This document shows positions 1 through 59,811 of a stretch of DNA of 59,811 nucleotides, piece after piece; position 1 is the stretch's first letter, and each line of letters begins with the position of its first letter. Position numbers and translations under genes: made by a program. Location of the stretch: assembly GCA_016194325.1 (NCBI GenBank), contig JACQBS010000026.1, forward strand, positions 1 to 59,811. Reading direction: 5' to 3'. Source of the DNA: Nitrospinota bacterium (GTDB taxonomy: Bacteria; Nitrospinota; Nitrospinia; UBA9942). The notes under the pieces were generated by a model, which saw only the letters and a program-made list of their open reading frames with translations, was not told where the DNA came from and did no database searches.

Positions 1-154
1 CCCGTTTGCACCTTAGCCCCTATTAAGCAAGGTTTGGGCTCTGTTGAGACCCTCTAATTACCAGGATCGGGCAAGGTGCTATATTAATATATGTTTTAAA
101 AAGCACTTTAAAAAAGTGCTTGACAACAATAAACCAGACACAAAGAAAAATATA

Positions 155-297
155 GAACACGAATTTCACGAATATACGAATGGCACGAATAATAAATGAT
201 TGTTTCATTGTTCCATTGTTAAATCCAGCAATGAAGCAATAGAACAATGGAGCAATAAAGTATTCGTGTCCTTCGTCCATTTGTGCCATTCGTGTTC
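155..297. repeat. Nested inverted-repeat element: outer CACGAAT-type arms around inner CATTG/CAATG arms
   Basis: GAACACGAAT...CACGAAT (155-190) pairs with ATTCGTG...ATTCGTGTTC (262-297). Inner ATTGTTTCATTGTTCCATTGTT (199-220) pairs with AGCAATGAAGCAATAGAACAATGG (227-250). Confidence 0.75.
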
Positions 298-315
298 AAG
301 TTTTTTTTTCTGAAA

Positions 316-365
316 TTGACAATACTCTTTATCCGGTTTATCATAAAATGACCACAATGACCACT
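316..365 (+). promoter_or_regulatory. Sigma70-type promoter and likely TA operator
   Basis: TTGACA (316-321), 17 bp spacer, TATCAT (339-344), then direct repeats TGACCAC-AA-TGACCAC and an AGGAGG RBS before ATG 377. Confidence 0.65.
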
Positions 366-376
366 AAGGAGGCAAA

Positions 377-682
377 ATGGTTAAAGCAGGAATCAAAGAA
401 ATAAGAGATAGATTCACCTATTATTTGAAGCTTGTTAAGAAAGGGGAGGAAATAATTATTGAAAAACATGGTGAGCCTCTGGCAGTTTTAAAACCCTTAA
501 AAGAGAAAGAGGATATGTCTATAGAAGAAAAATTGGAAAGGCTTCAGGATAGAAAAATGATTCAGTTGCCAAAGAAATCTGGACATCTCTCTCCCCATTG
601 GGAAAAACTTGCTCAATATGAAACCGGAGAAGGAAAATCACTTACTGATATAGTTCTTGAGGAGAGAGAAAAGGGATGGTAA
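377..682 (+). CDS. Phd/YefM-family antitoxin
   Basis: N-terminal pattern 'AGIKEIRDRFTYYLKLVKKGEEIIIEKHGEPLAVL' is typical of Phd/YefM; overlaps the downstream PIN toxin. Confidence 0.85.
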   Translation: MVKAGIKEIRDRFTYYLKLVKKGEEIIIEKHGEPLAVLKPLKEKEDMSIEEKLERLQDRKMIQLPKKSGHLSPHWEKLAQYETGEGKSLTDIVLEEREKGW

Positions 683-1110
683 ATATTGCCTATTTTGATA
701 CAAGTGTTCTGGTAAAACTCTATGATAAATTTGAAGAGGGTTCTAAAAAAGCTGAAAGTCTATACAGAAAATATAATGCCTGTTCTTCAATATTAATATA
801 TGCAGAGGTAATTTCAGCCTTATCCCGAAAGAATAGGGAAGGGAAGTATAAGGAAAAGGGATTTGAAATAGCCATTTCTTTATTTAAGCAGGATATTGAA
901 AAGGTTTTTATAATAGAAGTAAATAAGACTGTTATTGAAGAAACAGGTCGTATCATTATAAATCATGAACTGAGGGCATTAGATGCTATCCATCTGGCAT
1001 CCGCTAATATTTTAAGAAGGGAATTATCCACTCATTTTCCTATGATTACAGCTGACGAAAAACTCTCTGTTGCATCTCAAAAAGAAGGGTATAAAGTTTT
1101 TTTACTATGA
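676..1110 (+). CDS. vapC: PIN-domain (VapC) toxin
   Basis: 'AYFDTSVLVKLY', 'EVISAL' and 'LRALDAIHLASA' PIN motifs; follows the antitoxin. Confidence 0.9.
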   Translation: MVNIAYFDTSVLVKLYDKFEEGSKKAESLYRKYNACSSILIYAEVISALSRKNREGKYKEKGFEIAISLFKQDIEKVFIIEVNKTVIEETGRIIINHELRALDAIHLASANILRRELSTHFPMITADEKLSVASQKEGYKVFLL

Positions 1111-1958
1111 AGCCGTCAGAAGCAAAACTTTTTAATTGGCTAATTCTTTTTTTATTTCTTGGAGCGTATACCTTTACCTTTACCCATGTAAAAAGCTATA
1201 GGGAAGGGTTGAGGAAGGGGGAGCCGCTTTTATATCTACCCCCTGAAGAGGTCTTGCAGATTGTATCGCTTGATTATAAAACCCTTATATCAGAATTACT
1301 CTTTTTCCGTGCAATTGTCTATTTTGGAGATAAGCTTGAAACAAAGATTATGCCGAACTGGCACTGGATTCATAAGGCACTTGATGCCTCTACCTATCTT
1401 GACCCATACAATATAGACTCGTATTATTTTGCAGAGGCAGTTCTTGCATGGGATGCTAAAATGCCAAAAGAGGCAAACATAATTCTTGAAAGAGGGGCAA
1501 AGTTCAGAAACTGGGATTGGTATATTCCATTTTTTATGGGGTTTAACAGTTTCTATTTTTTGAAGGATAATAAAGAGGCTGCAAAATGGTTTTCTGAAGC
1601 GGCAAAGATAAATAAAGAAGTTGCCCCTATAGCAGCGAAATTTTACTATAAAGTAAATGAAACTGCCTTTGCCATTGCATTTTTAAAAAAGATGTATGAG
1701 GATGCACAGAATGAAAATGTCAGAATGTCAATTTCTATAAGACTTGATGCATTAGAAAAGATTCTTTCCTTAGAGAAGGCAGTTAATCAATATAAAGACA
1801 AATTTATGAAACTTCCTGAAAATATTGAAGAATTAATAAAAGAAGGAATTATAGAGAAATTACCTGAGGACCCATATGGCGGCGTTTTTTATCTGGATAA
1901 AGAGGGATATATAAAGACTACAAGTAACCTGAATTTTCCATCAGAACAACAAAAATGA
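1107..1958 (+). CDS. Membrane-anchored TPR-like protein with a C-terminal pseudopilin-G-like segment (type IV pilus accessory, XapA-like)
   Basis: N-terminal TM helix, helical repeats ('WDWYIPFFMGFNSFYFLKD') and C-terminal 'LPENIEELIKEGIIEKLPEDPYGG'; translationally coupled to an ABC ATPase. Confidence 0.55.
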   Translation: MKPSEAKLFNWLILFLFLGAYTFTFTHVKSYREGLRKGEPLLYLPPEEVLQIVSLDYKTLISELLFFRAIVYFGDKLETKIMPNWHWIHKALDASTYLDPYNIDSYYFAEAVLAWDAKMPKEANIILERGAKFRNWDWYIPFFMGFNSFYFLKDNKEAAKWFSEAAKINKEVAPIAAKFYYKVNETAFAIAFLKKMYEDAQNENVRMSISIRLDALEKILSLEKAVNQYKDKFMKLPENIEELIKEGIIEKLPEDPYGGVFYLDKEGYIKTTSNLNFPSEQQK

Positions 1959-2872
1959 TTCAAACTATTGACCTTTGTAAGACATATGTAAAAAGGGTGC
2001 AAGAGAAAGTCTATGCACTAAAGTCCTTAAACCTTGAGATTGAAAAGGGAGAAATGTTTGGATTTCTTGGTCCAAATGGGGCAGGTAAAAGCACAACTAT
2101 AAAACTTATATTGGATATTATACGACCAACCTCTGGTAAGGTGAACCTTTTTAATATTGATGTTGCAAATCCTGAATCAAGAAAGAAAGTTGGGTATCTT
2201 CCAGAAAATCCATCATTCTATGATTACCTTACAGCAGAAGAACTTTTATGGTTTGCGGGAAGTGTTTATAACATGGATAATGCCGGTATTAAAAAAAGAA
2301 CTGGAGAATTGCTCGAATTACTGGATTTAACAGAGGCAAGAGCAACCCCTATTAGGAAATACTCTAAAGGGATGGTTCAGAGAGTAGGTCTTGCTCAATC
2401 TCTTATCAATGACCCTGATCTTTTAATTTTAGATGAACCCACTTCAGGACTAGACCCTGTTGGTAGAAGAAAGGTTGCCGACCTGCTTCTTGATTTAAAG
2501 AAAAAGGGCAAAACTATCTTTTTCAGCTCACATATACTCCACGATGTAGAAACAATATGCGATAGAGCAGGAATTATAGTGGAAGGGGAATTACGCTTTT
2601 CAGGGAAATTATCCACTGTTTTGCATCAAAGTTTTCAAGATTTTGAAGTTGTAGTTCAGAATATTTCAGAGGAAATCTTTAAAGAGATTTTAGATAAAGA
2701 TATTAATTGTCATAGAGAGGGAGATACAGCAAGATTGACAATAGCGGAAAATGATTTATGGCAGTTAATAGAATTTATAAAGTCAAAAAATCTATCACTC
2801 TTTGCAATAGAGCCAAAGAGAAAGACTCTGGAAGGATTGTTTTTAGAATTGATAAATAAAAGGATGAGTTGA
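1955..2872 (+). CDS. ABC transporter ATP-binding protein (ABC-2 exporter type)
   Basis: Walker A GPNGAGKST, signature YSKGM, Walker B LILDEP, H-loop SSH. Confidence 0.95.
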   Translation: MIQTIDLCKTYVKRVQEKVYALKSLNLEIEKGEMFGFLGPNGAGKSTTIKLILDIIRPTSGKVNLFNIDVANPESRKKVGYLPENPSFYDYLTAEELLWFAGSVYNMDNAGIKKRTGELLELLDLTEARATPIRKYSKGMVQRVGLAQSLINDPDLLILDEPTSGLDPVGRRKVADLLLDLKKKGKTIFFSSHILHDVETICDRAGIIVEGELRFSGKLSTVLHQSFQDFEVVVQNISEEIFKEILDKDINCHREGDTARLTIAENDLWQLIEFIKSKNLSLFAIEPKRKTLEGLFLELINKRMS

Positions 2873-2953
2873 TTTTAGGATTTAAAGAAAGCCTATTTGA
2901 AACCAATAGCTAAATGTAATATAATTAGGTTAGAATTTTTGGAGAGATTTTAA

Positions 2954-3493
2954 ATGAAGGGTATAAAGATTGATTACATACCGAGATATACTTATAACGA
3001 TTATGTAAAGTGGGAAGGGAGATGGGAATTAATTGAGGGGATACCTTATGCAATGACACCTTCGCCAGTTTTTAAACATCAGATAGTAAGTAACAATATT
3101 AATATCCAGCTATCTAAATTACTGGAAGGGTGTAGAAAGTGTAAGGCTTTATTACCTCTTGACTGGAAGATAGATGATGACACAGTCCTGCAGCCTGATA
3201 ATTCGGTAGTCTGTGAGGAAGTGGAAGGAGATTATCTAATCCATCCCCCTATAATGATATTTGAAATATTATCCCCTGCAACAGCTTTTAAAGATAGAAA
3301 TATCAAATATAAGATTTACGAATCTCAAGGGGTCAAATACTATATAATGGTGGATATTGATGCTAAAGTTGCAGAAGTTTTTGAGCTTATCAACGGAAGT
3401 TATAAAAAGCTTAAGGATGCCCAGAAGGATGTCATCGCCTTTGATTTGGACAATTACAGAATAGATTTTGATTTTGGAAAAATATGGGAATAA
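2954..3493 (+). CDS. Uma2/DUF820 family endonuclease
   Basis: 'RWELIEG...P...HQ', 'QPD', 'FEILSPAT...D...K...Y...GVKYY' pattern. Confidence 0.9.
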   Translation: MKGIKIDYIPRYTYNDYVKWEGRWELIEGIPYAMTPSPVFKHQIVSNNINIQLSKLLEGCRKCKALLPLDWKIDDDTVLQPDNSVVCEEVEGDYLIHPPIMIFEILSPATAFKDRNIKYKIYESQGVKYYIMVDIDAKVAEVFELINGSYKKLKDAQKDVIAFDLDNYRIDFDFGKIWE

Positions 3494-3544
3494 TTATTTA
3501 GCCACCGACAGACCTGAGAGGAGAGGAGAAAAGAGAGGAGTTGT

Positions 3545-4615
3545 TTAAACTAATGCCTTTGATAGGGTAGATTCGTTATCTTTTATCCACTTATAAATAT
3601 CTTCCAATATCTTTTTTGCTGAGTGAGTTGGTGTCCAGCCTGCTTCTGAAATAACCCTCCTACTATCACCAATATATATAGCAATATCAGCAGGTCTTGT
3701 AACTGATTCTTTGCCAATAGCAATCTTGTTTCCAGTGATTTCCTGACAGATTAAAGTCGTTTCAAGAAGGGAAAGGCTTATATCCTTACCACCGCCAACA
3801 TTATAAATCCTGCCATTTACCTTATCTATATTCTTTAGTTCAAAATCAACAAGGTTAAATAAATCCTCAATATGCAAAAGGTCGCGAACCTGTTTACCCT
3901 CTCCTCCAAAGCCGATATATTTTAAATTATCCTTTTTAAAATAATGGGCAAGCATCCAGAGGGTGAATACTCCCTGGTCAACCTTACCAAATTGCCATGG
4001 GCCTGCAATTACTCCGCATCTATTAATAACCCCTCTTAGCCCATACATTGAAATATATTCCTGAAGGAGTAATTCTGAACATAGTTTGGAGGCACCATAA
4101 AGAGAGCGGGAACCTTCAAGCGAAAAATCTTCTGTAATTCCTTCTGGAGACCACCCCTTTATATCCTGTCCCTCTTTCCATATATAATGTGTCTTATCTT
4201 CAGTAGTCTTAATCCCGTTGATTCTTTCATAGGGATAGACCCTGCTTGTTGAGAGAAATATAATATCAGCTTTTCGTTTCCTTGCATTTTCAAGACAATT
4301 AATAGTTCCTGTTAGATTGGTATTTACTACATATAAAGGGTTTCCTTCATATCCTGACAAGACTGATGGCTCTGCAGAGCATTCAATCATAGCATCATAA
4401 TCAATCTGTGGAAAATCTTCAGGGTTTCTTATATCGCCATGAATAAATTCTATACCTGTCTCTTTGAGCCGTTGGATATTAAGTTCTGAGCCACGACGTT
4501 TGAGATTGTCTAAGGCAATCACTCTAATTTTAGGATATTTTCCTTTGAGAGAAACTGATAGAGTGCTTCCTATAAAACCCGCACCACCTGTAATTAAGAT
4601 TGATTTATGTTTCAT
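3545..4615 (-). CDS. NAD-dependent epimerase/dehydratase (CDP-paratose/tyvelose epimerase-like)
   Basis: GGAGFIG Rossmann motif, YGASK catalytic motif, 'GKQVRDLLHIEDL'; start moved to ATG 4615 (MKHKSILITGG). Confidence 0.85.
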   Translation of the reverse strand: MKHKSILITGGAGFIGSTLSVSLKGKYPKIRVIALDNLKRRGSELNIQRLKETGIEFIHGDIRNPEDFPQIDYDAMIECSAEPSVLSGYEGNPLYVVNTNLTGTINCLENARKRKADIIFLSTSRVYPYERINGIKTTEDKTHYIWKEGQDIKGWSPEGITEDFSLEGSRSLYGASKLCSELLLQEYISMYGLRGVINRCGVIAGPWQFGKVDQGVFTLWMLAHYFKKDNLKYIGFGGEGKQVRDLLHIEDLFNLVDFELKNIDKVNGRIYNVGGGKDISLSLLETTLICQEITGNKIAIGKESVTRPADIAIYIGDSRRVISEAGWTPTHSAKKILEDIYKWIKDNESTLSKALV

Positions 4616-4732
4616 GTATAGGAAATTGTAAAAGCATTTAGACAGGATTAACAGTATAAACAAAAATTAATTAACAATTTCTTCTTCCTTTTTAAATCCT
4701 GTATATCCTGTCTAAATTTAGTTTTTGTCCTA

Positions 4733-5794
4733 TCAAAATTTCACCTGTTTCTGCACTTCAAATATTTCCTCCAGAGTTTTTCTTATGTCGTATTTAAAAT
4801 TCCACTCAGGGTAATGACTCTTAAATTTTGATACATCACTTATCCACCAGATATGGTCACCTGCCCTATTCTGGTCAACATATTCATAATTAAGCGTATT
4901 AACTGATATTTCTTCACAGAATTTAATTGCCTCCAAAATAGATATATTAGCATATCTACCTCCGCCAATATTATATACCTCAGCACATCTTGGTTCTTCA
5001 AAAAAGTAATTGAAGGCATTTACAAGGTCATTGGAGTGAATATTATCCCTTACCTGTTTTCCCTTATATCCGTAGATATAATATTTCTTTTTAGTAATAC
5101 AGCATCTCATCAGATATGATAGAAAACCGTGAAGTTTTGTGCCTGAGTGTGCAGGACCTGTAAGACAGCCGCCGCGAAATATGCCGGTCTTAAGTCCAAA
5201 ATATCTTCCGTATTCCTGAACCATTAAGTCTGCCGCTGCTTTTGAGGCACCAAAGAGGCTATGTTTTGACTGGTCAATGGACATTGTTTCATCAATACCG
5301 TTTACCCATCTGTGTCCATCCTCTATTTCAAATCGTGTATCTAATTCTTTTAAAGGGAGTGAGTTTGGCAAATCACCATAGACCTTATTTGTAGAGGTAA
5401 ATATAAATACGGCATCAGGACAGATATGGCGGAATGCCTCAAGAAGGTTAAGGGTCCCATTGGCATTTACAGAAAAATCCATAAATGGGTCATTAGCCGC
5501 CCAGTCATGTGATGGCTGTGCGGCAGTGTGGACAATTAATTTAATGTCGGATGAATAAGTTTTGAAGATATCTGAAATTATTTTAAAATCTCGTATGTCT
5601 GTATCGTAGTGAGTATAATTTTTGAAGTTAGATATAAGCTCCTGTTTGTTCCATTCAGTAGATGCATCTTTACCAAAGAAGACCTCTCTTAGATTATTGT
5701 CTATACCAATTACCCTATATCCTTTATTACAATAAATTTTTACAGTCTCAGAACCAATCAATCCTGCTGAACCGGTGACTATTACTACAGGCAT
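4733..5794 (-). CDS. NAD-dependent epimerase/dehydratase (CDP-tyvelose epimerase-like paralog)
   Basis: GSAGLIG, '[11 protein letters not shown]', 'FGASK', 'GKQVRDNIH'. Confidence 0.85.
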
Positions 5795-5852
5795 GGCTTA
5801 TTCCTTCCTAATTTAATGGCAGATGGGGCAACAAGTTATTTACAGAAACATG

Positions 5853-6665
5853 TTAAACCTTTTTCAAGTTTGATATGTTTTCAATATTGGATTTAATGAA
5901 ATTATTTGGAGGATAAAATCCCTTCTTCACTGTGATATTTGGATAGACCCATGAATTTTTACCAATGATGACACAGGGAGATGTAACAGTATTACATCCA
6001 ATTTCTACATAATCACCCAGCACAGCACCGAACTTTTTTACACCTGTATCTGTAGTCTTTCCCTCTGCATGTATCTTTATTGTATTAATCTTACCGCTTC
6101 TTTTTTCCTCTGATGTCCTGAACTGAAGATTTGCAAGCTTTGTCCCTGCACCTAAATTTACATAGCTGCCCACAATGCTGTCACCGATATAGGCAAAGTG
6201 CCCTGCCTCCGAGTGATTCATGAATATTGAATTTTTTATCTCAGTTGTATGCCCTATTACCGATTTATCCCCCACTATCACATTACCCCTGAAATAAGAA
6301 CCCTGCCTGATTTCGCAGTCATTACCAATAATTGCCGGGGCTTTTATGAGTGCAGTCGGCTCTAATACTGTGCCGCTTCCCACAAATATCCCCATCTCTT
6401 TCAAAAAGAGGTCTGACCTGATTTTAACCTCCCTCCCTACATACAATACCTTATCTATCAGGGTATCTTTTTCATCCCTCACCTCCTGAAGGGTTACCCC
6501 CTCAATTATCATCTTAGGCTGAACACTCTTTTCTATTTCCTTAAACCAGTCCTTTATATATTTGTTAATTCTTCCTGTTACATCCCAGTAATGGTTTATG
6601 CCTTCAAATATAGCCTTATGCCTGAACTCCGGAAGATGCTCAAATAAGTCTTCACTTTTTAGCAT
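5853..6665 (-). CDS. Hexapeptide-repeat sugar-phosphate acetyltransferase (archaeal GlmU C-terminal-like)
   Basis: Left-handed beta-helix repeats; 'GHFAYIGDSIVGSYVNLGAGTKLAN' and 'KFGAVLGDYVEIGCN'. Confidence 0.75.
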   Translation of the reverse strand: MLKSEDLFEHLPEFRHKAIFEGINHYWDVTGRINKYIKDWFKEIEKSVQPKMIIEGVTLQEVRDEKDTLIDKVLYVGREVKIRSDLFLKEMGIFVGSGTVLEPTALIKAPAIIGNDCEIRQGSYFRGNVIVGDKSVIGHTTEIKNSIFMNHSEAGHFAYIGDSIVGSYVNLGAGTKLANLQFRTSEEKRSGKINTIKIHAEGKTTDTGVKKFGAVLGDYVEIGCNTVTSPCVIIGKNSWVYPNITVKKGFYPPNNFIKSNIENISNLKKV

Positions 6666-6678
6666 ATCCCCCTCCCTT

Positions 6679-6724
6679 AAAACGGTTCAAACAGTTTAAA
6701 CGGCTTAAACGGTTTAAACCGCTT
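6679..6724. repeat. Short-period AAACGGTT(T)-type tandem/palindromic repeat
   Basis: AAAACGGTTCAAACAGTTTAAACGGCTTAAACGGTTTAAACCGCTT, overlapping the stop codon of the mutase gene. Confidence 0.6.
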
Positions 6725-8483
6725 TTTTAATTTCAGGTATTAGATAATCCTTTACCCTCTCGCCTATATATATGAGTTTATCACTATCATTTATTGAACC
6801 CCTTACGTTAACACCTGTCTTATCTTCTGTCCCTGAGTTTCTTACAAAGACACATCCCCGTAAAGAGTTCGGAGTTAGATTTACCCTCTGCTTATCATAT
6901 ATCGCAATATAAATCATATCTGGCTCCTCATCCCTCACTTTCAAAGATAATTCTACACTATTTTCAAATTTCTCCATACAGATATTTTTTATAAACCTCT
7001 CTAATTTTTTCCATAACTCAGTCCCCTTTGAAAGTCGGGATTTATCAGTTTTATAAATATAAAATGTTTTTTTAAAACCATGCTCAAACGGGCTATGCAG
7101 TTTTTTAAAATAACCCTTAGAATCCGATTTGCTGAGAATGGATTCTGATGCAACAAAGGTATTTATAGCACTCTTTAAGCCGTTTCCGGCAAATACAGAA
7201 ATTTCTTTATTATCTTTAGTCTTCAAATACCCTTCTGTAATATTGTGCCCACTCTCCTCACTCCCTATTGCAAACCTATTTGACGGTTGCATTGCCTCTT
7301 TAAGAAGCCATTTATCTCCAACCCCTGTGATTACAGCTTTAAACCCAATTTTTCCAGCTGCGATGGCAGTATTTATATCGCTCTCTATTGTATTCACATA
7401 TATAGAGCCTTTATACTTTTCCGGAAGCATTTCCATAAGATACATTGCCTGTAAAAATGCAGTCTCGTCCCCTGACAGGACAATTACAGTATCATCAAAG
7501 GGGTTATAATCAATCCTGTAAAACCTGTCTCCATCTGCATCAAATACAGCCCCTGCTACCCTTACCTCCCCCTTCTTTATTTCTTCTCTTTTATCCCTTC
7601 CAGTTTGGAAGATTTTATTTATAGCTTTGTTCTTTTCAAATCTCTTGCCCTCCTCAATCATATCGGATGTAATTAATGATATGCCTTCAAGGGCAACAAC
7701 GCCACAGTCCAGATTTACAGCACCATTGATGTAGTGGCTAACCTCAATTATTTCTTTAAATCCCAATCTCTTGAAAATATCAGCCGCAATCCCTGAAAAA
7801 GAACCGTTAGCCGGGTCAACAATCAAAACGATTTTTGAAAAAATGCCAGATTCCTTAATCCATGAATTTCTTAAATCACAAGAAAATTCAGTAAATACCC
7901 TGACTGCATCATCATGTACATATTCAAGTTCGCCTAAAAATCCCCTCGCAGCAAACCACCCCTCACCTTTCTCCTCTCCCCTGAGGGGAGAGGGTGGAGT
8001 GAGGGGAATTGATGTTTCAAAAAATTTCTTTGTAAGTCTTATATCATCTTCCGGGAAAAATTTCAATCCTGTTGGCTTAAATATTTTAATCCCATTCTGT
8101 CCCTTTGGGTTATGGGATGCAGTAATCATAAATCCGCCCTTTGCACCCTTGTAGAGCATATATATAGGTATTGCAGGTGTAGGGGTTATACCTAAAACTA
8201 CTGCCTTACCGCCTGCCTTTCTGATTCCGCTCACTGCCGCAGATGTAAATTCGCCTTCAATGTCGCGGGGGTCCCACCCGATGATTATATCTTCGCCAAT
8301 ATTCATTTCACCACTTTCTATCAAATTGGTCACATGGCAAAAAGTGTAAAGCTCCATGAACTCTTCAGTAATAAAACCCTTTTCAACAAATGCCTGAAGC
8401 GGTGACATCCCTTTTATGGCAGGGTCAGATGATAATCTTACATCTCTTCTAACACCATCTGTCCCTTGAAGTCTATTAATCAT
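6714..8483 (-). CDS. Alpha-D-phosphohexomutase (phosphoglucosamine mutase-like)
   Basis: 'GTDGVR', catalytic 'ITASHNP', metal loop 'FDADGDR', 'GSEESGH', 'VRNSGTE'; contains an in-frame hairpin insert. Confidence 0.85.
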   Translation of the reverse strand: MINRLQGTDGVRRDVRLSSDPAIKGMSPLQAFVEKGFITEEFMELYTFCHVTNLIESGEMNIGEDIIIGWDPRDIEGEFTSAAVSGIRKAGGKAVVLGITPTPAIPIYMLYKGAKGGFMITASHNPKGQNGIKIFKPTGLKFFPEDDIRLTKKFFETSIPLTPPSPLRGEEKGEGWFAARGFLGELEYVHDDAVRVFTEFSCDLRNSWIKESGIFSKIVLIVDPANGSFSGIAADIFKRLGFKEIIEVSHYINGAVNLDCGVVALEGISLITSDMIEEGKRFEKNKAINKIFQTGRDKREEIKKGEVRVAGAVFDADGDRFYRIDYNPFDDTVIVLSGDETAFLQAMYLMEMLPEKYKGSIYVNTIESDINTAIAAGKIGFKAVITGVGDKWLLKEAMQPSNRFAIGSEESGHNITEGYLKTKDNKEISVFAGNGLKSAINTFVASESILSKSDSKGYFKKLHSPFEHGFKKTFYIYKTDKSRLSKGTELWKKLERFIKNICMEKFENSVELSLKVRDEEPDMIYIAIYDKQRVNLTPNSLRGCVFVRNSGTEDKTGVNVRGSINDSDKLIYIGERVKDYLIPEIKKAV

Positions 8484-8563
8484 AACTGTAGAATTTTATT
8501 TTTCTAATATGTCTTAGAATGAGGAGAGATTCAGAATCGGATGGGCTCATTTAAAAGCGAGAC

Positions 8564-8624
8564 TGAGGTTAAGGTCAAGGTTAAGAAAAACTTAAAATCT
8601 TAACCTCAGCCTAAACCTTAACCT
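8564..8624. repeat. AGGTT(A/G)-hexamer inverted-repeat element
   Basis: TGAGGTTAAGGTCAAGGTTAAG ... CTTAACCTCAGCCTAAACCTTAACCT. Confidence 0.8.
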
Positions 8625-8630
8625 TTTATT

Positions 8631-9233
8631 TTATGCTGTTGGATTTTTTAAAAGTTCATCTATTGTTTTTATGAAATCCTCAGAAGGCTGCTCATACTCT
8701 ATACCATAATAAGTTGTATCATACGGAGCCTGTTTTATATTTCTGATTATTCCCTTAAATGCTACCGGGCTGCTATTTTCATCATACTCAAATGAGAGCT
8801 GGATGTGATTTCCCGCCTTGTATTGAAGCATTGTCATTAATTTGCATCCGCCAAGACTCATGTCCACGATGGTTCCGTCACCAATCTTTTCATTTTTTTC
8901 ATCCATGATTGATGTCCAGTAGGATGTGGATACTCTATGGTGTTTTCTTATAGATACCCCTTCCGTCTTGGCAGGATATTTTATAATAATATTTGGTATC
9001 TTTCTCTTGAGAAGGACCGTATCAATGTTATATGCCATTCCGTCTTCAGCAATAAATTTAACCTTGCATTCAGTATCAGGCATTATATGAACGAGGGTTG
9101 CATCGGGATTGGAGAGTCTGATGGATATGCTTTCGCCTGCCGAAAACTCCATAATAACCCCCTGATATTTCTTTTCAAAAATCTCCACAAGGATACGAAG
9201 CCCTGTATAAAATATCTCTTTAGCCATTATCAA
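8631..9233 (-). CDS. PilZ-domain c-di-GMP receptor (YcgR/flagellar-brake-like)
   Basis: RxxxR ('RKHHR') and DxSxxG ('DMSLGG') motifs after an N-terminal YcgR-like domain. Confidence 0.85.
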   Translation of the reverse strand: MIMAKEIFYTGLRILVEIFEKKYQGVIMEFSAGESISIRLSNPDATLVHIMPDTECKVKFIAEDGMAYNIDTVLLKRKIPNIIIKYPAKTEGVSIRKHHRVSTSYWTSIMDEKNEKIGDGTIVDMSLGGCKLMTMLQYKAGNHIQLSFEYDENSSPVAFKGIIRNIKQAPYDTTYYGIEYEQPSEDFIKTIDELLKNPTA

Positions 9234-9244
9234 TCACTTTTCCC

Positions 9245-9412
9245 CAAATTCCGCTTTAGCGGAATTTAAAATCGCAGATTCATCCTGAAATACTGCGTTA
9301 TCGTCAATTTTGCTCCTCACCGTATTGGTCATATACGGTTGCGTCGCAAAATTGCCTCTTGTCTTTCAGGCGACTTTGCGATTTTACCCAAAATCCTAAA
9401 TCGGATTTTGGG
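9245..9412. repeat. Long multi-stem palindromic intergenic element
   Basis: Nested pairings AAAATCGCA/TGCGATTTT, CCTGAAA/TTTCAGG, CAATTTTGC/GCAAAATTG and ACCGTAT/ATACGGT, with small flanking hairpins. Confidence 0.7.
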
Positions 9413-9535
9413 TTTTTTCTCTTGATTTTAAGACTGTCTTTATGTATTTTAAAGGGGAAATATTTATTTAAATCCCTTAAAACATTTTTGTATGTTACTA
9501 TAAAAGTCAGATAAATAGCAAACTAATTTCAATTT

Positions 9536-10363
9536 ATGTCTACAATTCTTGGGATTATAATTGGCATATCCCTGTTGTTTGTCGCCATTTTTGTAGAAGG
9601 GGGAGGGATTGGATACTTTATAAACCCGGCCTCTATGATGATTGTTATAGGAGGTGTTATTGCAGCCATATTTATCGGCTTCCCCCTGCCGAGGGTAATG
9701 GGAGTATTCAGGGCTGCGGCACAGGCATTCAGGGCTGACATTCAGCAGCCGTCATGGGTCATAGGACTTATCGTGAGGCTTGCCGTCAAGGCGAGACAAC
9801 AGTCTTTATTGGCTCTGGAGGGAGAGGCGGACAGAATTAATAACAGATTCATAAGGCTTGGATTGGAGATGGTTATAGATGGTCAGCCATCGGACTTAAT
9901 ACGGGATGTGTTGGATACAGAGCTTGATGTCCTACAGGTAAGGCATAGAGCCGGCGGACATATATTAAGAACTGCCGCCAAACTTTCACCTGCCTTTGGA
10001 CTTATCGGAACGCTTATAGGACTTATATCTATGCTTCGGAGTCTTGGGGCAGAGGCCGGTATGGGAGGACTTGGCAAAGGCATGGCTATATCTCTTGTAA
10101 GTACCTTTTATGGTGTTATGGGAACCAATCTACTTTTCCTGCCTCTGGCAGAAAAACTCCGTTCAAGGACAGATGATGAAGTTTTAAGAACAAAGATAAT
10201 TACGGAGGGTATCCTGATGCTTCAGGCAGGTGCAAATCCCAGGGTTATAGAGAGGAAACTGAATTCATTCCTACCGCCGGATCTGAGGATGTCCCATTAC
10301 GAAAAAATAATTAAGAAAATGCGGGTAGAAACCAAAACAGAAGGATCTGAAGAATTTGTATAA
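9536..10363 (+). CDS. motA: Flagellar stator MotA/PomA-family protein
   Basis: TM helices, 'LLALE', 'SPAFGLIGTLIGLISML', 'MAISLVSTFYG', 'EGILMLQAGANPRVIERKL'. Confidence 0.9.
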   Translation: MSTILGIIIGISLLFVAIFVEGGGIGYFINPASMMIVIGGVIAAIFIGFPLPRVMGVFRAAAQAFRADIQQPSWVIGLIVRLAVKARQQSLLALEGEADRINNRFIRLGLEMVIDGQPSDLIRDVLDTELDVLQVRHRAGGHILRTAAKLSPAFGLIGTLIGLISMLRSLGAEAGMGGLGKGMAISLVSTFYGVMGTNLLFLPLAEKLRSRTDDEVLRTKIITEGILMLQAGANPRVIERKLNSFLPPDLRMSHYEKIIKKMRVETKTEGSEEFV

Positions 10364-10368
10364 TTACC

Positions 10369-11037
10369 ATGGGGAAAAAAAACTACGATAAAGGCAGAGA
10401 AGACGGTGTAGAGGAAGGATATGAAGATGGAGAAGAGACTGCAATCTGGGCGCTATCATTCAGTGATATGATAATCCAGTTGATGGTCTTTTTTGTCCTT
10501 TTATTATCTATATCAGTTCCAAATGCAGAGCAATTTAATGCGGTGATGGAGCAGCTTCAGTCAAAATTTAAAAAGACGGTTGAACCCACAAAATTAGAGG
10601 CAGTTCAGGAACAGATAGAGAAGCTAATAGTTGATGAAAATCTTTCAAAGGATGTGCATTTAACATCAGATACGAGGGGTATAGTCCTCTTTGCAAGCGG
10701 CGACCTTTTTTTTAAATCAGGAGAGTCAGAACTGAATGCTGAAATAAAATATTTCCTTGATAATATCAATGACACAATAAAGGATGTCCCTTATAAATTG
10801 CTTGTAGAGGGGCATACTGATGATACCCCAATCAAAACGGAGAGATTTCCGTCAAACTGGGAACTGTCATCTGCCCGTGCGAGCAGTGTTGTGAAATACT
10901 TTATTGAAAAAGGGGTTGCACCTGTCAGACTTTCGGCTGTAGGGTATGCCGAGTATAAACCAAGGTTTCCAAAGACACCCGAAAACCGCCCCAAAAATAG
11001 GAGGGTGGAGATAGTTATATTGAGGGAAAGGGTGTGA
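10369..11037 (+). CDS. motB: Flagellar stator MotB-family protein (OmpA-like peptidoglycan-binding domain)
   Basis: 'WALSFSDMIIQLMVFFVLL' with the conserved Asp; 'VEGHTDD', 'SNWELSSARA', 'NRRVEI'. Confidence 0.9.
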   Translation: MGKKNYDKGREDGVEEGYEDGEETAIWALSFSDMIIQLMVFFVLLLSISVPNAEQFNAVMEQLQSKFKKTVEPTKLEAVQEQIEKLIVDENLSKDVHLTSDTRGIVLFASGDLFFKSGESELNAEIKYFLDNINDTIKDVPYKLLVEGHTDDTPIKTERFPSNWELSSARASSVVKYFIEKGVAPVRLSAVGYAEYKPRFPKTPENRPKNRRVEIVILRERV

Positions 11038-11632
11038 ATACCCTTCTTCCTTTGACAACAATTCTTCCCTCTGCAAATAATTTTATTGCCTCTGGATATA
11101 TTCTGTGCTCCTCCTTTAATATCCTTTCAGACAGAATCTCAGGTGTATCTGTATCCATGATCGGGACAACAGACTGTATGATTATTGGCCCGGAATCTAC
11201 ACCTTCATCTACAAAATGGACAGTGGCGCCTGTGAATTTTACTCCGTAATCCAGTGCCTTTTTTTGTACTTCAAGCCCCGGGAATGCAGGGAGGAGAGAT
11301 GGGTGGATATTAATTATCCTCCTTTTATATTTATTGACGAAATATGGGGTTAATATCCGCATGAAGCCTGCAAGACAGACAAGCCCGATATCCTTTTCCT
11401 CCAGTATCTTTATTATTGCCCTATCGTAGTCATCTTTAGATTTACAAGATGATGGGTCAATAAATACACCTTCAATATTATGCCTCTTTGCCCTCTCAAG
11501 GGCATAGGCATCCTTTTTATTACTGATAATAACTTCAATCACTCCGTTAATCTTGCCAGATTCAATTGCATCTATTATTGCCTGCAGATTTGAACCCCTG
11601 CCTGATACAAGGACAGCAATTTTTAAAGACAT
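11015..11632 (-). CDS. purN: Phosphoribosylglycinamide formyltransferase
   Basis: 'SGRGSNLQA', 'LAGFMRIL', 'NIHPSLLPAFPG', 'TVHFVDEGVDSGPII'. Confidence 0.97.
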   Translation of the reverse strand: MSLKIAVLVSGRGSNLQAIIDAIESGKINGVIEVIISNKKDAYALERAKRHNIEGVFIDPSSCKSKDDYDRAIIKILEEKDIGLVCLAGFMRILTPYFVNKYKRRIINIHPSLLPAFPGLEVQKKALDYGVKFTGATVHFVDEGVDSGPIIIQSVVPIMDTDTPEILSERILKEEHRIYPEAIKLFAEGRIVVKGRRVFTPFPSI

Positions 11633-11638
11633 AGGAAA

Positions 11639-13894
11639 TTATAAAGAAGTGTCAGTGACACTGACACTGACATTTTCAAGGGTTTGTTCTTTTATCTTTT
11701 TCAAAAGGGTGATATTCTCCGTGTGTCCAGTCATCCTTGCAGTTATCCGCCCCTTTATCTGTTTTCCAAGGAGATAAAAATCCCCGATTATATCAAGAAT
11801 CTTGTGCCTGACAAATTCATTATCAAATCTTAATTGTGTATTTATTACCTTCTCATTATCCACTAAGATTACATTACTCAATTTGCCGCCGCTCCCCAAT
11901 CCCATCTCCTCTAATTTCTCATAGTCTTTTATGAATGCAAATGTCCTTGCCGGGGCAATCTCATTTTTAAAAGATTTTTCACCATCTGCTACAAATGTAT
12001 AATCCAATCGTCCTATCGGAGGTGGATAATCCATTGAATAATTTACAGTAAACTTTTCAGAAGGCTCTATGTAGATATACCTGCCCGTTGAGATATCGCC
12101 AACCATATATTTTTTATCTATGACCATTTCATTTGCTATTTCATCCTGCTCTTCTATCCCCCCATCTTCAATCAACTGACAAAAATCAGCGGCAGAGCCG
12201 TCCATTATTGGCACCTCATCTCCTATCTTTATGAGTAGATTTGTAATGCCATACATGTGGAGAACTGCCATGATATGTTCTACAGTCTTTACAGAAGTCA
12301 TTCCATTCTTAAGCGTAGTGGCGTAATCTGTTGATTGAACATATTCTAAATTAGCAGGGACTGTTTCTCCGGATGATATATCACCAAATATTATTCCGCT
12401 GTTGGATGGCAGAGGTGAGAGGATTAAACCTGTTTTCAAGCCTGAATGCAGCCCCTGTCCGCACAAGACCACACTCTGCTTAAGTGTCTTTTGGAGAATT
12501 GTTTCCCTGTAAATATCGGCATCCTTTTGCAGACTGTCTTTTTCGCCCACGGGTATATTGAGTCTTTTTAATTTTCTGATCAGACTTATCCTGTCTGTGT
12601 TTAAGGCTGCTGCAGTTTTTGAAATATCAAAGTTATATTTTTCAAGATGATGGATAATAAATTCTTTCTCCCACGCCTTCTCAGCCTCTTCCATAGAACT
12701 ATAGCCGTCAAACCATGCCGACCTGCTCCTCACTGAAATAACAGGAATTGCAGTAGATACATCTTTTACTGATATAATATTCCCCTGTGCAGTCATTACT
12801 ATATGCTCAATAACATTCTTTAATTCTTTTGCATTCCCCTGCCAGCTGAAGTTTGTAAATATATCCATTGCATCGTCATCAATCTTTTCAATTCTCTTAT
12901 TATATTCATTGCTGAAATATTTGATGAAGTATCTTACAAGTTCAGGTATGTCTTCTCTCCTCTCCTTCAGGGAAGGAAGATTTATTGTTGCTTCATTGAG
13001 GAGATTTAAAAGCCCATCTTTAAACTTGCCCTTCTTGACCTCCTCTCTCAGGACTTGATTTGAGGATGCTATGACCCTTGCATGGAAGGGGATAAAACCC
13101 CTCCCCCCCTTTCTTTTATATTTTTTCTCTCTCAATACTTTTATTAATTTATTCTGGAGTTTTATGCTGAGCCCTTCTATATCGTCAAGAAAGAGGGTTC
13201 CATCTTCTGCCTGTTCAAATTTACCTTTCTTAATGAAGGCATCTTTTCTATTTCCGACTTTTATGCCAAAGAGAAACTCTTCTGCCTCATCCTCTTTTAT
13301 GGCAGAACAGTTTACCCTTATAAATGGGACATCTTTCTTAAGACCTTGAATATGTATCAGCCGTGCAATAAATTCCTTTCCTGTCCCCCTCTCCCCACTG
13401 ATGATTACATTTTTACGGCTGTTAGATGATGCCTTGACCAGCTTTTTTACCTCTGCAATAACATCGCTGTTACCTACAATTTCTTCTACTTCAGTGTTTA
13501 ATGTGATTATGAATTCTTTGGCAGGTTTTTTATGCTCAAATGCTGCCCTGACTGTTGAAATTACATTATCCAGTGACAGAGGTTTTTCTATAAAATCAAA
13601 TGCCCCAAGTTTTGTCGCCCTTACAGCGGTTTCTATAGTGCCATGTCCTGACATCATGATTACATCTAAATCAGACCGCAGCATCTTTATCGTCTTGAGG
13701 GTCTGGATACCGTCAAGCCCTGGTATCCATATATCAAGAAGGACAAGGTCAGGGGATTTAGATTTAATTATTTTCAATGCCTCTGAGCCGTCCTTTGCCT
13801 TTGATACAGAGAAGCCCTCATCTGCTAATATGCCTTCCAGGGAGGAAAGTATATTCTCTTCATCATCTACAACCAATATATGACCTTTGTCCAT
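11639..13894 (-). CDS. lpxC: NtrX-like response regulator (REC-AAA+-HTH) fused to UDP-3-O-acyl-GlcNAc deacetylase LpxC
   Basis: REC 'LLDIW...SGHG...EKP'; AAA+ 'GERGTGKE'; Fis-type HTH; then LpxC 'QKTL...GQGLHSG', 'TVEHIM', 'EIAPARTF', 'HKILDIIGD' in one reading frame. Confidence 0.88.
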   Translation of the reverse strand: MDKGHILVVDDEENILSSLEGILADEGFSVSKAKDGSEALKIIKSKSPDLVLLDIWIPGLDGIQTLKTIKMLRSDLDVIMMSGHGTIETAVRATKLGAFDFIEKPLSLDNVISTVRAAFEHKKPAKEFIITLNTEVEEIVGNSDVIAEVKKLVKASSNSRKNVIISGERGTGKEFIARLIHIQGLKKDVPFIRVNCSAIKEDEAEEFLFGIKVGNRKDAFIKKGKFEQAEDGTLFLDDIEGLSIKLQNKLIKVLREKKYKRKGGRGFIPFHARVIASSNQVLREEVKKGKFKDGLLNLLNEATINLPSLKERREDIPELVRYFIKYFSNEYNKRIEKIDDDAMDIFTNFSWQGNAKELKNVIEHIVMTAQGNIISVKDVSTAIPVISVRSRSAWFDGYSSMEEAEKAWEKEFIIHHLEKYNFDISKTAAALNTDRISLIRKLKRLNIPVGEKDSLQKDADIYRETILQKTLKQSVVLCGQGLHSGLKTGLILSPLPSNSGIIFGDISSGETVPANLEYVQSTDYATTLKNGMTSVKTVEHIMAVLHMYGITNLLIKIGDEVPIMDGSAADFCQLIEDGGIEEQDEIANEMVIDKKYMVGDISTGRYIYIEPSEKFTVNYSMDYPPPIGRLDYTFVADGEKSFKNEIAPARTFAFIKDYEKLEEMGLGSGGKLSNVILVDNEKVINTQLRFDNEFVRHKILDIIGDFYLLGKQIKGRITARMTGHTENITLLKKIKEQTLENVSVSVTDTSL

Positions 13895-13903
13895 AGTAAC
13901 AGC

Positions 13904-13970
13904 AGGTTAAGGTTGAGGTTAAGGTTTAGATTTTAGATTTTTTTCTTAACCTCGACCTTGACCTTAACCT
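13904..13970. repeat. AGGTT(A/G)-hexamer inverted-repeat element
   Basis: AGGTTAAGGTTGAGGTTAAGGTT ... CTTAACCTCGACCTTGACCTTAACCT between the ntrY-like and ntrX-lpxC genes. Confidence 0.8.
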
Positions 13971-13977
13971 ATATTTT

Positions 13978-16206
13978 TCATGCCGGCAGTTCAATTATAA
14001 AATTTGCACCTCTCGGCTGATTATCCTCAATTCTTATGATTCCACTATGGTCTACCACTATTCTATTTGCAATGGCAAGCCCCAGCCCTGACCCTTTTTT
14101 CTTTGTGGAAAAATATGGCAGGAACAGCTTATCCTTATTCTCATCAGGTATGCCTATACCATTATCCTTCACTTCAATCCTTACCGTTTTACCATCCTTT
14201 GTTAGAGATGTATCAATTTCTATAATCCCGTTACCATGCACTGCATCTATAGAATTTTCTATAAGATTTATGAATACCCGTTTGAACTGCTCATGGTCTA
14301 CATTTATTATATCTATTTTTGAATCATAGTTGGTTAAAAACTTTATCCCCTTCCTTATATCTTTGTAAAGGGCAAGCGTGTCATCTATAATGCGGTGGAG
14401 TTTGTAAGGCTTTGGATTAGGCTCAGGCATACGAGCGAACTTGGAAAATTCATCAATCAGCTTTTTAAGCCCCTCAACCTCTTGAATAATTACATTCGTG
14501 CTTTCATCAAATACCTCTATAAAATCTGGAGAACCCTCCTTAAACTTCTTTTTCAATCTCTGTGTATTCAACTGGATTGGCGTAAGGGGATTTTTTATTT
14601 CGTGTGCTATACCCCTTGCAACCTCCCGCCAGGCAGCGGTTTTCTGGGCCTTTATGAGTTCTGTCAGGTCATCAAATACTATTACTATGCCAAGGTATTT
14701 CCCCTCTGTATTTTTTAAGGCAGTTGCATTTACAAGGAGGGTAATTAATCTCCCTGATACCATAATCTGAATCTGGCCGTTTACACTCTCCCTTCTCGCC
14801 TCGTTCATGACTTTTATCATTGCCCTTACAGGGTCTAAATATGATGCATCAAATGCCTTTTTATACGGCTCTCCTTTAACCTTTTTCGCCTGAATATTTA
14901 ATATCTTTGATGCAGCTTCATTTATGGTAGAGACCCTCCCGTGGCTGTCAACGGAGATTACACCTGTGGCGATATTTTCCAATACAGTTTCCATGTAGCC
15001 CTTCCTCTGCTCCAGCTCGATGTTGGTCTCTTTTAATTCCTCATTTGCCTTTTCTATTGCAAGCTTCCCTTCTTTTAGATCAGAGGTCATCTGATTAAAT
15101 GATTCCACCAGCATTCCTATTTCATCATTTGCCTTGGCAGTAATTTTAAAATCTAAATTTCCCTCTGCTACCGACTTGGTTGCCTCAGCCAATTCCTTTA
15201 TTGGAACTGTTATACCCTTAGCCAGATAGAAACCAAACCATATTGCCGAGAATAGTATCAAAAGCGTAATAAGAAGAAGTGTTATCTCGTAGCTCAGTTT
15301 TATTGGATATTTGAGGAGTTTTAGCTGTTTGTATTCCTCAAAGGCATTCACAATATTCTCAATCTTACTAACCATATCCTTTGAAATGAACCAGGAGACA
15401 ACTGTTATGCCGGCTATATTCTGACTGCCGGCAGCAGACTGCTGAGAGATTTTTATAGGAGATACCCCGACTACGAGATTTTTTTTGTCTATCAATATAA
15501 TCTCCGATACATCTTCCCCGCTCAATGCCTTTTCAAGTAATGGGTTTAATTTTTCATTGAGTATCTTCTCTTTAAGGGCAGATTCTATGGATTCAGCAAC
15601 AAGATTTAGATTGCTGTCAAAGACAAGTATTCCGTCAACTTTGTAATCAACCCTCTTTTTAAGGACACTATTTTTAAGATACTGGAGATTTTCTTTATTG
15701 ACCATGTTCTTCTCTGAAATGAGTTCATTCAGCATGTTTGCATACAGGAGTATATTTTTTCCCGAGCCTGCATAATAACCCTCCGCGACATCTAAAGAAC
15801 CTTTCAGGGAGTTTTCTATCTGTTGATTGAACCAGTTATTTATACTGTTTGTAAGGAGTCCGCTGGCTACCAAAAACAGAAGAAGAGAGGGGACGAATGT
15901 AAGGACTGCAAATGACAAAACTAATTTTGTCCTGAACCTTGCACCGATAATTTTCCATTTTCTATCTAAATATAGTTTTACCAGATTTTTGCCTACTATC
16001 AGCACCAATACAGATAGGAGGATTATGTTTATATTGACAAGGAGCAGAACTGCAATATTGCTGGCAATCGGGGTTGATACATGAGACTGCTGTATATATA
16101 CTTCTACTGAAGTTAAGACAATAAGGAGCAGAAGGATACCGAATACTATCCAACGTGTTCTTTTCCTTTTTTTTCTGATGTATTCGTCAGAAAGACGGTA
16201 ATCCAT
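13978..16206 (-). CDS. ntrY: NtrY-family sensor histidine kinase (HAMP-PAS-HisKA-HATPase)
   Basis: Multi-TM N-terminus, HAMP 'DEIGMLVESFNQMT', H-box 'AHEIKNPLTPIQL', N-box 'NLIENSIDA', G-boxes 'DNGIG' and 'GSGLGL'. Confidence 0.88.
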   Translation of the reverse strand: MDYRLSDEYIRKKRKRTRWIVFGILLLLIVLTSVEVYIQQSHVSTPIASNIAVLLLVNINIILLSVLVLIVGKNLVKLYLDRKWKIIGARFRTKLVLSFAVLTFVPSLLLFLVASGLLTNSINNWFNQQIENSLKGSLDVAEGYYAGSGKNILLYANMLNELISEKNMVNKENLQYLKNSVLKKRVDYKVDGILVFDSNLNLVAESIESALKEKILNEKLNPLLEKALSGEDVSEIILIDKKNLVVGVSPIKISQQSAAGSQNIAGITVVSWFISKDMVSKIENIVNAFEEYKQLKLLKYPIKLSYEITLLLITLLILFSAIWFGFYLAKGITVPIKELAEATKSVAEGNLDFKITAKANDEIGMLVESFNQMTSDLKEGKLAIEKANEELKETNIELEQRKGYMETVLENIATGVISVDSHGRVSTINEAASKILNIQAKKVKGEPYKKAFDASYLDPVRAMIKVMNEARRESVNGQIQIMVSGRLITLLVNATALKNTEGKYLGIVIVFDDLTELIKAQKTAAWREVARGIAHEIKNPLTPIQLNTQRLKKKFKEGSPDFIEVFDESTNVIIQEVEGLKKLIDEFSKFARMPEPNPKPYKLHRIIDDTLALYKDIRKGIKFLTNYDSKIDIINVDHEQFKRVFINLIENSIDAVHGNGIIEIDTSLTKDGKTVRIEVKDNGIGIPDENKDKLFLPYFSTKKKGSGLGLAIANRIVVDHSGIIRIEDNQPRGANFIIELPA

Positions 16207-16229
16207 AAGTTTATCCTAAATAGAGAGTA

Positions 16230-16414
16230 GAACGCAGATTTACAGGATTTAAAATGAGTTACGCAGATAAATTCAATTTTTTCTTAGGAAACGCATGAAT
16301 AAAAGAATATCATTTCCTGTTCTCATGGATTCCTTATAATAATTTTCTTAAATCATATATTTTCTGCGTTCACCCCGTAAGACCTTCGGTCTCTTACGTG
16401 GTTCATCTGCGTCC
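16230..16414. repeat. CGCAGAT/ACAGGAT-type inverted-repeat element with an internal hairpin
   Basis: GAACGCAGAT (16230) and ACGCAGAT pair with TCTGCGT and ATCTGCGTCC (to 16414); internal CGTAAGACCTTCGGTCTCTTACG hairpin. Confidence 0.6.
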
Positions 16415-16427
16415 AATTGCATTTTTT

Positions 16428-17126
16428 TTAGTCAGCAGAAAATGGGGACGAAACTTCCCAGTCGGTTGTAACATCCCACAATGATACAAAGAAGAGGATA
16501 TAATTAAATGGGAACCAGAGTTTAATAGTTTTTAAATCTGCCTTTATATTTACATAATATTTACTACCGGATGCCGGCGGTTTTGTGGGCGTAATTTTTA
16601 TTGACTCTAAGTTGGCGAGCCACTTTTTTAATTCATCAAAATCCTTTGTAGCCTTTTCATTAATTAAAGGGGGCGAGGATTCAAGGGTTCCATGGTTCAA
16701 GGTTTTACTTTCACTTGACCCCTCAACTCCTTGACCCTTCAAATCCTTTTCACTATTATTCTTCTTATCAGGAGGCAATGCAGACTCCTCTATCTCTTCA
16801 CTAAATTTATATTCCTTTTTTAAGACATCATATTTAACAGTCCTTTTAATTGTCTTTGAGTATTCAGTTCTATCGTACCACCCTGAACGGTAGCGCATCA
16901 GCTTGATGTAATATGTAAATGTAGTAGGGGCGCCACTATGAATAATCTCTTCAATCTCGGTTGTAAAGCCCCCTTTTAATTTTGCAGAAAGGAGCAGTTC
17001 TGAAGATGAATTAGTTACAGATATATCCGCCATAAACGGACTTGAGGCATATGAATAGCCGGAAAAAAACAGATAGCAAAAAACAAATATAAAGCAATAA
17101 AATAAAAAGTTTTTAAATATTTTCAT
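16428..17126 (-). CDS. DUF4390-domain exported protein
   Basis: Signal peptide; 'IHSGAPTTFTYYIKL...WYD...VKYDVLKKEY'; located upstream of ntrY, the usual DUF4390 context. Confidence 0.75.
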   Translation of the reverse strand: MKIFKNFLFYCFIFVFCYLFFSGYSYASSPFMADISVTNSSSELLLSAKLKGGFTTEIEEIIHSGAPTTFTYYIKLMRYRSGWYDRTEYSKTIKRTVKYDVLKKEYKFSEEIEESALPPDKKNNSEKDLKGQGVEGSSESKTLNHGTLESSPPLINEKATKDFDELKKWLANLESIKITPTKPPASGSKYYVNIKADLKTIKLWFPFNYILFFVSLWDVTTDWEVSSPFSAD

Positions 17127-17172
17127 AATTGAGCTAATATCTTATCACAAATAAGAAAAAAAGTATTAAATA

Positions 17173-17204
17173 ATCTGTGTTTATCTGTGTAAATCTGTGG
17201 CTAA
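17173..17204. repeat. Single arm of a CACAGAT-family repeat
   Basis: ATCTGTGTTTATCTGTGTAAATCTGTGGCTAA. Confidence 0.6.
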
Positions 17205-17217
17205 TAATCTTTTTCTT

Positions 17218-18138
17218 TTATTCGTTTTCAAAAAATCTTATAGTTTTTGAAAGTCCGTCTTTGAGAGGATATTTGGGAGTCCAATTATATTCAGAATTTA
17301 TTTTGTTATAGCTTATAACACTCCTCCTCTGTTCCCCCATCTTTGCAGGGCCATGGATAGGCTTTATATCTGTCTCTGAAATTTTAAGCATGAGGTTGCA
17401 GAGTTCGTTAACCGATGTCTCTATACCTGTGCCAATATTATATGTTCCATTAATGTCGCTTTTTATAGCCATAATATTAGCCTCCACTACATCTTCCACA
17501 AATGTATAATCTCTTGTCTGTCCCCCATCGCCATTTATAATAGGCGGTTCCCCCTTTAGAATCTTTTTTGCAAATATAGCCACTACGCCTGCCTCTCCAT
17601 GCGGGTCCTGCCTTGGGCCATATACATTGGCATATCTCAGTATTGTAAATTCAAGATTATATGTCCTTTTATAAAAATAGAGATATTTCTCTGAAGCCAA
17701 TTTTGAGATACCGTAAGGGCTTAACGGATTTTGCGGGTGTTTCTCATCAGCAGGAAAATAATCCTGCTCGCCATAGACAGCACCACCTGTAGAGGCGAAG
17801 ATAAATTTCTTAATTTTATACTTAACTGCCAATTGCAGAAGATTTAATGAGCCGAGTATATTGACATCCGCATCATAAATAGGGTCATCAACAGATTTTC
17901 TCACATCCATCTGGGCTGCGTGGTGGTTTATAATATCAATCTTGTTTTCTTTAAATATACCCTCTAACCCTTCCCTGTTTCTTATATCAATCTTATAAAA
18001 TTTTGCCTTAGGGTTTAAATTCTTTAATTTACCTGTTATTAAATTATCTACAACTATTACCTGATGACCTTCTTTTATAAATCTATCTGCTGCATTGGAC
18101 CCTATGAAACCTGCACCGCCTGTAATAAGTATATTCAT
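17218..18138 (-). CDS. UDP-glucose 4-epimerase-like SDR (extended)
   Basis: GGAGFIG, 'HHAAQMDVRKS', YGISK, 'NVYGPRQDPHGEAGVVAIF', 'QTRDY'. Confidence 0.9.
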   Translation of the reverse strand: MNILITGGAGFIGSNAADRFIKEGHQVIVVDNLITGKLKNLNPKAKFYKIDIRNREGLEGIFKENKIDIINHHAAQMDVRKSVDDPIYDADVNILGSLNLLQLAVKYKIKKFIFASTGGAVYGEQDYFPADEKHPQNPLSPYGISKLASEKYLYFYKRTYNLEFTILRYANVYGPRQDPHGEAGVVAIFAKKILKGEPPIINGDGGQTRDYTFVEDVVEANIMAIKSDINGTYNIGTGIETSVNELCNLMLKISETDIKPIHGPAKMGEQRRSVISYNKINSEYNWTPKYPLKDGLSKTIRFFENE

Positions 18139-18158
18139 TTAACCTCCATATTAATAAG

Positions 18159-18222
18159 AGGCTAAGGTTTAGGTTGAGGTTAAGTTTTAATCTTTCTTAA
18201 CCTTGACCTTAACCTTAACCTT
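18159..18222. repeat. AGGTT(A/G)-hexamer inverted-repeat element abutting the mutS stop codon
   Basis: AGGCTAAGGTTTAGGTTGAGGTTAAG ... CTTAACCTTGACCTTAACCTTAACCT. Confidence 0.8.
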
Positions 18223-18225
18223 TTG

Positions 18226-20811
18226 TCATAACAGGTGCATCTGTTTAACAGGAGGCTCTTTTATGCCTGACTTTTTTGTCAGCCTCGGTTTCCCCCCTTC
18301 ATCAAACTCTTTATTTTCCAGATTGGTGAGAACCTCTCTTGCCCTTTCTATGATCTCTTTAGGCAGTCCGGCAAGTCTTGCCACCTGAATCCCGTAACTC
18401 TTATCCGCCCCTCCCACTGCAATTTTTCTTAAAAATATTATCTCATCATTCCATTCCTTTACGGCAATATTATAATTTTTTACACTATCAAGTGTCATTG
18501 ATAGCTCAGTAAGCTCATGGTAGTGAGTGGCAAAGAGGGTCTTTGCCTTTGTATTATTGTGTATATATTCCACCACAGACCATGCGATACTTATTCCATC
18601 AAATGTGCTTGTCCCCCTACCAATCTCATCAAGTATTATAAGACTTCTTTGTGTAGCATTATTTAAGATATTGGCTGTCTCATTCATCTCAACCATGAAT
18701 GTGCTCTGCCCCTTTTGCAGATAATCCTGTGCCCCGACCCTTGTGAATATCCTGTCAACAATGCCAATCCTTGCCTCCCTTGCAGGGACAAAAGAGCCTG
18801 TCTGGCTCAAAAGGACAATCAGTGCCACCTGTCTCATATATGTAGATTTGCCTGCCATATTGGGCCCTGTAATTATCATGATTTGATTGTCAGTATTATC
18901 AAGACAGGTATCATTTGGGACAAATCTTTCGCCCTCAATTATCCTTTCTAATATAGGGTGTCTTCCATCTACTATCTCAATAGTATCACCCTCATTTATA
19001 TCCGGGCAGATATAATCGTATCTACTGGCAGTCTCAGATAATGTAGATAATACATCAATCTCCGATATTATCCCGGCCATCTTCAGTATCCTCTTTGCCT
19101 CTTCTGCAATCTTTTTCCTTATATCTTCAAAAATCTGATACTCTATATTCTTAATCTTTTCCTCTGCACCAAGTATCTTATCCTCATATTCCTTGAGTTC
19201 CTGAGATATATACCTCTCTCCTGTTGCCACAGTCTGCTTCCTTACATAGCCTTCGGGAACTTTTGATAAATGTTTCTTTGTTATCTCTATAAAATATCCG
19301 AATACCTTGTTATAACTAACCTTGAGATTGGCAATTCCTGTCCTCTCCCTCTCCCTTACCTCCATCCGGACAATCCAGTCTTTACCATCCCTGCTAATAC
19401 TCCTTAATTCATCCAGTTCCTTACTATAACCATCCTTGATTAGCCCTCCATCCTTCAGAGACAGGGGAGGTTCATCTTTAATTGAAATATCTATAAGCTT
19501 CTCAATATCAGTGAGGTCATCCCATTTTGAAAGCATCTCTTTGAATATTTCGGAAGGAGTTTTTTCTAAGAGTCCATTTATAGTTTCTATAGGGGCAATA
19601 GAATTTTTTAGGGCAATCAGGTCCCTCGCATTTGCAGCAGAGAGGGTAATGCGGGCGGTAAGCCTCTCCATATCAAGTATCTTGCTCAGATTATTTCTAA
19701 TCTCTTCCCTTGTCCTGTGAGAGTCTTTCAGTTTGCCTACTGTATCATGTCTCGTTTTAATTTTATTTGCATTAAGGAGAGGTTTTAAGAGCCATTCCTT
19801 CAGCCTCCTCCCCCCCATTGATGTAACAGTTAAATCTAATAGTCCCAATAGAGACCCCTCTTTTGAGCCATCATAACTTCTTCTTGTCAATTCAAGGTTT
19901 CTCTGTGTGGAGAAATCAAGATTCATGTATTCATCAGACTTTAAAAGCGATATGCGGTAGAGATGTGTAAGAGGGGACTTTTGTGTCGCCTTAAAATAAT
20001 AGATTGCAGCACCTGCGGCAGATACAGCAAGGGGCATATTCTCGCATCCAAAGCCATCAAGGGAGGCTGTCTTAAACTGTGATAGGAGTGTCTTATATGC
20101 ATAATCATAATCATAAACCCAATCCTCGCATGAATTGACAGCAGCAGAGAGCTCATTTTTTAAGAGATGGAGTAATCCCCCCATCCCCCCTTTATCAAAG
20201 GGGGGTGAAGGGGGATTGAAACTTTTAGGGACAAGAATCTCTTTCGGTTCCAATTTGAGAAACTCATTTTTAATGATTTTTATAATATTTTCTTCTGAAT
20301 TTTCTTGCCCCTTACCCATTGCCTCTTGCCCCTCATTTTTAAATTCCGCTACCCTGAAATCTCCTGTGGATATATCAATTACTGCAATGCCATATCCATT
20401 TTGGTCAGGATATAGGCTTACAAAAAAGTTGTTATCCTTATCACCGAGCAGATTGGGATTTAAAACAGTCCCGGGTGTAATGACTCTTATCACCTCTCTC
20501 TTTACAACACCCTTTACAGTCTTTGGGTCTTCCATCTGCTCGCATACTGCAACCTTAAAGCCTTTTCTTATCAAGCGGCCTATATAAATATCAACTGCAT
20601 GGTGAGGGACTCCGCACATTGGGACAGGATTCTCTTTGTTTTTATCACGGGATGTAAGTGTGATATTGAGGGCTTTGGATGCAGTTATTGCGTCATCAAA
20701 AAACATCTCATAAAAATCACCAATGCGAAAAAAGAGTATGGAATCAGGATAATCCCCCTTTATATTCTGATACTGCTTCATCGCAGGGGTGGTCTCGTTT
20801 TTCATAATCAT
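18226..20811 (-). CDS. mutS: DNA mismatch repair protein MutS
   Basis: 'TPAMKQY', 'GDFYEMFFDDA', Walker A 'GPNMAGKSTY', 'DEIGRGTSTFDG', 'FATHYHEL', 'SYGIQVARLAGLP'. Confidence 0.98.
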   Translation of the reverse strand: MIMKNETTPAMKQYQNIKGDYPDSILFFRIGDFYEMFFDDAITASKALNITLTSRDKNKENPVPMCGVPHHAVDIYIGRLIRKGFKVAVCEQMEDPKTVKGVVKREVIRVITPGTVLNPNLLGDKDNNFFVSLYPDQNGYGIAVIDISTGDFRVAEFKNEGQEAMGKGQENSEENIIKIIKNEFLKLEPKEILVPKSFNPPSPPFDKGGMGGLLHLLKNELSAAVNSCEDWVYDYDYAYKTLLSQFKTASLDGFGCENMPLAVSAAGAAIYYFKATQKSPLTHLYRISLLKSDEYMNLDFSTQRNLELTRRSYDGSKEGSLLGLLDLTVTSMGGRRLKEWLLKPLLNANKIKTRHDTVGKLKDSHRTREEIRNNLSKILDMERLTARITLSAANARDLIALKNSIAPIETINGLLEKTPSEIFKEMLSKWDDLTDIEKLIDISIKDEPPLSLKDGGLIKDGYSKELDELRSISRDGKDWIVRMEVRERERTGIANLKVSYNKVFGYFIEITKKHLSKVPEGYVRKQTVATGERYISQELKEYEDKILGAEEKIKNIEYQIFEDIRKKIAEEAKRILKMAGIISEIDVLSTLSETASRYDYICPDINEGDTIEIVDGRHPILERIIEGERFVPNDTCLDNTDNQIMIITGPNMAGKSTYMRQVALIVLLSQTGSFVPAREARIGIVDRIFTRVGAQDYLQKGQSTFMVEMNETANILNNATQRSLIILDEIGRGTSTFDGISIAWSVVEYIHNNTKAKTLFATHYHELTELSMTLDSVKNYNIAVKEWNDEIIFLRKIAVGGADKSYGIQVARLAGLPKEIIERAREVLTNLENKEFDEGGKPRLTKKSGIKEPPVKQMHLL

Positions 20812-20901
20812 CTAATTTTATCACATTTTTACAGATGTACATGGATAAATCTTTTTCTATTGTGTTGCCAAAAAGCACACAATGTGTTAACTTATTAATA
20901 A

Positions 20902-21195
20902 GTGAAGCATATAAATTGGAACACAGAAAAGAGCCTGAAACTCAAAGAATCAAGAGGAATATGCTTTGAGGATATTGTTTATCATATTGAAAAAGGCGAC
21001 ATTTTGGATGACTATTTACATCCAAATCAGAAGAGGTCTCCAGAACAACGGATAATGGTAATCAGAATAAATAATTATGCATACCTTGTTCCTTATGTCG
21101 AAGATGCGGAAGAAATATTTCTAAAAACCATTATCCCCAGTAGAAAGGCAACAGACATTTATTTAGGAGGAAAAAATGAAAACCAAATTAACTAA
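20902..21195 (+). CDS. BrnT-like toxin
   Basis: 'INWNTEKSLKLKESRGICFEDIV...HPNQ...YAYLVPYVE...FLKTIIPSRKAT'; GTG start; overlaps its partner. Confidence 0.8.
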   Translation: MKHINWNTEKSLKLKESRGICFEDIVYHIEKGDILDDYLHPNQKRSPEQRIMVIRINNYAYLVPYVEDAEEIFLKTIIPSRKATDIYLGGKNENQIN

Positions 21196-21454
21196 AGAAG
21201 AACAAAAAATATTAGATAGCTTTGAAAAGGACGAATGGGTTCCTGTAAAAAACCTTTCAAAAAGGAAAGCAGAACTAATGAGATATGCAAGAAATACTTT
21301 AAAAAAAGATAAAAGACTAAACATAAGAATTTCAGAAAGAGACCTAACTGAATTGCAAAAAAAGGCAGTAAATGAGGGATTGCCTTATCAGACATATGTT
21401 TCCAGCATAATTCATAAATTTGTTAGTGGTAAGCTAATAGAAGCAAAAAATTAA
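21176..21454 (+). CDS. Antitoxin partner (BrnA/CopG-like, ribbon-helix-helix C-terminus)
   Basis: 'RLNIRISERDL...KAVNEGLPYQTYVSSIIHKF'. Confidence 0.8.
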   Translation: MKTKLTKEEQKILDSFEKDEWVPVKNLSKRKAELMRYARNTLKKDKRLNIRISERDLTELQKKAVNEGLPYQTYVSSIIHKFVSGKLIEAKN

Positions 21455-21580
21455 ATTACTGACATATCACTCCATTTATCTGAGAAGTTTATTTTGCGGC
21501 TCCAAGATATTTCCTTGTTTGTAATGTAAATTAAATTAGCCCCTCTATTTAACCCTCTCCCTACAGTAATTTCTTTTTCT

Positions 21581-21610
21581 ATCTGCATTAATCTGCATCC
21601 ATCTGTGGCT
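21581..21610. repeat. Single arm of a GCAGAT/CACAGAT-family repeat
   Basis: ATCTGCATTAATCTGCATCCATCTGTGGCT. Confidence 0.55.
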
Positions 21611-21811
21611 GCTTTTGTAGTTTTTTTGGCATCAAAATTTCTATTGACAGCCATTCTTCTTGAGTTCTATAATCCGCCCATAAGTGCTATTTGTTAGCCA
21701 GCGAAAGTTGGGGATATTAATCATAAGAATTTGACATCTCCCCGATTAAAGCCTTAGATGACAAGCCTTCTGCCTATCATGCAAAAAGTAATGATAGACA
21801 GAAACTGTATA

Positions 21812-22024
21812 ATAACTTATTCTACCTTCGCTTCGCTCAGGGAGAACAAGGAGTTCAAGACCAATACGCCCCTACGGGGCTACGGCTTAACTCCGCATTC
21901 TCCCTCGCTCCGCGAGGGAGAACGCGGGGCTGAGCCATGGTGCCCCATCCCTTCGCTTCGCTCGGGAGAACCAGGGGCACGAAACCAATGACCCTACGGG
22001 TCATGGCTCAGCCCCGCGTTATAT
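21812..22024. repeat. GC-rich multi-hairpin element with CTTCGCTTCGCTC motifs
   Basis: Perfect 18-bp inverted repeat AACGCGGGGCTGAGCCAT (21921-21938)/ATGGCTCAGCCCCGCGTT (22003-22020), several small hairpins and two CCTTCGCTTCGCTC copies. Confidence 0.7.
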
Positions 22025-22311
22025 GTGCAGGATGAAAATGTTGAGAACTCTTAACGCCCGATTAATACCTTAGAAAATCCGTGGCTGGATTCTCTCAATA
22101 CAGCACTTCTATAAAACCTTATCTTTTAATTTCTTAATCCATTTAAAACCGCCTCTGACAATAGACAAAGGCATTGAGCGTAGAAAGGGGTATGGGTGTA
22201 TTATCAATATATACCTTATTCATTGCCTATTATATCGGCATCTTAAAATCTTGCATTAACCTATGAAAAATGGTAATTTTGAAATTCTAAGGAGATACTA
22301 AGGAGATAGTG

Positions 22312-23136
22312 ATGGAAGCTGATATTGAAAAACTTAAAAGCATTGCAAGACAGATAAGGATTGATATACTCACCATGCTGGTTGAGTCCGGCTCAGGGCA
22401 TACCGGAGGCTCTCTCTCTGCCACAGACATACTGACAGTCTTATATTTTTATAAGATGCGTTATGACCCAAAAAATCCTAAATGGGAGGATAGGGATAAA
22501 TTTGTCCTATCAAAAGGACATGGTGCACCAGCACTTTATGCAGTCCTCGGGAGGGCAGGTTATTTCGGTCTTGAACACTTTCATACATTGAGAAAGTTAG
22601 GGAGTATTTTAAGGGGGCATCCAAACAGTGCTGTAACACCCGGTATTGAGGTATGCACAGGCTCTCTTGGGCAGGGGTTATCACAGGCTAATGGATTGGC
22701 ACTTGCGGCAAGACTTGATAATAAGCCTGCAAGGATATATGTTGTGCTTGGAGATGGGGAGGTTGATGAAGGACAGGTCTGGGAGGCGGCAATGACTACA
22801 GCCCACTACAAGATAGATAATCTCTGTGCAATAATGGACAATAATGGCTTGCAGATAGATGGAACAAATAAAGAGGTCATGAATATTGACCCTGTTTCTG
22901 AAAAATGGAAGGCGTTTGGCTGGCATGTAATAGAAATAAATGGACATGATATTAAAGCAATTGTTGACGCCATTAATGAGGCAGAGAAAATCAAAGGGAA
23001 ACCTACAATGATTATTGCCCATACTGTAAAAGGTAAAGGTGTCTCCTTTATGGAAAATAAGGTGGAGTACCACGGTGTAGCTCCGACAAAAGATGAATAT
23101 GAGAGGGCGATGAAGGAACTGGGGGTAACCCATTAG
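22312..23136 (+). CDS. Transketolase, N-terminal (TPP-binding) subunit
   Basis: 'GSGHTGGSLS', 'LSKGH', 'TGSLGQG', 'GDGE', 'AHTVKGKGVSFMEN..EYHG'. Confidence 0.95.
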   Translation: MEADIEKLKSIARQIRIDILTMLVESGSGHTGGSLSATDILTVLYFYKMRYDPKNPKWEDRDKFVLSKGHGAPALYAVLGRAGYFGLEHFHTLRKLGSILRGHPNSAVTPGIEVCTGSLGQGLSQANGLALAARLDNKPARIYVVLGDGEVDEGQVWEAAMTTAHYKIDNLCAIMDNNGLQIDGTNKEVMNIDPVSEKWKAFGWHVIEINGHDIKAIVDAINEAEKIKGKPTMIIAHTVKGKGVSFMENKVEYHGVAPTKDEYERAMKELGVTH

Positions 23137-23266
23137 CCACGAATTGACACGAATAATCACGAAGAACAAAATAACAACTAAGACAGGATAAACAGGATTT
23201 TATTATCTTCTAATCTTAAGGTTTTAGAGTAATTTTTGGTGTTATTTCGTGTTCATTCGTGGCTAA
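23133..23266. repeat. CACGAAT-family inverted-repeat element between the transketolase halves
   Basis: TTAGCCACGAAT (23133) and ATTCGTGGCTAA (to 23266) form perfect 12-bp ends; internal ACAGGAT repeats. Confidence 0.85.
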
Positions 23267-23290
23267 ATAATTTATTGGAGGTAGATTCAA

Positions 23291-24247
23291 TTGACAAAGA
23301 TGCTTGGGACAAGGGATGTATATGGGGATGTCCTGATAGAACTTGGAACAGAGAATAAGGATATAGTTGTTCTTGATGCAGATTTAGCGAGTTCTACAAG
23401 GACTGCAAAATTTAAAAAGAAATTTCCTGAAAGGTTTTTTAATATGGGTGTATCCGAGCAGGATATGATGGGGACTGCTGCAGGGTTTGCCTCTGCAGGC
23501 AAGATTCCATTTGCAAGCACATTTGCTATATTTGCCACAGGGAGGGCGTGGGAACAGGTCAGACAGTCTATCTGTCTCCCAAAAATGAATGTAAAGATTG
23601 TTGCAACCCACGGAGGCATAACTGTCGGCGAGGATGGGGCATCGCATCACTCAACTGAGGATATTGCACTGATGAGGGTGCTTCCAAATATGACAGTTAT
23701 TATCCCGGCGGATGGCTATGAGGCAGGGGCTGCTATAAAGGCTGCGGCAAAATACAGGGGACCTGTATTCATAAGATTATCAAGGGAGAAATTTCCTGTT
23801 ATATATCCTGAAAATTGCGAGTTTGAAATAGGCAAGGCAAAGGTTCATAGTATTGGCGAAGATGCCACAATCATTTCGTGCGGTTTAATGGTTCATATGT
23901 CTCTTGAAGCAGCTGAAGAACTTAAAAAGGATGGTTTAAATGTAGGTGTTATAAATATGTCCACCATAAAACCCCTTGATACTGATGCAGTATTAAATGC
24001 GGCAAGAAACAGCGGTGCAATAGTTACTGCTGAAGAACATTCTATAATTGGCGGGCTTGGCGGTGCGGTTGCTGAGGTAATATCAGAGAACGAGCCGGTT
24101 CCCTTAAAACGGGTTGGAATAAATGATAAATTTGGAATGTCAGGAAGCACAGCTGATTTATTGAAGCATTACGGATTGACAAAAGAAACTGTTAAAGAGG
24201 CAGTTCATCATGTTGTAAAAATGAAGGGGATAAAAGTCAGAGATTAA
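23291..24247 (+). CDS. Transketolase, C-terminal subunit
   Basis: 'DADLASST', 'FNMGVSEQ', 'GEDGASHHSTED', 'TAEEHSIIGGLG'; TTG start with a GGAGG RBS. Confidence 0.95.
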   Translation: MTKMLGTRDVYGDVLIELGTENKDIVVLDADLASSTRTAKFKKKFPERFFNMGVSEQDMMGTAAGFASAGKIPFASTFAIFATGRAWEQVRQSICLPKMNVKIVATHGGITVGEDGASHHSTEDIALMRVLPNMTVIIPADGYEAGAAIKAAAKYRGPVFIRLSREKFPVIYPENCEFEIGKAKVHSIGEDATIISCGLMVHMSLEAAEELKKDGLNVGVINMSTIKPLDTDAVLNAARNSGAIVTAEEHSIIGGLGGAVAEVISENEPVPLKRVGINDKFGMSGSTADLLKHYGLTKETVKEAVHHVVKMKGIKVRD

Positions 24248-24289
24248 TCTTTTACTAATCCCTAACCCCTGTCCCCTGTCCCCTGATTT

Positions 24290-24943
24290 ATGATTCAGTT
24301 ATATCATGTCTCTAAAAGCTATAGCAATTATCAGGCACTCATAGACATAAGCCTCAAGGTAGAAAAGGGGGAGTTTTTATATATAACAGGGCCAAGCGGT
24401 GCAGGTAAGACTACCCTTCTTAATATTGTATTCTGCGGTGTAAAGGCTGACCAGGGGCAGATAATTGTAAATGGAAAGAATATCCTTAAACTAAAGGATT
24501 CCGATATACCATATTACAGAAGAGAAATCGGTGTAGTATTTCAGGATTTTAAACTCCTTCCTAAAAAGACAGTAGCTGAAAATATTGCCTTTGCACAGCG
24601 AGTGATAGGGGTAGGCAATAAGGAAATTAAGAAGAGGGTCTGGATGTCACTCAAGATGGTAGGATTAAGCCACAAGAAAGATACCTTTCCTTTAAGGCTT
24701 TCAGGTGGTGAGCAGCAGAGGGTTGCAATAGCAAGGGCACTTATAAATGAGCCTCAGATAATCCTCGCTGACGAGCCTACAGGTAATCTTGATTACGATA
24801 TCTCAATGGAGATAATGAAGCTGTTTGAAGATTCCAATACAAAGGGCGCTACAATAATTGTTGCTACGCATAACAGAGAGATTTTGAAAAACTTCCCCCA
24901 CAGGATAGTTAAGTTGAATCAAGGGAGAGTAGTTGCAGAGTGA
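24290..24943 (+). CDS. ftsE: Cell division ATP-binding protein FtsE
   Basis: 'GPSGAGKTT', 'RREIGVVFQDFKLL', 'LSGGEQQRVAIARA', 'ADEPTGNLD'. Confidence 0.85.
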   Translation: MIQLYHVSKSYSNYQALIDISLKVEKGEFLYITGPSGAGKTTLLNIVFCGVKADQGQIIVNGKNILKLKDSDIPYYRREIGVVFQDFKLLPKKTVAENIAFAQRVIGVGNKEIKKRVWMSLKMVGLSHKKDTFPLRLSGGEQQRVAIARALINEPQIILADEPTGNLDYDISMEIMKLFEDSNTKGATIIVATHNREILKNFPHRIVKLNQGRVVAE

Positions 24944-25034
24944 ATATATCACCTGTCAGTCTTGACCTTCATCAGACAATGATAAAAGACATGAAGCCCA
25001 CTTTTTTCTTCCTCTATTTTTAAGATATTAATAA

Positions 25035-26111
25035 ATGCAAAAGATTAATTTAAAAAACCTCTCCCTTCAGGAGATAGAAGGTCTTGTAGAATCTCTCGGA
25101 GAGAAACCATACAGAGCCCGCCAAATTTATGAATGGGTATTTCAGAAGGATGTGAGTGATATTGGAGAGATGACAAATCTCTCCCTAAATCTTAGAGAGC
25201 AGTTAAACAAACCAGCCTATATATCCCGCCTCTCTATTGCCAATAAAAGAACTTCATCTGACGGCACATCAAAATATCTTTTTTTATTGGAGGATGGTAA
25301 TAGTATAGAGAGTGTCCTCATTCCTGATGAAGACAGGCTCACATTATGTATATCCACACAGGTTGGATGTAAATTAGGCTGTGCATTCTGTCTTACAGGG
25401 AAGAGTGGGTTTGTCAGGAATCTAAGTCAATCTGAGATAATAGAGCAGATTCTTTCTGTCCAGAGAGAAATTCGACCTCCCCTTTCTTCCCTCCTTACGA
25501 AGGAGGGGAATGGGGTGGTAGGGGATATAACAAATATAGTTCTCATGGGGATGGGTGAGCCGCTTGATAATTACGAAAATATAATAAAATCCATAAAAAC
25601 CATGATATCCCCTAATGGATTAAAGATACCTGCAAGAAGAATAACCCTATCCACATCGGGGCTAATTCCTGAAATTAAAAAACTCGCAAAAGAGAACCTT
25701 AAAATAAATCTGGCAATCTCCCTTAATGCATCAGATAATGAGACAAGAGATAAAATCATGCCTGTAAATAAAAAATATCCAATTGAAGAATTGCTTGAGG
25801 CATTAAAAGAATATCCCCTTCCGCCTAATAGGAGGATTACCTTTGAGTATGTTATTATAAAGGGGTTAAATGATTCTATTGAGGATGCAAAAAGGCTTTC
25901 AAATATACTTAAGAATATAAAATGTAAGATTAACCTCATTCCATTTAATAGCTTTGAAGGGTCAGATTATGAGACCCCTGACTATAAAAATGTTGAGGAG
26001 TTTCAAAATTTTCTTATTTCAAGACATTATACTGCTATTATAAGAAAAAGTAAGGGGGCTGATATATGTGCCGCCTGTGGACAACTGAGGAGCAAAAGAT
26101 TAGAAGGTTGA
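25035..26111 (+). CDS. rlmN: 23S rRNA/tRNA m2A methyltransferase RlmN
   Basis: Radical SAM 'CISTQVGCKLGCAFC', 'MGMGEPL', 'ACGQL'. Confidence 0.97.
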   Translation: MQKINLKNLSLQEIEGLVESLGEKPYRARQIYEWVFQKDVSDIGEMTNLSLNLREQLNKPAYISRLSIANKRTSSDGTSKYLFLLEDGNSIESVLIPDEDRLTLCISTQVGCKLGCAFCLTGKSGFVRNLSQSEIIEQILSVQREIRPPLSSLLTKEGNGVVGDITNIVLMGMGEPLDNYENIIKSIKTMISPNGLKIPARRITLSTSGLIPEIKKLAKENLKINLAISLNASDNETRDKIMPVNKKYPIEELLEALKEYPLPPNRRITFEYVIIKGLNDSIEDAKRLSNILKNIKCKINLIPFNSFEGSDYETPDYKNVEEFQNFLISRHYTAIIRKSKGADICAACGQLRSKRLEG

Positions 26112-26121
26112 GGCTTTTGTT

Positions 26122-26814
26122 ATGAGCGGAATACTATACATAGTCTCAACACCAATAGGCAATTATGATGATATAACTCTACGGGCATTAAATATTCTTA
26201 AAATAGTTGATGAGGTAATATGTGAGGAATTTAAAGAAGGCAGAAGGCTCTTAAATCAATATGGAATTGACAAGTCCTTAAGAAGACTTAGTGAACATAA
26301 TGAAAAGAAGGATACGCCGCAGATTATAAAAGAGATAAAAGAGGGGAAAAATTTTGCCCTTATTACCGATTGTGGAACACCTGTCTTTGCTGATACAGGA
26401 AACTATCTTATAAAGGAGGCAATCTCAACAAACATAAAATTAGTCCCTGTTCCAGGTGCCTCATCAATCATGTCAGCACTTGTTACAGCAGGAATCCCTA
26501 TTGATAAGTTTAGCTATTACGGTTTTTTATCTCCCAAGAGTGATATACGGAAAAAGGAGCTTTTAAGTATTAAAAGAGAGATGCCTGTTATCCTTATGGA
26601 TACACCTTACAGGCTTCTTACCCTCTTAAAAGATATTATAGATATGTTGGGGAGGGAAACTTATATTATCCTGTGTATGGACCTCACAACTGATACTGAA
26701 GAAATCTTAAGAGGGAGGATAGATGAGGTATTGGAAAAAATAAAAGACAGGGAGAAGAAGAGAGAGTTTGTATTGATTATTAAGCCAAAAGAAAAAAGAC
26801 CTGAACACGAATAA
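26122..26814 (+). CDS. rsmI: 16S rRNA C1402 2'-O-methyltransferase RsmI (or close homolog)
   Basis: 'LYIVSTPIGNYDDITLRAL', 'DCGTPVFADTG', 'PGASS', 'YGFL'. Confidence 0.85.
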   Translation: MSGILYIVSTPIGNYDDITLRALNILKIVDEVICEEFKEGRRLLNQYGIDKSLRRLSEHNEKKDTPQIIKEIKEGKNFALITDCGTPVFADTGNYLIKEAISTNIKLVPVPGASSIMSALVTAGIPIDKFSYYGFLSPKSDIRKKELLSIKREMPVILMDTPYRLLTLLKDIIDMLGRETYIILCMDLTTDTEEILRGRIDEVLEKIKDREKKREFVLIIKPKEKRPEHE

Positions 26815-26903
26815 CACGAATGGACGAATTACACGAATAATTATATTATGGTTTTAATTTGCTTCTTATTAGTGCTATTTGTATATTCGTGTTATTCGTG
26901 TTC
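26803..26903. repeat. CACGAAT-family inverted-repeat element overlapping the rsmI stop codon
   Basis: GAACACGAATAACACGAAT ... ATTCGTGTTATTCGTGTTC. Confidence 0.85.
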
Positions 26904-26917
26904 CAGATTTTAATACC

Positions 26918-29143
26918 ATGAAAATTACAAATCAGGAAATATTAAAATTTATGCGGGAGTCTGTTTATCGTCCCCTTACAATGAAGGAATTGATAAAGAG
27001 TTTTAATATCCCTTCAGAGGAGAGAAGCTCCTTCAGGAGATTAATCAGGGGGCTGACAGGTGATGGAGAGATTATAAAGATAAAGGGAAATAGATTTGGA
27101 CTCCCCGAAAAGATGAATCTTGTTACAGGTGTTGTGCAGGGGCATCCTGACGGTTATGGATTTGTTATCCCTGAAGCCTGTAGTGACCCTGATCGGAGCG
27201 AAGGGGAATCTAACAGAGGAGAAGACCTATTTATAAATCCAAGAAATATGAGAGAGGTAATGCACGGTGATAAAGTTATCTGCAGGGCTGAACCAGCCCA
27301 AAAAGGCGGGAAGAGAGAGGGGAGGATTGTAAGAATATTAGAGAGAGGGCATAAGACATTAGTCGGTATATACGAGCCGAGTGGTCATTTTGGCTTTGTG
27401 ATACCTGATGACAGGAGGATAAGCCATGATATTTACATACCGCTTAAATATAGCGGAAAGGCTAAGATGGGGCATGCAGTCATAACAGAGATTACAGCCT
27501 ATCCAATGAAAAACAGAAACCCTGAAGGCAGGATAATAGAGATTATCGGTTATCCCGATAACCCCGATGTAGAGATAGATATTGTTCTGAGAAAATATGA
27601 TATACCCTCAAAATTTCCAATAGATGTTTTAAAAGAGGCAGATGCCGTTCAAAAAGAGGTTACAGATGATGAAATTATAGGAAGACTGGATTTAAGAGAT
27701 AAAAATATAGTTACCATAGACGGAGAAAAGGCAAAGGATTTTGATGATGCTGTAAATGTTGAGAGGCTTAATAATGGCAATTATATGTTAGGGGTCCATA
27801 TTGCCGATGTGAGTCATTATGTGAAAGAGGAAAATAACCTTGATAATGAGGCAGTTAAGAGGGGAACGAGTGTATATTTTCCTGACAGGGTAATCCCTAT
27901 GCTCCCCTTTCAACTCTCCAATGAGATATGCAGTCTAAAGCCAAATGTAGACAGGCTGACTCTGAGTGCATTTATGGAGTTTGACATGCAGGGAGAACTG
28001 ATAAATTATAGTTTTGCAGAGACAGTTATAAACAGCAAAGAGAGGATGACCTATACAGATGTGGCAGCAATACTGGAAGAGGGGCAAGGGGCAAGCCTGC
28101 CCCTGCAAGTAGTAAGCAGGGGGGGCAAGGGGCAAGGAGAAAATAAGGATTTAAAAGAAAGATATTCTTATCTCCTGAATGATTTTTATTTAATGAGGGA
28201 ATTGTGCGAGGTTTTGAGAGAAAGAAGAGTGAAAAAGGGGAGTATAGATTTTGACCTCCCTGAGCCTGATATAATCCTTGACCTGATGGGCAAACCTGAA
28301 AATATAATAAAGGCTGAAAGGAATATTGCCCATAAAATCATTGAGGAATTTATGCTCGTGGCGAATGAAACTGTAGCAACACACTTTACAAAACTTGAAA
28401 TACCTGCTCTTTACAGGGTGCATGATGAACCTGACCCGGCAAAAATAATAGAACTGAGTGAATTTGTATCAAATTTTGGTTATCATTTAAAAATAGATTC
28501 CCGCCTTCGCGGGAACAAGTTTCATCCAAAGAGATTTCAGGAACTGCTAAATAGTATCAGGGGGAAACCTGAAGAGCTGCTTATATCTACAATAACCTTA
28601 AGGCACATGAAACAGGCAAGGTATTCACCTGAAAATATCGGTCACTTTGGCCTTGCCTTTGAGAACTATACCCACTTTACATCTCCAATAAGGAGATACC
28701 CTGACTTAATCGTCCACAGACTCTTAAAAGAAATAATAAAAAAGAAACATATTCCAAAAAAGAGATTAGACTTATGGAAGGAGAAACTCCCTGAGATTGC
28801 CCGACACTCTTCAGAGAGAGAAAGGACGGCAGATGCGGCAGAAAATGATATTGTTGAATTAAAGAGGGTCCAGTTCATGGTGGATAAGATTGGTGAAGAG
28901 TATGAAGGGATTATATCAGGCGTAACCTCTTTTGGATTGTTTGTGGAACTGGAGGAGATATTTGTTGAAGGGCTTATCCATGTATCGGGTATGGCTGATG
29001 ATTACTATGCCTTAAATGAGAGAGACCATTCACTGACAGGAAGACGGACAAAGAAAAGATTCAAGATGGGAGATAGGGTAAAGGTAAAGATTGAAAATGT
29101 CAGTCTGGCAAAAAAACAGATTGATTTTAAATTGATTAAATGA
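26918..29143 (+). CDS. rnr: Ribonuclease R
   Basis: HTH plus cold-shock domains, RNB 'TIDGEKAKDFDDA', 'HFTSPIRRYPDL', C-terminal S1; start moved to ATG 26918. Confidence 0.97.
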   Translation: MKITNQEILKFMRESVYRPLTMKELIKSFNIPSEERSSFRRLIRGLTGDGEIIKIKGNRFGLPEKMNLVTGVVQGHPDGYGFVIPEACSDPDRSEGESNRGEDLFINPRNMREVMHGDKVICRAEPAQKGGKREGRIVRILERGHKTLVGIYEPSGHFGFVIPDDRRISHDIYIPLKYSGKAKMGHAVITEITAYPMKNRNPEGRIIEIIGYPDNPDVEIDIVLRKYDIPSKFPIDVLKEADAVQKEVTDDEIIGRLDLRDKNIVTIDGEKAKDFDDAVNVERLNNGNYMLGVHIADVSHYVKEENNLDNEAVKRGTSVYFPDRVIPMLPFQLSNEICSLKPNVDRLTLSAFMEFDMQGELINYSFAETVINSKERMTYTDVAAILEEGQGASLPLQVVSRGGKGQGENKDLKERYSYLLNDFYLMRELCEVLRERRVKKGSIDFDLPEPDIILDLMGKPENIIKAERNIAHKIIEEFMLVANETVATHFTKLEIPALYRVHDEPDPAKIIELSEFVSNFGYHLKIDSRLRGNKFHPKRFQELLNSIRGKPEELLISTITLRHMKQARYSPENIGHFGLAFENYTHFTSPIRRYPDLIVHRLLKEIIKKKHIPKKRLDLWKEKLPEIARHSSERERTADAAENDIVELKRVQFMVDKIGEEYEGIISGVTSFGLFVELEEIFVEGLIHVSGMADDYYALNERDHSLTGRRTKKRFKMGDRVKVKIENVSLAKKQIDFKLIK

Positions 29144-31022
29144 ACCCTTTTGTTATCTTTATCCTCCCTGTATCCTCAGCCGTCTTTTTTGTATTTTCAA
29201 TCCACTGCTGGTAAGTATAATTTTGTTTTTCTGTCAGCAGTCTGTTTGTAAATTCCTTTTCCTCTTCCTGAAATTTCTTTTCATCAATTCCCAATCTATC
29301 CTTGATATATACCAGAAAATAATTATCGTTCAGCTTGACCTTATTATAATCACCCTTTTTTGTATTAAAAACTGTCTGCACCAGATTTTCATCTCTCCCG
29401 ATGCTTGATGCTATCGTATTCCTTGTAACATATCCTGTAGTCCCCTTCATAGCCTTTAGTTCATCAGCTGCCTTCTTAAACTCCTTCCCCTTTTTCAAAT
29501 CTTCAAGAATCTTGCCTGCCTCAAGGTCAACGATTTTTTTTGCCTCCTCATCCCTATATGCCTTCTCCACCTCTCCCTTTATCTCTTCAAATTTAGGTAT
29601 GAATGCATCCTTTTTCTCTTTATATCTTAATATATAAAATTTTCCGCCATCCTCTAAAATCTCACTTACATCTCCCTTCTTTAATGCAAACGCAGCCTTA
29701 CTTAAGATAGGGTGTTCTCTATCATCTTTTTTAAAACCGCCTCCAGAAGCAGTAACATATTGTTTTCCTTTTATAACAGTATTAAAATCAGCACTCTTTA
29801 AATCTGTACCCTTTCTTATGCCGTCAAGTTCAGTCTTTGCAATATTTTTTGCGTCACCCTCTTTCAAAATCTTTACAATATCATCTCTTACCTCTGACAG
29901 TCCTTTTGTCCTCTCATCTTCAATCTTCTCAACCTTTATTATGTGGTAGCCGAACGGAGTCCTGACAGGCTCGCTCAGTTCCCCCTCTTTTAAGGCGAAT
30001 GCGGCGTCCTCAAATTGTTTTACCATCTGTCCCTTTGAAAAGAAGCCAAGGTCTCCACCTTTACCCTTATTGGGGTCATCAGAATATTTCTTTGCCAGTT
30101 CAGCAAAATCCCCGCCCCCCTTCAATTCCTGCAAGACCTTTACTGCCTTTGCCCGCCCCTCAACTTCTACCTTCTCATCTGCCTCAGGTGAAACAGCAAT
30201 GAGTATATGCATTGCCTTCACTCTCTTCGGAATTTTATATTCATTTATATGCCTGTTATAATATTCATTTACCCTGTTGTCCTCTATTTTAATATTAGCC
30301 TCAAAACCCTTTGAGTCTGCCGAGACATATTCAACAACCATCTCCTCCCCTCTTTGAAAAAGGGATTTATTATTATTATAAAATTCTTCTATTTTGTCTG
30401 GAGCAAATGTTACCCTGTTTATAAAATTGGAAGGGCTCAATATAAGATAGTCAACATCCACCTTTTCATTTGCACGGGCATAGGCATCCTTCACCTCTTT
30501 TTTTGAAATCTTCACACCATCCTTAATCAGATTTTCTATCTTTTTTATCAGGAGGTCTTCCCTCACCGCATCTTCAAAACCGCCTGGGTTCATCCTGTTT
30601 GTCTGAAGTATTCTTATATATAAATCCTTATCAAACCTGCCATCCTTTTTAAATACATCCATCCCCTGAATTTCATCAATAACCTCTTCATCTATTACAA
30701 CCAGACCCTCCTTTTTAGCAATGGATAACTGCAGCTTTCTTGTTATAAGGGAATCTATTGCAGCCTTTTTTACAATAGGGGCGAACAGTTCTTCATTCAA
30801 ATTCCCCTGCTGTTTCTTATAAAAATCTAATATCCTCTTATAAAATTCCTGATATTCAGTGTATATTATTTTCTTGCCGTCAACTGTGGCAACAACGGCT
30901 GCCGATGTCTCCTTCCCCATACCCCATACTAAAAACATCGTGCCGACAAATGATGCAACCACTGTCCACAGCATAATTTTTATAAACCACGATTTTGCAT
31001 AATCTCTCATGAACTGAAGCAT
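29136..31022 (-). CDS. ppiD: PpiD/SurA-type periplasmic peptidyl-prolyl isomerase chaperone
   Basis: 'MLQFMRDYAKSW' N-terminal anchor, SurA-N domain, parvulin 'HILI...FAELAKKYSDD...GGDLGFF...PFGYHII'. Confidence 0.85.
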   Translation of the reverse strand: MLQFMRDYAKSWFIKIMLWTVVASFVGTMFLVWGMGKETSAAVVATVDGKKIIYTEYQEFYKRILDFYKKQQGNLNEELFAPIVKKAAIDSLITRKLQLSIAKKEGLVVIDEEVIDEIQGMDVFKKDGRFDKDLYIRILQTNRMNPGGFEDAVREDLLIKKIENLIKDGVKISKKEVKDAYARANEKVDVDYLILSPSNFINRVTFAPDKIEEFYNNNKSLFQRGEEMVVEYVSADSKGFEANIKIEDNRVNEYYNRHINEYKIPKRVKAMHILIAVSPEADEKVEVEGRAKAVKVLQELKGGGDFAELAKKYSDDPNKGKGGDLGFFSKGQMVKQFEDAAFALKEGELSEPVRTPFGYHIIKVEKIEDERTKGLSEVRDDIVKILKEGDAKNIAKTELDGIRKGTDLKSADFNTVIKGKQYVTASGGGFKKDDREHPILSKAAFALKKGDVSEILEDGGKFYILRYKEKKDAFIPKFEEIKGEVEKAYRDEEAKKIVDLEAGKILEDLKKGKEFKKAADELKAMKGTTGYVTRNTIASSIGRDENLVQTVFNTKKGDYNKVKLNDNYFLVYIKDRLGIDEKKFQEEEKEFTNRLLTEKQNYTYQQWIENTKKTAEDTGRIKITKGFI

Positions 31023-31045
31023 CTATTAACCTCCAAAAAAAAATC

Positions 31046-31119
31046 AGCCACGAATGAATACGAATTAACACTAAATTATATGGTAAATCATCGTATCTGA
31101 TTCGTGTAAATTCGTGGCT
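31046..31119. repeat. CACGAAT-family inverted-repeat element
   Basis: AGCCACGAAT ... ATTCGTGGCT, perfect 10-bp ends. Confidence 0.85.
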
Positions 31120-31138
31120 AATAAGTTTCTGTTTTGAC

Positions 31139-32434
31139 TTATAATGCTACATCAAACCCGACTGTAATCTTACTCCCATCTATACTCTTCTGTTCACCGC
31201 CGACGGTGTATTTGTCTTTATATTTATTATCCTGAAAATCCCACAGGGATTTAAAAGTTATCCGTGCATTCTGGGTGACATACCATGCGCCCTCAACTGC
31301 AAAATCAGCGTTTTTATTTGAATCTGTCCCGCCATCTTTTTCTGTGAGTGTCTCATAAATTGCACCGAATTGAAAAGATTCACTAAGGCGTAAAAGCCCC
31401 TCCATCATAAAACCGGTTGATTCCCTTTTTGTCCCGATTCCTGTTGATGAAACATCGCTCTGGGATACGGTGTCATAAAGAAAATCTAAGTCAAATCTCT
31501 GTGATGAATACCTGATACCCGCCACCCATTCTCCCACATCATTCCTGTATTTTCTATTACCTGTTGTCCCTCCAAATCCCTGAGGATTGGCGAAGTATCT
31601 GACAGAGGCAGCAACTGCCCCAAAATCCCCCCTCAACATCCCTGTATAGGCGGTGTTTGGGTCATTATCATTATCGGCACTTCCGCCATTACCCTGATTT
31701 ACGGCGAGCTCATAGGTAAAATAACCAAACCCGGGACGTCCGTAAAGACTAATTCCAAGGTCATTACTGCCTGCCCTGCCTGTATTGTATCCTGAGCTTG
31801 CCGAAGGATTGTTTCCGCTGCTCCAGTTCATAGGCATCGGGATAAGAGACTTGCCGCTTATAACCCGCCTTGTGCTGTGGACAGCATCAAGGTCAGAACT
31901 CATAAGCGAGCCAAATCTGATATTAAAATTACCAGGGCCCCATATATTATGAAAACCTAAAAACATTGAGTCGGTTATGCGGCCTGTAATCTTATCCTGC
32001 GATGACCCTTGAGGAAGTTCAAACCAGTAAGAAACATTTTTTGTAAGTGTCCCCCCTCCAATAATATTGCCAGCCATTTCACCGGATGAGAGCAGCCCCC
32101 CCGCCTGTTCATTCTCACCAGCAGTTGTATGTGTTGTCCTGCTTAAATAGGTTCTGCCCTCTAATCTCAGGCTAAACGGCGGGAATGTAGCAGGGTTATC
32201 CAATGGTAGGTCTTCGGCAATCTTTATCTTGCCTGCCTCTCCCCCGCTTTCTGTATCAGGCAGTTGATAGCCATTGAGCATATAATTAAATCCAAACTCA
32301 TTCAGCCTTGGCCAAGTGGAATGGCAGAGCATACAGGCGATCTCATGTTTTCTAGCAAACCCCGGTTGCGCATCTGCAGGTTTATATGCCACCGCAATAA
32401 ATGATATACCGATGAAAATAATTAATAAAAGCAT
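31139..32434 (-). CDS. Cyc2-like fused monoheme cytochrome c / outer-membrane beta-barrel
   Basis: Signal peptide, then 'PGFARKHEIACMLCHSTWPRLNEFG...NGY' (single CxxCH) and alternating beta-strand patterns. Start is uncertain (32434 or 32491) because repeats overlap it. Confidence 0.7.
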   Translation of the reverse strand: MLLLIIFIGISFIAVAYKPADAQPGFARKHEIACMLCHSTWPRLNEFGFNYMLNGYQLPDTESGGEAGKIKIAEDLPLDNPATFPPFSLRLEGRTYLSRTTHTTAGENEQAGGLLSSGEMAGNIIGGGTLTKNVSYWFELPQGSSQDKITGRITDSMFLGFHNIWGPGNFNIRFGSLMSSDLDAVHSTRRVISGKSLIPMPMNWSSGNNPSASSGYNTGRAGSNDLGISLYGRPGFGYFTYELAVNQGNGGSADNDNDPNTAYTGMLRGDFGAVAASVRYFANPQGFGGTTGNRKYRNDVGEWVAGIRYSSQRFDLDFLYDTVSQSDVSSTGIGTKRESTGFMMEGLLRLSESFQFGAIYETLTEKDGGTDSNKNADFAVEGAWYVTQNARITFKSLWDFQDNKYKDKYTVGGEQKSIDGSKITVGFDVAL

Positions 32435-32491
32435 CCTGAGCTTGTCGAAGGATGCATGGTTCGACTTTTCGACAAGCTCAAAGCTCACCAT
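32432..32491. repeat. CCTGAGCTTGTCGAAGG / TTCGACAAGCTCA-family hairpin repeats
   Basis: CATCCTGAGCTTGTCGAAGGATG followed by TGGTTCGACTTTTCGACAAGCTCAAAGCTCACCAT. Confidence 0.8.
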
Positions 32492-32513
32492 GCTTGCCTT
32501 CGGGCTTACCACT

Positions 32514-32792
32514 TTACTTTCTCGACTTTGAGTATTCAATCAATTTCTCCCATTCGCCATTAATTAAAGCCTCTTTCTTCTTTCTTGTCCATCCTTTTAT
32601 TTGCCTTTCCCTGAGAAATGCGTCATGAATTGTTGGCATTTCACAATAATAAACCAATTTTACAGGCAATCTCTTTGCTGTATAGCCATCAAACATTTTA
32701 GTGTTATGTTCAGCTAATCGTTTTTCTAAATTTTTAGCAGAGCCAGTATAGTATGACCCGTCAGCACATTTCAATATGTATAACCATGTCAT
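32514..32792 (-). CDS. GIY-YIG nuclease (YhbQ/UPF0213-like)
   Basis: 'WLYILKCADGSYYTGS...RLAEHN...YT..RLPVKLVY...RERQIKGWTRKKKEALI'; start moved to ATG 32792. Confidence 0.92.
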   Translation of the reverse strand: MTWLYILKCADGSYYTGSAKNLEKRLAEHNTKMFDGYTAKRLPVKLVYYCEMPTIHDAFLRERQIKGWTRKKKEALINGEWEKLIEYSKSRK

Positions 32793-32800
32793 TATTATTG

Positions 32801-32823
32801 CATCCTGAGCTTGTCGAAGGATC
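32801..32823. repeat. CCTGAGCTTGTCGAAGG-family repeat upstream of the GIY-YIG gene
   Basis: CATCCTGAGCTTGTCGAAGGATC, matching the copy at 32432. Confidence 0.8.
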
Positions 32824-33685
32824 ACTCCTTCTCCATATTCATCTCAAGTTCTGTTTTTTGTCCTTTCCTTATAGATACCTTTTCCTTTTTCTCCTTAAAG
32901 CTCTCAAGCTTTACAGTTACATCATATATACCTGATTCAATATCAACACTCAGCGGCGATAGTCCAAAGTATATGTCGCCAATATATATCTTGGAGCGGG
33001 GAGGCTCTGTCTTTATGGAAATTCTCCCTGCCCCTTCAGGAATTGGTGTTTCTTCTGCAGATGCAGTCCCTGCCTTTCCAAAATTTTTATTTATCTCTAT
33101 AATTGTTTTATTAATAACCTTTGCAAGTGTCTTTGAGATATATGAATTGATTGTCTTCTTGGAATTACCAGAGACCCCTGCAAACCTATCTTCTTTTTCT
33201 GTTATTACACCCTCCCATATGCCCTTCCCTGTTTTACCTGATATTAACCTGCTTTCAATCTCAATTTCTATTTCGTCTCTTCCCTTTATATCAAGCCTGA
33301 ATTTTTTTATCTCCCCGCTCATTATTATATCCGCCTGACCTCCCCCCTCTCCTCCTTCTAAAGGAGGGGATGAAGGGATGGTAACAATAAAACCGGCAGA
33401 AGTTAGATGTGTCTTAATAGCTTCATTAACAGATATAGCAACATCCTTTTCCAAAATAATTTTATCGGCATGCATATCAGTAACAGTTGACTCAATTTTT
33501 CCAACATAGTTTGGGGCGACATCTCCCCTTGAATCAATATATGGTTTAAGGATGATGGTTAGGGGTTTAGTGGCTTTTGATGTATCAGGGATTTGTCCGG
33601 GCTTATAGTTAAGCTTAACCGCCCCTGAACAGCCTGTTATAAATAGGAATAGTAAGAAAGGAAGGGAATAGCGGGTTATTGTCAT
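32822..33685 (-). CDS. Lipoprotein with a C-terminal PEGA domain
   Basis: Lipobox 'ITGC'; C-terminal 'ISIKTEPPRSKIYIGDIYFGLSPL...GIYDVTVKLESF' PEGA pattern. Confidence 0.8.
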   Translation of the reverse strand: MTITRYSLPFLLFLFITGCSGAVKLNYKPGQIPDTSKATKPLTIILKPYIDSRGDVAPNYVGKIESTVTDMHADKIILEKDVAISVNEAIKTHLTSAGFIVTIPSSPPLEGGEGGGQADIIMSGEIKKFRLDIKGRDEIEIEIESRLISGKTGKGIWEGVITEKEDRFAGVSGNSKKTINSYISKTLAKVINKTIIEINKNFGKAGTASAEETPIPEGAGRISIKTEPPRSKIYIGDIYFGLSPLSVDIESGIYDVTVKLESFKEKKEKVSIRKGQKTELEMNMEKE

Positions 33686-34059
33686 TTTATCTTCTCAATA
33701 AATGATCCTGCTGATTTAAGGGCTGCCTTTACCATATCTACATCCTCTAACAATCCTCTATAGTATCCAGCTATATGCAATTCCTTATAGAGGGCTTCAA
33801 AATTTCTAATAATCTTGCCGTTATGAACCGACAGATGTTTCTTTAGCATCTCTCTGTAACCATCTATGGATTTAGGTAATTTTTTTTCACCTACTCCTCG
33901 TTTTATGAGATATTCATCTATGGCTATCAACACAGAAAGATAGGCAGTAGAACAAGCCTCACGGACAAACTTAATATCTCTGTACCTATTCTCCTCAATT
34001 CCTGACTTACTCAGGATTTCTTTTGCATTTTCCAAATATCTTAAAGCCTCTTTTGACAT
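33682..34059 (-). CDS. DUF5618-like (HEPN-fold) small protein
   Basis: 'EALRYLENAKEIL...TAYLSVLIAIDEYL...LHIAGYYRG'; clear paralog of 35686-36090. Confidence 0.7.
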   Translation of the reverse strand: MSKEALRYLENAKEILSKSGIEENRYRDIKFVREACSTAYLSVLIAIDEYLIKRGVGEKKLPKSIDGYREMLKKHLSVHNGKIIRNFEALYKELHIAGYYRGLLEDVDMVKAALKSAGSFIEKIK

Positions 34060-34094
34060 AGTCAAATAATACACCAGATTTTTACTTTTTCAAA

Positions 34095-34135
34095 ATAAAA
34101 AAAGGGGAGGGTTTTAAACCCTCCCCTTTTTATTT
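34095..34135. terminator. Rho-independent terminator downstream of cyc2
   Basis: AAAAAAAGGGGAGGG-TTTTAAA-CCCTCCCCTTTTT: GC stem with T-runs on both strands. Confidence 0.85.
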
Positions 34136-34149
34136 GCTTCACCATTAAG

Positions 34150-34185
34150 CATGGTGAGCTTTGAGCTTATCTAAAAGTCAAACCA
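34150..34185. repeat. Degenerate TGGTTCGAC...AAGCTCACCATG repeat copy
   Basis: CATGGTGAGCTTTGAGCTTATCTAAAAGTCAAACCA is the reverse complement of the 32457-32492 copy with a few mismatches. Confidence 0.75.
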
Positions 34186-35409
34186 TTAGAATGCGGAGAA
34201 GACCATCAGTGTTGTTTTCTGGTCAGAACCATATGCTGTCTTCTGGTTTACATCGCCGCTCATTGTTGCATAATCTAACTGCACCTTAACATTCTGGGCT
34301 ATCTTATATATAAGGGCAATATCCATGCGGTTTTCACCGGCACTGGATGCAGCTCCATTTTTACCCATAAGATAACTCAATGCTACAGATGCCTTGTTCG
34401 GAATAATACCAAGATTTGCAGCTATAGATGTTGCATTTTTGTCTGCACCAGATGCTGCGATGGCATATGTCTTACCATCGGTCCCTGCCTTAGGTACTGT
34501 CGCATAGGTCAGATAGACTCCCAGAGGCATACCACCAATCTCACCTTGTGCCTGTGCATCAATGGCAGTTCCCTGAACTACATAAGTTGCAGAAGTTGCT
34601 TCACCCAATTTTGTCTCACCGCCCCAATACTGAACACCTATTGCTGTATCAAAGCCGCCAAGATTAGGTGTTACTGCTGCACGGATATACTGTGCGAGAT
34701 TGAGACCCGAAGAAATCGCATCGGAATGACTTGGACCCCATAGTGAGGCATTTACAAAGAACATATCACTGGCGCCATAGAGAACAATACCTGTGGCTGC
34801 AGTACCGCTAAGACCCGTATACTGCTGTGCTGAGGTATCTATACCTTCACCAATAGGTTTATGTATCTTTATTGCACCTGTGTTTAAAACCTCAAACCCA
34901 TAGCCCGCTCCCTGATCTGCTGTTGTAAAAGCACCTGCTGCCAGAGTGGTCCCGCCCATATCAAATGGGAATATTAATTTAAAATTATCAAAACCTCCAG
35001 TCTCCTTTAAGCCTCTCTCAAGTAAAAATCCAACATGCTCTCCACCACGACCCCCAGCCATTAATGATGCCTCATCAGGAACCTGTATTTGACCCCTGTC
35101 TGTCCCGGCCTTAGTATCACCATTTGTCTGCTGGTACCTTGCTTTAACTATAAGAGACATATTAAGGACATTTGGAATTGATAAGTCATCATCCTTAATC
35201 TGGCCCTGCTCGCCAATCTGTGTATAACCGCTTGCCTTAAATGCCCTGCCAAAAGAATTTAAGCTTGGAAAAGCCTGGAAATGGCATGTATTACAGGCAT
35301 GACCTGTCTGCCTTGAAAATGCTGGAATTGCCTGTGCATCCTGCGTAATTATAAATGAACCTACGAAGGATAAGGCTACTGCTAATGTTATTACTAATAT
35401 CTTCTTCAT
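34186..35409 (-). CDS. cyc2: Cyc2 cytochrome-porin fusion, Cluster 1-like (putative outer-membrane Fe(II) oxidase)
   Basis: Signal peptide ending AQA; 'IPAFSRQTGHACNTCHFQAFPSLNSFGRAFKASGY'; 'PDEASLMAGGRGGEHVGFLLE'; beta-barrel ending in Phe. Confidence 0.85.
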   Translation of the reverse strand: MKKILVITLAVALSFVGSFIITQDAQAIPAFSRQTGHACNTCHFQAFPSLNSFGRAFKASGYTQIGEQGQIKDDDLSIPNVLNMSLIVKARYQQTNGDTKAGTDRGQIQVPDEASLMAGGRGGEHVGFLLERGLKETGGFDNFKLIFPFDMGGTTLAAGAFTTADQGAGYGFEVLNTGAIKIHKPIGEGIDTSAQQYTGLSGTAATGIVLYGASDMFFVNASLWGPSHSDAISSGLNLAQYIRAAVTPNLGGFDTAIGVQYWGGETKLGEATSATYVVQGTAIDAQAQGEIGGMPLGVYLTYATVPKAGTDGKTYAIAASGADKNATSIAANLGIIPNKASVALSYLMGKNGAASSAGENRMDIALIYKIAQNVKVQLDYATMSGDVNQKTAYGSDQKTTLMVFSAF

Positions 35410-35531
35410 CTTTTACCTCCTCAAATTTAAAAACTAAAAAAATATAAACTCCATTACTTATGTGTAAAATCCTAAAAACCTACTTACCACCACCTCCTTT
35501 CTTATTTAAAAATTTACTGTGTACTTAATTT

Positions 35532-35631
35532 AGATTCTTCCCCTTCCCCTTCACTTTGTTCAGGGTCAGGGTCAGAATGACACTTCTGCTATTGCTTGTC
35601 ATTCTGAAGGAGCAAAGCGACTGAAGAATCT
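35532..35631. repeat. GTCATTCTG...GAAGAATCT-family palindromic element with a nested CCCTTCACTTTGTTCAGGG unit
   Basis: Ends AGATTCTTC/GAAGAATCT; inner CAGAATGAC/GTCATTCTG. Confidence 0.75.
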
Positions 35632-35685
35632 CAACATTAAATTATGTGAATAAATATCATACCCTCTTTACTTTGTCAAGGTTTT

Positions 35686-36090
35686 TTAATGTTCAATCTT
35701 CTCAATAAATATCCTTGCAGCTTTTATGGCATCTTTCACCATATCTACATTATAGATAAGCCCTCTATAATATCCTGCTATATGCAGGGTATCATAAAGC
35801 ATTTCAAATTCTCTCATAAGTTTTCCATTGCGAATTGCCAGATGCCTTTTCAATGCCTCTCTATAGGCATCTACCGATCCTTCGGCTTCGCTCAGGACAG
35901 GTTTAGGAAGTTCTTTTTTTATTAAGCCATGTTTAGTAATAAGGTACTCGTTTATTGCTTCTAAAATAGCAAGATAGGCTGTCCCAAAAGCCTCTCTTAC
36001 TGGCTTTACATCTGTATAGACATTTTCCTCTATAGGGATTTTTTTGAGTATCTCCTTTGCATTGTTTAAATATCTAATAGATTCCCTCAT
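35686..36090 (-). CDS. DUF5618-like small protein (second paralog, with an 8-aa repeat-derived insert)
   Basis: 'ESIRYLNNAKEIL...LHIAGYYRG'; carries PVLSEAEG, which the 33682 paralog lacks. Confidence 0.7.
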   Translation of the reverse strand: MRESIRYLNNAKEILKKIPIEENVYTDVKPVREAFGTAYLAILEAINEYLITKHGLIKKELPKPVLSEAEGSVDAYREALKRHLAIRNGKLMREFEMLYDTLHIAGYYRGLIYNVDMVKDAIKAARIFIEKIEH

Positions 36091-36187
36091 AGGGTTTAAG
36101 TGGGCTTTGGGGATTTTTAAACTGCCTCAAATTATATCAAGGCAGAGAGATATGTCAAGAGAAAAATTAAAAAGAAAAACCTAATCA

Positions 36188-36267
36188 AACCACAGATTCA
36201 CACAGATTAACACGAATTTAAAAAGAAAAAAGTTTTTATCTGTGTTCATCCGTGTTTATCTGTGGTT
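36188..36267. repeat. CACAGAT-family inverted-repeat element
   Basis: AACCACAGAT ... ATCTGTGGTT, perfect 10-bp ends. Confidence 0.85.
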
Positions 36268-36276
36268 GCTTTTATT

Positions 36277-38049
36277 TTAGGGGGTATCAAGCCTGATACT
36301 CAGTTCCTTCAACTGTCTCTTTTCTACATCCGATGGGGCGTCGGTCATAAGACAGATTGCCTTCTGGGTCTTTGGGAATGCAATTACATCCCTTATGGAT
36401 TTTGACTTTGTAAGGATTGCCATCAATCTGTCCAAGCCAAATGCAATCCCGCCATGGGGCGGTGTCCCATATTCAAGTGCCTCAAGCAGAAACCCGAACT
36501 TTGCCTTTGCCTCATCATCTGTCATGCCAAGTGTATCAAACATCTGCTTCTGAACCTCCTGCTTAAATATCCTTATACTCCCACCGCCAATCTCCGAGCC
36601 ATTCAGAACCAAATCATAAGCCTTTGCCCTCATTTTCTTGGGGTCAGTTTTAAATAATGATAAATCCTCATCCACAGGTGATGTAAATGGATGGTGCATT
36701 GCAACCCATCTCTTTTCTTCCTCATCCCAATCCAATAATGGGAAATCCGTTACCCATAGGAAATTGAATTTATTTTCATCTATTAATTTGAGCCTCTCAG
36801 CCAGTTTTAAACGAAGGTGTGATAGTGAATCAAAAACAACCTTCGGCTTATCTGCAACAAATAGTAGCAAGTCTCCAGATACCCCTTCCATTACTTGGAC
36901 AATTTCATCAAGAACCTCTTTTTTGAAAAACTTGGCTATTGGAGATTGAACCCCCTCAGAAGTAATCTTTAACCATGCAAGCCCCTTTGCACCAAAGATA
37001 CCTGCCTCTGCTGTCAAATCATCCAAATCCTTTCTTGAAAACTCAGCACACCCTTTAGCATTAATTCCTCTAACCGTTCCGCCATTTTTTATAGCCTCAG
37101 TAAAGACTTTAAAATCAGATTTAGATGCAGAAGAAGTTATATCTTTTAGCTCAAGTTCAAACCTCGTATCAGGTTTATCACTTCCGAATCTATCCATAAC
37201 CTCATGGTAGCTTAAAACAGGAAAGGTCCTTTCTATTTCAACACCTATAGATTTTTTAAATACCTCGGAGAGCATCTCTTCAATCAGAGGGAATATATCC
37301 TCCCTGTCTATAAAGGAGAGCTCCATATCTATCTGTGTAAATTCAGGCTGTCTATCTGCCCTTAAGTCTTCATCTCTGAAACATTTAACTACCTGAAAAT
37401 ATCTTTCATATCCTGCCACCATCAGAATTTGCTTAAAAAGTTGTGGGGATTGTGGGAGTGCATAAAACTTACCGGGGTTTAATCTACTCGGGACAAGATA
37501 ATCCCTTGCCCCTTCAGGCGTGCTTTTTGTCAAGAATGGCGTCTCTATCTCAAGAAAACCTCTGTTATCAAGGAAGTCACGAACAGTCTTTGCAACCTTA
37601 TGCCTTAAGATGATATTGCTTTTTAAAGAAGGTCTCCTTAAATCAAGGTATCTGTATTTTAGCCTCAGCATCTCGGACACCTCCTCACCATCTTCTACGA
37701 AAAATGGCAGTGGCTTGGACTCATTCAGAATCTCCAAATCTTCAACAGTAATTTCAATCTCTCCTGTCAGAAGTTTCGGATTGACAGTCCCTTCAGGTCT
37801 TGCAATAACCTTCCCCTTGATTGCCAGCACATATTCACTCCTTATTTCATGTGCCTTCTTATGTGCAATCTTATCAATCTCAGGATTTACCACCACCTGT
37901 GTAATCCCATCCCTGTCCCTTAAATCTATAAAGATTAATCCGCCGTGGTCCCTTCTCTTATGCACCCAGCCCATAAGTATTACAGTGTTGCCAGCATTAC
38001 TGCCCCTCAATTCACCACAGGTATGTGTTCTTTTAAATTTTTCAGCCAT
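36277..38049 (-). CDS. aspS: Aspartyl-tRNA synthetase (probably non-discriminating Asp/Asn)
   Basis: 'RTHTCGEL', 'PQSPQLFKQ', '[16 protein letters not shown]', '[12 protein letters not shown]'. 'RRDHGG' and 'RPEG' match the ND-type residues. Confidence 0.97.
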
Positions 38050-38132
38050 AGTTTATTACTATACCAAATTTTTTCTGATTTTTACAATTTAAAAACTACA
38101 AATGAATTAACGGGCTGTGGTAGAATTCTTTT

Positions 38133-40103
38133 ATGAATGAACTTCCATTATTAAGAGATATAATCATTATCCTTGCCTTTACCCTTCCGATTACTTTCAT
38201 ATTCCATAAATTAAAACTGCCTGCCATTATCGGTTACCTCCTTACAGGAATGGTTATTGGTCCCTATGGTATCAGGCTGATATATGAACTCAGCATGGTG
38301 AAGATATTGGCAGAGATCGGAGTTGCACTTTTATTGTTCACTGTAGGGCTTGAATTCTCTCTGACCCGTATGGCAAGAAATATTAAGACCATTGTCGGCA
38401 GCGGCGGGATTCAGGTCGTCCTGACAATTATCGGCACATTTATTATTTTTCATATCTCAGGCTACACCCTCCAGCAATCGCTCTTTTTTGGTTTTCTTGT
38501 CTCACTAAGCAGCACTGCAATTGTCCTCAAGATGTATACTGACAGGGGGGAAATTGATTCTCCTCACGGAAAATTTTCTGTAGGCATCCTCCTATTTCAG
38601 GACCTCTGTGTTGTCCCGATGATATTGCTGATTCCGATTCTTGGAAGCGGGGAGGGCGCCTCACTACAGATTATTATTACAGCAATTCTCAAGGCAGTAA
38701 TAGCAGTGGTGTTTATATTCTTTGCATCCCGTATCTTAGTGCCAAAACTGCTTCATCATATAGTCAGGCTGAAGAACCGTGAATCCCTCATCCTTTTTAT
38801 TATCCTTATTTGTCTTGGCACTGCATGGATTACACAGTATTTTGGCTTATCCCTCGCTATGGGTGCATTCATTGCAGGGTTGATTATATCCGAATCGGAA
38901 TACAGCAGTCAGGTTGTTGTTGATATATTGCCATTCCGGGATTTCTTCAGCAGTATCTTTTTTATCTCCATCGGGATGCTTTTTAAAATATATCATCTAA
39001 TCGAAAATCCAATATATTTACTATTTTTAACTGCATCTCTTATTGTGTTAAAGGCGATTCCTGCATTTCTTTCTGTCGTAATATTCCAGAAATCCCCCCG
39101 TATAGCATTTATATCCGCCCTGAGACTTGCCCAGATTGGTGAGTTTTCTTTTTTGTTGGCAGGAGAGGGGCTGTCACTGCAATTAATCGGGAATGATGAT
39201 TTTCAGACTTTTCTCATTACTGCAATCCTTACAATGATGGCGGCACCATTTTTAATTCAGGTATCCTATGGATTATCCCTTAAACTGCAGTCCCTTTTCT
39301 CAACCTCTGAGAAAAAGTGGGACGAGGGGGAAGGGGAAAAATTAAATGACCATGTCATCATTGCCGGTTACGGATTAAACGGAAAGAATCTCACTCAAGT
39401 TTTAAAGGAGACACGAATTCACTTTACTGTTATTGAAATGAATCCAGAGAGAATAGAAGCGGGAAAATCGGCAGGAATTCCAATAATGTATGGCGATATA
39501 ACAAGTAAAGAGATTCTCCATAAGGCAGGAATTGAACGGGCAAAGATTATTGTCTTTGCTATCTCAGACCTGCTGTCAGTCCGCAGGGGCATTGATATAG
39601 CCCGTCAGATGAATCCCAATATCCACATTATTGCCCGGACACTGTATGCATCAGAGGTAGAAGAATTGAACAGCCTTGGGGCGAATCAGGTCATTCCTAT
39701 GGATTTTGAAACTTCTGTGGAAATATTTTCACGGGTCTTGAAAGAGTATCACATACCAGGAAATATTATTAATCAATATGTGAGCATGATTAGAATGGAT
39801 GGCTACGGTATGCTCAGAGGACTCTCCATATCTCAGGAGAGACTTAAAGACCTTTATAGCTATTTATTAATGAGTACAATAGAAAGCTATCTGGTAATTG
39901 AAGGTTCAGTAGCAAATAAAAAGAGTTTAAAAGAGCTTGATTTGCGGCATAACACAGGGGCAGTTATTATTGCTCTTGTCAGGAAAGGAGATGCTAAGAT
40001 AAACCCCGACCCCGAATTAAAGATTGAGGCAGGAGACATTTTAATCTTGCTGGGGAGCCATGCACAGTTAGACAAGGCACTAAATTTATTGAGCCACGAA
40101 TAA
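38133..40103 (+). CDS. CPA2-family cation:proton antiporter (KefB/KefC-like) with TrkA-N and TrkA-C domains
   Basis: 'AEIGVALLLFTVGLEFS', 'LSSTAIV', 'QIGEFSF', 'IIAGYG', C-terminal RCK-C. Confidence 0.92.
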   Translation: MNELPLLRDIIIILAFTLPITFIFHKLKLPAIIGYLLTGMVIGPYGIRLIYELSMVKILAEIGVALLLFTVGLEFSLTRMARNIKTIVGSGGIQVVLTIIGTFIIFHISGYTLQQSLFFGFLVSLSSTAIVLKMYTDRGEIDSPHGKFSVGILLFQDLCVVPMILLIPILGSGEGASLQIIITAILKAVIAVVFIFFASRILVPKLLHHIVRLKNRESLILFIILICLGTAWITQYFGLSLAMGAFIAGLIISESEYSSQVVVDILPFRDFFSSIFFISIGMLFKIYHLIENPIYLLFLTASLIVLKAIPAFLSVVIFQKSPRIAFISALRLAQIGEFSFLLAGEGLSLQLIGNDDFQTFLITAILTMMAAPFLIQVSYGLSLKLQSLFSTSEKKWDEGEGEKLNDHVIIAGYGLNGKNLTQVLKETRIHFTVIEMNPERIEAGKSAGIPIMYGDITSKEILHKAGIERAKIIVFAISDLLSVRRGIDIARQMNPNIHIIARTLYASEVEELNSLGANQVIPMDFETSVEIFSRVLKEYHIPGNIINQYVSMIRMDGYGMLRGLSISQERLKDLYSYLLMSTIESYLVIEGSVANKKSLKELDLRHNTGAVIIALVRKGDAKINPDPELKIEAGDILILLGSHAQLDKALNLLSHE

Positions 40104-40190
40104 ACACGAATTTGCACTAATAAATAAAATTAAAAATTTAACTTTTTGATTTTTCTTTTCATTCGTGTTCATTCGTGTAAATTCGTGGCT
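40092..40190. repeat. CACGAAT-family inverted-repeat element overlapping the antiporter stop codon
   Basis: AGCCACGAAT ... ATTCGTGGCT. Confidence 0.85.
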
Positions 40191-40200
40191 AAGTGGTTTT

Positions 40201-42705
40201 ATGAAAAAACCAGTTATCCCAATCCTTCTATTCTACATTGCCGGTATTTTATACGGCAGATACCTCCCCATGCATCTCATTCATCTAACTGTATTTATAA
40301 TCTTTACATTATTGGTAGCCGCAACCCTTCACTTTGTTCAGGGCAAGCTCTTAAGGTTGCGTTTTCTTACGCAGGCTAAAGCCTGCGGCTACCTTATTCT
40401 CCTTCCTACTCTCTCCATTCTCGCAGGTGCTGTTGCCATAAACTATCAGTCCCTAACACTCCCCGATAATCATCTATCTCACCTTCTATCAGATAAAAAA
40501 GTGTCTATTGAGGGCATCATTTATAAACCGCCTGAGGTTCTGGAAAACAAGACAAGACTATATTTAGATGTGGAAAAGCTGTCTGGCAGAGATACTAATG
40601 GAAAAGTAAAAATAACACTATATAGAGACACCACCGATGCTAACTATAAAGACAGGGTCAGAATAAAAGATGTAAAGTTACATATCCCAAGGAATTTCAA
40701 AAATCCCGGCGGATTTGATTACAAGAGATTCATGGAGGACCAGGGCATTTATGTAATTGGAAGTATCAGTAAGGGGAATCAGATAGAGGTATTAGATAAA
40801 GATAAGGGGTGCATACTTTCATATATATATAAATCAAAAGAAAGGTTGTCACTTTTCATAGAGAAAAACGCCCCTCCCGAAGAGTCATCAATATTAAAGA
40901 CAATGGTCTTTGGTGAGAGGAGTGCAATCTCAAAAGAGATGAGGAATATATTCAGTTCTACAGGTATTGCCCACCTCCTGGCAGTATCAGGCTTGCATGT
41001 AGGGTTTGTAGCCTTTGCCGCCTTTTTAATATTCAAAAAGTTTTTCTCATTCTTGTTTTTACGCTTCTACCACAGACTCTTTTTAATTGGTGCAGTTCAG
41101 AGATTTGCGGCATTTTTCACCATGTTTCCTGTTTTATATTATTCAATATTAGTCGGTGCAAGTCCTTCAACAGTGAGGGCAGCAATAATGGCAATTGTAT
41201 ATCTATTGTCTATTGTCCTGTATAGAGAGGGGGACATATACAATACCCTATCCCTTGCCGCACTTATTATTCTGATATGGCATCCACCTTCCCTCTTTAA
41301 TATAGGCTTCCAGTTGTCATTTATCGCAGTTCTATCCATAGCTTATGGATTTACAATCCTGAATCAAGTTCAGGGTCAGGACAGCTTTAAGCCTTCACCC
41401 CTTAGTCCTTCGGTAGCCGCAGGCTTCAGCCTGCGTGAGTTTTTTCTAAGACACCGATGGCTGTATAACTATACCTTTTCATCTATATTTGCAACACTTG
41501 GAACTCTGCCAATAATCGCATATCATTTTAATCTTGTATCAATTATTGGGCCTATTGTAAATATACTTGCAATCCCTCTTGCATCTCTTATAGTCCCCCT
41601 TACACTCATTTTTTCACTATTGTCAAATATAAATGAACAGATTGCCTCTCTTCTAATAAATATACCTGTCTTTCTAACATTTATTTTGGTTAAGATAGCG
41701 AAATTTTTCACAAATATTCCTTATTACTCAATTAGGGTTCAGACCCCCTCTTTATTAACTATATTTATGATTTACCCTCTGCTCGTTGGGATATTAAACT
41801 TCAAACGACACAGGTGGATAAAAATAGGAACTATTTCAATATGCTTATTTTTAGTAATTTCTTCTGGATTCAGAATTCTATCTCATCACTCATCACTCAT
41901 CACTCATCACTTTTTGAGGGTTACCTTCATTGATGTAGGGCAGGCTGAATGCTCATTGATTCAATTCCCAAATGGAAAGACCCTGCTTATAGATGGAGGG
42001 AGATTGATGGATGATTTTGATGCGGGCGGAAGCATAGTAGCCCCTTATCTCTGGGATAAGGGTATTACAAAGATTGATTATGTTGTTGGTTCTCATCCAG
42101 ACAGTGACCATGTGGGCGGGCTATTGTTTATATTAAACGAAATGTCTGTTAAAAATTATTTTGATAATGGACAGGAATCAACTGATTTAATCCATGTAAA
42201 ACTGCGTGAGATTGCCAGAGAGAAAAATATTCTATACAGAGTTTTGGGGACAGGCGATAAAATAGAAGTTGATGAAAGGGTTAAGGTGGAGATATTACAC
42301 CCACCCAAAGGAAGTTCCAAGTTAGAAAAGAAAGGACACGATAACAACCTATCTATAGTCATGAAGATTACCTATGGCAATTTTTCTATTCTCTTTACAG
42401 GTGATATAGAAAAGGAGGCGGAGGAATTTTTAATTAGACAACAAAGTGAGGAGCTTAAAGCTAAAATTTTGAAAGTTCCTCATCACGGTAGTAGTTCTTC
42501 AAGCTCAGAAGAATTTATAAAAAAAGTAAGTCCAGAGGCTGCAACTTTTTCTGTTGGGTATAATAATCCTTTCAGACATCCCAATAAAAAAGTTTTAGCA
42601 AGATACAGAGATGCAGGGGCTAAAATATACAGGACAGATAGGGAGGGGTTGATAGAGATAGAATCAGATGGAAAAGGTTACACTGTAAAAACACATGATT
42701 TTTAA
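40201..42705 (+). CDS. comEC: DNA internalization competence protein ComEC/Rec2
   Basis: DUF4131/OB region, 'AHLLAVSGLHVG', 'GFQLSF', beta-lactamase fold 'DVGQ...HPDSDHVGG...PHHGS'; start ATG 40201. Confidence 0.93.
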   Translation: MKKPVIPILLFYIAGILYGRYLPMHLIHLTVFIIFTLLVAATLHFVQGKLLRLRFLTQAKACGYLILLPTLSILAGAVAINYQSLTLPDNHLSHLLSDKKVSIEGIIYKPPEVLENKTRLYLDVEKLSGRDTNGKVKITLYRDTTDANYKDRVRIKDVKLHIPRNFKNPGGFDYKRFMEDQGIYVIGSISKGNQIEVLDKDKGCILSYIYKSKERLSLFIEKNAPPEESSILKTMVFGERSAISKEMRNIFSSTGIAHLLAVSGLHVGFVAFAAFLIFKKFFSFLFLRFYHRLFLIGAVQRFAAFFTMFPVLYYSILVGASPSTVRAAIMAIVYLLSIVLYREGDIYNTLSLAALIILIWHPPSLFNIGFQLSFIAVLSIAYGFTILNQVQGQDSFKPSPLSPSVAAGFSLREFFLRHRWLYNYTFSSIFATLGTLPIIAYHFNLVSIIGPIVNILAIPLASLIVPLTLIFSLLSNINEQIASLLINIPVFLTFILVKIAKFFTNIPYYSIRVQTPSLLTIFMIYPLLVGILNFKRHRWIKIGTISICLFLVISSGFRILSHHSSLITHHFLRVTFIDVGQAECSLIQFPNGKTLLIDGGRLMDDFDAGGSIVAPYLWDKGITKIDYVVGSHPDSDHVGGLLFILNEMSVKNYFDNGQESTDLIHVKLREIAREKNILYRVLGTGDKIEVDERVKVEILHPPKGSSKLEKKGHDNNLSIVMKITYGNFSILFTGDIEKEAEEFLIRQQSEELKAKILKVPHHGSSSSSSEEFIKKVSPEAATFSVGYNNPFRHPNKKVLARYRDAGAKIYRTDREGLIEIESDGKGYTVKTHDF

Positions 42706-42713
42706 CACAGAGA

Positions 42714-43337
42714 CTATCTTTCTCTCCTCTTCTCAGCCTCTCCGACCATTGGGACAAAGGCTACACCGGTTATATGCTGGACATCAAGCTCACCTTTTAT
42801 TTTAGTAATTAGTGTTAAGGTCTGATAATAGGTAGTGCTTCCAAGTGGGATAATGAGCCTGCCCCCCTCTTTAAGCTGTTTTGTCAGGGGTGGAGGTATA
42901 TAGTTTGCTGCACAGGTAACAATTACAGCATCAAACGGCGCATATTCCTCCCATCCAAAATAACCATCACCTGCCTTTGCTTTTACATTCCCATATCCTA
43001 ATTCTTTAAGTCTTACCTCCGCCTTATCAGCAAGATTTTTTCTGATTTCAATTGTATAAACATTCGGGGTAATTTCAGAAAGGACTGCCGCCTGATAACC
43101 TGAGCCTGTGCCGATTTCAAGAACCTTCTCACCGTGCTTCAACTTGAGTATCTGGGTCATCAGAGCAACAATATATGGCTGCGAGATTGTCTGTCCTTCA
43201 TCTATTGGAAGGGGGTGGTCTGCATAGGCAACATCTTGAAGCTGTTTATCAACAAACCTATGCCTCTCAACCCTTCCCATTATTTCAAGAACCTTCGGGT
43301 CTGTTATATCCCGCCCTTTAAGATTGCTCTCAACCAT
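42714..43337 (-). CDS. pcm: Protein-L-isoaspartate O-methyltransferase
   Basis: 'VERHRFV', '[13 protein letters not shown]', '[13 protein letters not shown]', '[11 protein letters not shown]'. The true start may lie further upstream (signal-peptide-like stretch). Confidence 0.9.
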
Positions 43338-43479
43338 CTTTTTTCTTGCGGAGGCAAATCTGTCTTCATCGGCATTGATTTGTGATGAGAAAAAAAGGAT
43401 AAGAAATAGTGAGGCAAGAATATAGAAAATCTGATGCAGGGGGCAGGATAGATTCAGATAGCCATTCTCGTATCCTGTA

Positions 43480-43842
43480 TCATGTACCTTCTTCTTCCAG
43501 GGTAATACCCGCCTTTTTAAGCCACTCCTTCTCATTGAAGTTTTTTGAGCAGTAATCAAGAAATGCAATCTCGCCGGGGGTGAGCTCCCTTCCATCAATA
43601 TACTGCTTTGTGCTTTTCTTTTTTGATGGCTTTTTTGCTTTAGTATCTTTTTCTGCCAGATCGGCAAGCTCAGAGAGTGCCTGTACCTTTATCATCAGCA
43701 TCATAAAACCTTTGTCAACTATTACATTCTTTTCAATCAGGCGGGATAATATGCTTTTTACCTCTTTTGAGCCTACTATGGCATCTACAATTGCCCTTGA
43801 GAGTTTTTCTATGTCTTCTTCTGCGTTATTATGAAATTCCAT
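43480..43842 (-). CDS. Hypothetical protein
   Basis: 120-aa ORF with a GGAG RBS, in line with ligA and pcm; no family recognised. Confidence 0.7.
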
Positions 43843-43899
43843 TTTTCTCCCTAACTAATCCGAATAAACTCTACCTGTATTTCAAATATAAATAACATT

Positions 43900-45993
<2,094 letters not shown>

Positions 45994-46012
45994 CTATAGA
46001 TTGAGGAGAAAA

Positions 46013-46371
46013 TGGTGGAGGTGGCGGGAATCGAACCCGCGTCCGAAAATGCTCAACTGAAAGCATACTACATGCTTATCCTCTGTTTTAAAGTCTCGTT
46101 GCTCTCAACTCCCTGAGGCAGGATTCTTGAGCAACCAGCCTGATTAGTCTCGCCCCACACCCTCAGACATGATGTGCAGCCAGCCTGTATTTATAACATC
46201 CTTTTTCCATCCTACAGACAAAGACAGAGAGGATGCCGGCTGTTAATTAAGCAGCCAGTGCATATTCATAAGTGTTTGCACTTATGAGTTTCCATCAGGA
46301 TTTACGAGGTCAATGGATCCCTCGGCATGCAGCTTTAGTATCACTATTCCCGTCGAGACCAGGTCACCCCC
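46013..46371 (-). ncRNA. ssrA: tmRNA
   Basis: 5' GGGGGTGACCTGGTCTCGACGGG; 3' GGACGCGGGTTCGATTCCCGCCACCTCCACCA; tag ORF 46279-46247 encodes (A)ANTYEYALAA*. Confidence 0.95.
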
Positions 46372-46537
46372 TTTAAAAATTATACCATAAAATCTTCAGA
46401 TATTTACTTTGTTTTTTTATTTTTGATATGCTATATTTCACCTAAATTCAAATAAAATCAGGTAAAGTCTTTGATGTTTAGGCGAAAGAGCAAGAGATAT
46501 AAATTTGATATTCTATAACTGAAAGGAGGTTGTTTGA

Positions 46538-46723
46538 ATGGCTTCACTTAAAGAGGTTGCTATTGGGACTATACAACAGTTGCCTGACGAGTGCTCATTA
46601 GAGGATATAATGTATAAAATAGACTTTGTTGCTCAGGTTTTAGAGGGATTGAAGGACGCTGAAGCAGGAAAGCTGTTGACTGCTGAAGAACTTCTTAAAA
46701 GAGCTGAACAATTGGCAAAATAA
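46538..46723 (+). CDS. Small antitoxin (partner of a RelE/ParE toxin)
   Basis: 'IQQLPDECSLEDIMYKIDFVAQVLEGLKDAEAGK'; strong AAGGAGGT RBS; overlaps the toxin. Confidence 0.8.
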   Translation: MASLKEVAIGTIQQLPDECSLEDIMYKIDFVAQVLEGLKDAEAGKLLTAEELLKRAEQLAK

Positions 46724-47025
46724 GATGGACTGAGAAGGCGAGCAATCATTTATATGCGATTCATGAATATATTGCCAGAGATTCTAAAACTTACGCTACA
46801 AGATTCATTAGGTCTCTTGTTAAATCTATTATGAAACTCGAAACAATGCCTCATATTGGTCGCATTGTTCCAGAGCTTGCAGATTATGGTTTCAGAGAGA
46901 TTATTTATCAAAATTACAGAGTCGTCTATAGAATTGTTGACGATGAAGATATAGAAATTCTTGCTGTGCTACATGCTGCACGAAATTTTAAAAAGTCCTT
47001 GTATGAGGAATGGGAATTAAGTTGA
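46711..47025 (+). CDS. RelE/ParE-family toxin with an apparent non-canonical ATT start
   Basis: The frame is open from ATT 46711: 'IGKIRWTEKASNHLYAIHEYIARDS...GRIVPE...REIIYQNYRVVYRI'. An in-frame TGA lies just upstream (46705-46707). Confidence 0.75.
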   Translation: MGKIRWTEKASNHLYAIHEYIARDSKTYATRFIRSLVKSIMKLETMPHIGRIVPELADYGFREIIYQNYRVVYRIVDDEDIEILAVLHAARNFKKSLYEEWELS

Positions 47026-47113
47026 AGGAATATTTGCCTATCCCTTTGCCCAACTGCGAATAAATTGATAAATTATATGGGATGGAATGTAACCTTAACC
47101 ATATTGAAAAATC

Positions 47114-48097
47114 ATGAAAAGGCACTTTACTGATGAAAAACAATTTATACTTCTTCGTATGCTGGATGATTTCGCTCGCTCAAAAGGATTATCAATAAAT
47201 AACGAGAAAACCTTCTATAAGTTCATGGAGCATCTCTCGAAAACTGTCAAAAAACACCGTGACAAACCTACATTGGTTCATGGATTCCGTATTGAGTCAA
47301 TGTTTGCGCACATGGCAGCATCAATGGGAGAATGTAACATTATAACCGAAGAGGATTCTGGGTCTTTTTTTAGTTTAAATGATAATATTCGGCGTCCTGA
47401 TTTCCGTGTGCTTACCAGAGGCGGTGAGCAGTATTTTATTGAGGTTAAAAATTTTCATAAAGAAGACCCACTTGAACCATATAAAATAAAAAAAGATTAT
47501 CTATCTACTCTTAAAGAGTACGCCGAGCAGTTCGACACACCTCTAAAAGTTGCTATTTACTGGTCCCGATGGAAACTATGGGCATTGGTTGATTCAAGAT
47601 ATTTTAATAAAGATAATTCTGATTTCAATATTACTTTGTTTGACGCAATGAAACGAAATGAAATGGCTTTGTTAGGAGACCGCATGATAGGAACATTTCC
47701 GCCTCTATCATTTCGCATTTATGCTGATTCACAAAAGCCCCGAACAGTAGATGAAAATTGCCAAGTTCATTTCACCATTGGAAATGCCGTTATTTGTGCT
47801 GGTGGCAAAGAAATTACCGATGAATTAGAAAAAAAGCTTGCATGGGTTTTCATGCTTTATGGGGGGTGGGATAAAGTAAATCAGCCTGCAAAGACAGTTA
47901 ACGGTTTCCTTGATTATACAGAATTTTCTGTTGAACCTGAGGAATGGGATAGAAATCAGGGTTTTGCAATATTGGATTTTTTAAGTAAAATGATTAGCTC
48001 GCATTATAATTATTTAACATCTCCTGAAGGAAAAATCCGTCAGTTAGTGCCAAATCAGCAATATGAAGACATAACCAAAAAAGAAGCTATTACTTAG
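47114..48097 (+). CDS. Hypothetical protein with a PD-(D/E)xK nuclease-like motif
   Basis: 'RRPDFRVLTRGGEQYFIEVKNF' fits PD-x(10-20)-ExK; the rest is unrecognised. Confidence 0.6.
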   Translation: MKRHFTDEKQFILLRMLDDFARSKGLSINNEKTFYKFMEHLSKTVKKHRDKPTLVHGFRIESMFAHMAASMGECNIITEEDSGSFFSLNDNIRRPDFRVLTRGGEQYFIEVKNFHKEDPLEPYKIKKDYLSTLKEYAEQFDTPLKVAIYWSRWKLWALVDSRYFNKDNSDFNITLFDAMKRNEMALLGDRMIGTFPPLSFRIYADSQKPRTVDENCQVHFTIGNAVICAGGKEITDELEKKLAWVFMLYGGWDKVNQPAKTVNGFLDYTEFSVEPEEWDRNQGFAILDFLSKMISSHYNYLTSPEGKIRQLVPNQQYEDITKKEAIT

Positions 48098-48300
48098 CTG
48101 TATAATGACAATTAGTAAACTCACGGCATTTGAGCCGAGGTGTTGGTGTTAGCAACAATTGTAAATGAGATGATTCTATTTAAATTGTCTGCAATAGTTG
48201 ATAACAGAGTGGACGAGGTTAAAAACTGAATTTTACTTTATCAAACACCTTTGTTTTTTTATTTTCGGTATGCTATATTCAAACTAAATTATTTATCTTT

Positions 48301-49074
48301 ATGGGCAAGGTTATCTGTATAGCTAATCAAAAGGGGGGGGTAGGAAAAACCACTACTGCAATAAACCTATCTGTCTGTCTCGCTGTTGCGGAAAAAAAGG
48401 TTCTGCTTATAGATATAGACCCTCAGGGAAATGCCACAACGGGATTGGGCATCAGTAAAAATAATAATGTAAATATATATAATGCATTAATTGGCGATAA
48501 GCATATAGCCGAGGTGATTACAGGCAGCGGTATTGACAATCTGGACATCCTCCCCTCAAATATCGACCTCATAGGTGCAGAGATAGAACTGGTAAGTTTT
48601 GACCACAGGGAATCAAGGTTGAAGGATGTTCTAAAAGAGATAAGAGAGAATTATGATTTTATAATAATTGACTGCCCCCCATCTCTCGGGCTGCTTACAT
48701 TAAATTCATTAACAGCGGCAGGCTCGGTATTAATTCCACTCCAGTGCGAGTATTTTGCACTTGAGGGACTGAGCCAGCTTATGAATACAATAAGGCTTGT
48801 CAGAGACTCTTTAAATCCTGAACTATCTATAGAGGGGATATTATTTACCATGTTTGACAACAGGACTGCAATTGCATATCAGGTAATGGAGGAAGTAAAG
48901 GGGCATTTCAATGGAGAGGTTTTAAACACCATAATCCCAAGAAATGTCAGATTGAGTGAGGCACCAAGCCACGGCAAGCCTATTATCTTTTACGATTGCA
49001 AGTCAAAAGGGTCAGATGCCTATATTGACCTCGCAAAGGAGATAATTTTAAATGCAAAGAAGGGCACTGGGTAA
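48301..49074 (+). CDS. parA: Chromosome partitioning ATPase ParA/Soj
   Basis: 'NQKGGVGKTTT', 'DIDPQGNAT', 'DCPPSLGLLT', 'IPRNVRLSEAPSHG'. Confidence 0.97.
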   Translation: MGKVICIANQKGGVGKTTTAINLSVCLAVAEKKVLLIDIDPQGNATTGLGISKNNNVNIYNALIGDKHIAEVITGSGIDNLDILPSNIDLIGAEIELVSFDHRESRLKDVLKEIRENYDFIIIDCPPSLGLLTLNSLTAAGSVLIPLQCEYFALEGLSQLMNTIRLVRDSLNPELSIEGILFTMFDNRTAIAYQVMEEVKGHFNGEVLNTIIPRNVRLSEAPSHGKPIIFYDCKSKGSDAYIDLAKEIILNAKKGTG

Positions 49075-49888
49075 GGGGCTAAAGGCACTTATTCCGGTTA
49101 CAGATGAAAAGGTCGGCGGGGCTTTTGAAATAGCGGTGGAAGATGTTCGTCCCAACAGGTATCAGCCAAGAAAGATTTTTAATGATTTAAAACTCACCGA
49201 ATTAGTTAATTCCATTAGAGAAAAAGGTGTTGTCCAGCCAATAATTGTCCAGAAGTCAGACAGCGGTTATGAATTAATTGCCGGAGAGAGGCGGTGGAGG
49301 GCGGCGCAGAAGGCAGGGCTAAACAAAATCCCCGCCATTATAAAAGAGGTCAGCAGTGAAGAATCGCTGGAGCTTGCCCTTATTGAAAATATACAGAGGG
49401 AAAACTTAAACCCGATTGAAGAGGCGAGGGCATATCACAGACTATCGGATGAATTCTACCAAACTCAGGAGGACATAGCAAAGAAGGTAGGAAGGGACAG
49501 GTCATCTGTTGCAAATTTCCTCAGACTATTGAAGCTCCCGAAGGAGATTCAGGATAGCATCTCAAATGAAGAACTGACAATGGGGCATGCAAGGGCACTC
49601 CTCTCTTTAGATTCTGCTAAGGAACAAATCTCTCTTAAAGACAGGATTGTAAAGAGAAAGATGTCTGTCAGGGAGGTGGAATCTTATGTAAATAGAAGCA
49701 GGGAAATAAAAAAGGAGAGCAGTAAAAAAAAGGTAGATATTTTCAAAGACAGGCTTGAGGGGGAATTGCAAAGGTTCTTTGGGACTGAGGTTAAAATTCT
49801 TAAGGGGAGAAACAAAGGAAAAATTGAAATTATTTTTTATACTGATGAAGATTTGGAAAGGATAATAGAATTAATAAAAGGAGAGTGA
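49052..49888 (+). CDS. parB: Chromosome partitioning protein ParB/Spo0J
   Basis: 'RALGKGLKALI', 'PNRYQPR', 'IAGERRWRAA', 'ENIQRENLNPIEEA', HTH 'RSSVANFLRLL'. Confidence 0.97.
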   Translation: MQRRALGKGLKALIPVTDEKVGGAFEIAVEDVRPNRYQPRKIFNDLKLTELVNSIREKGVVQPIIVQKSDSGYELIAGERRWRAAQKAGLNKIPAIIKEVSSEESLELALIENIQRENLNPIEEARAYHRLSDEFYQTQEDIAKKVGRDRSSVANFLRLLKLPKEIQDSISNEELTMGHARALLSLDSAKEQISLKDRIVKRKMSVREVESYVNRSREIKKESSKKKVDIFKDRLEGELQRFFGTEVKILKGRNKGKIEIIFYTDEDLERIIELIKGE

Positions 49889-50307
49889 TTTTTATGAACA
49901 AGCCAGAGGTAAAAGAAGAGGTAAAGGCGTTTTTAGGAGAGGGGACGGAATTTAATGGGCTGCTCAGTTTTGAAGGGACTGTGAGGATTGATGGGAAATT
50001 TGAAGGGGAGGTTGTAAGTAAAGATACCCTGATATTGGGTGAGAGTGCGGTAATGAATGCTGAGGTATCAGTCGGCATAATTATCGTGAGAGGGAAGATT
50101 GCAGGAAATATAGTGGCAAGTAAAAAGATAGAAATCCGTGCAGAGGGAGAGGTTATAGGAAATATTAAAACACCCCTCCTTTTTGTTGAAGAAGGGGCGA
50201 TATTAGACGGCAAGTGTGAGATGATTAAAAAGGATAAAAAGGTAACTGTCCTTCCGATAAAAGAGAGTGTTGTCTCAGAACCGAAAATACCGGCAGTGGC
50301 ATCATAA
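49885..50307 (+). CDS. Bactofilin (polymer-forming cytoskeletal protein)
   Basis: 'FLGEGTEFNGLLSFEGTVRIDGKFEG...VEEGAILDGKC' beta-helix; start GTG 49885 or ATG 49894. Confidence 0.9.
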   Translation: MIFMNKPEVKEEVKAFLGEGTEFNGLLSFEGTVRIDGKFEGEVVSKDTLILGESAVMNAEVSVGIIIVRGKIAGNIVASKKIEIRAEGEVIGNIKTPLLFVEEGAILDGKCEMIKKDKKVTVLPIKESVVSEPKIPAVAS

Positions 50308-50309
50308 GA

Positions 50310-50735
50310 ATGTTTATACTTGATATTAAAAAACTAAAAGACTTATTCAAGGATTACCCCTATATTGCCTCAGCATATCTCTTTGGCTCTTATGTCTCGG
50401 GCAGGATAAGCCCTATGAGCGATGTGGATATAGCGGTATTATTAAAAGAGTCTTATCCAAAGGGGAGATACCTGATACATCAGATGGATTATCTTGCTGT
50501 TAAAATAGAGGAAGTCCTGAAAAAAGAGGTTGATCTTGTAGAAATGAACAGGCAGGGGCTTATCTTTCAGTATAATGTATTAAGAACAGGGAAACTGATT
50601 TACGATGCAGACCCCTCATTCAGAGTCAACTATGTGAGCCGTCTAATCTCCACATATTGTGATTTTGAGCCGACACTAAGATTTATGAATAACTATTACT
50701 TTGACGGCTACAGGAGGAGACTTGCAAGACTATGA
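50310..50735 (+). CDS. MntA-type minimal nucleotidyltransferase antitoxin
   Basis: 'YLFGSYVSGRISPMSDVDIAV' GSx10DxD motif and 'VDLVEMN'. Confidence 0.88.
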   Translation: MFILDIKKLKDLFKDYPYIASAYLFGSYVSGRISPMSDVDIAVLLKESYPKGRYLIHQMDYLAVKIEEVLKKEVDLVEMNRQGLIFQYNVLRTGKLIYDADPSFRVNYVSRLISTYCDFEPTLRFMNNYYFDGYRRRLARL

Positions 50736-51154
50736 AGAAAGAAGATATTCAGACAAAGATTGATGTCATATTTAATAACCTTGAGAAACTAAAAATTTTC
50801 TCCTCAAAGAGCTATGAAGATTTTATCTCTGACTTTAGGAATATAGACTCCGCCCTTTATAGATTGCAGACCTCGATACAGGCACTTCTTGATATTGGCA
50901 GCTATATTATCGCCTCTCTCGGTTTAAGAACTCCAAATACGAATGCAGAAATTATAGATATATTAAACGAGGCAGGATATATTCCCAAAGACAAAATAGA
51001 AAAATATAAAAAGATGAGCCAGTGCAGAAACAGAATAGTGCATCTTTATAATCACATAGATACAGAGATGCTTTACGATATTCTGATGAATGAATTGGAT
51101 GATATAAAAGAATTTTACGCAAGCCTGCTAAATATTATTGAGCAGCATGAATAA
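50732..51154 (+). CDS. HepT/DUF86 HEPN toxin
   Basis: 'LQTSIQALLDIG' and RNxxxHxY motif 'RNRIVHLY'. Confidence 0.88.
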   Translation: MKKEDIQTKIDVIFNNLEKLKIFSSKSYEDFISDFRNIDSALYRLQTSIQALLDIGSYIIASLGLRTPNTNAEIIDILNEAGYIPKDKIEKYKKMSQCRNRIVHLYNHIDTEMLYDILMNELDDIKEFYASLLNIIEQHE

Positions 51155-51210
51155 GGTGTGAGCAGTTTGAGAATAATCCTGATAATCTGAGTCCATCTGC
51201 GTCCTAAATT

Positions 51211-51765
51211 TCAGGATAAGGGTTTTAAATCCCTTGCCCTTTCAAAACCTATCTGGAGCGCCTTTTTATTTAATTCGAGGAATGCAGGGGGAACCCTTGA
51301 CAGGACTGCCTTTTCGATAGCATCGTGAGACACAATTTTGGTTAATTCTACAATCATGCCGAGGGAGATGATGTTTGCAACTATTATCTTTCCGAGCTCA
51401 TCTCTGGCAACAGTTGATATTGGAAAACTGTATACTTTATAGTCTCCCTTTGGAATATTTTTTACCTCTGTTGAATCAATGAGCAGGACACCATCTTTTT
51501 TAATATCCTTATTATATTTATTGCATGCCTCCTGTGTCATGGCAAGCATTGCATCAATACTCGTTGCCTTTGGATAATCTATCTCCTCATCACTTATTAT
51601 AACCTCACTCCTTGAGGCGCCTCCCCTTGACTCAGGGCCATAAGACTGGCTCTGGGATGCCATTTTACCATCATAGATAGAGGCAGCTTCTGCTATAATA
51701 ATACCTGCCAAAATCATCCCCTGCCCGCCTGAGCCGCTGAATCTCATCTCATATCTGTAACCCAT
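51211..51765 (-). CDS. korC: 2-oxoglutarate:ferredoxin oxidoreductase gamma subunit
   Basis: 'SGSGGQGMILAG', 'QSYGPESRGGAS'. Confidence 0.88.
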   Translation of the reverse strand: MGYRYEMRFSGSGGQGMILAGIIIAEAASIYDGKMASQSQSYGPESRGGASRSEVIISDEEIDYPKATSIDAMLAMTQEACNKYNKDIKKDGVLLIDSTEVKNIPKGDYKVYSFPISTVARDELGKIIVANIISLGMIVELTKIVSHDAIEKAVLSRVPPAFLELNKKALQIGFERARDLKPLS

Positions 51766-51789
51766 ACTCCCTCCCCTTTTTTATCATAA

Positions 51790-51842
51790 AGGTTAAGGTC
51801 AAGGTTAAGAAAGCACTAAATCTCAACCTAAGCCTGAACCTT
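51790..51842. repeat. AGGTT(A/G)-hexamer inverted-repeat element
   Basis: AGGTTAAGGTCAAGGTTAAG ... CTCAACCTAAGCCTGAACCT between korB and korC. Confidence 0.75.
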
Positions 51843-51847
51843 TATTT

Positions 51848-52717
51848 TTACTTTGGTTTGCTTCCTCCTGCCTTTTCCACAAGTTTAGCATACTCGGCAG
51901 TATATTCTGGTCTCTCCTTATTATATAAGACACCTCTTAATAGCTTTCCTTCAAGCTTCTCCAGCGGGAGGCTGTCTGCCTGTTTAACAGATACAGTCCC
52001 CTCCTTCTCTATCTTTTCCATCATATCTGCCGCAGATTTGTATTTATTGAATCTGCCATAGTATGTTGGGCAGGAGTCAAGTATATCTATAACGGCAGTC
52101 CCTTTGTGCATAATTGCCTCATAAAGAATCTTCTCAAGCTCGCCGTAATGGTATGCAGTCCCCCTTGCAACAAATGTAGCACCGGCAGCCTCAGCCATCT
52201 TGCAGACATCAAAAGGAGGGTCAATATTCCCATAACGGCTTGTTGTTGCTATCATCCCCGGTAAAGTGGTCGGCGAGAACTGGCCGCTTGTCATACCGTA
52301 TATAAAGTTATTATAAACCATGATGACTATATCAAGATTTCGCCTGCAGGTATGAATGAAGTGGTTCCCTCCGATTGCAAGTGCATCTCCATCCCCTGTT
52401 GTAACAATAACTTTTAGGTTAGGCTTTGCCATCTTAAGCCCTGTTGCAAAGGCAAGCGCCCTCCCATGCAAGGTATGAAGGGTATTGAAATTTACATAGC
52501 CAGGTGTCCTGCTTGAGCATCCTATTCCTGAGACCAATGCAAAATCATCATTGGGACGGCCAGTTGTTGCAATTGCCCTCAAAAGGGATTTTAAAACTAT
52601 GCCGTGCCCGCATCCAGGACACCATATATGAGGAAGCTTTCCCTTCCTTATATAATTTGAATAATCAAATGGCACCGGTTTTTCTTTCTTTTTCTTTTTT
52701 ACTGCTACTGTTTCCAT
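51848..52717 (-). CDS. korB: 2-oxoglutarate:ferredoxin oxidoreductase beta subunit
   Basis: 'WCPGCG', 'SGIGCSSR', 'LHGRAL', 'GDGD', 'YGMTSGQFSPTT'. Confidence 0.9.
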   Translation of the reverse strand: METVAVKKKKKEKPVPFDYSNYIRKGKLPHIWCPGCGHGIVLKSLLRAIATTGRPNDDFALVSGIGCSSRTPGYVNFNTLHTLHGRALAFATGLKMAKPNLKVIVTTGDGDALAIGGNHFIHTCRRNLDIVIMVYNNFIYGMTSGQFSPTTLPGMIATTSRYGNIDPPFDVCKMAEAAGATFVARGTAYHYGELEKILYEAIMHKGTAVIDILDSCPTYYGRFNKYKSAADMMEKIEKEGTVSVKQADSLPLEKLEGKLLRGVLYNKERPEYTAEYAKLVEKAGGSKPK

Positions 52718-52729
52718 ATTAGCCTCCAT

Positions 52730-53866
52730 TTATGTAAACTTTTTTATCTCTTCTATAATCTGATTTGGATGTATTGCCTCTGTGTCCACCTTAAAGATTC
52801 CCTTTACTTCACACTGCCCCTTTGATGCCCTCTCTACTTCATAATAGACCTGTCCAAGATTCATTTCAGGGACAAGAATTGCCTTTACCTGTTTTGCTAA
52901 TTTATTGACTGCCTTATCAGGAAAGGGCCATATAGTTTTTGGCCTCAGAAGCCCCGCCTTTACCCCTTTTTTCCTCATCTCTTTTACTGCAAACTTTGCC
53001 GATTTTGAGGATACGCCATAGGCAACTACACCTATCTCTGCATCATCAGTGTAGAACTCTTCATTTGCACATATCTTATCTGCATTCTTATTTATCTTAT
53101 TTACAATCCTCTCGTTAGCCTCGCCTATAAGCTTTGTATTATTTGTCGGGAAGCCGTCCTCTGCATGGTATAAGCCTGTTACATGAAATTTATAACCCTC
53201 ACCGTATGCAGCAAGCGGCGCAATACTGCCATTACTCTGTGCATAGGGTTTATACTCCTCAGGCTTGCATGTCGGCTTCTTCCTCTCTATAACCTCTATC
53301 TCACCCGGTTCAGGGAGTGCAATTGCCTCTCTCATATGCCCTATAATTTCATCATATAGGACAATAACTGGCGTCCTATATGTTTCAGCAAGATTAAATG
53401 CCCTTACTGTTTCGTAAAAAATCTCCTGAACTGTTGCAGGTGTTAAGACCACCGACGGATGGTCGCCATGTGTCCCCCACTTTGCCTGCATAACATCAGA
53501 CTGGCTCGGTCCTGTCGGGAAACCGGTAGAGGGTCCACTTCTCATTACATTAACAATCACACATGGGATCTCTGCTATACAGGCAAAACCGAGCCCCTCC
53601 TGCATCAGGGAAAAACCAGGACCGCTTGTAGCTGTCAATGACTTTGCCCCGCCAAGCGAGGCACCGATGATAGCACAGACTGAGGCAATCTCATCCTCCA
53701 TCTGCATAAAGACCCCGCCTATCTTTGGAAGCCTTACGGAAAGCATCTCCGCAACCTCTGTTGAAGGAGTTATAGGATAACCAGCATAGAACATGCAGCC
53801 TGCATATAATGCACCCTCACTGCATGCCTCATTACCCTGCATAAATTTTTTCTTTTTATCAGCCAT
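52730..53866 (-). CDS. korA: 2-oxoglutarate:ferredoxin oxidoreductase alpha subunit
   Basis: 'GYPITPSTE', 'QMEDEIAS', 'TSGPGFSLM', 'MRSGPSTG'. Confidence 0.9.
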   Translation of the reverse strand: MADKKKKFMQGNEACSEGALYAGCMFYAGYPITPSTEVAEMLSVRLPKIGGVFMQMEDEIASVCAIIGASLGGAKSLTATSGPGFSLMQEGLGFACIAEIPCVIVNVMRSGPSTGFPTGPSQSDVMQAKWGTHGDHPSVVLTPATVQEIFYETVRAFNLAETYRTPVIVLYDEIIGHMREAIALPEPGEIEVIERKKPTCKPEEYKPYAQSNGSIAPLAAYGEGYKFHVTGLYHAEDGFPTNNTKLIGEANERIVNKINKNADKICANEEFYTDDAEIGVVAYGVSSKSAKFAVKEMRKKGVKAGLLRPKTIWPFPDKAVNKLAKQVKAILVPEMNLGQVYYEVERASKGQCEVKGIFKVDTEAIHPNQIIEEIKKFT

Positions 53867-53888
53867 AATTACCTCCAAAAATTAGTTC

Positions 53889-53950
53889 CAAGTTGCAGGT
53901 TTCAAGTTTCAAACTTTACAACTTGTATCTTGCATCTTGCAACTTGCATC
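53889..53950. repeat. CAAG(T)T/CTTG-heptamer inverted-repeat element
   Basis: CAAGTTGCAGGTTTCAAGTTTCAA ... CTTGTATCTTGCATCTTGCAACTTGCATC between korD and korA. Confidence 0.65.
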
Positions 53951-54157
53951 TCAGAACACTTGTATTGCAAAATCAGGACATCTTAAATCACATAACTGAC
54001 AGCGAGTGCATGCCTCAAGATTTTTTACTGTCATCATATTCCCTTTAAGCTCAAGAACTTCAGTGGGGCAAAAGACTGCACATATATCACATCCTTTACA
54101 AAGCTCTTCATATATTAAAATTCTTGGTAAATCCTTTTCTGTCTCTGTAGTAGTCAA
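53951..54157 (-). CDS. korD: 2x[4Fe-4S] ferredoxin, oxidoreductase delta subunit
   Basis: 'CKGCDICAVFCP' and 'CTRCQLCDLRCPDFAI'. Confidence 0.9.
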   Translation of the reverse strand: MTTTETEKDLPRILIYEELCKGCDICAVFCPTEVLELKGNMMTVKNLEACTRCQLCDLRCPDFAIQVF

Positions 54158-54175
54158 TTAATATCCCTCCTCTCG

Positions 54176-55054
54176 CTACTTTTTCTTCTTTAAACCTTCT
54201 ACAACTGTTTTTCCAATATCAGCTGGGCTATTGCAGACCTTAATACCTGCCCTTTTCATTGCCTCCATCTTTTCTGCTGCAGTCCCTTTACCTCCTGATA
54301 TTATAGCGCCTGCATGACCCATTCTCTTGCCCTTTGGCGCTGTAACCCCTGCTATATAGCCTATTACAGGCTTTTTCATTTTGTTTTTTACAAAATCGGC
54401 AGCCTCCTCTTCTGCTGTTCCGCCTATCTCACCTATCATAACTACTGCCTCTGTTTTCTTGTCTTTTGCAAACATCTCAAGGACATCAACAAAATTTGTC
54501 CCATTTACAGGGTCTCCACCAATACCGACACAGGTGGACTGCCCAAGATCGAGCCTTGTCAACTGGTCAACTGCCTCATAGGTCAATGTCCCGCTTCTTG
54601 ATACAACACCGATTCTACCTGCTTTATGAATATGTCCGGGCATAATACCAATTTTACATTCTTCAGGTGTTATCACCCCAGGACAATTTGGCCCAATTAG
54701 TCTTGATTTCTTTCCACCCATAAACCTTTTAACTTTAACCATATCAAGAACAGGTATCCCCTCTGTTATACAGATTACCAGTTCTACTCCTGCATCCACT
54801 GCCTCCATTATTGCATCACCTGCAAAGGCTGCGGGCACATATATTACAGATGCATTTGCATCTGTCTTTTTAACCGCCTCATCAACCGTATCAAATACAG
54901 GGATGCCGTCAACATTTGTGCCGCCCTTTCCCGGTGTAACACCGCCAACCATCTTTGTGCCATAAGCAACCATCTGTCTTGTATGGAATGTCCCCTGCTC
55001 TCCTGTAATCCCCTGACATATAACCTTTGTTTTTTTATTAACAAGAATGCTCAT
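54176..55054 (-). CDS. sucD: Succinyl-CoA synthetase alpha subunit
   Basis: 'QGITG', 'CITEGIP', 'IGPNCPG', 'SRSGTLTYE', 'RMGHAGA' (phospho-His); start ATG 55054. Confidence 0.97.
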
Positions 55055-55350
55055 GAATCCTCCACTTTTCTCATCTCCCAAATAGTCCCTTTTTTTGAAG
55101 GGCAATGTATTCTATAAACTTTTCTATCATCCGATTCCCACGAGGGGAAATCCAAAGCTGCCCTCCATGTATACAAATCCAGAACATGCAATAAAGCATT
55201 GCAAACATTTTGCGGTTTTTCATAAGGCGAATTATAAAGATATTTCTCTCCCATTTCATGTTTGCACTTTCCTGTTTTCTCAATCATTTTTATCTCGATT
55301 TTCAATTCCTTCCATAAATTCTTATATTCCTCATCAGACAAATTATTCAT
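55051..55350 (-). CDS. Small Cys-containing hypothetical protein (TIGR04076-like)
   Basis: Conserved-looking 'GKC', 'VC', 'FPSW', 'HCP'; its stop overlaps the sucD start (ATGA). Confidence 0.55.
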
Positions 55351-55411
55351 ATCATTTTTTAATCCAAAAGTAATTCATAACACATTTGTGAGTTACAGAT
55401 TTACAACGATC

Positions 55412-55621
55412 TTATGCTCCTGCAAGCTCATACTTTACAGGCAATAGTCTCTCTAATAATACATGTTTTGAAGCATCGAGAATCTCTATTCCAATAATTC
55501 TATCACCTTCACCTATATCAAGCACAATATCTTCAGCAACTCGCCTGTTTATGACATCCTGCTTCCTATCATCCAATCTAATATAGAGAAGGTCTGTTTT
55601 GTCATTGTAAACAATATTCAT
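55412..55621 (-). CDS. DUF2283-family protein (putative antitoxin)
   Basis: 'YNDKTDLLYIRL...DIVLDI...IIGIEILDASK'. Confidence 0.85.
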   Translation of the reverse strand: MNIVYNDKTDLLYIRLDDRKQDVINRRVAEDIVLDIGEGDRIIGIEILDASKHVLLERLLPVKYELAGA

Positions 55622-55885
55622 TTATTCCTCCCATCTTCCATAAAATACATAGACCGTAATGGTTATGATTTTATCTCTTTCAATAGTATAAAACACCTCA
55701 ACCCTTTTCTGCTCATAATATTTATTAAGGCGTTTTTGTTTATAGTCATACACTTTGGCTTTACCTATGTGTCCATACTTGGCAGGAATAGAAGACCCTG
55801 TCTGAATCACCTCTTTAATTTCATGTTCATTCGTGCCCCGTTCTTCTGCACGCTCCAATGTATGAGGATCTATCTGGATATCCAT
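55622..55885 (-). CDS. DUF4258-family protein (putative RelE-like toxin)
   Basis: 'HTLERAEERG...EIKEVI..G...IITITVY'; the usual partner of DUF2283. Confidence 0.75.
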   Translation of the reverse strand: MDIQIDPHTLERAEERGTNEHEIKEVIQTGSSIPAKYGHIGKAKVYDYKQKRLNKYYEQKRVEVFYTIERDKIITITVYVFYGRWEE

Positions 55886-55942
55886 TTAAAGCCTTTATCC
55901 CTATTATTGCCTCTCAATTTGCCCCCTTTTCTTTAATCTTAA

Positions 55943-57109
55943 TTATCTTGTCGCCTTTACTACCTTCTCTCCAGCCTCATCCATCTTCTCTGCAGTAATA
56001 ATATTTAAACCTGATTCAGATAAAATCTTTCTTCCCAACTCAACATTTGTCCCCTGAAGCCTGACAACAAGAGGAACTTTTATTCCAACCTCTTTAACAG
56101 CGGCAATAACACCCTCTGCAATAATATCGCATCTCATAATACCGCCGAAGATGTTTATCAAAACTGCCTTAACCTTAGAATCGGACATCAAAATCTTGAA
56201 GGCTGCAGTAACCTGTTCCTTATTTGCACCGCCGCCTACATCAAGGAAGTTTGCAGGCATGCCTCCGTATAGTTTTATAATATCCATTGTTGCCATGGCA
56301 AGCCCTGCACCATTCACCATACAGCCGATATTACCATCAAGGGCGACATAATTCAAACTATGCCTTGACGCCTCTATCTCCTTTGTGTCCTCTTCATCCA
56401 AATCACGCATATCATGGACTTCCTTATGCCTGAAAAGTCCATTATCATCAAAGCCCATCTTTGCATCAAGTGCAAGGATATTCCCATCCTTTGTTATAAC
56501 AAGAGGGTTTATCTCAGCCATTGCCGCATCAGTTTCTGTGAATGCTTTATAAAGCCCATCCATAAATTTCACAGTCTTATTAACAAGTGATTTATCAATT
56601 CCGAGACCGAAGGCGAGTTTCCTTGACTGGAACGGTATCAAGCCTACTGCAGGGTCAACATATTCCTTTAAAATCTTCTCAGGGTTTTTTGCAGCAACCT
56701 CTTCTATCTCAACACCACCCTCTGAAGATGCCATCACAACAACACGCTGTGCTGCCCTGTCAACAACCATTCCAAGATATAGCTCCCTATTAATCTGGCA
56801 CCCTTCTTCTATCAAAACCTTTTTTACCTCTTTTCCTTCAGGTCCAGTCTGATGGGTTATGAGTTTTTTGCCGAGCATTCCTTCCGCATACTGTCTTGCC
56901 TCTGAATGGCTCCTTGCAAGCTTAACCCCACCTGCCTTACCCCTTCCGCCTGCATGTATCTGTGCCTTGACAACACAGACACTATTGTTTTTCAAAATAC
57001 CCTTTGCAGTCTCCTCCGCTTCATCGGCGGTAAATGCAACTCTCCCCTTCGGCACAGGAACACCATATTTTGAAAGCAACTCTTTAGCCTGATACTCGTG
57101 GATATTCAC
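55943..57109 (-). CDS. sucC: Succinyl-CoA synthetase beta subunit
   Basis: 'MNIHEYQAK', '[16 protein letters not shown]', '[11 protein letters not shown]', '[10 protein letters not shown]', 'VRLQGTN'; GTG start. Confidence 0.97.
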
Positions 57110-57168
57110 CCTGTTAGACCTCCTTATAAAAAATTAAAAGTATTATTTTAACTATAGACTCAATATTT

Positions 57169-57282
57169 ACCCCGTTAGAAAACCCCAACCTGTGGGCGGG
57201 TATGAATAAAATTCCTTTCGGAGCAAACACGGGGTTTAAAGCCCTGTGTGAGCCCTGTAAGAGACCAAAGGTCTAACAGGGT
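57169..57282. mobile_element. MITE-like element with ACCC(C/T)GTTAGA terminal inverted repeats
   Basis: ACCCCGTTAGA (57169) and TCTAACAGGGT (57272-57282), one mismatch; internal hairpins ACACGGGG-TTTAAA-GCCCTGTGT. Confidence 0.55.
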
Positions 57283-57410
57283 TCATTAACCCTCCCCCTC
57301 AGTTTTTTTCAATATGCAGTCTTAAAAAATGCGTCTAAAAAGAATAGCATAAACTTAAAATATTTCAATAAAAAAGGTAATAAAAAAGATAGGTATAGAT
57401 GGATTAAAAA

Positions 57411-58124
57411 TTAACCCTTCAGATAAGGGTCTATCACGATATCTTCAATATCCACTCTGAGGGGTAATGAGGCGAGATATACAACCAAATCTGCAATATC
57501 ATCTACACTGTTAATATTAAGGGGGGCTTCCTTTGACCGGTCAATAGTGTTATTGGAATCCACCATATATGGATAGATAATATGAACTTTTATATTGTAA
57601 GGTTTTAGCTCCTTAGATAGAGCCTTTGAAAATCCTACAACACCAAACTTTGATGCCGAATAAAGAGCCTTCCCTTTAAGACCAATCCTGCCGCCTACTG
57701 ATGAGAAATTTATTATTGTCCCGCTCTTTCTCTCCATCATCCCTTTAAGCACACCCTTTGTGCAGAGGAACATACCTTTTAGATTTGCACCCATTATTTT
57801 TTCCCAGTCTTCAACAGTAGTATCCAAAACAGGTTTTTCTAAAAACTGCCCTGCATTGTTCACAAGAATATCTATCTTTTTAAATTTACTAAGGGCTTTT
57901 TCAACCATTTTATTAACCTGTCTCTCATCAGAAATATCAGTCTTTATTGGTAGTGCTGTTCCACCTGATTCATTTATAATTTTTGCTGTATTTTCTAATT
58001 CTGATTGATTCCTTGATACGAGAATTACAGATGAGCCTGCCTTTGCCATAGCAATGGCAATCCCCCGTCCTATCCCCCTCCCCGCACCTGTAATTAATGA
58101 AACCTTATCTTTAAATTTATTCAC
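57411..58124 (-). CDS. Classical short-chain dehydrogenase/reductase
   Basis: 'TGAGRGIG', 'NNAG', 'YSASK'; start moved to GTG 58124. Confidence 0.92.
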   Translation of the reverse strand: MNKFKDKVSLITGAGRGIGRGIAIAMAKAGSSVILVSRNQSELENTAKIINESGGTALPIKTDISDERQVNKMVEKALSKFKKIDILVNNAGQFLEKPVLDTTVEDWEKIMGANLKGMFLCTKGVLKGMMERKSGTIINFSSVGGRIGLKGKALYSASKFGVVGFSKALSKELKPYNIKVHIIYPYMVDSNNTIDRSKEAPLNINSVDDIADLVVYLASLPLRVDIEDIVIDPYLKG

Positions 58125-58150
58125 CTGAAAATACCCCCAGGGAACCGCAA

Positions 58151-58561
58151 CTAATCCTCTTTTGGCAACATTCCAGCCACCCAATCAAGAAACCTCTTTG
58201 CATGTTCTACCATATCTCTTGCCTCTGCCTGTATAATGTGTCTCTCTTCATATTCAACAAGATTCTTTTTTGCAATAACCCTTGAGACATGCCTCCCTGC
58301 TGTTGACGCTTTTTCTCCTATGATATCTTGAAGTAGTCCAACGACTTCCCTGTGGTCAAGTTCTACACTCCTTACCCCTCCATAATATACAATCACCGCA
58401 TCGCTGGCTGAGATTACAGTGTGGACAGCCTGCAACCCTGCAGAGTTCCACTTGCCTTCCCGAAGGGACATATCCATCATGGATGAGAAATCCTTTGCTT
58501 TTGCAAGAAAAGCCCTGTATTGATTTTTGTCAACAACCCTTGTCTTCCGCTTCTTTGTCAC
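58151..58561 (-). CDS. HEPN-domain protein
   Basis: 'WNSAGLQAVHTVISASDAV...HREVVGLL...KKNLVEY...MVEHAKRFLDW' HEPN helical pattern; follows an MNT gene. Confidence 0.75.
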   Translation of the reverse strand: MTKKRKTRVVDKNQYRAFLAKAKDFSSMMDMSLREGKWNSAGLQAVHTVISASDAVIVYYGGVRSVELDHREVVGLLQDIIGEKASTAGRHVSRVIAKKNLVEYEERHIIQAEARDMVEHAKRFLDWVAGMLPKED

Positions 58562-59166
58562 TTGAGCAGTTCCCCTAATGGCTTGCCGGAAAGCCTTATC
58601 CCTTCCCTCATTGCAGACTTGAGCATGGGGAGAGTCTTTTTATCCTTAATCTCATTGAATGTAAAACAATGCAGGGATAAAAGGCCGTTGAACCTTACAT
58701 TAAAGTAATGGACTTTTGATGATGCCTTCTCTTCCACCTCTCTTTTTCTTCTTTCATCCTTCACTATTGCTATAATATCTATGTCACTCCCCTTCTTCTC
58801 TTCACCTCTGACAATGCTTCCAAAGAGGACGAGACTCATCGTGTCTTTCCCGAAATGTGCCGTGATTTCTTTTTTCAGGTCATCAAACAGCGATGCCTCT
58901 GCCACGATACAAGGAATAATAATCTTTTCAACAAATATACTGTCTTTTGAGAAGGAGTACTGGTAGGCTTTCCCTGCTCTCCGCTGTTTTACTGCACCGA
59001 GTTCAACTAATGATTCCAATGCCTGTATCGCACCCTTGTGAGTAAATCCGGAAAGTTCCCCGATTTGTCTTCCACTCAGGGGTTGAGGAGAGTTAAATAG
59101 TACCCGAAGGATGCGAATCTTTGCAGGGCTGCTAAAGATTGACTCAAGAACTTTGTGCATCCTCAT
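58558..59166 (-). CDS. Winged-HTH plus minimal nucleotidyltransferase fusion
   Basis: N-terminal wHTH 'KIRILRVLF...SGRQIGEL'; C-terminal 'LFGSIVRGEEKKGSDIDII'. Confidence 0.8.
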   Translation of the reverse strand: MRMHKVLESIFSSPAKIRILRVLFNSPQPLSGRQIGELSGFTHKGAIQALESLVELGAVKQRRAGKAYQYSFSKDSIFVEKIIIPCIVAEASLFDDLKKEITAHFGKDTMSLVLFGSIVRGEEKKGSDIDIIAIVKDERRKREVEEKASSKVHYFNVRFNGLLSLHCFTFNEIKDKKTLPMLKSAMREGIRLSGKPLGELLK

Positions 59167-59281
59167 GCATGGATAGTATACTATCCACAATAAGAAGTCA
59201 AGTATCCATTGGCGAGGAGGTTTTCATATCTCCCCCTCCACAATCTCAATCTCCTGCCTTATGATAGCCTTCCTACTATCA

Positions 59282-59509
59282 TTATTTCCCACTCAAATAG
59301 TCAGCAAGGAGCCCCCGGCTGTGCTCATCATCATGGCAATACACGCACAAGTTTTCCCAGTTAGAGCCGTCAGGGGGATTATTAAGGTGGTTACCGTCTT
59401 TATGGTGCACGGTCAGCAATCGCTTATTTTTGTAAGTAAACTCCCGGGCGCATTTGGCGCAAATGAGCCCGTGGATTTTTAATGAACGTTCGCGGTAGTC
59501 GTTTTTCAT
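59282..59509 (-). CDS. YajD-family HNH nuclease
   Basis: 'DYRERSLKIHGLICAKC...LTVHHKDGNHLNNPPDGSNWENLCVYCHDDEHSR'; start moved to ATG 59509. Confidence 0.9.
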   Translation of the reverse strand: MKNDYRERSLKIHGLICAKCAREFTYKNKRLLTVHHKDGNHLNNPPDGSNWENLCVYCHDDEHSRGLLADYLSGK

Positions 59510-59811
59510 TGTCTCTATCCTAAAATAGGTGCTGTCACTAATTGCACCTTGCTTTAAAAAGTGGAGGCACAATCCCTTTATATATCCATACGGCAAGGAT
59601 GAGCAATTCTCCAACAAAAAAGCTATAATTCAAGATTTGACCAGACCCTATTTTCATTTAGACATAGGTAACACCTAACGAGTCTGTAGAAAAAGTCAGT
59701 TTACAATAGGATATTTTTTCTTGGTTGCTTTGTAAAGCATTTTTTATTAGTTGTTTTCTTGCAATGAACTCATTCTATTCTCTTTTTGTTGTTGTCTGCC
59801 GCTGCACTCAG

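Follow-up and report, generated by a model that had tools for sequence, protein, structure and literature searches.

A putative Fe(II)-oxidising, Cluster-1-type Cyc2 in a conserved envelope gene block of a Nitrospinota-like groundwater lineage

Judged from its sequence, cyc2A, a gene on the minus strand of the 59,811-nucleotide stretch of DNA analysed here (the window), encodes a Cyc2-type fused cytochrome-porin of the Cluster 1 type, and it is resident in its lineage and not a recent insertion. Its product is probably a Sec-exported protein that oxidises Fe(II) at the haem of its barrel and hands electrons to periplasmic carriers, encoded by a resident gene of an envelope block. Cyc2 is the main genetic marker for inferring neutral-pH microbial iron oxidation from metagenomes, and a Cluster-1-type copy in a Nitrospinota-like groundwater lineage adds incremental evidence for this capacity beyond Proteobacteria and Chlorobi. 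The gene and its parts are as follows.

34186..35409, minus strand: cyc2A, predicted Cluster-1-type Cyc2 fused monohaem cytochrome-porin, 407 aa (ORF, homologues, AF2 model, HMM)
35329..35409, minus strand: signal peptide, aa 1-27, predicted cleavage between AQA and IP (heuristic sequence features and AF2 model)
35260..35331, minus strand: cytochrome signature AIPAFSRQT-GHA-CNTCH-FQAF-PSL, aa 27-50 (match to the motif of Keffer et al. 2021)
34192..35163, minus strand: predicted porin domain, a beta-barrel of 16 strands, aa 83-406 (strands assigned by DSSP on the AF2 model)
35416..35422, minus strand: Shine-Dalgarno sequence GAGGAGG, 6 nt upstream of the cyc2A ATG (upstream sequence)
35441..35468, minus strand: promoter-like TTTACA-16-TATATT upstream of cyc2A (consensus scan, 10/12; a pattern match only)
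34099..34131, minus strand: terminator-like hairpin right behind cyc2A, with a 15-bp stem (7 GC pairs) and a T-run (sequence)

What identifies this gene as a cyc2? The original prediction had read from it a cleavable signal, a single CNTCH within a PAFSRQTG context, a barrel with a terminal Phe, a strong ribosome-binding site and a terminator of its own, and each of these is found. On a heuristic reading the N-terminus, MKKILVITLAVALSFVGSFIITQDAQA followed by IPAF, has a KK n-region, an 18-residue hydrophobic core and an A-x-A site; the AF2 model places a helix at residues 2-20 and then a low-confidence linker (pLDDT <50 for aa 17-27), and the cleavage context, A-x-A followed by [VI]PAF, is kept among homologues. 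CNTCH (aa 39-43, 35281-35295) is the only CXXCH of the protein and holds its only two Cys. The Cyc2 signature of Keffer et al. 2021 is AXPXFAR[Q/K][T/Y]...CXXCH...PXL (PMC8406198). Residues A27-I-P-A-F-S-R-Q-T35 agree with the first part of it at 8/9 positions, the exception being Ser for Ala at motif position 6, which is also seen in Gallionella (YSRQT) and other family members. The spacing from this motif to the first Cys is 3 residues in all retrieved family members, compared with 5 in the published consensus (PMC8406198). The PXL element follows the CXXCH after 4 residues (H43-FQAF-P48-S-L50), with P48 invariant and L50 at least 90% conserved in the family alignment. The C-terminus reads MVFSAF, its last F being at least 90% conserved in homologues. 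The hairpin behind the gene is palindromic and hence terminator-like on the plus strand as well. Five long ORFs of the window contain a CXXCH, only cyc2A and one further ORF contain the full Cyc2 signature, and profile matches of Cyc2A have E-values of 1e-127 to 1e-262, which together place its features far beyond chance. The CXXCH of an HNH protein (59282-59617) and those of two shadow ORFs were considered as cytochromes and set aside as chance or zinc-finger-type occurrences. Sequence searches of Cyc2A against Pfam, NCBIfam and the PDB found nothing, which is uninformative because no curated Cyc2 model exists.

To which type of Cyc2 does the protein belong? Relatives number 556 in GTDB species genomes and include Gallionella, Sideroxyarcus, Chlorobiaceae and Lambdaproteobacteria (names taken from the best 80 of the 556 loci, with isolates absent among the matches listed). 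Full-length identity is 38-46% to Gallionellaceae and Chlorobiaceae Cyc2, as well as to Lambdaproteobacteria, and 41-46% for the Gallionella and Sideroxyarcus MAG proteins; identity between Cyc2 clusters, by comparison, is only 6-16% (PMC10654088). An HMM built from 10 Gallionellaceae and Chlorobiaceae Cyc2 sequences only, a proxy for Cluster 1 used with no Cluster 2 or 3 HMMs alongside, matches Cyc2A at 415 bits (E 9e-127; hmm 1-386, aa 27-407), and a Gallionellaceae-only HMM matches it end to end at 375 bits. In a rooted NJ tree, a distance method, 48/60 bootstraps put Cyc2A within the clade that descends from the last common ancestor of the Gallionellaceae and Chlorobiaceae proteins, with a weakly supported backbone (15-20%). 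The top 150 matches of an exhaustive profile search were close family members only, with no outgroup among them; the root is the family of Cyc2B, an in-window paralogue and a distant outgroup. Thus the end-to-end HMM match and the position inside the Gallionellaceae/Chlorobiaceae clade point to a Cluster-1-type protein, a placement resting on proxies, with Gallionellaceae and Chlorobiaceae as the reference groups and neither identified Zetaproteobacteria nor Clusters 2 and 3 in the tree. With those qualifications the Cluster 1-like label given originally is borne out, and the phylogeny suggested then as a check groups Cyc2A with Gallionellaceae and Chlorobiaceae. A 'Zeta-like' clade (P0102-P0118) was tried as a Zetaproteobacteria anchor and rejected; its sequences come from groundwater or unlabelled assemblies.

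Within the tree Cyc2A sits in a Nitrospinota-specific subclade with 100% support, and its immediate subclade comprises groundwater MAGs labelled 'Deltaproteobacteria'/Thermodesulfobacteriota, 'Nitrospirae' and Nitrospinota, with no demonstrated iron oxidiser among them. The host had been called unexpected-looking, and this part of the original prediction is overstated. Cluster I Cyc2 has already been reported in Nitrospinota MAGs (PMC9769843), and other known holders of a Cluster 1 Cyc2 are DTB120, 'Nitrospirae', 'Deltaproteobacteria' and Lambdaproteobacteria (PMC8114936, PMC12442345); cyc2A adds another member to a published occurrence. 'Ca. Ferristratum' (DTB120) and the Nitrospinota/DTB120 MAGs of the Southwest Indian Ridge are a precedent for Cluster 1 Cyc2 in uncultured non-proteobacteria. 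Their Cyc2 function was inferred from phylogeny (PMC9769843, PMC8114936) and, for Ferristratum, also from Fe(II)-responsive transcription (PMC8114936). Those MAGs are marine hydrothermal, whereas the relatives of the window come from continental groundwater data sets, and the two were compared by description only.

How would such a protein work? Cyc2A would consist of a monohaem c-type cytochrome domain of ~40 residues fused to a 16-strand outer-membrane porin, and dissolved Fe(II) would be oxidised at the haem, at or in the barrel, by analogy with the Cyc2 of Mariprofundus ferrooxydans PV-1 and of Gallionellaceae. The electron would then move to periplasmic carriers and finally to a nitrate reductase or terminal oxidase with its genes elsewhere in the genome, while Fe(III) would remain outside the cell. 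Haem attachment, outer-membrane location, the Fe(II) substrate, the direction of the electron and energy conservation are all putative steps of this scheme. Cyc2-PV1, a Cluster 1 protein with Fe(II) oxidation shown biochemically (PMC8406198), is ~400-450 aa long like Cyc2A and shares with it a signal peptide, a single CXXCH, both motifs (AxPxFAR[Q/K][T/Y] and PxL) and a barrel of 16 strands that resembles OprO/OprP, a likeness set by described features and not by alignment; Cyc2A departs from it in the Ser that replaces Ala in the FAR motif, and in its host, a Nitrospinota-like MAG lineage and not a Zetaproteobacterium. The Cyc2 of Gallionellaceae iron oxidisers (Gallionella, Sideroxydans, Sideroxyarcus) is Cluster 1 and near the biochemically verified protein (PMC10734462), and Cluster 1 function is backed by biochemical work and by expression that responds to Fe(II) (PMC8406198, PMC8114936). 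Cyc2A and the Gallionella proteins have in common the variant [FY]SRQTG..C..CHFQSFP.LN, although they lie in different subclades.

What does the window offer to such a pathway? LpxC and SurA-like proteins are encoded in it, from which the host is a diderm with an outer membrane, and a 2-oxoacid:ferredoxin oxidoreductase gene adjoins sucCD, consistent with rTCA-type autotrophy. A syntenic relative, L081, carries a gene for a small Cytochrome_CBB3-domain c-type cytochrome ~9 kb away, hence the lineage makes c-type cytochromes. The 59.8-kb window itself encodes neither a soluble or Cyc1-like cytochrome nor an oxidase, and genes for nitrate reductase, bc1/ACIII, ccm/ccs and multihaem cytochromes are likewise absent from it. 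The earlier statement that no periplasmic partner cytochrome is present is thus right for soluble cytochromes, but it overlooked a second fused cytochrome-porin-like gene, cyc2B. As the window has no oxidase, nitrate reductase, Cyc1-like or haem-maturation genes, Fe(II) oxidation by the organism is something we infer. In Acidithiobacillus ferrooxidans, by comparison, cyc2 heads the rus operon (cyc2-cyc1-cup-cox-rus); the window has nothing comparable around cyc2A.

Could Cyc2A be a genuine Cyc2 conduit with a role other than lithotrophic Fe(II) oxidation? It might transfer electrons in both directions (uptake from minerals or humics, Fe(III) reduction) or detoxify Fe(II) without conserving energy, and we consider this rather unlikely. 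The nearest subclades are dominated by typically anaerobic lineages (Thermodesulfobacteriota, 'Deltaproteobacteria', Thermodesulfovibrionia) and by symbionts that oxidise sulfur (Thiodiazotropha and those of tubeworms) and are not known to oxidise iron, and the want of an oxidase or partner cytochrome in the window points the same way. Further functions of Cyc2 are a caveat raised by Keffer et al. themselves (PMC8406198), and Mto/Mtr homologues are thought to be bidirectional (PMC10734462). However, every Cyc2 tested biochemically, one per cluster, oxidises Fe(II), and a monohaem porin is poorly suited to contact with solid Fe(III) minerals (PMC8406198). In addition, the Cluster 1 cyc2 of Ca. 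Ferristratum, a non-proteobacterial anaerobe, is upregulated within minutes of Fe(II) addition (PMC8114936). MtoAB, PioAB and MtrCAB are, like Cyc2, outer-membrane conduits for iron redox chemistry, but they are 26-strand barrels around separate decahaem cytochromes (PMC8406198), whereas Cyc2A would have one haem fused to a 16-strand barrel. Fe(II) oxidation at the barrel haem is retained as the preferred reading.

Is the barrel perhaps only a barrel? The AF2 model of Cyc2A (pLDDT 87.6, pTM 0.84) has 16 long strands, short turns alternating with long loops and a long L3-like loop at aa 164-204 (DSSP). Foldseek matches it to OprP (2O4V, E 1.2e-10, TMq 0.52) and OprO (4RJW, E 1.2e-9, TMq 0.53), the structural templates reported for Cyc2-PV1 (PMC8406198), and at 407 aa the protein lies above the length of 365 aa that, with an OprO/OprP-like barrel of ~16 strands, defines a Cyc2. 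The model is as close to the general porins OmpT, OmpF, OmpC and PorB as to OprO/P, and no column of Met or of a second His is conserved that could supply a distal haem ligand: most family members have M37 and H46, while the clade of Cyc2A has H37 and misses the common H46 (A46 in Cyc2A). A plain diffusion porin with no redox function, in which the CXXCH near the N-terminus would be vestigial, or structural and haem-free, is nevertheless very improbable. C39, C42 and H43, with the flanking A27, R33, P48, N51, G54 and F57, are invariant in a 53-sequence alignment averaging 33% identity; exactly one CXXCH occurs in 119/119 full-length homologues, and in all 230 homologues the single CXXCH lies inside the Cyc2 signature. 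An invariant motif in such divergent sequences, together with a single CXXCH throughout, indicates a haem site under strong purifying selection.

The neighbourhood of cyc2A contains the following genes.

35686..36090, minus strand: DUF5618 gene 'b', upstream of cyc2A (Pfam DUF5618)
33682..34074, minus strand: DUF5618 gene 'a', between cyc2A and the PEGA gene (Pfam DUF5618, E 1e-37)
32822..33685, minus strand: PEGA-domain lipoprotein, predicted for the outer membrane, 287 aa, lipobox LFITGC, Cys19 (Pfam PEGA at aa 220-286)
32514..32825, minus strand: gene with a GIY-YIG nuclease domain, flanked by the PEGA gene and cyc2B (Pfam GIY-YIG)
31139..32491, minus strand: cyc2B, a highly divergent Cyc2-like putative cytochrome-porin (signature, BLASTP, hhalign)
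29136..31022, minus strand: SurA-like periplasmic chaperone/PPIase, with which the conserved block ends (Pfam SurA_N_3 and Rotamase)

The nearest syntenic relatives of the window are NCBI 'Nitrospinota bacterium' MAGs, in line with the original prediction that the host is not proteobacterial. The order aspS - cyc2A - PEGA - cyc2B - surA-like - rnr is kept in three independent assemblies (NCBI, Logan, JGI); L081, L082 and L087 are the syntenic relatives that carry the conserved block, including the genes for the SurA-like protein and Cyc2B. This synteny in three relatives makes cyc2A a resident gene, a stable and vertically inherited part of an envelope block running from aspS through cyc2A, the PEGA lipoprotein gene and cyc2B to the surA-like gene. 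A recent transfer with a proteobacterial iron oxidiser as donor, or a chimera made in assembly or binning, could be read from the local GC of 0.44-0.45 (0.39 for the window), the variable small genes on the flanks (both DUF5618 genes and GIY-YIG) and the frequent HGT known for Cyc2 (PMC12442345), but it is rejected as extremely unlikely, given the shared gene order, closest homologues that are all Nitrospinota-labelled MAGs with none from Proteobacteria, a signal-peptide region 93% identical to the L087 orthologue (the level of the flanking genes), and a GC rise that is modest, fits an Ala/Gly-rich barrel and recurs in cyc2B. An ancient transfer of cyc2A into the lineage, with allele exchange inside it, is likely.

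The small genes come and go around this resident block. DUF5618 'a' is absent from its place in the relatives, L081 and L087 carrying an ORF of 82-86 aa instead; DUF5618 'b', 60% identical to 'a', is present in L081 and absent in L082 and L087; and the GIY-YIG gene occurs at the locus only in the window and L082. The DUF5618 pair was considered as a mobile cassette around cyc2A and rejected, the two proteins being only 60% identical and independently present or absent in relatives.

The original prediction did not describe cyc2B, the PEGA lipoprotein or the hypervariability of the Cyc2A barrel. The lipoprotein gene is a frequent companion of cyc2: among loci drawn from the best 80 of the 556 genome loci, 30/74 have a homologue at most 600 bp downstream of cyc2 on the same strand, across phyla, and 6 further loci of the 74 have one within 5 kb. 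The Gallionellaceae loci differ, with the gene beside cyc2 in 0/5. No description of a cyc2-PEGA lipoprotein pairing was found among the papers searched. The AF2 model of the lipoprotein (pLDDT 83.5) has an N-domain whose fold is matched by Foldseek to DUF330/PqiC, PelC, CsgG and FlgT (E 2e-8 to 1e-5), with TMt of up to 0.76 to XCC0632 (DUF330) and 0.6-0.66 to PelC and PqiC. The PEGA lipoprotein has its alpha/beta fold and its predicted N-terminal lipidated Cys in common with these ring-forming lipoproteins, but identity to PelC, PqiC, CsgG and FlgT is only 8-15%, and a PEGA beta-sandwich is added at its C-terminus. PelC and PqiC sit below a barrel or channel, on the side of the outer membrane that faces the periplasm. 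Might the PEGA lipoprotein take a similar position? As a tentative proposal, which we hold to be possible but on balance doubtful, Cyc2 and a dedicated PEGA lipoprotein could form a two-gene outer-membrane module in one large Cluster 1 branch, which takes in 'Delta'/Thermodesulfobacteriota, Nitrospirae/Nitrospinota and Hydrogenophilales among others, and the Nitrospinota lineage would add Cyc2B to the module; the lipoprotein, docked next to the barrel or underneath it, would serve assembly, gating or periplasmic hand-off, and the loops of Cyc2A would diversify fast or be swapped between strains. Any physical contact of Cyc2A with the lipoprotein or with Cyc2B is conjectural. If true, the module would revise the picture of Cyc2 as a 'single streamlined protein' and provide a new marker pair for predicting function. 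Found with cyc2 in about half of the sampled loci, the PEGA gene may encode an accessory factor of Cyc2, a candidate that lends itself to testing, and the lipoprotein could account for the difficult heterologous expression of Cyc2.

The second copy, cyc2B, lies 1.6 kb downstream of cyc2A. Its longest ORF reaches a TTG at 32539, but translation probably begins at one of two ATGs, at 32491 or 32434. The predicted protein has a hydrophobic N-terminal segment and the signature AQPGFARKH-EIA-CMLCH-STW-PRL-NEFG, with the haem motif CMLCH at 32321-32335 and only 2 Cys in all; a motif of the AXPXFAR[Q/K][T/Y] type is kept across the 15-protein Cyc2B family, and PRL follows CXXCH after 3 residues, compared with 4 in the Cyc2 criterion. 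BLASTP aligns Cyc2B with Cyc2A at 33% over 85 aa (E 2e-9), and hhalign of the two families gives a probability of 99.1% (E 4.7e-19) over 141 columns, which cover only the cytochrome domain and first strands. A PDB profile search with the Cyc2B family gave no match; the composition of Cyc2B is OMP-like, and its beta-amphipathic periodicity lies ~2 SD above shuffles, similar to Cyc2A. The Cyc2 of Cluster 2 (A. ferrooxidans) and Cyt572 of Cluster 3 (Leptospirillum) are, like Cyc2A, fused monohaem cytochrome-porins, and they are the likeliest analogues of the divergent Cyc2B. Two very different Cyc2 types side by side would be a natural system for comparing the roles of Cyc2 clusters.

A last feature concerns the surface of Cyc2A. 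Among otherwise near-identical relatives its barrel is hypervariable, mainly in predicted surface loops, which suggests either an exchange of cassettes or selection on the exposed face, with phage, predation and contact with minerals as examples of its agents. This variability is relevant to the 'low clade fidelity' that has been reported for iron oxidation.

The name given to Cyc2A, the putative fused cytochrome-porin of the window, is correct, and Cyc2 is already known in the host phylum. The gene-cluster context offers a more interesting lead than the protein itself. The features concerned are as follows.

Features of the cyc2 region (window coordinates)
31139-32539, minus strand: cyc2B, longest ORF (likely start ATG at 32491 or 32434), a conserved 'unknown' ORF
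32514-32825, minus strand: GIY-YIG nuclease-domain gene, between the PEGA gene and cyc2B
32822-33685, minus strand: PEGA lipoprotein gene, 287 aa, lipobox Cys19, C-terminal PEGA domain
33682-34074, minus strand: DUF5618 'a'
34186-35409, minus strand: cyc2A, ORF of 407 aa
35272-35274, minus strand: Cyc2A aa 46, alignment column, candidate ligand
35299-35301, minus strand: Cyc2A aa 37, alignment column, candidate ligand
35686-36090, minus strand: DUF5618 'b'

What makes Cyc2A a Cyc2? The features listed in the original prediction are all present: a Sec-signal-like N-terminus (MKK, a hydrophobic core, then AQA|IP), a single CXXCH (CNTCH, aa 39-43) whose two cysteines are the only ones in the protein, a C-terminal ...SAF, GAGGAGG 6 nt 5' of the ATG and, on the 3' side, a hairpin with a 15-bp stem and a T-run (34099-34131). 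CXXCH alone is unspecific, occurring in five long ORFs of the window; its longer sequence context is the specific part, and besides cyc2A just one more window ORF shares that context. Searches of Pfam, NCBIfam and PDB sequences returned no matches to Cyc2A, and nearly all of its 230 homologues in a large protein collection are labelled 'hypothetical'. All 119 full-length homologues have one CXXCH, inside A-x-P-x-F-A-R-Q-T-G-x-x-CxxCH-x4-P-x-L-N. Keffer et al. (2021; PMC8406198) define Cyc2 by AXPXFAR[Q/K][T/Y] before the haem motif and PXL four residues after it, together with a signal peptide, a single haem, no fewer than 365 aa and an OprO/OprP-like barrel of 16 strands. The Cyc2A signature, AIPAFSRQT-GHA-CNTCH-FQAF-PSL, matches this motif with Ser for Ala as its sole deviation, one common to Gallionella sequences. 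AlphaFold2, run on an alignment of 53 sequences, gave a confident model (pLDDT 87.6, pTM 0.84) in which a small N-terminal helical domain leads into 16 long strands, with short turns alternating with long loops; in Foldseek against the PDB the top query TM-scores were those of OprP (2O4V) and OprO (4RJW), and general 16-strand porins were also among the matches. Signature, signal peptide, single haem motif, length and modelled resemblance to OprP/OprO thus place Cyc2A within Cyc2 by every membership criterion that could be tested. As for the distal haem ligand, the family alignment has no conserved column of Met or of a second His. The majority of members carry M37 and H46 (CHFQHFP); the clade to which Cyc2A belongs carries H37 and S/A46, which may represent a swapped ligand arrangement.

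In GTDB, sampled at one genome per species, 556 loci encode relatives of Cyc2A. The best 80 of these (37-48% identity, tblastn best segment) include Gallionella, Gallionellaceae, Sideroxyarcus, Chlorobiaceae and Ca. Lambdaproteobacteria, together with Thiobacillus, Hydrogenophilales, Thiodiazotropha, tubeworm symbionts and many 'Deltaproteobacteria', 'Nitrospirae' and Nitrospinota groundwater MAGs. Identity between Cyc2 clusters is just 6-16% (PMC10654088), and all cyc2-bearing Gallionellaceae iron oxidisers have a Cluster 1 copy (PMC10734462). An HMM made from ten Gallionellaceae and Chlorobiaceae sequences alone matches Cyc2A over aa 27-407 (415 bits, E 9e-127). In a neighbour-joining (NJ) tree Cyc2A joins other Nitrospinota-labelled sequences with 100% support; the sister of this clade (70%) is a second Nitrospinota/groundwater group, on a weak backbone. 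When the tree is rooted with the Cyc2B family, Cyc2A falls inside the Gallionellaceae-Chlorobiaceae last common ancestor in 48 of 60 bootstraps. The predicted Cluster 1 membership is therefore well supported by these proxy sequences, the reference set being Gallionellaceae and Chlorobiaceae, with Zetaproteobacteria, Cluster 2 and Cluster 3 left out. In an exhaustive profile search the family comprises 300 clusters (at 50% identity) with E<=1e-30 and 4,241 with E<=1e-3.

How might such a protein work? The analysis shows its architecture, family placement and synteny; from biochemistry and expression studies of Cluster 1 we infer that it is loaded with haem, and likewise its location and substrate, the direction in which electrons flow and the coupling to energy. 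Most likely, Cyc2A would be exported, receive one covalent haem and form a 16-strand barrel in the outer membrane; Fe(II) would be oxidised at the haem, and the electron would pass to periplasmic carriers encoded elsewhere. The main rival, which we consider rather unlikely, is that the conduit has another purpose or runs in the opposite direction, and in its favour Cyc2A shares its subclade with lineages that are not demonstrated iron oxidisers.

The host had been called unexpected-looking. This does not hold, since Cluster I Cyc2 has been published for Nitrospinota and DTB120 MAGs (PMC9769843), a Cluster 1 cyc2 of Ca. Ferristratum responds to Fe(II) (PMC8114936), and Cyc2 is scattered across Nitrospirae, Delta-, Mu- and Lambdaproteobacteria with pervasive transfer (PMC12442345). 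Among the closest homologues of Cyc2A (76-87%) are proteins of NCBI 'Nitrospinota bacterium' MAGs. The order aspS - cyc2A - PEGA gene - cyc2B - surA-like - rnr - ... is common to the window and three independent assemblies: L081 (from GCA_016234205.1), L082 (a Logan contig) and L087 (a 102-kb JGI contig). This synteny, with housekeeping proteins 84-96% identical to those of L081, makes a recent insertion or chimera very unlikely; judged by gene order and identity, cyc2A is resident in this lineage. LpxC, a SurA-like chaperone and MotAB in the window mark the host as a diderm. The LpxC domain is complete (aa 468-735) and lies in a 751-aa ORF (11639-13894, minus strand) behind a sigma-54-dependent response regulator (receiver and AAA+, aa 1-383); no stop separates the parts, which are either truly fused or the products of two in-frame genes read as one. 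The neighbouring gene (13978-16206) encodes an NtrY-like histidine kinase. At 51211-57109 (minus strand), 2-oxoacid:ferredoxin oxidoreductase alpha, beta and gamma adjoin succinyl-CoA synthetase alpha and beta. Such an arrangement is what a reductive TCA cycle would predict, and it fits a Nitrospinota-like host that is autotrophic.

Within the syntenic block Cyc2A is the divergence outlier (window 34186-35409 vs L087 10001-11278): flanking proteins are 82-91% identical to L087, Cyc2B 87% and the PEGA protein 69%, and Cyc2A just 50%. Along Cyc2A, identity is 93% in the signal peptide, 74% in the cytochrome domain, 75% in periplasmic turns, 52% in strands and 33% in predicted extracellular loops, with loop orientation following porin convention. 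At the nucleotide level, identity is 82% over the first 150 nt and declines beyond the initial ~150-300 nt; much of the barrel is at 51-57%, and two stretches are at 66-70%. This drop suggests that the barrel-coding part was replaced by recombination or that the exposed face has strongly diversified. On either side of cyc2A lies a DUF5618 paralogue, the two being 60% identical. Each of them and the GIY-YIG gene are independent presence/absence polymorphisms among close relatives, in the manner of small selfish or addiction-type genes; in L081 and L087 the position of 'a' is taken by a coiled-coil ORF of 82-86 aa. A short REP-like element, CCTGAGCGAAGC(C)GAAGG, is inserted in frame within 'b' (35866-35907, minus strand), adding the peptide PVLSEAEGS, and occurs again at ~21840 (minus strand), within the intergenic stretch at 20.8-22.3 kb. 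The spacer of 276 nt that precedes cyc2A contains a related element, GTCATTCTGAAGGAGCAAAGCGACTGAAGAATC, which forms a hairpin (35560-35640).

The original prediction also saw no periplasmic partner cytochrome in the window. Indeed, soluble c-type cytochrome, oxidase, nitrate reductase and haem-maturation genes are all absent from it; cyc2B had been overlooked. Its product has the signature ...AQPGFARKH-EIA-CMLCH-STW-PRL-NEFG... and two cysteines only. BLASTP aligns the cytochrome domain of Cyc2A alone (33% over 85 aa, E 2e-9), and hhalign of the two family profiles (99.1% probability, E 4.7e-19) covers 141 columns spanning the cytochrome domain and first strands. The Cyc2B family is tiny (15 proteins, nearly all of Nitrospinota-type origin), and the Gallionellaceae/Chlorobiaceae HMM barely detects Cyc2B (23.6 bits). 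Composition and beta-periodicity are similar to those of Cyc2A, and Cyc2B may likewise form a barrel; by its sequence it is a very divergent Cyc2-like protein. Tandem cyc2 genes are not confined to this lineage, as the unrelated assembly GCA_036704645.1 (L083, 1060-4141) has two Cluster-1-like copies in tandem.

The neighbourhood survey covered the best 80 of the 556 loci plus L081 and L082. A PEGA-lipoprotein homologue lies at most 600 bp downstream of cyc2 on the same strand in 30 of the 74 loci whose downstream sequence is long enough, and six more have one within 5 kb; the pairing spans several phyla, these counts being of phylogenetically non-independent loci. The pairing is found in 21 of 25 'Delta'/Thermodesulfobacteriota loci and in no Gallionellaceae, Chlorobiaceae or Thiodiazotropha-type locus among the 74. 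In 16 loci of the gammaproteobacterial/symbiont clade, cyc2 has a different PEGA-domain lipoprotein gene next to it on the other strand, accompanied by a dihaem c4-type cytochrome, and cyc2 of Chlorobiaceae and Rhodocyclaceae has a small monohaem cytochrome nearby. We found no description of the cyc2-PEGA pairing in the full-text literature searched. The lipoprotein model (pLDDT 83.5) has the N-domain fold of DUF330/PqiC, PelC, CsgG and FlgT, ring-forming outer-membrane lipoproteins of the periplasmic side. We hypothesise a physical or functional partnership between Cyc2 and this lipoprotein.

Elsewhere in the window are several toxin-antitoxin-type pairs (Phd/YefM with PIN; nucleotidyltransferase with HepT) at 377-1110 and 50310-51154 (plus strand) and 58151-59190 (minus strand), and close to its end there are another nucleotidyltransferase gene and an HNH endonuclease. 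A tmRNA gene (46013-46371, minus strand; ARAGORN; Rfam RF00023, 207 bits) encodes the tag peptide ANTYEYALAA.
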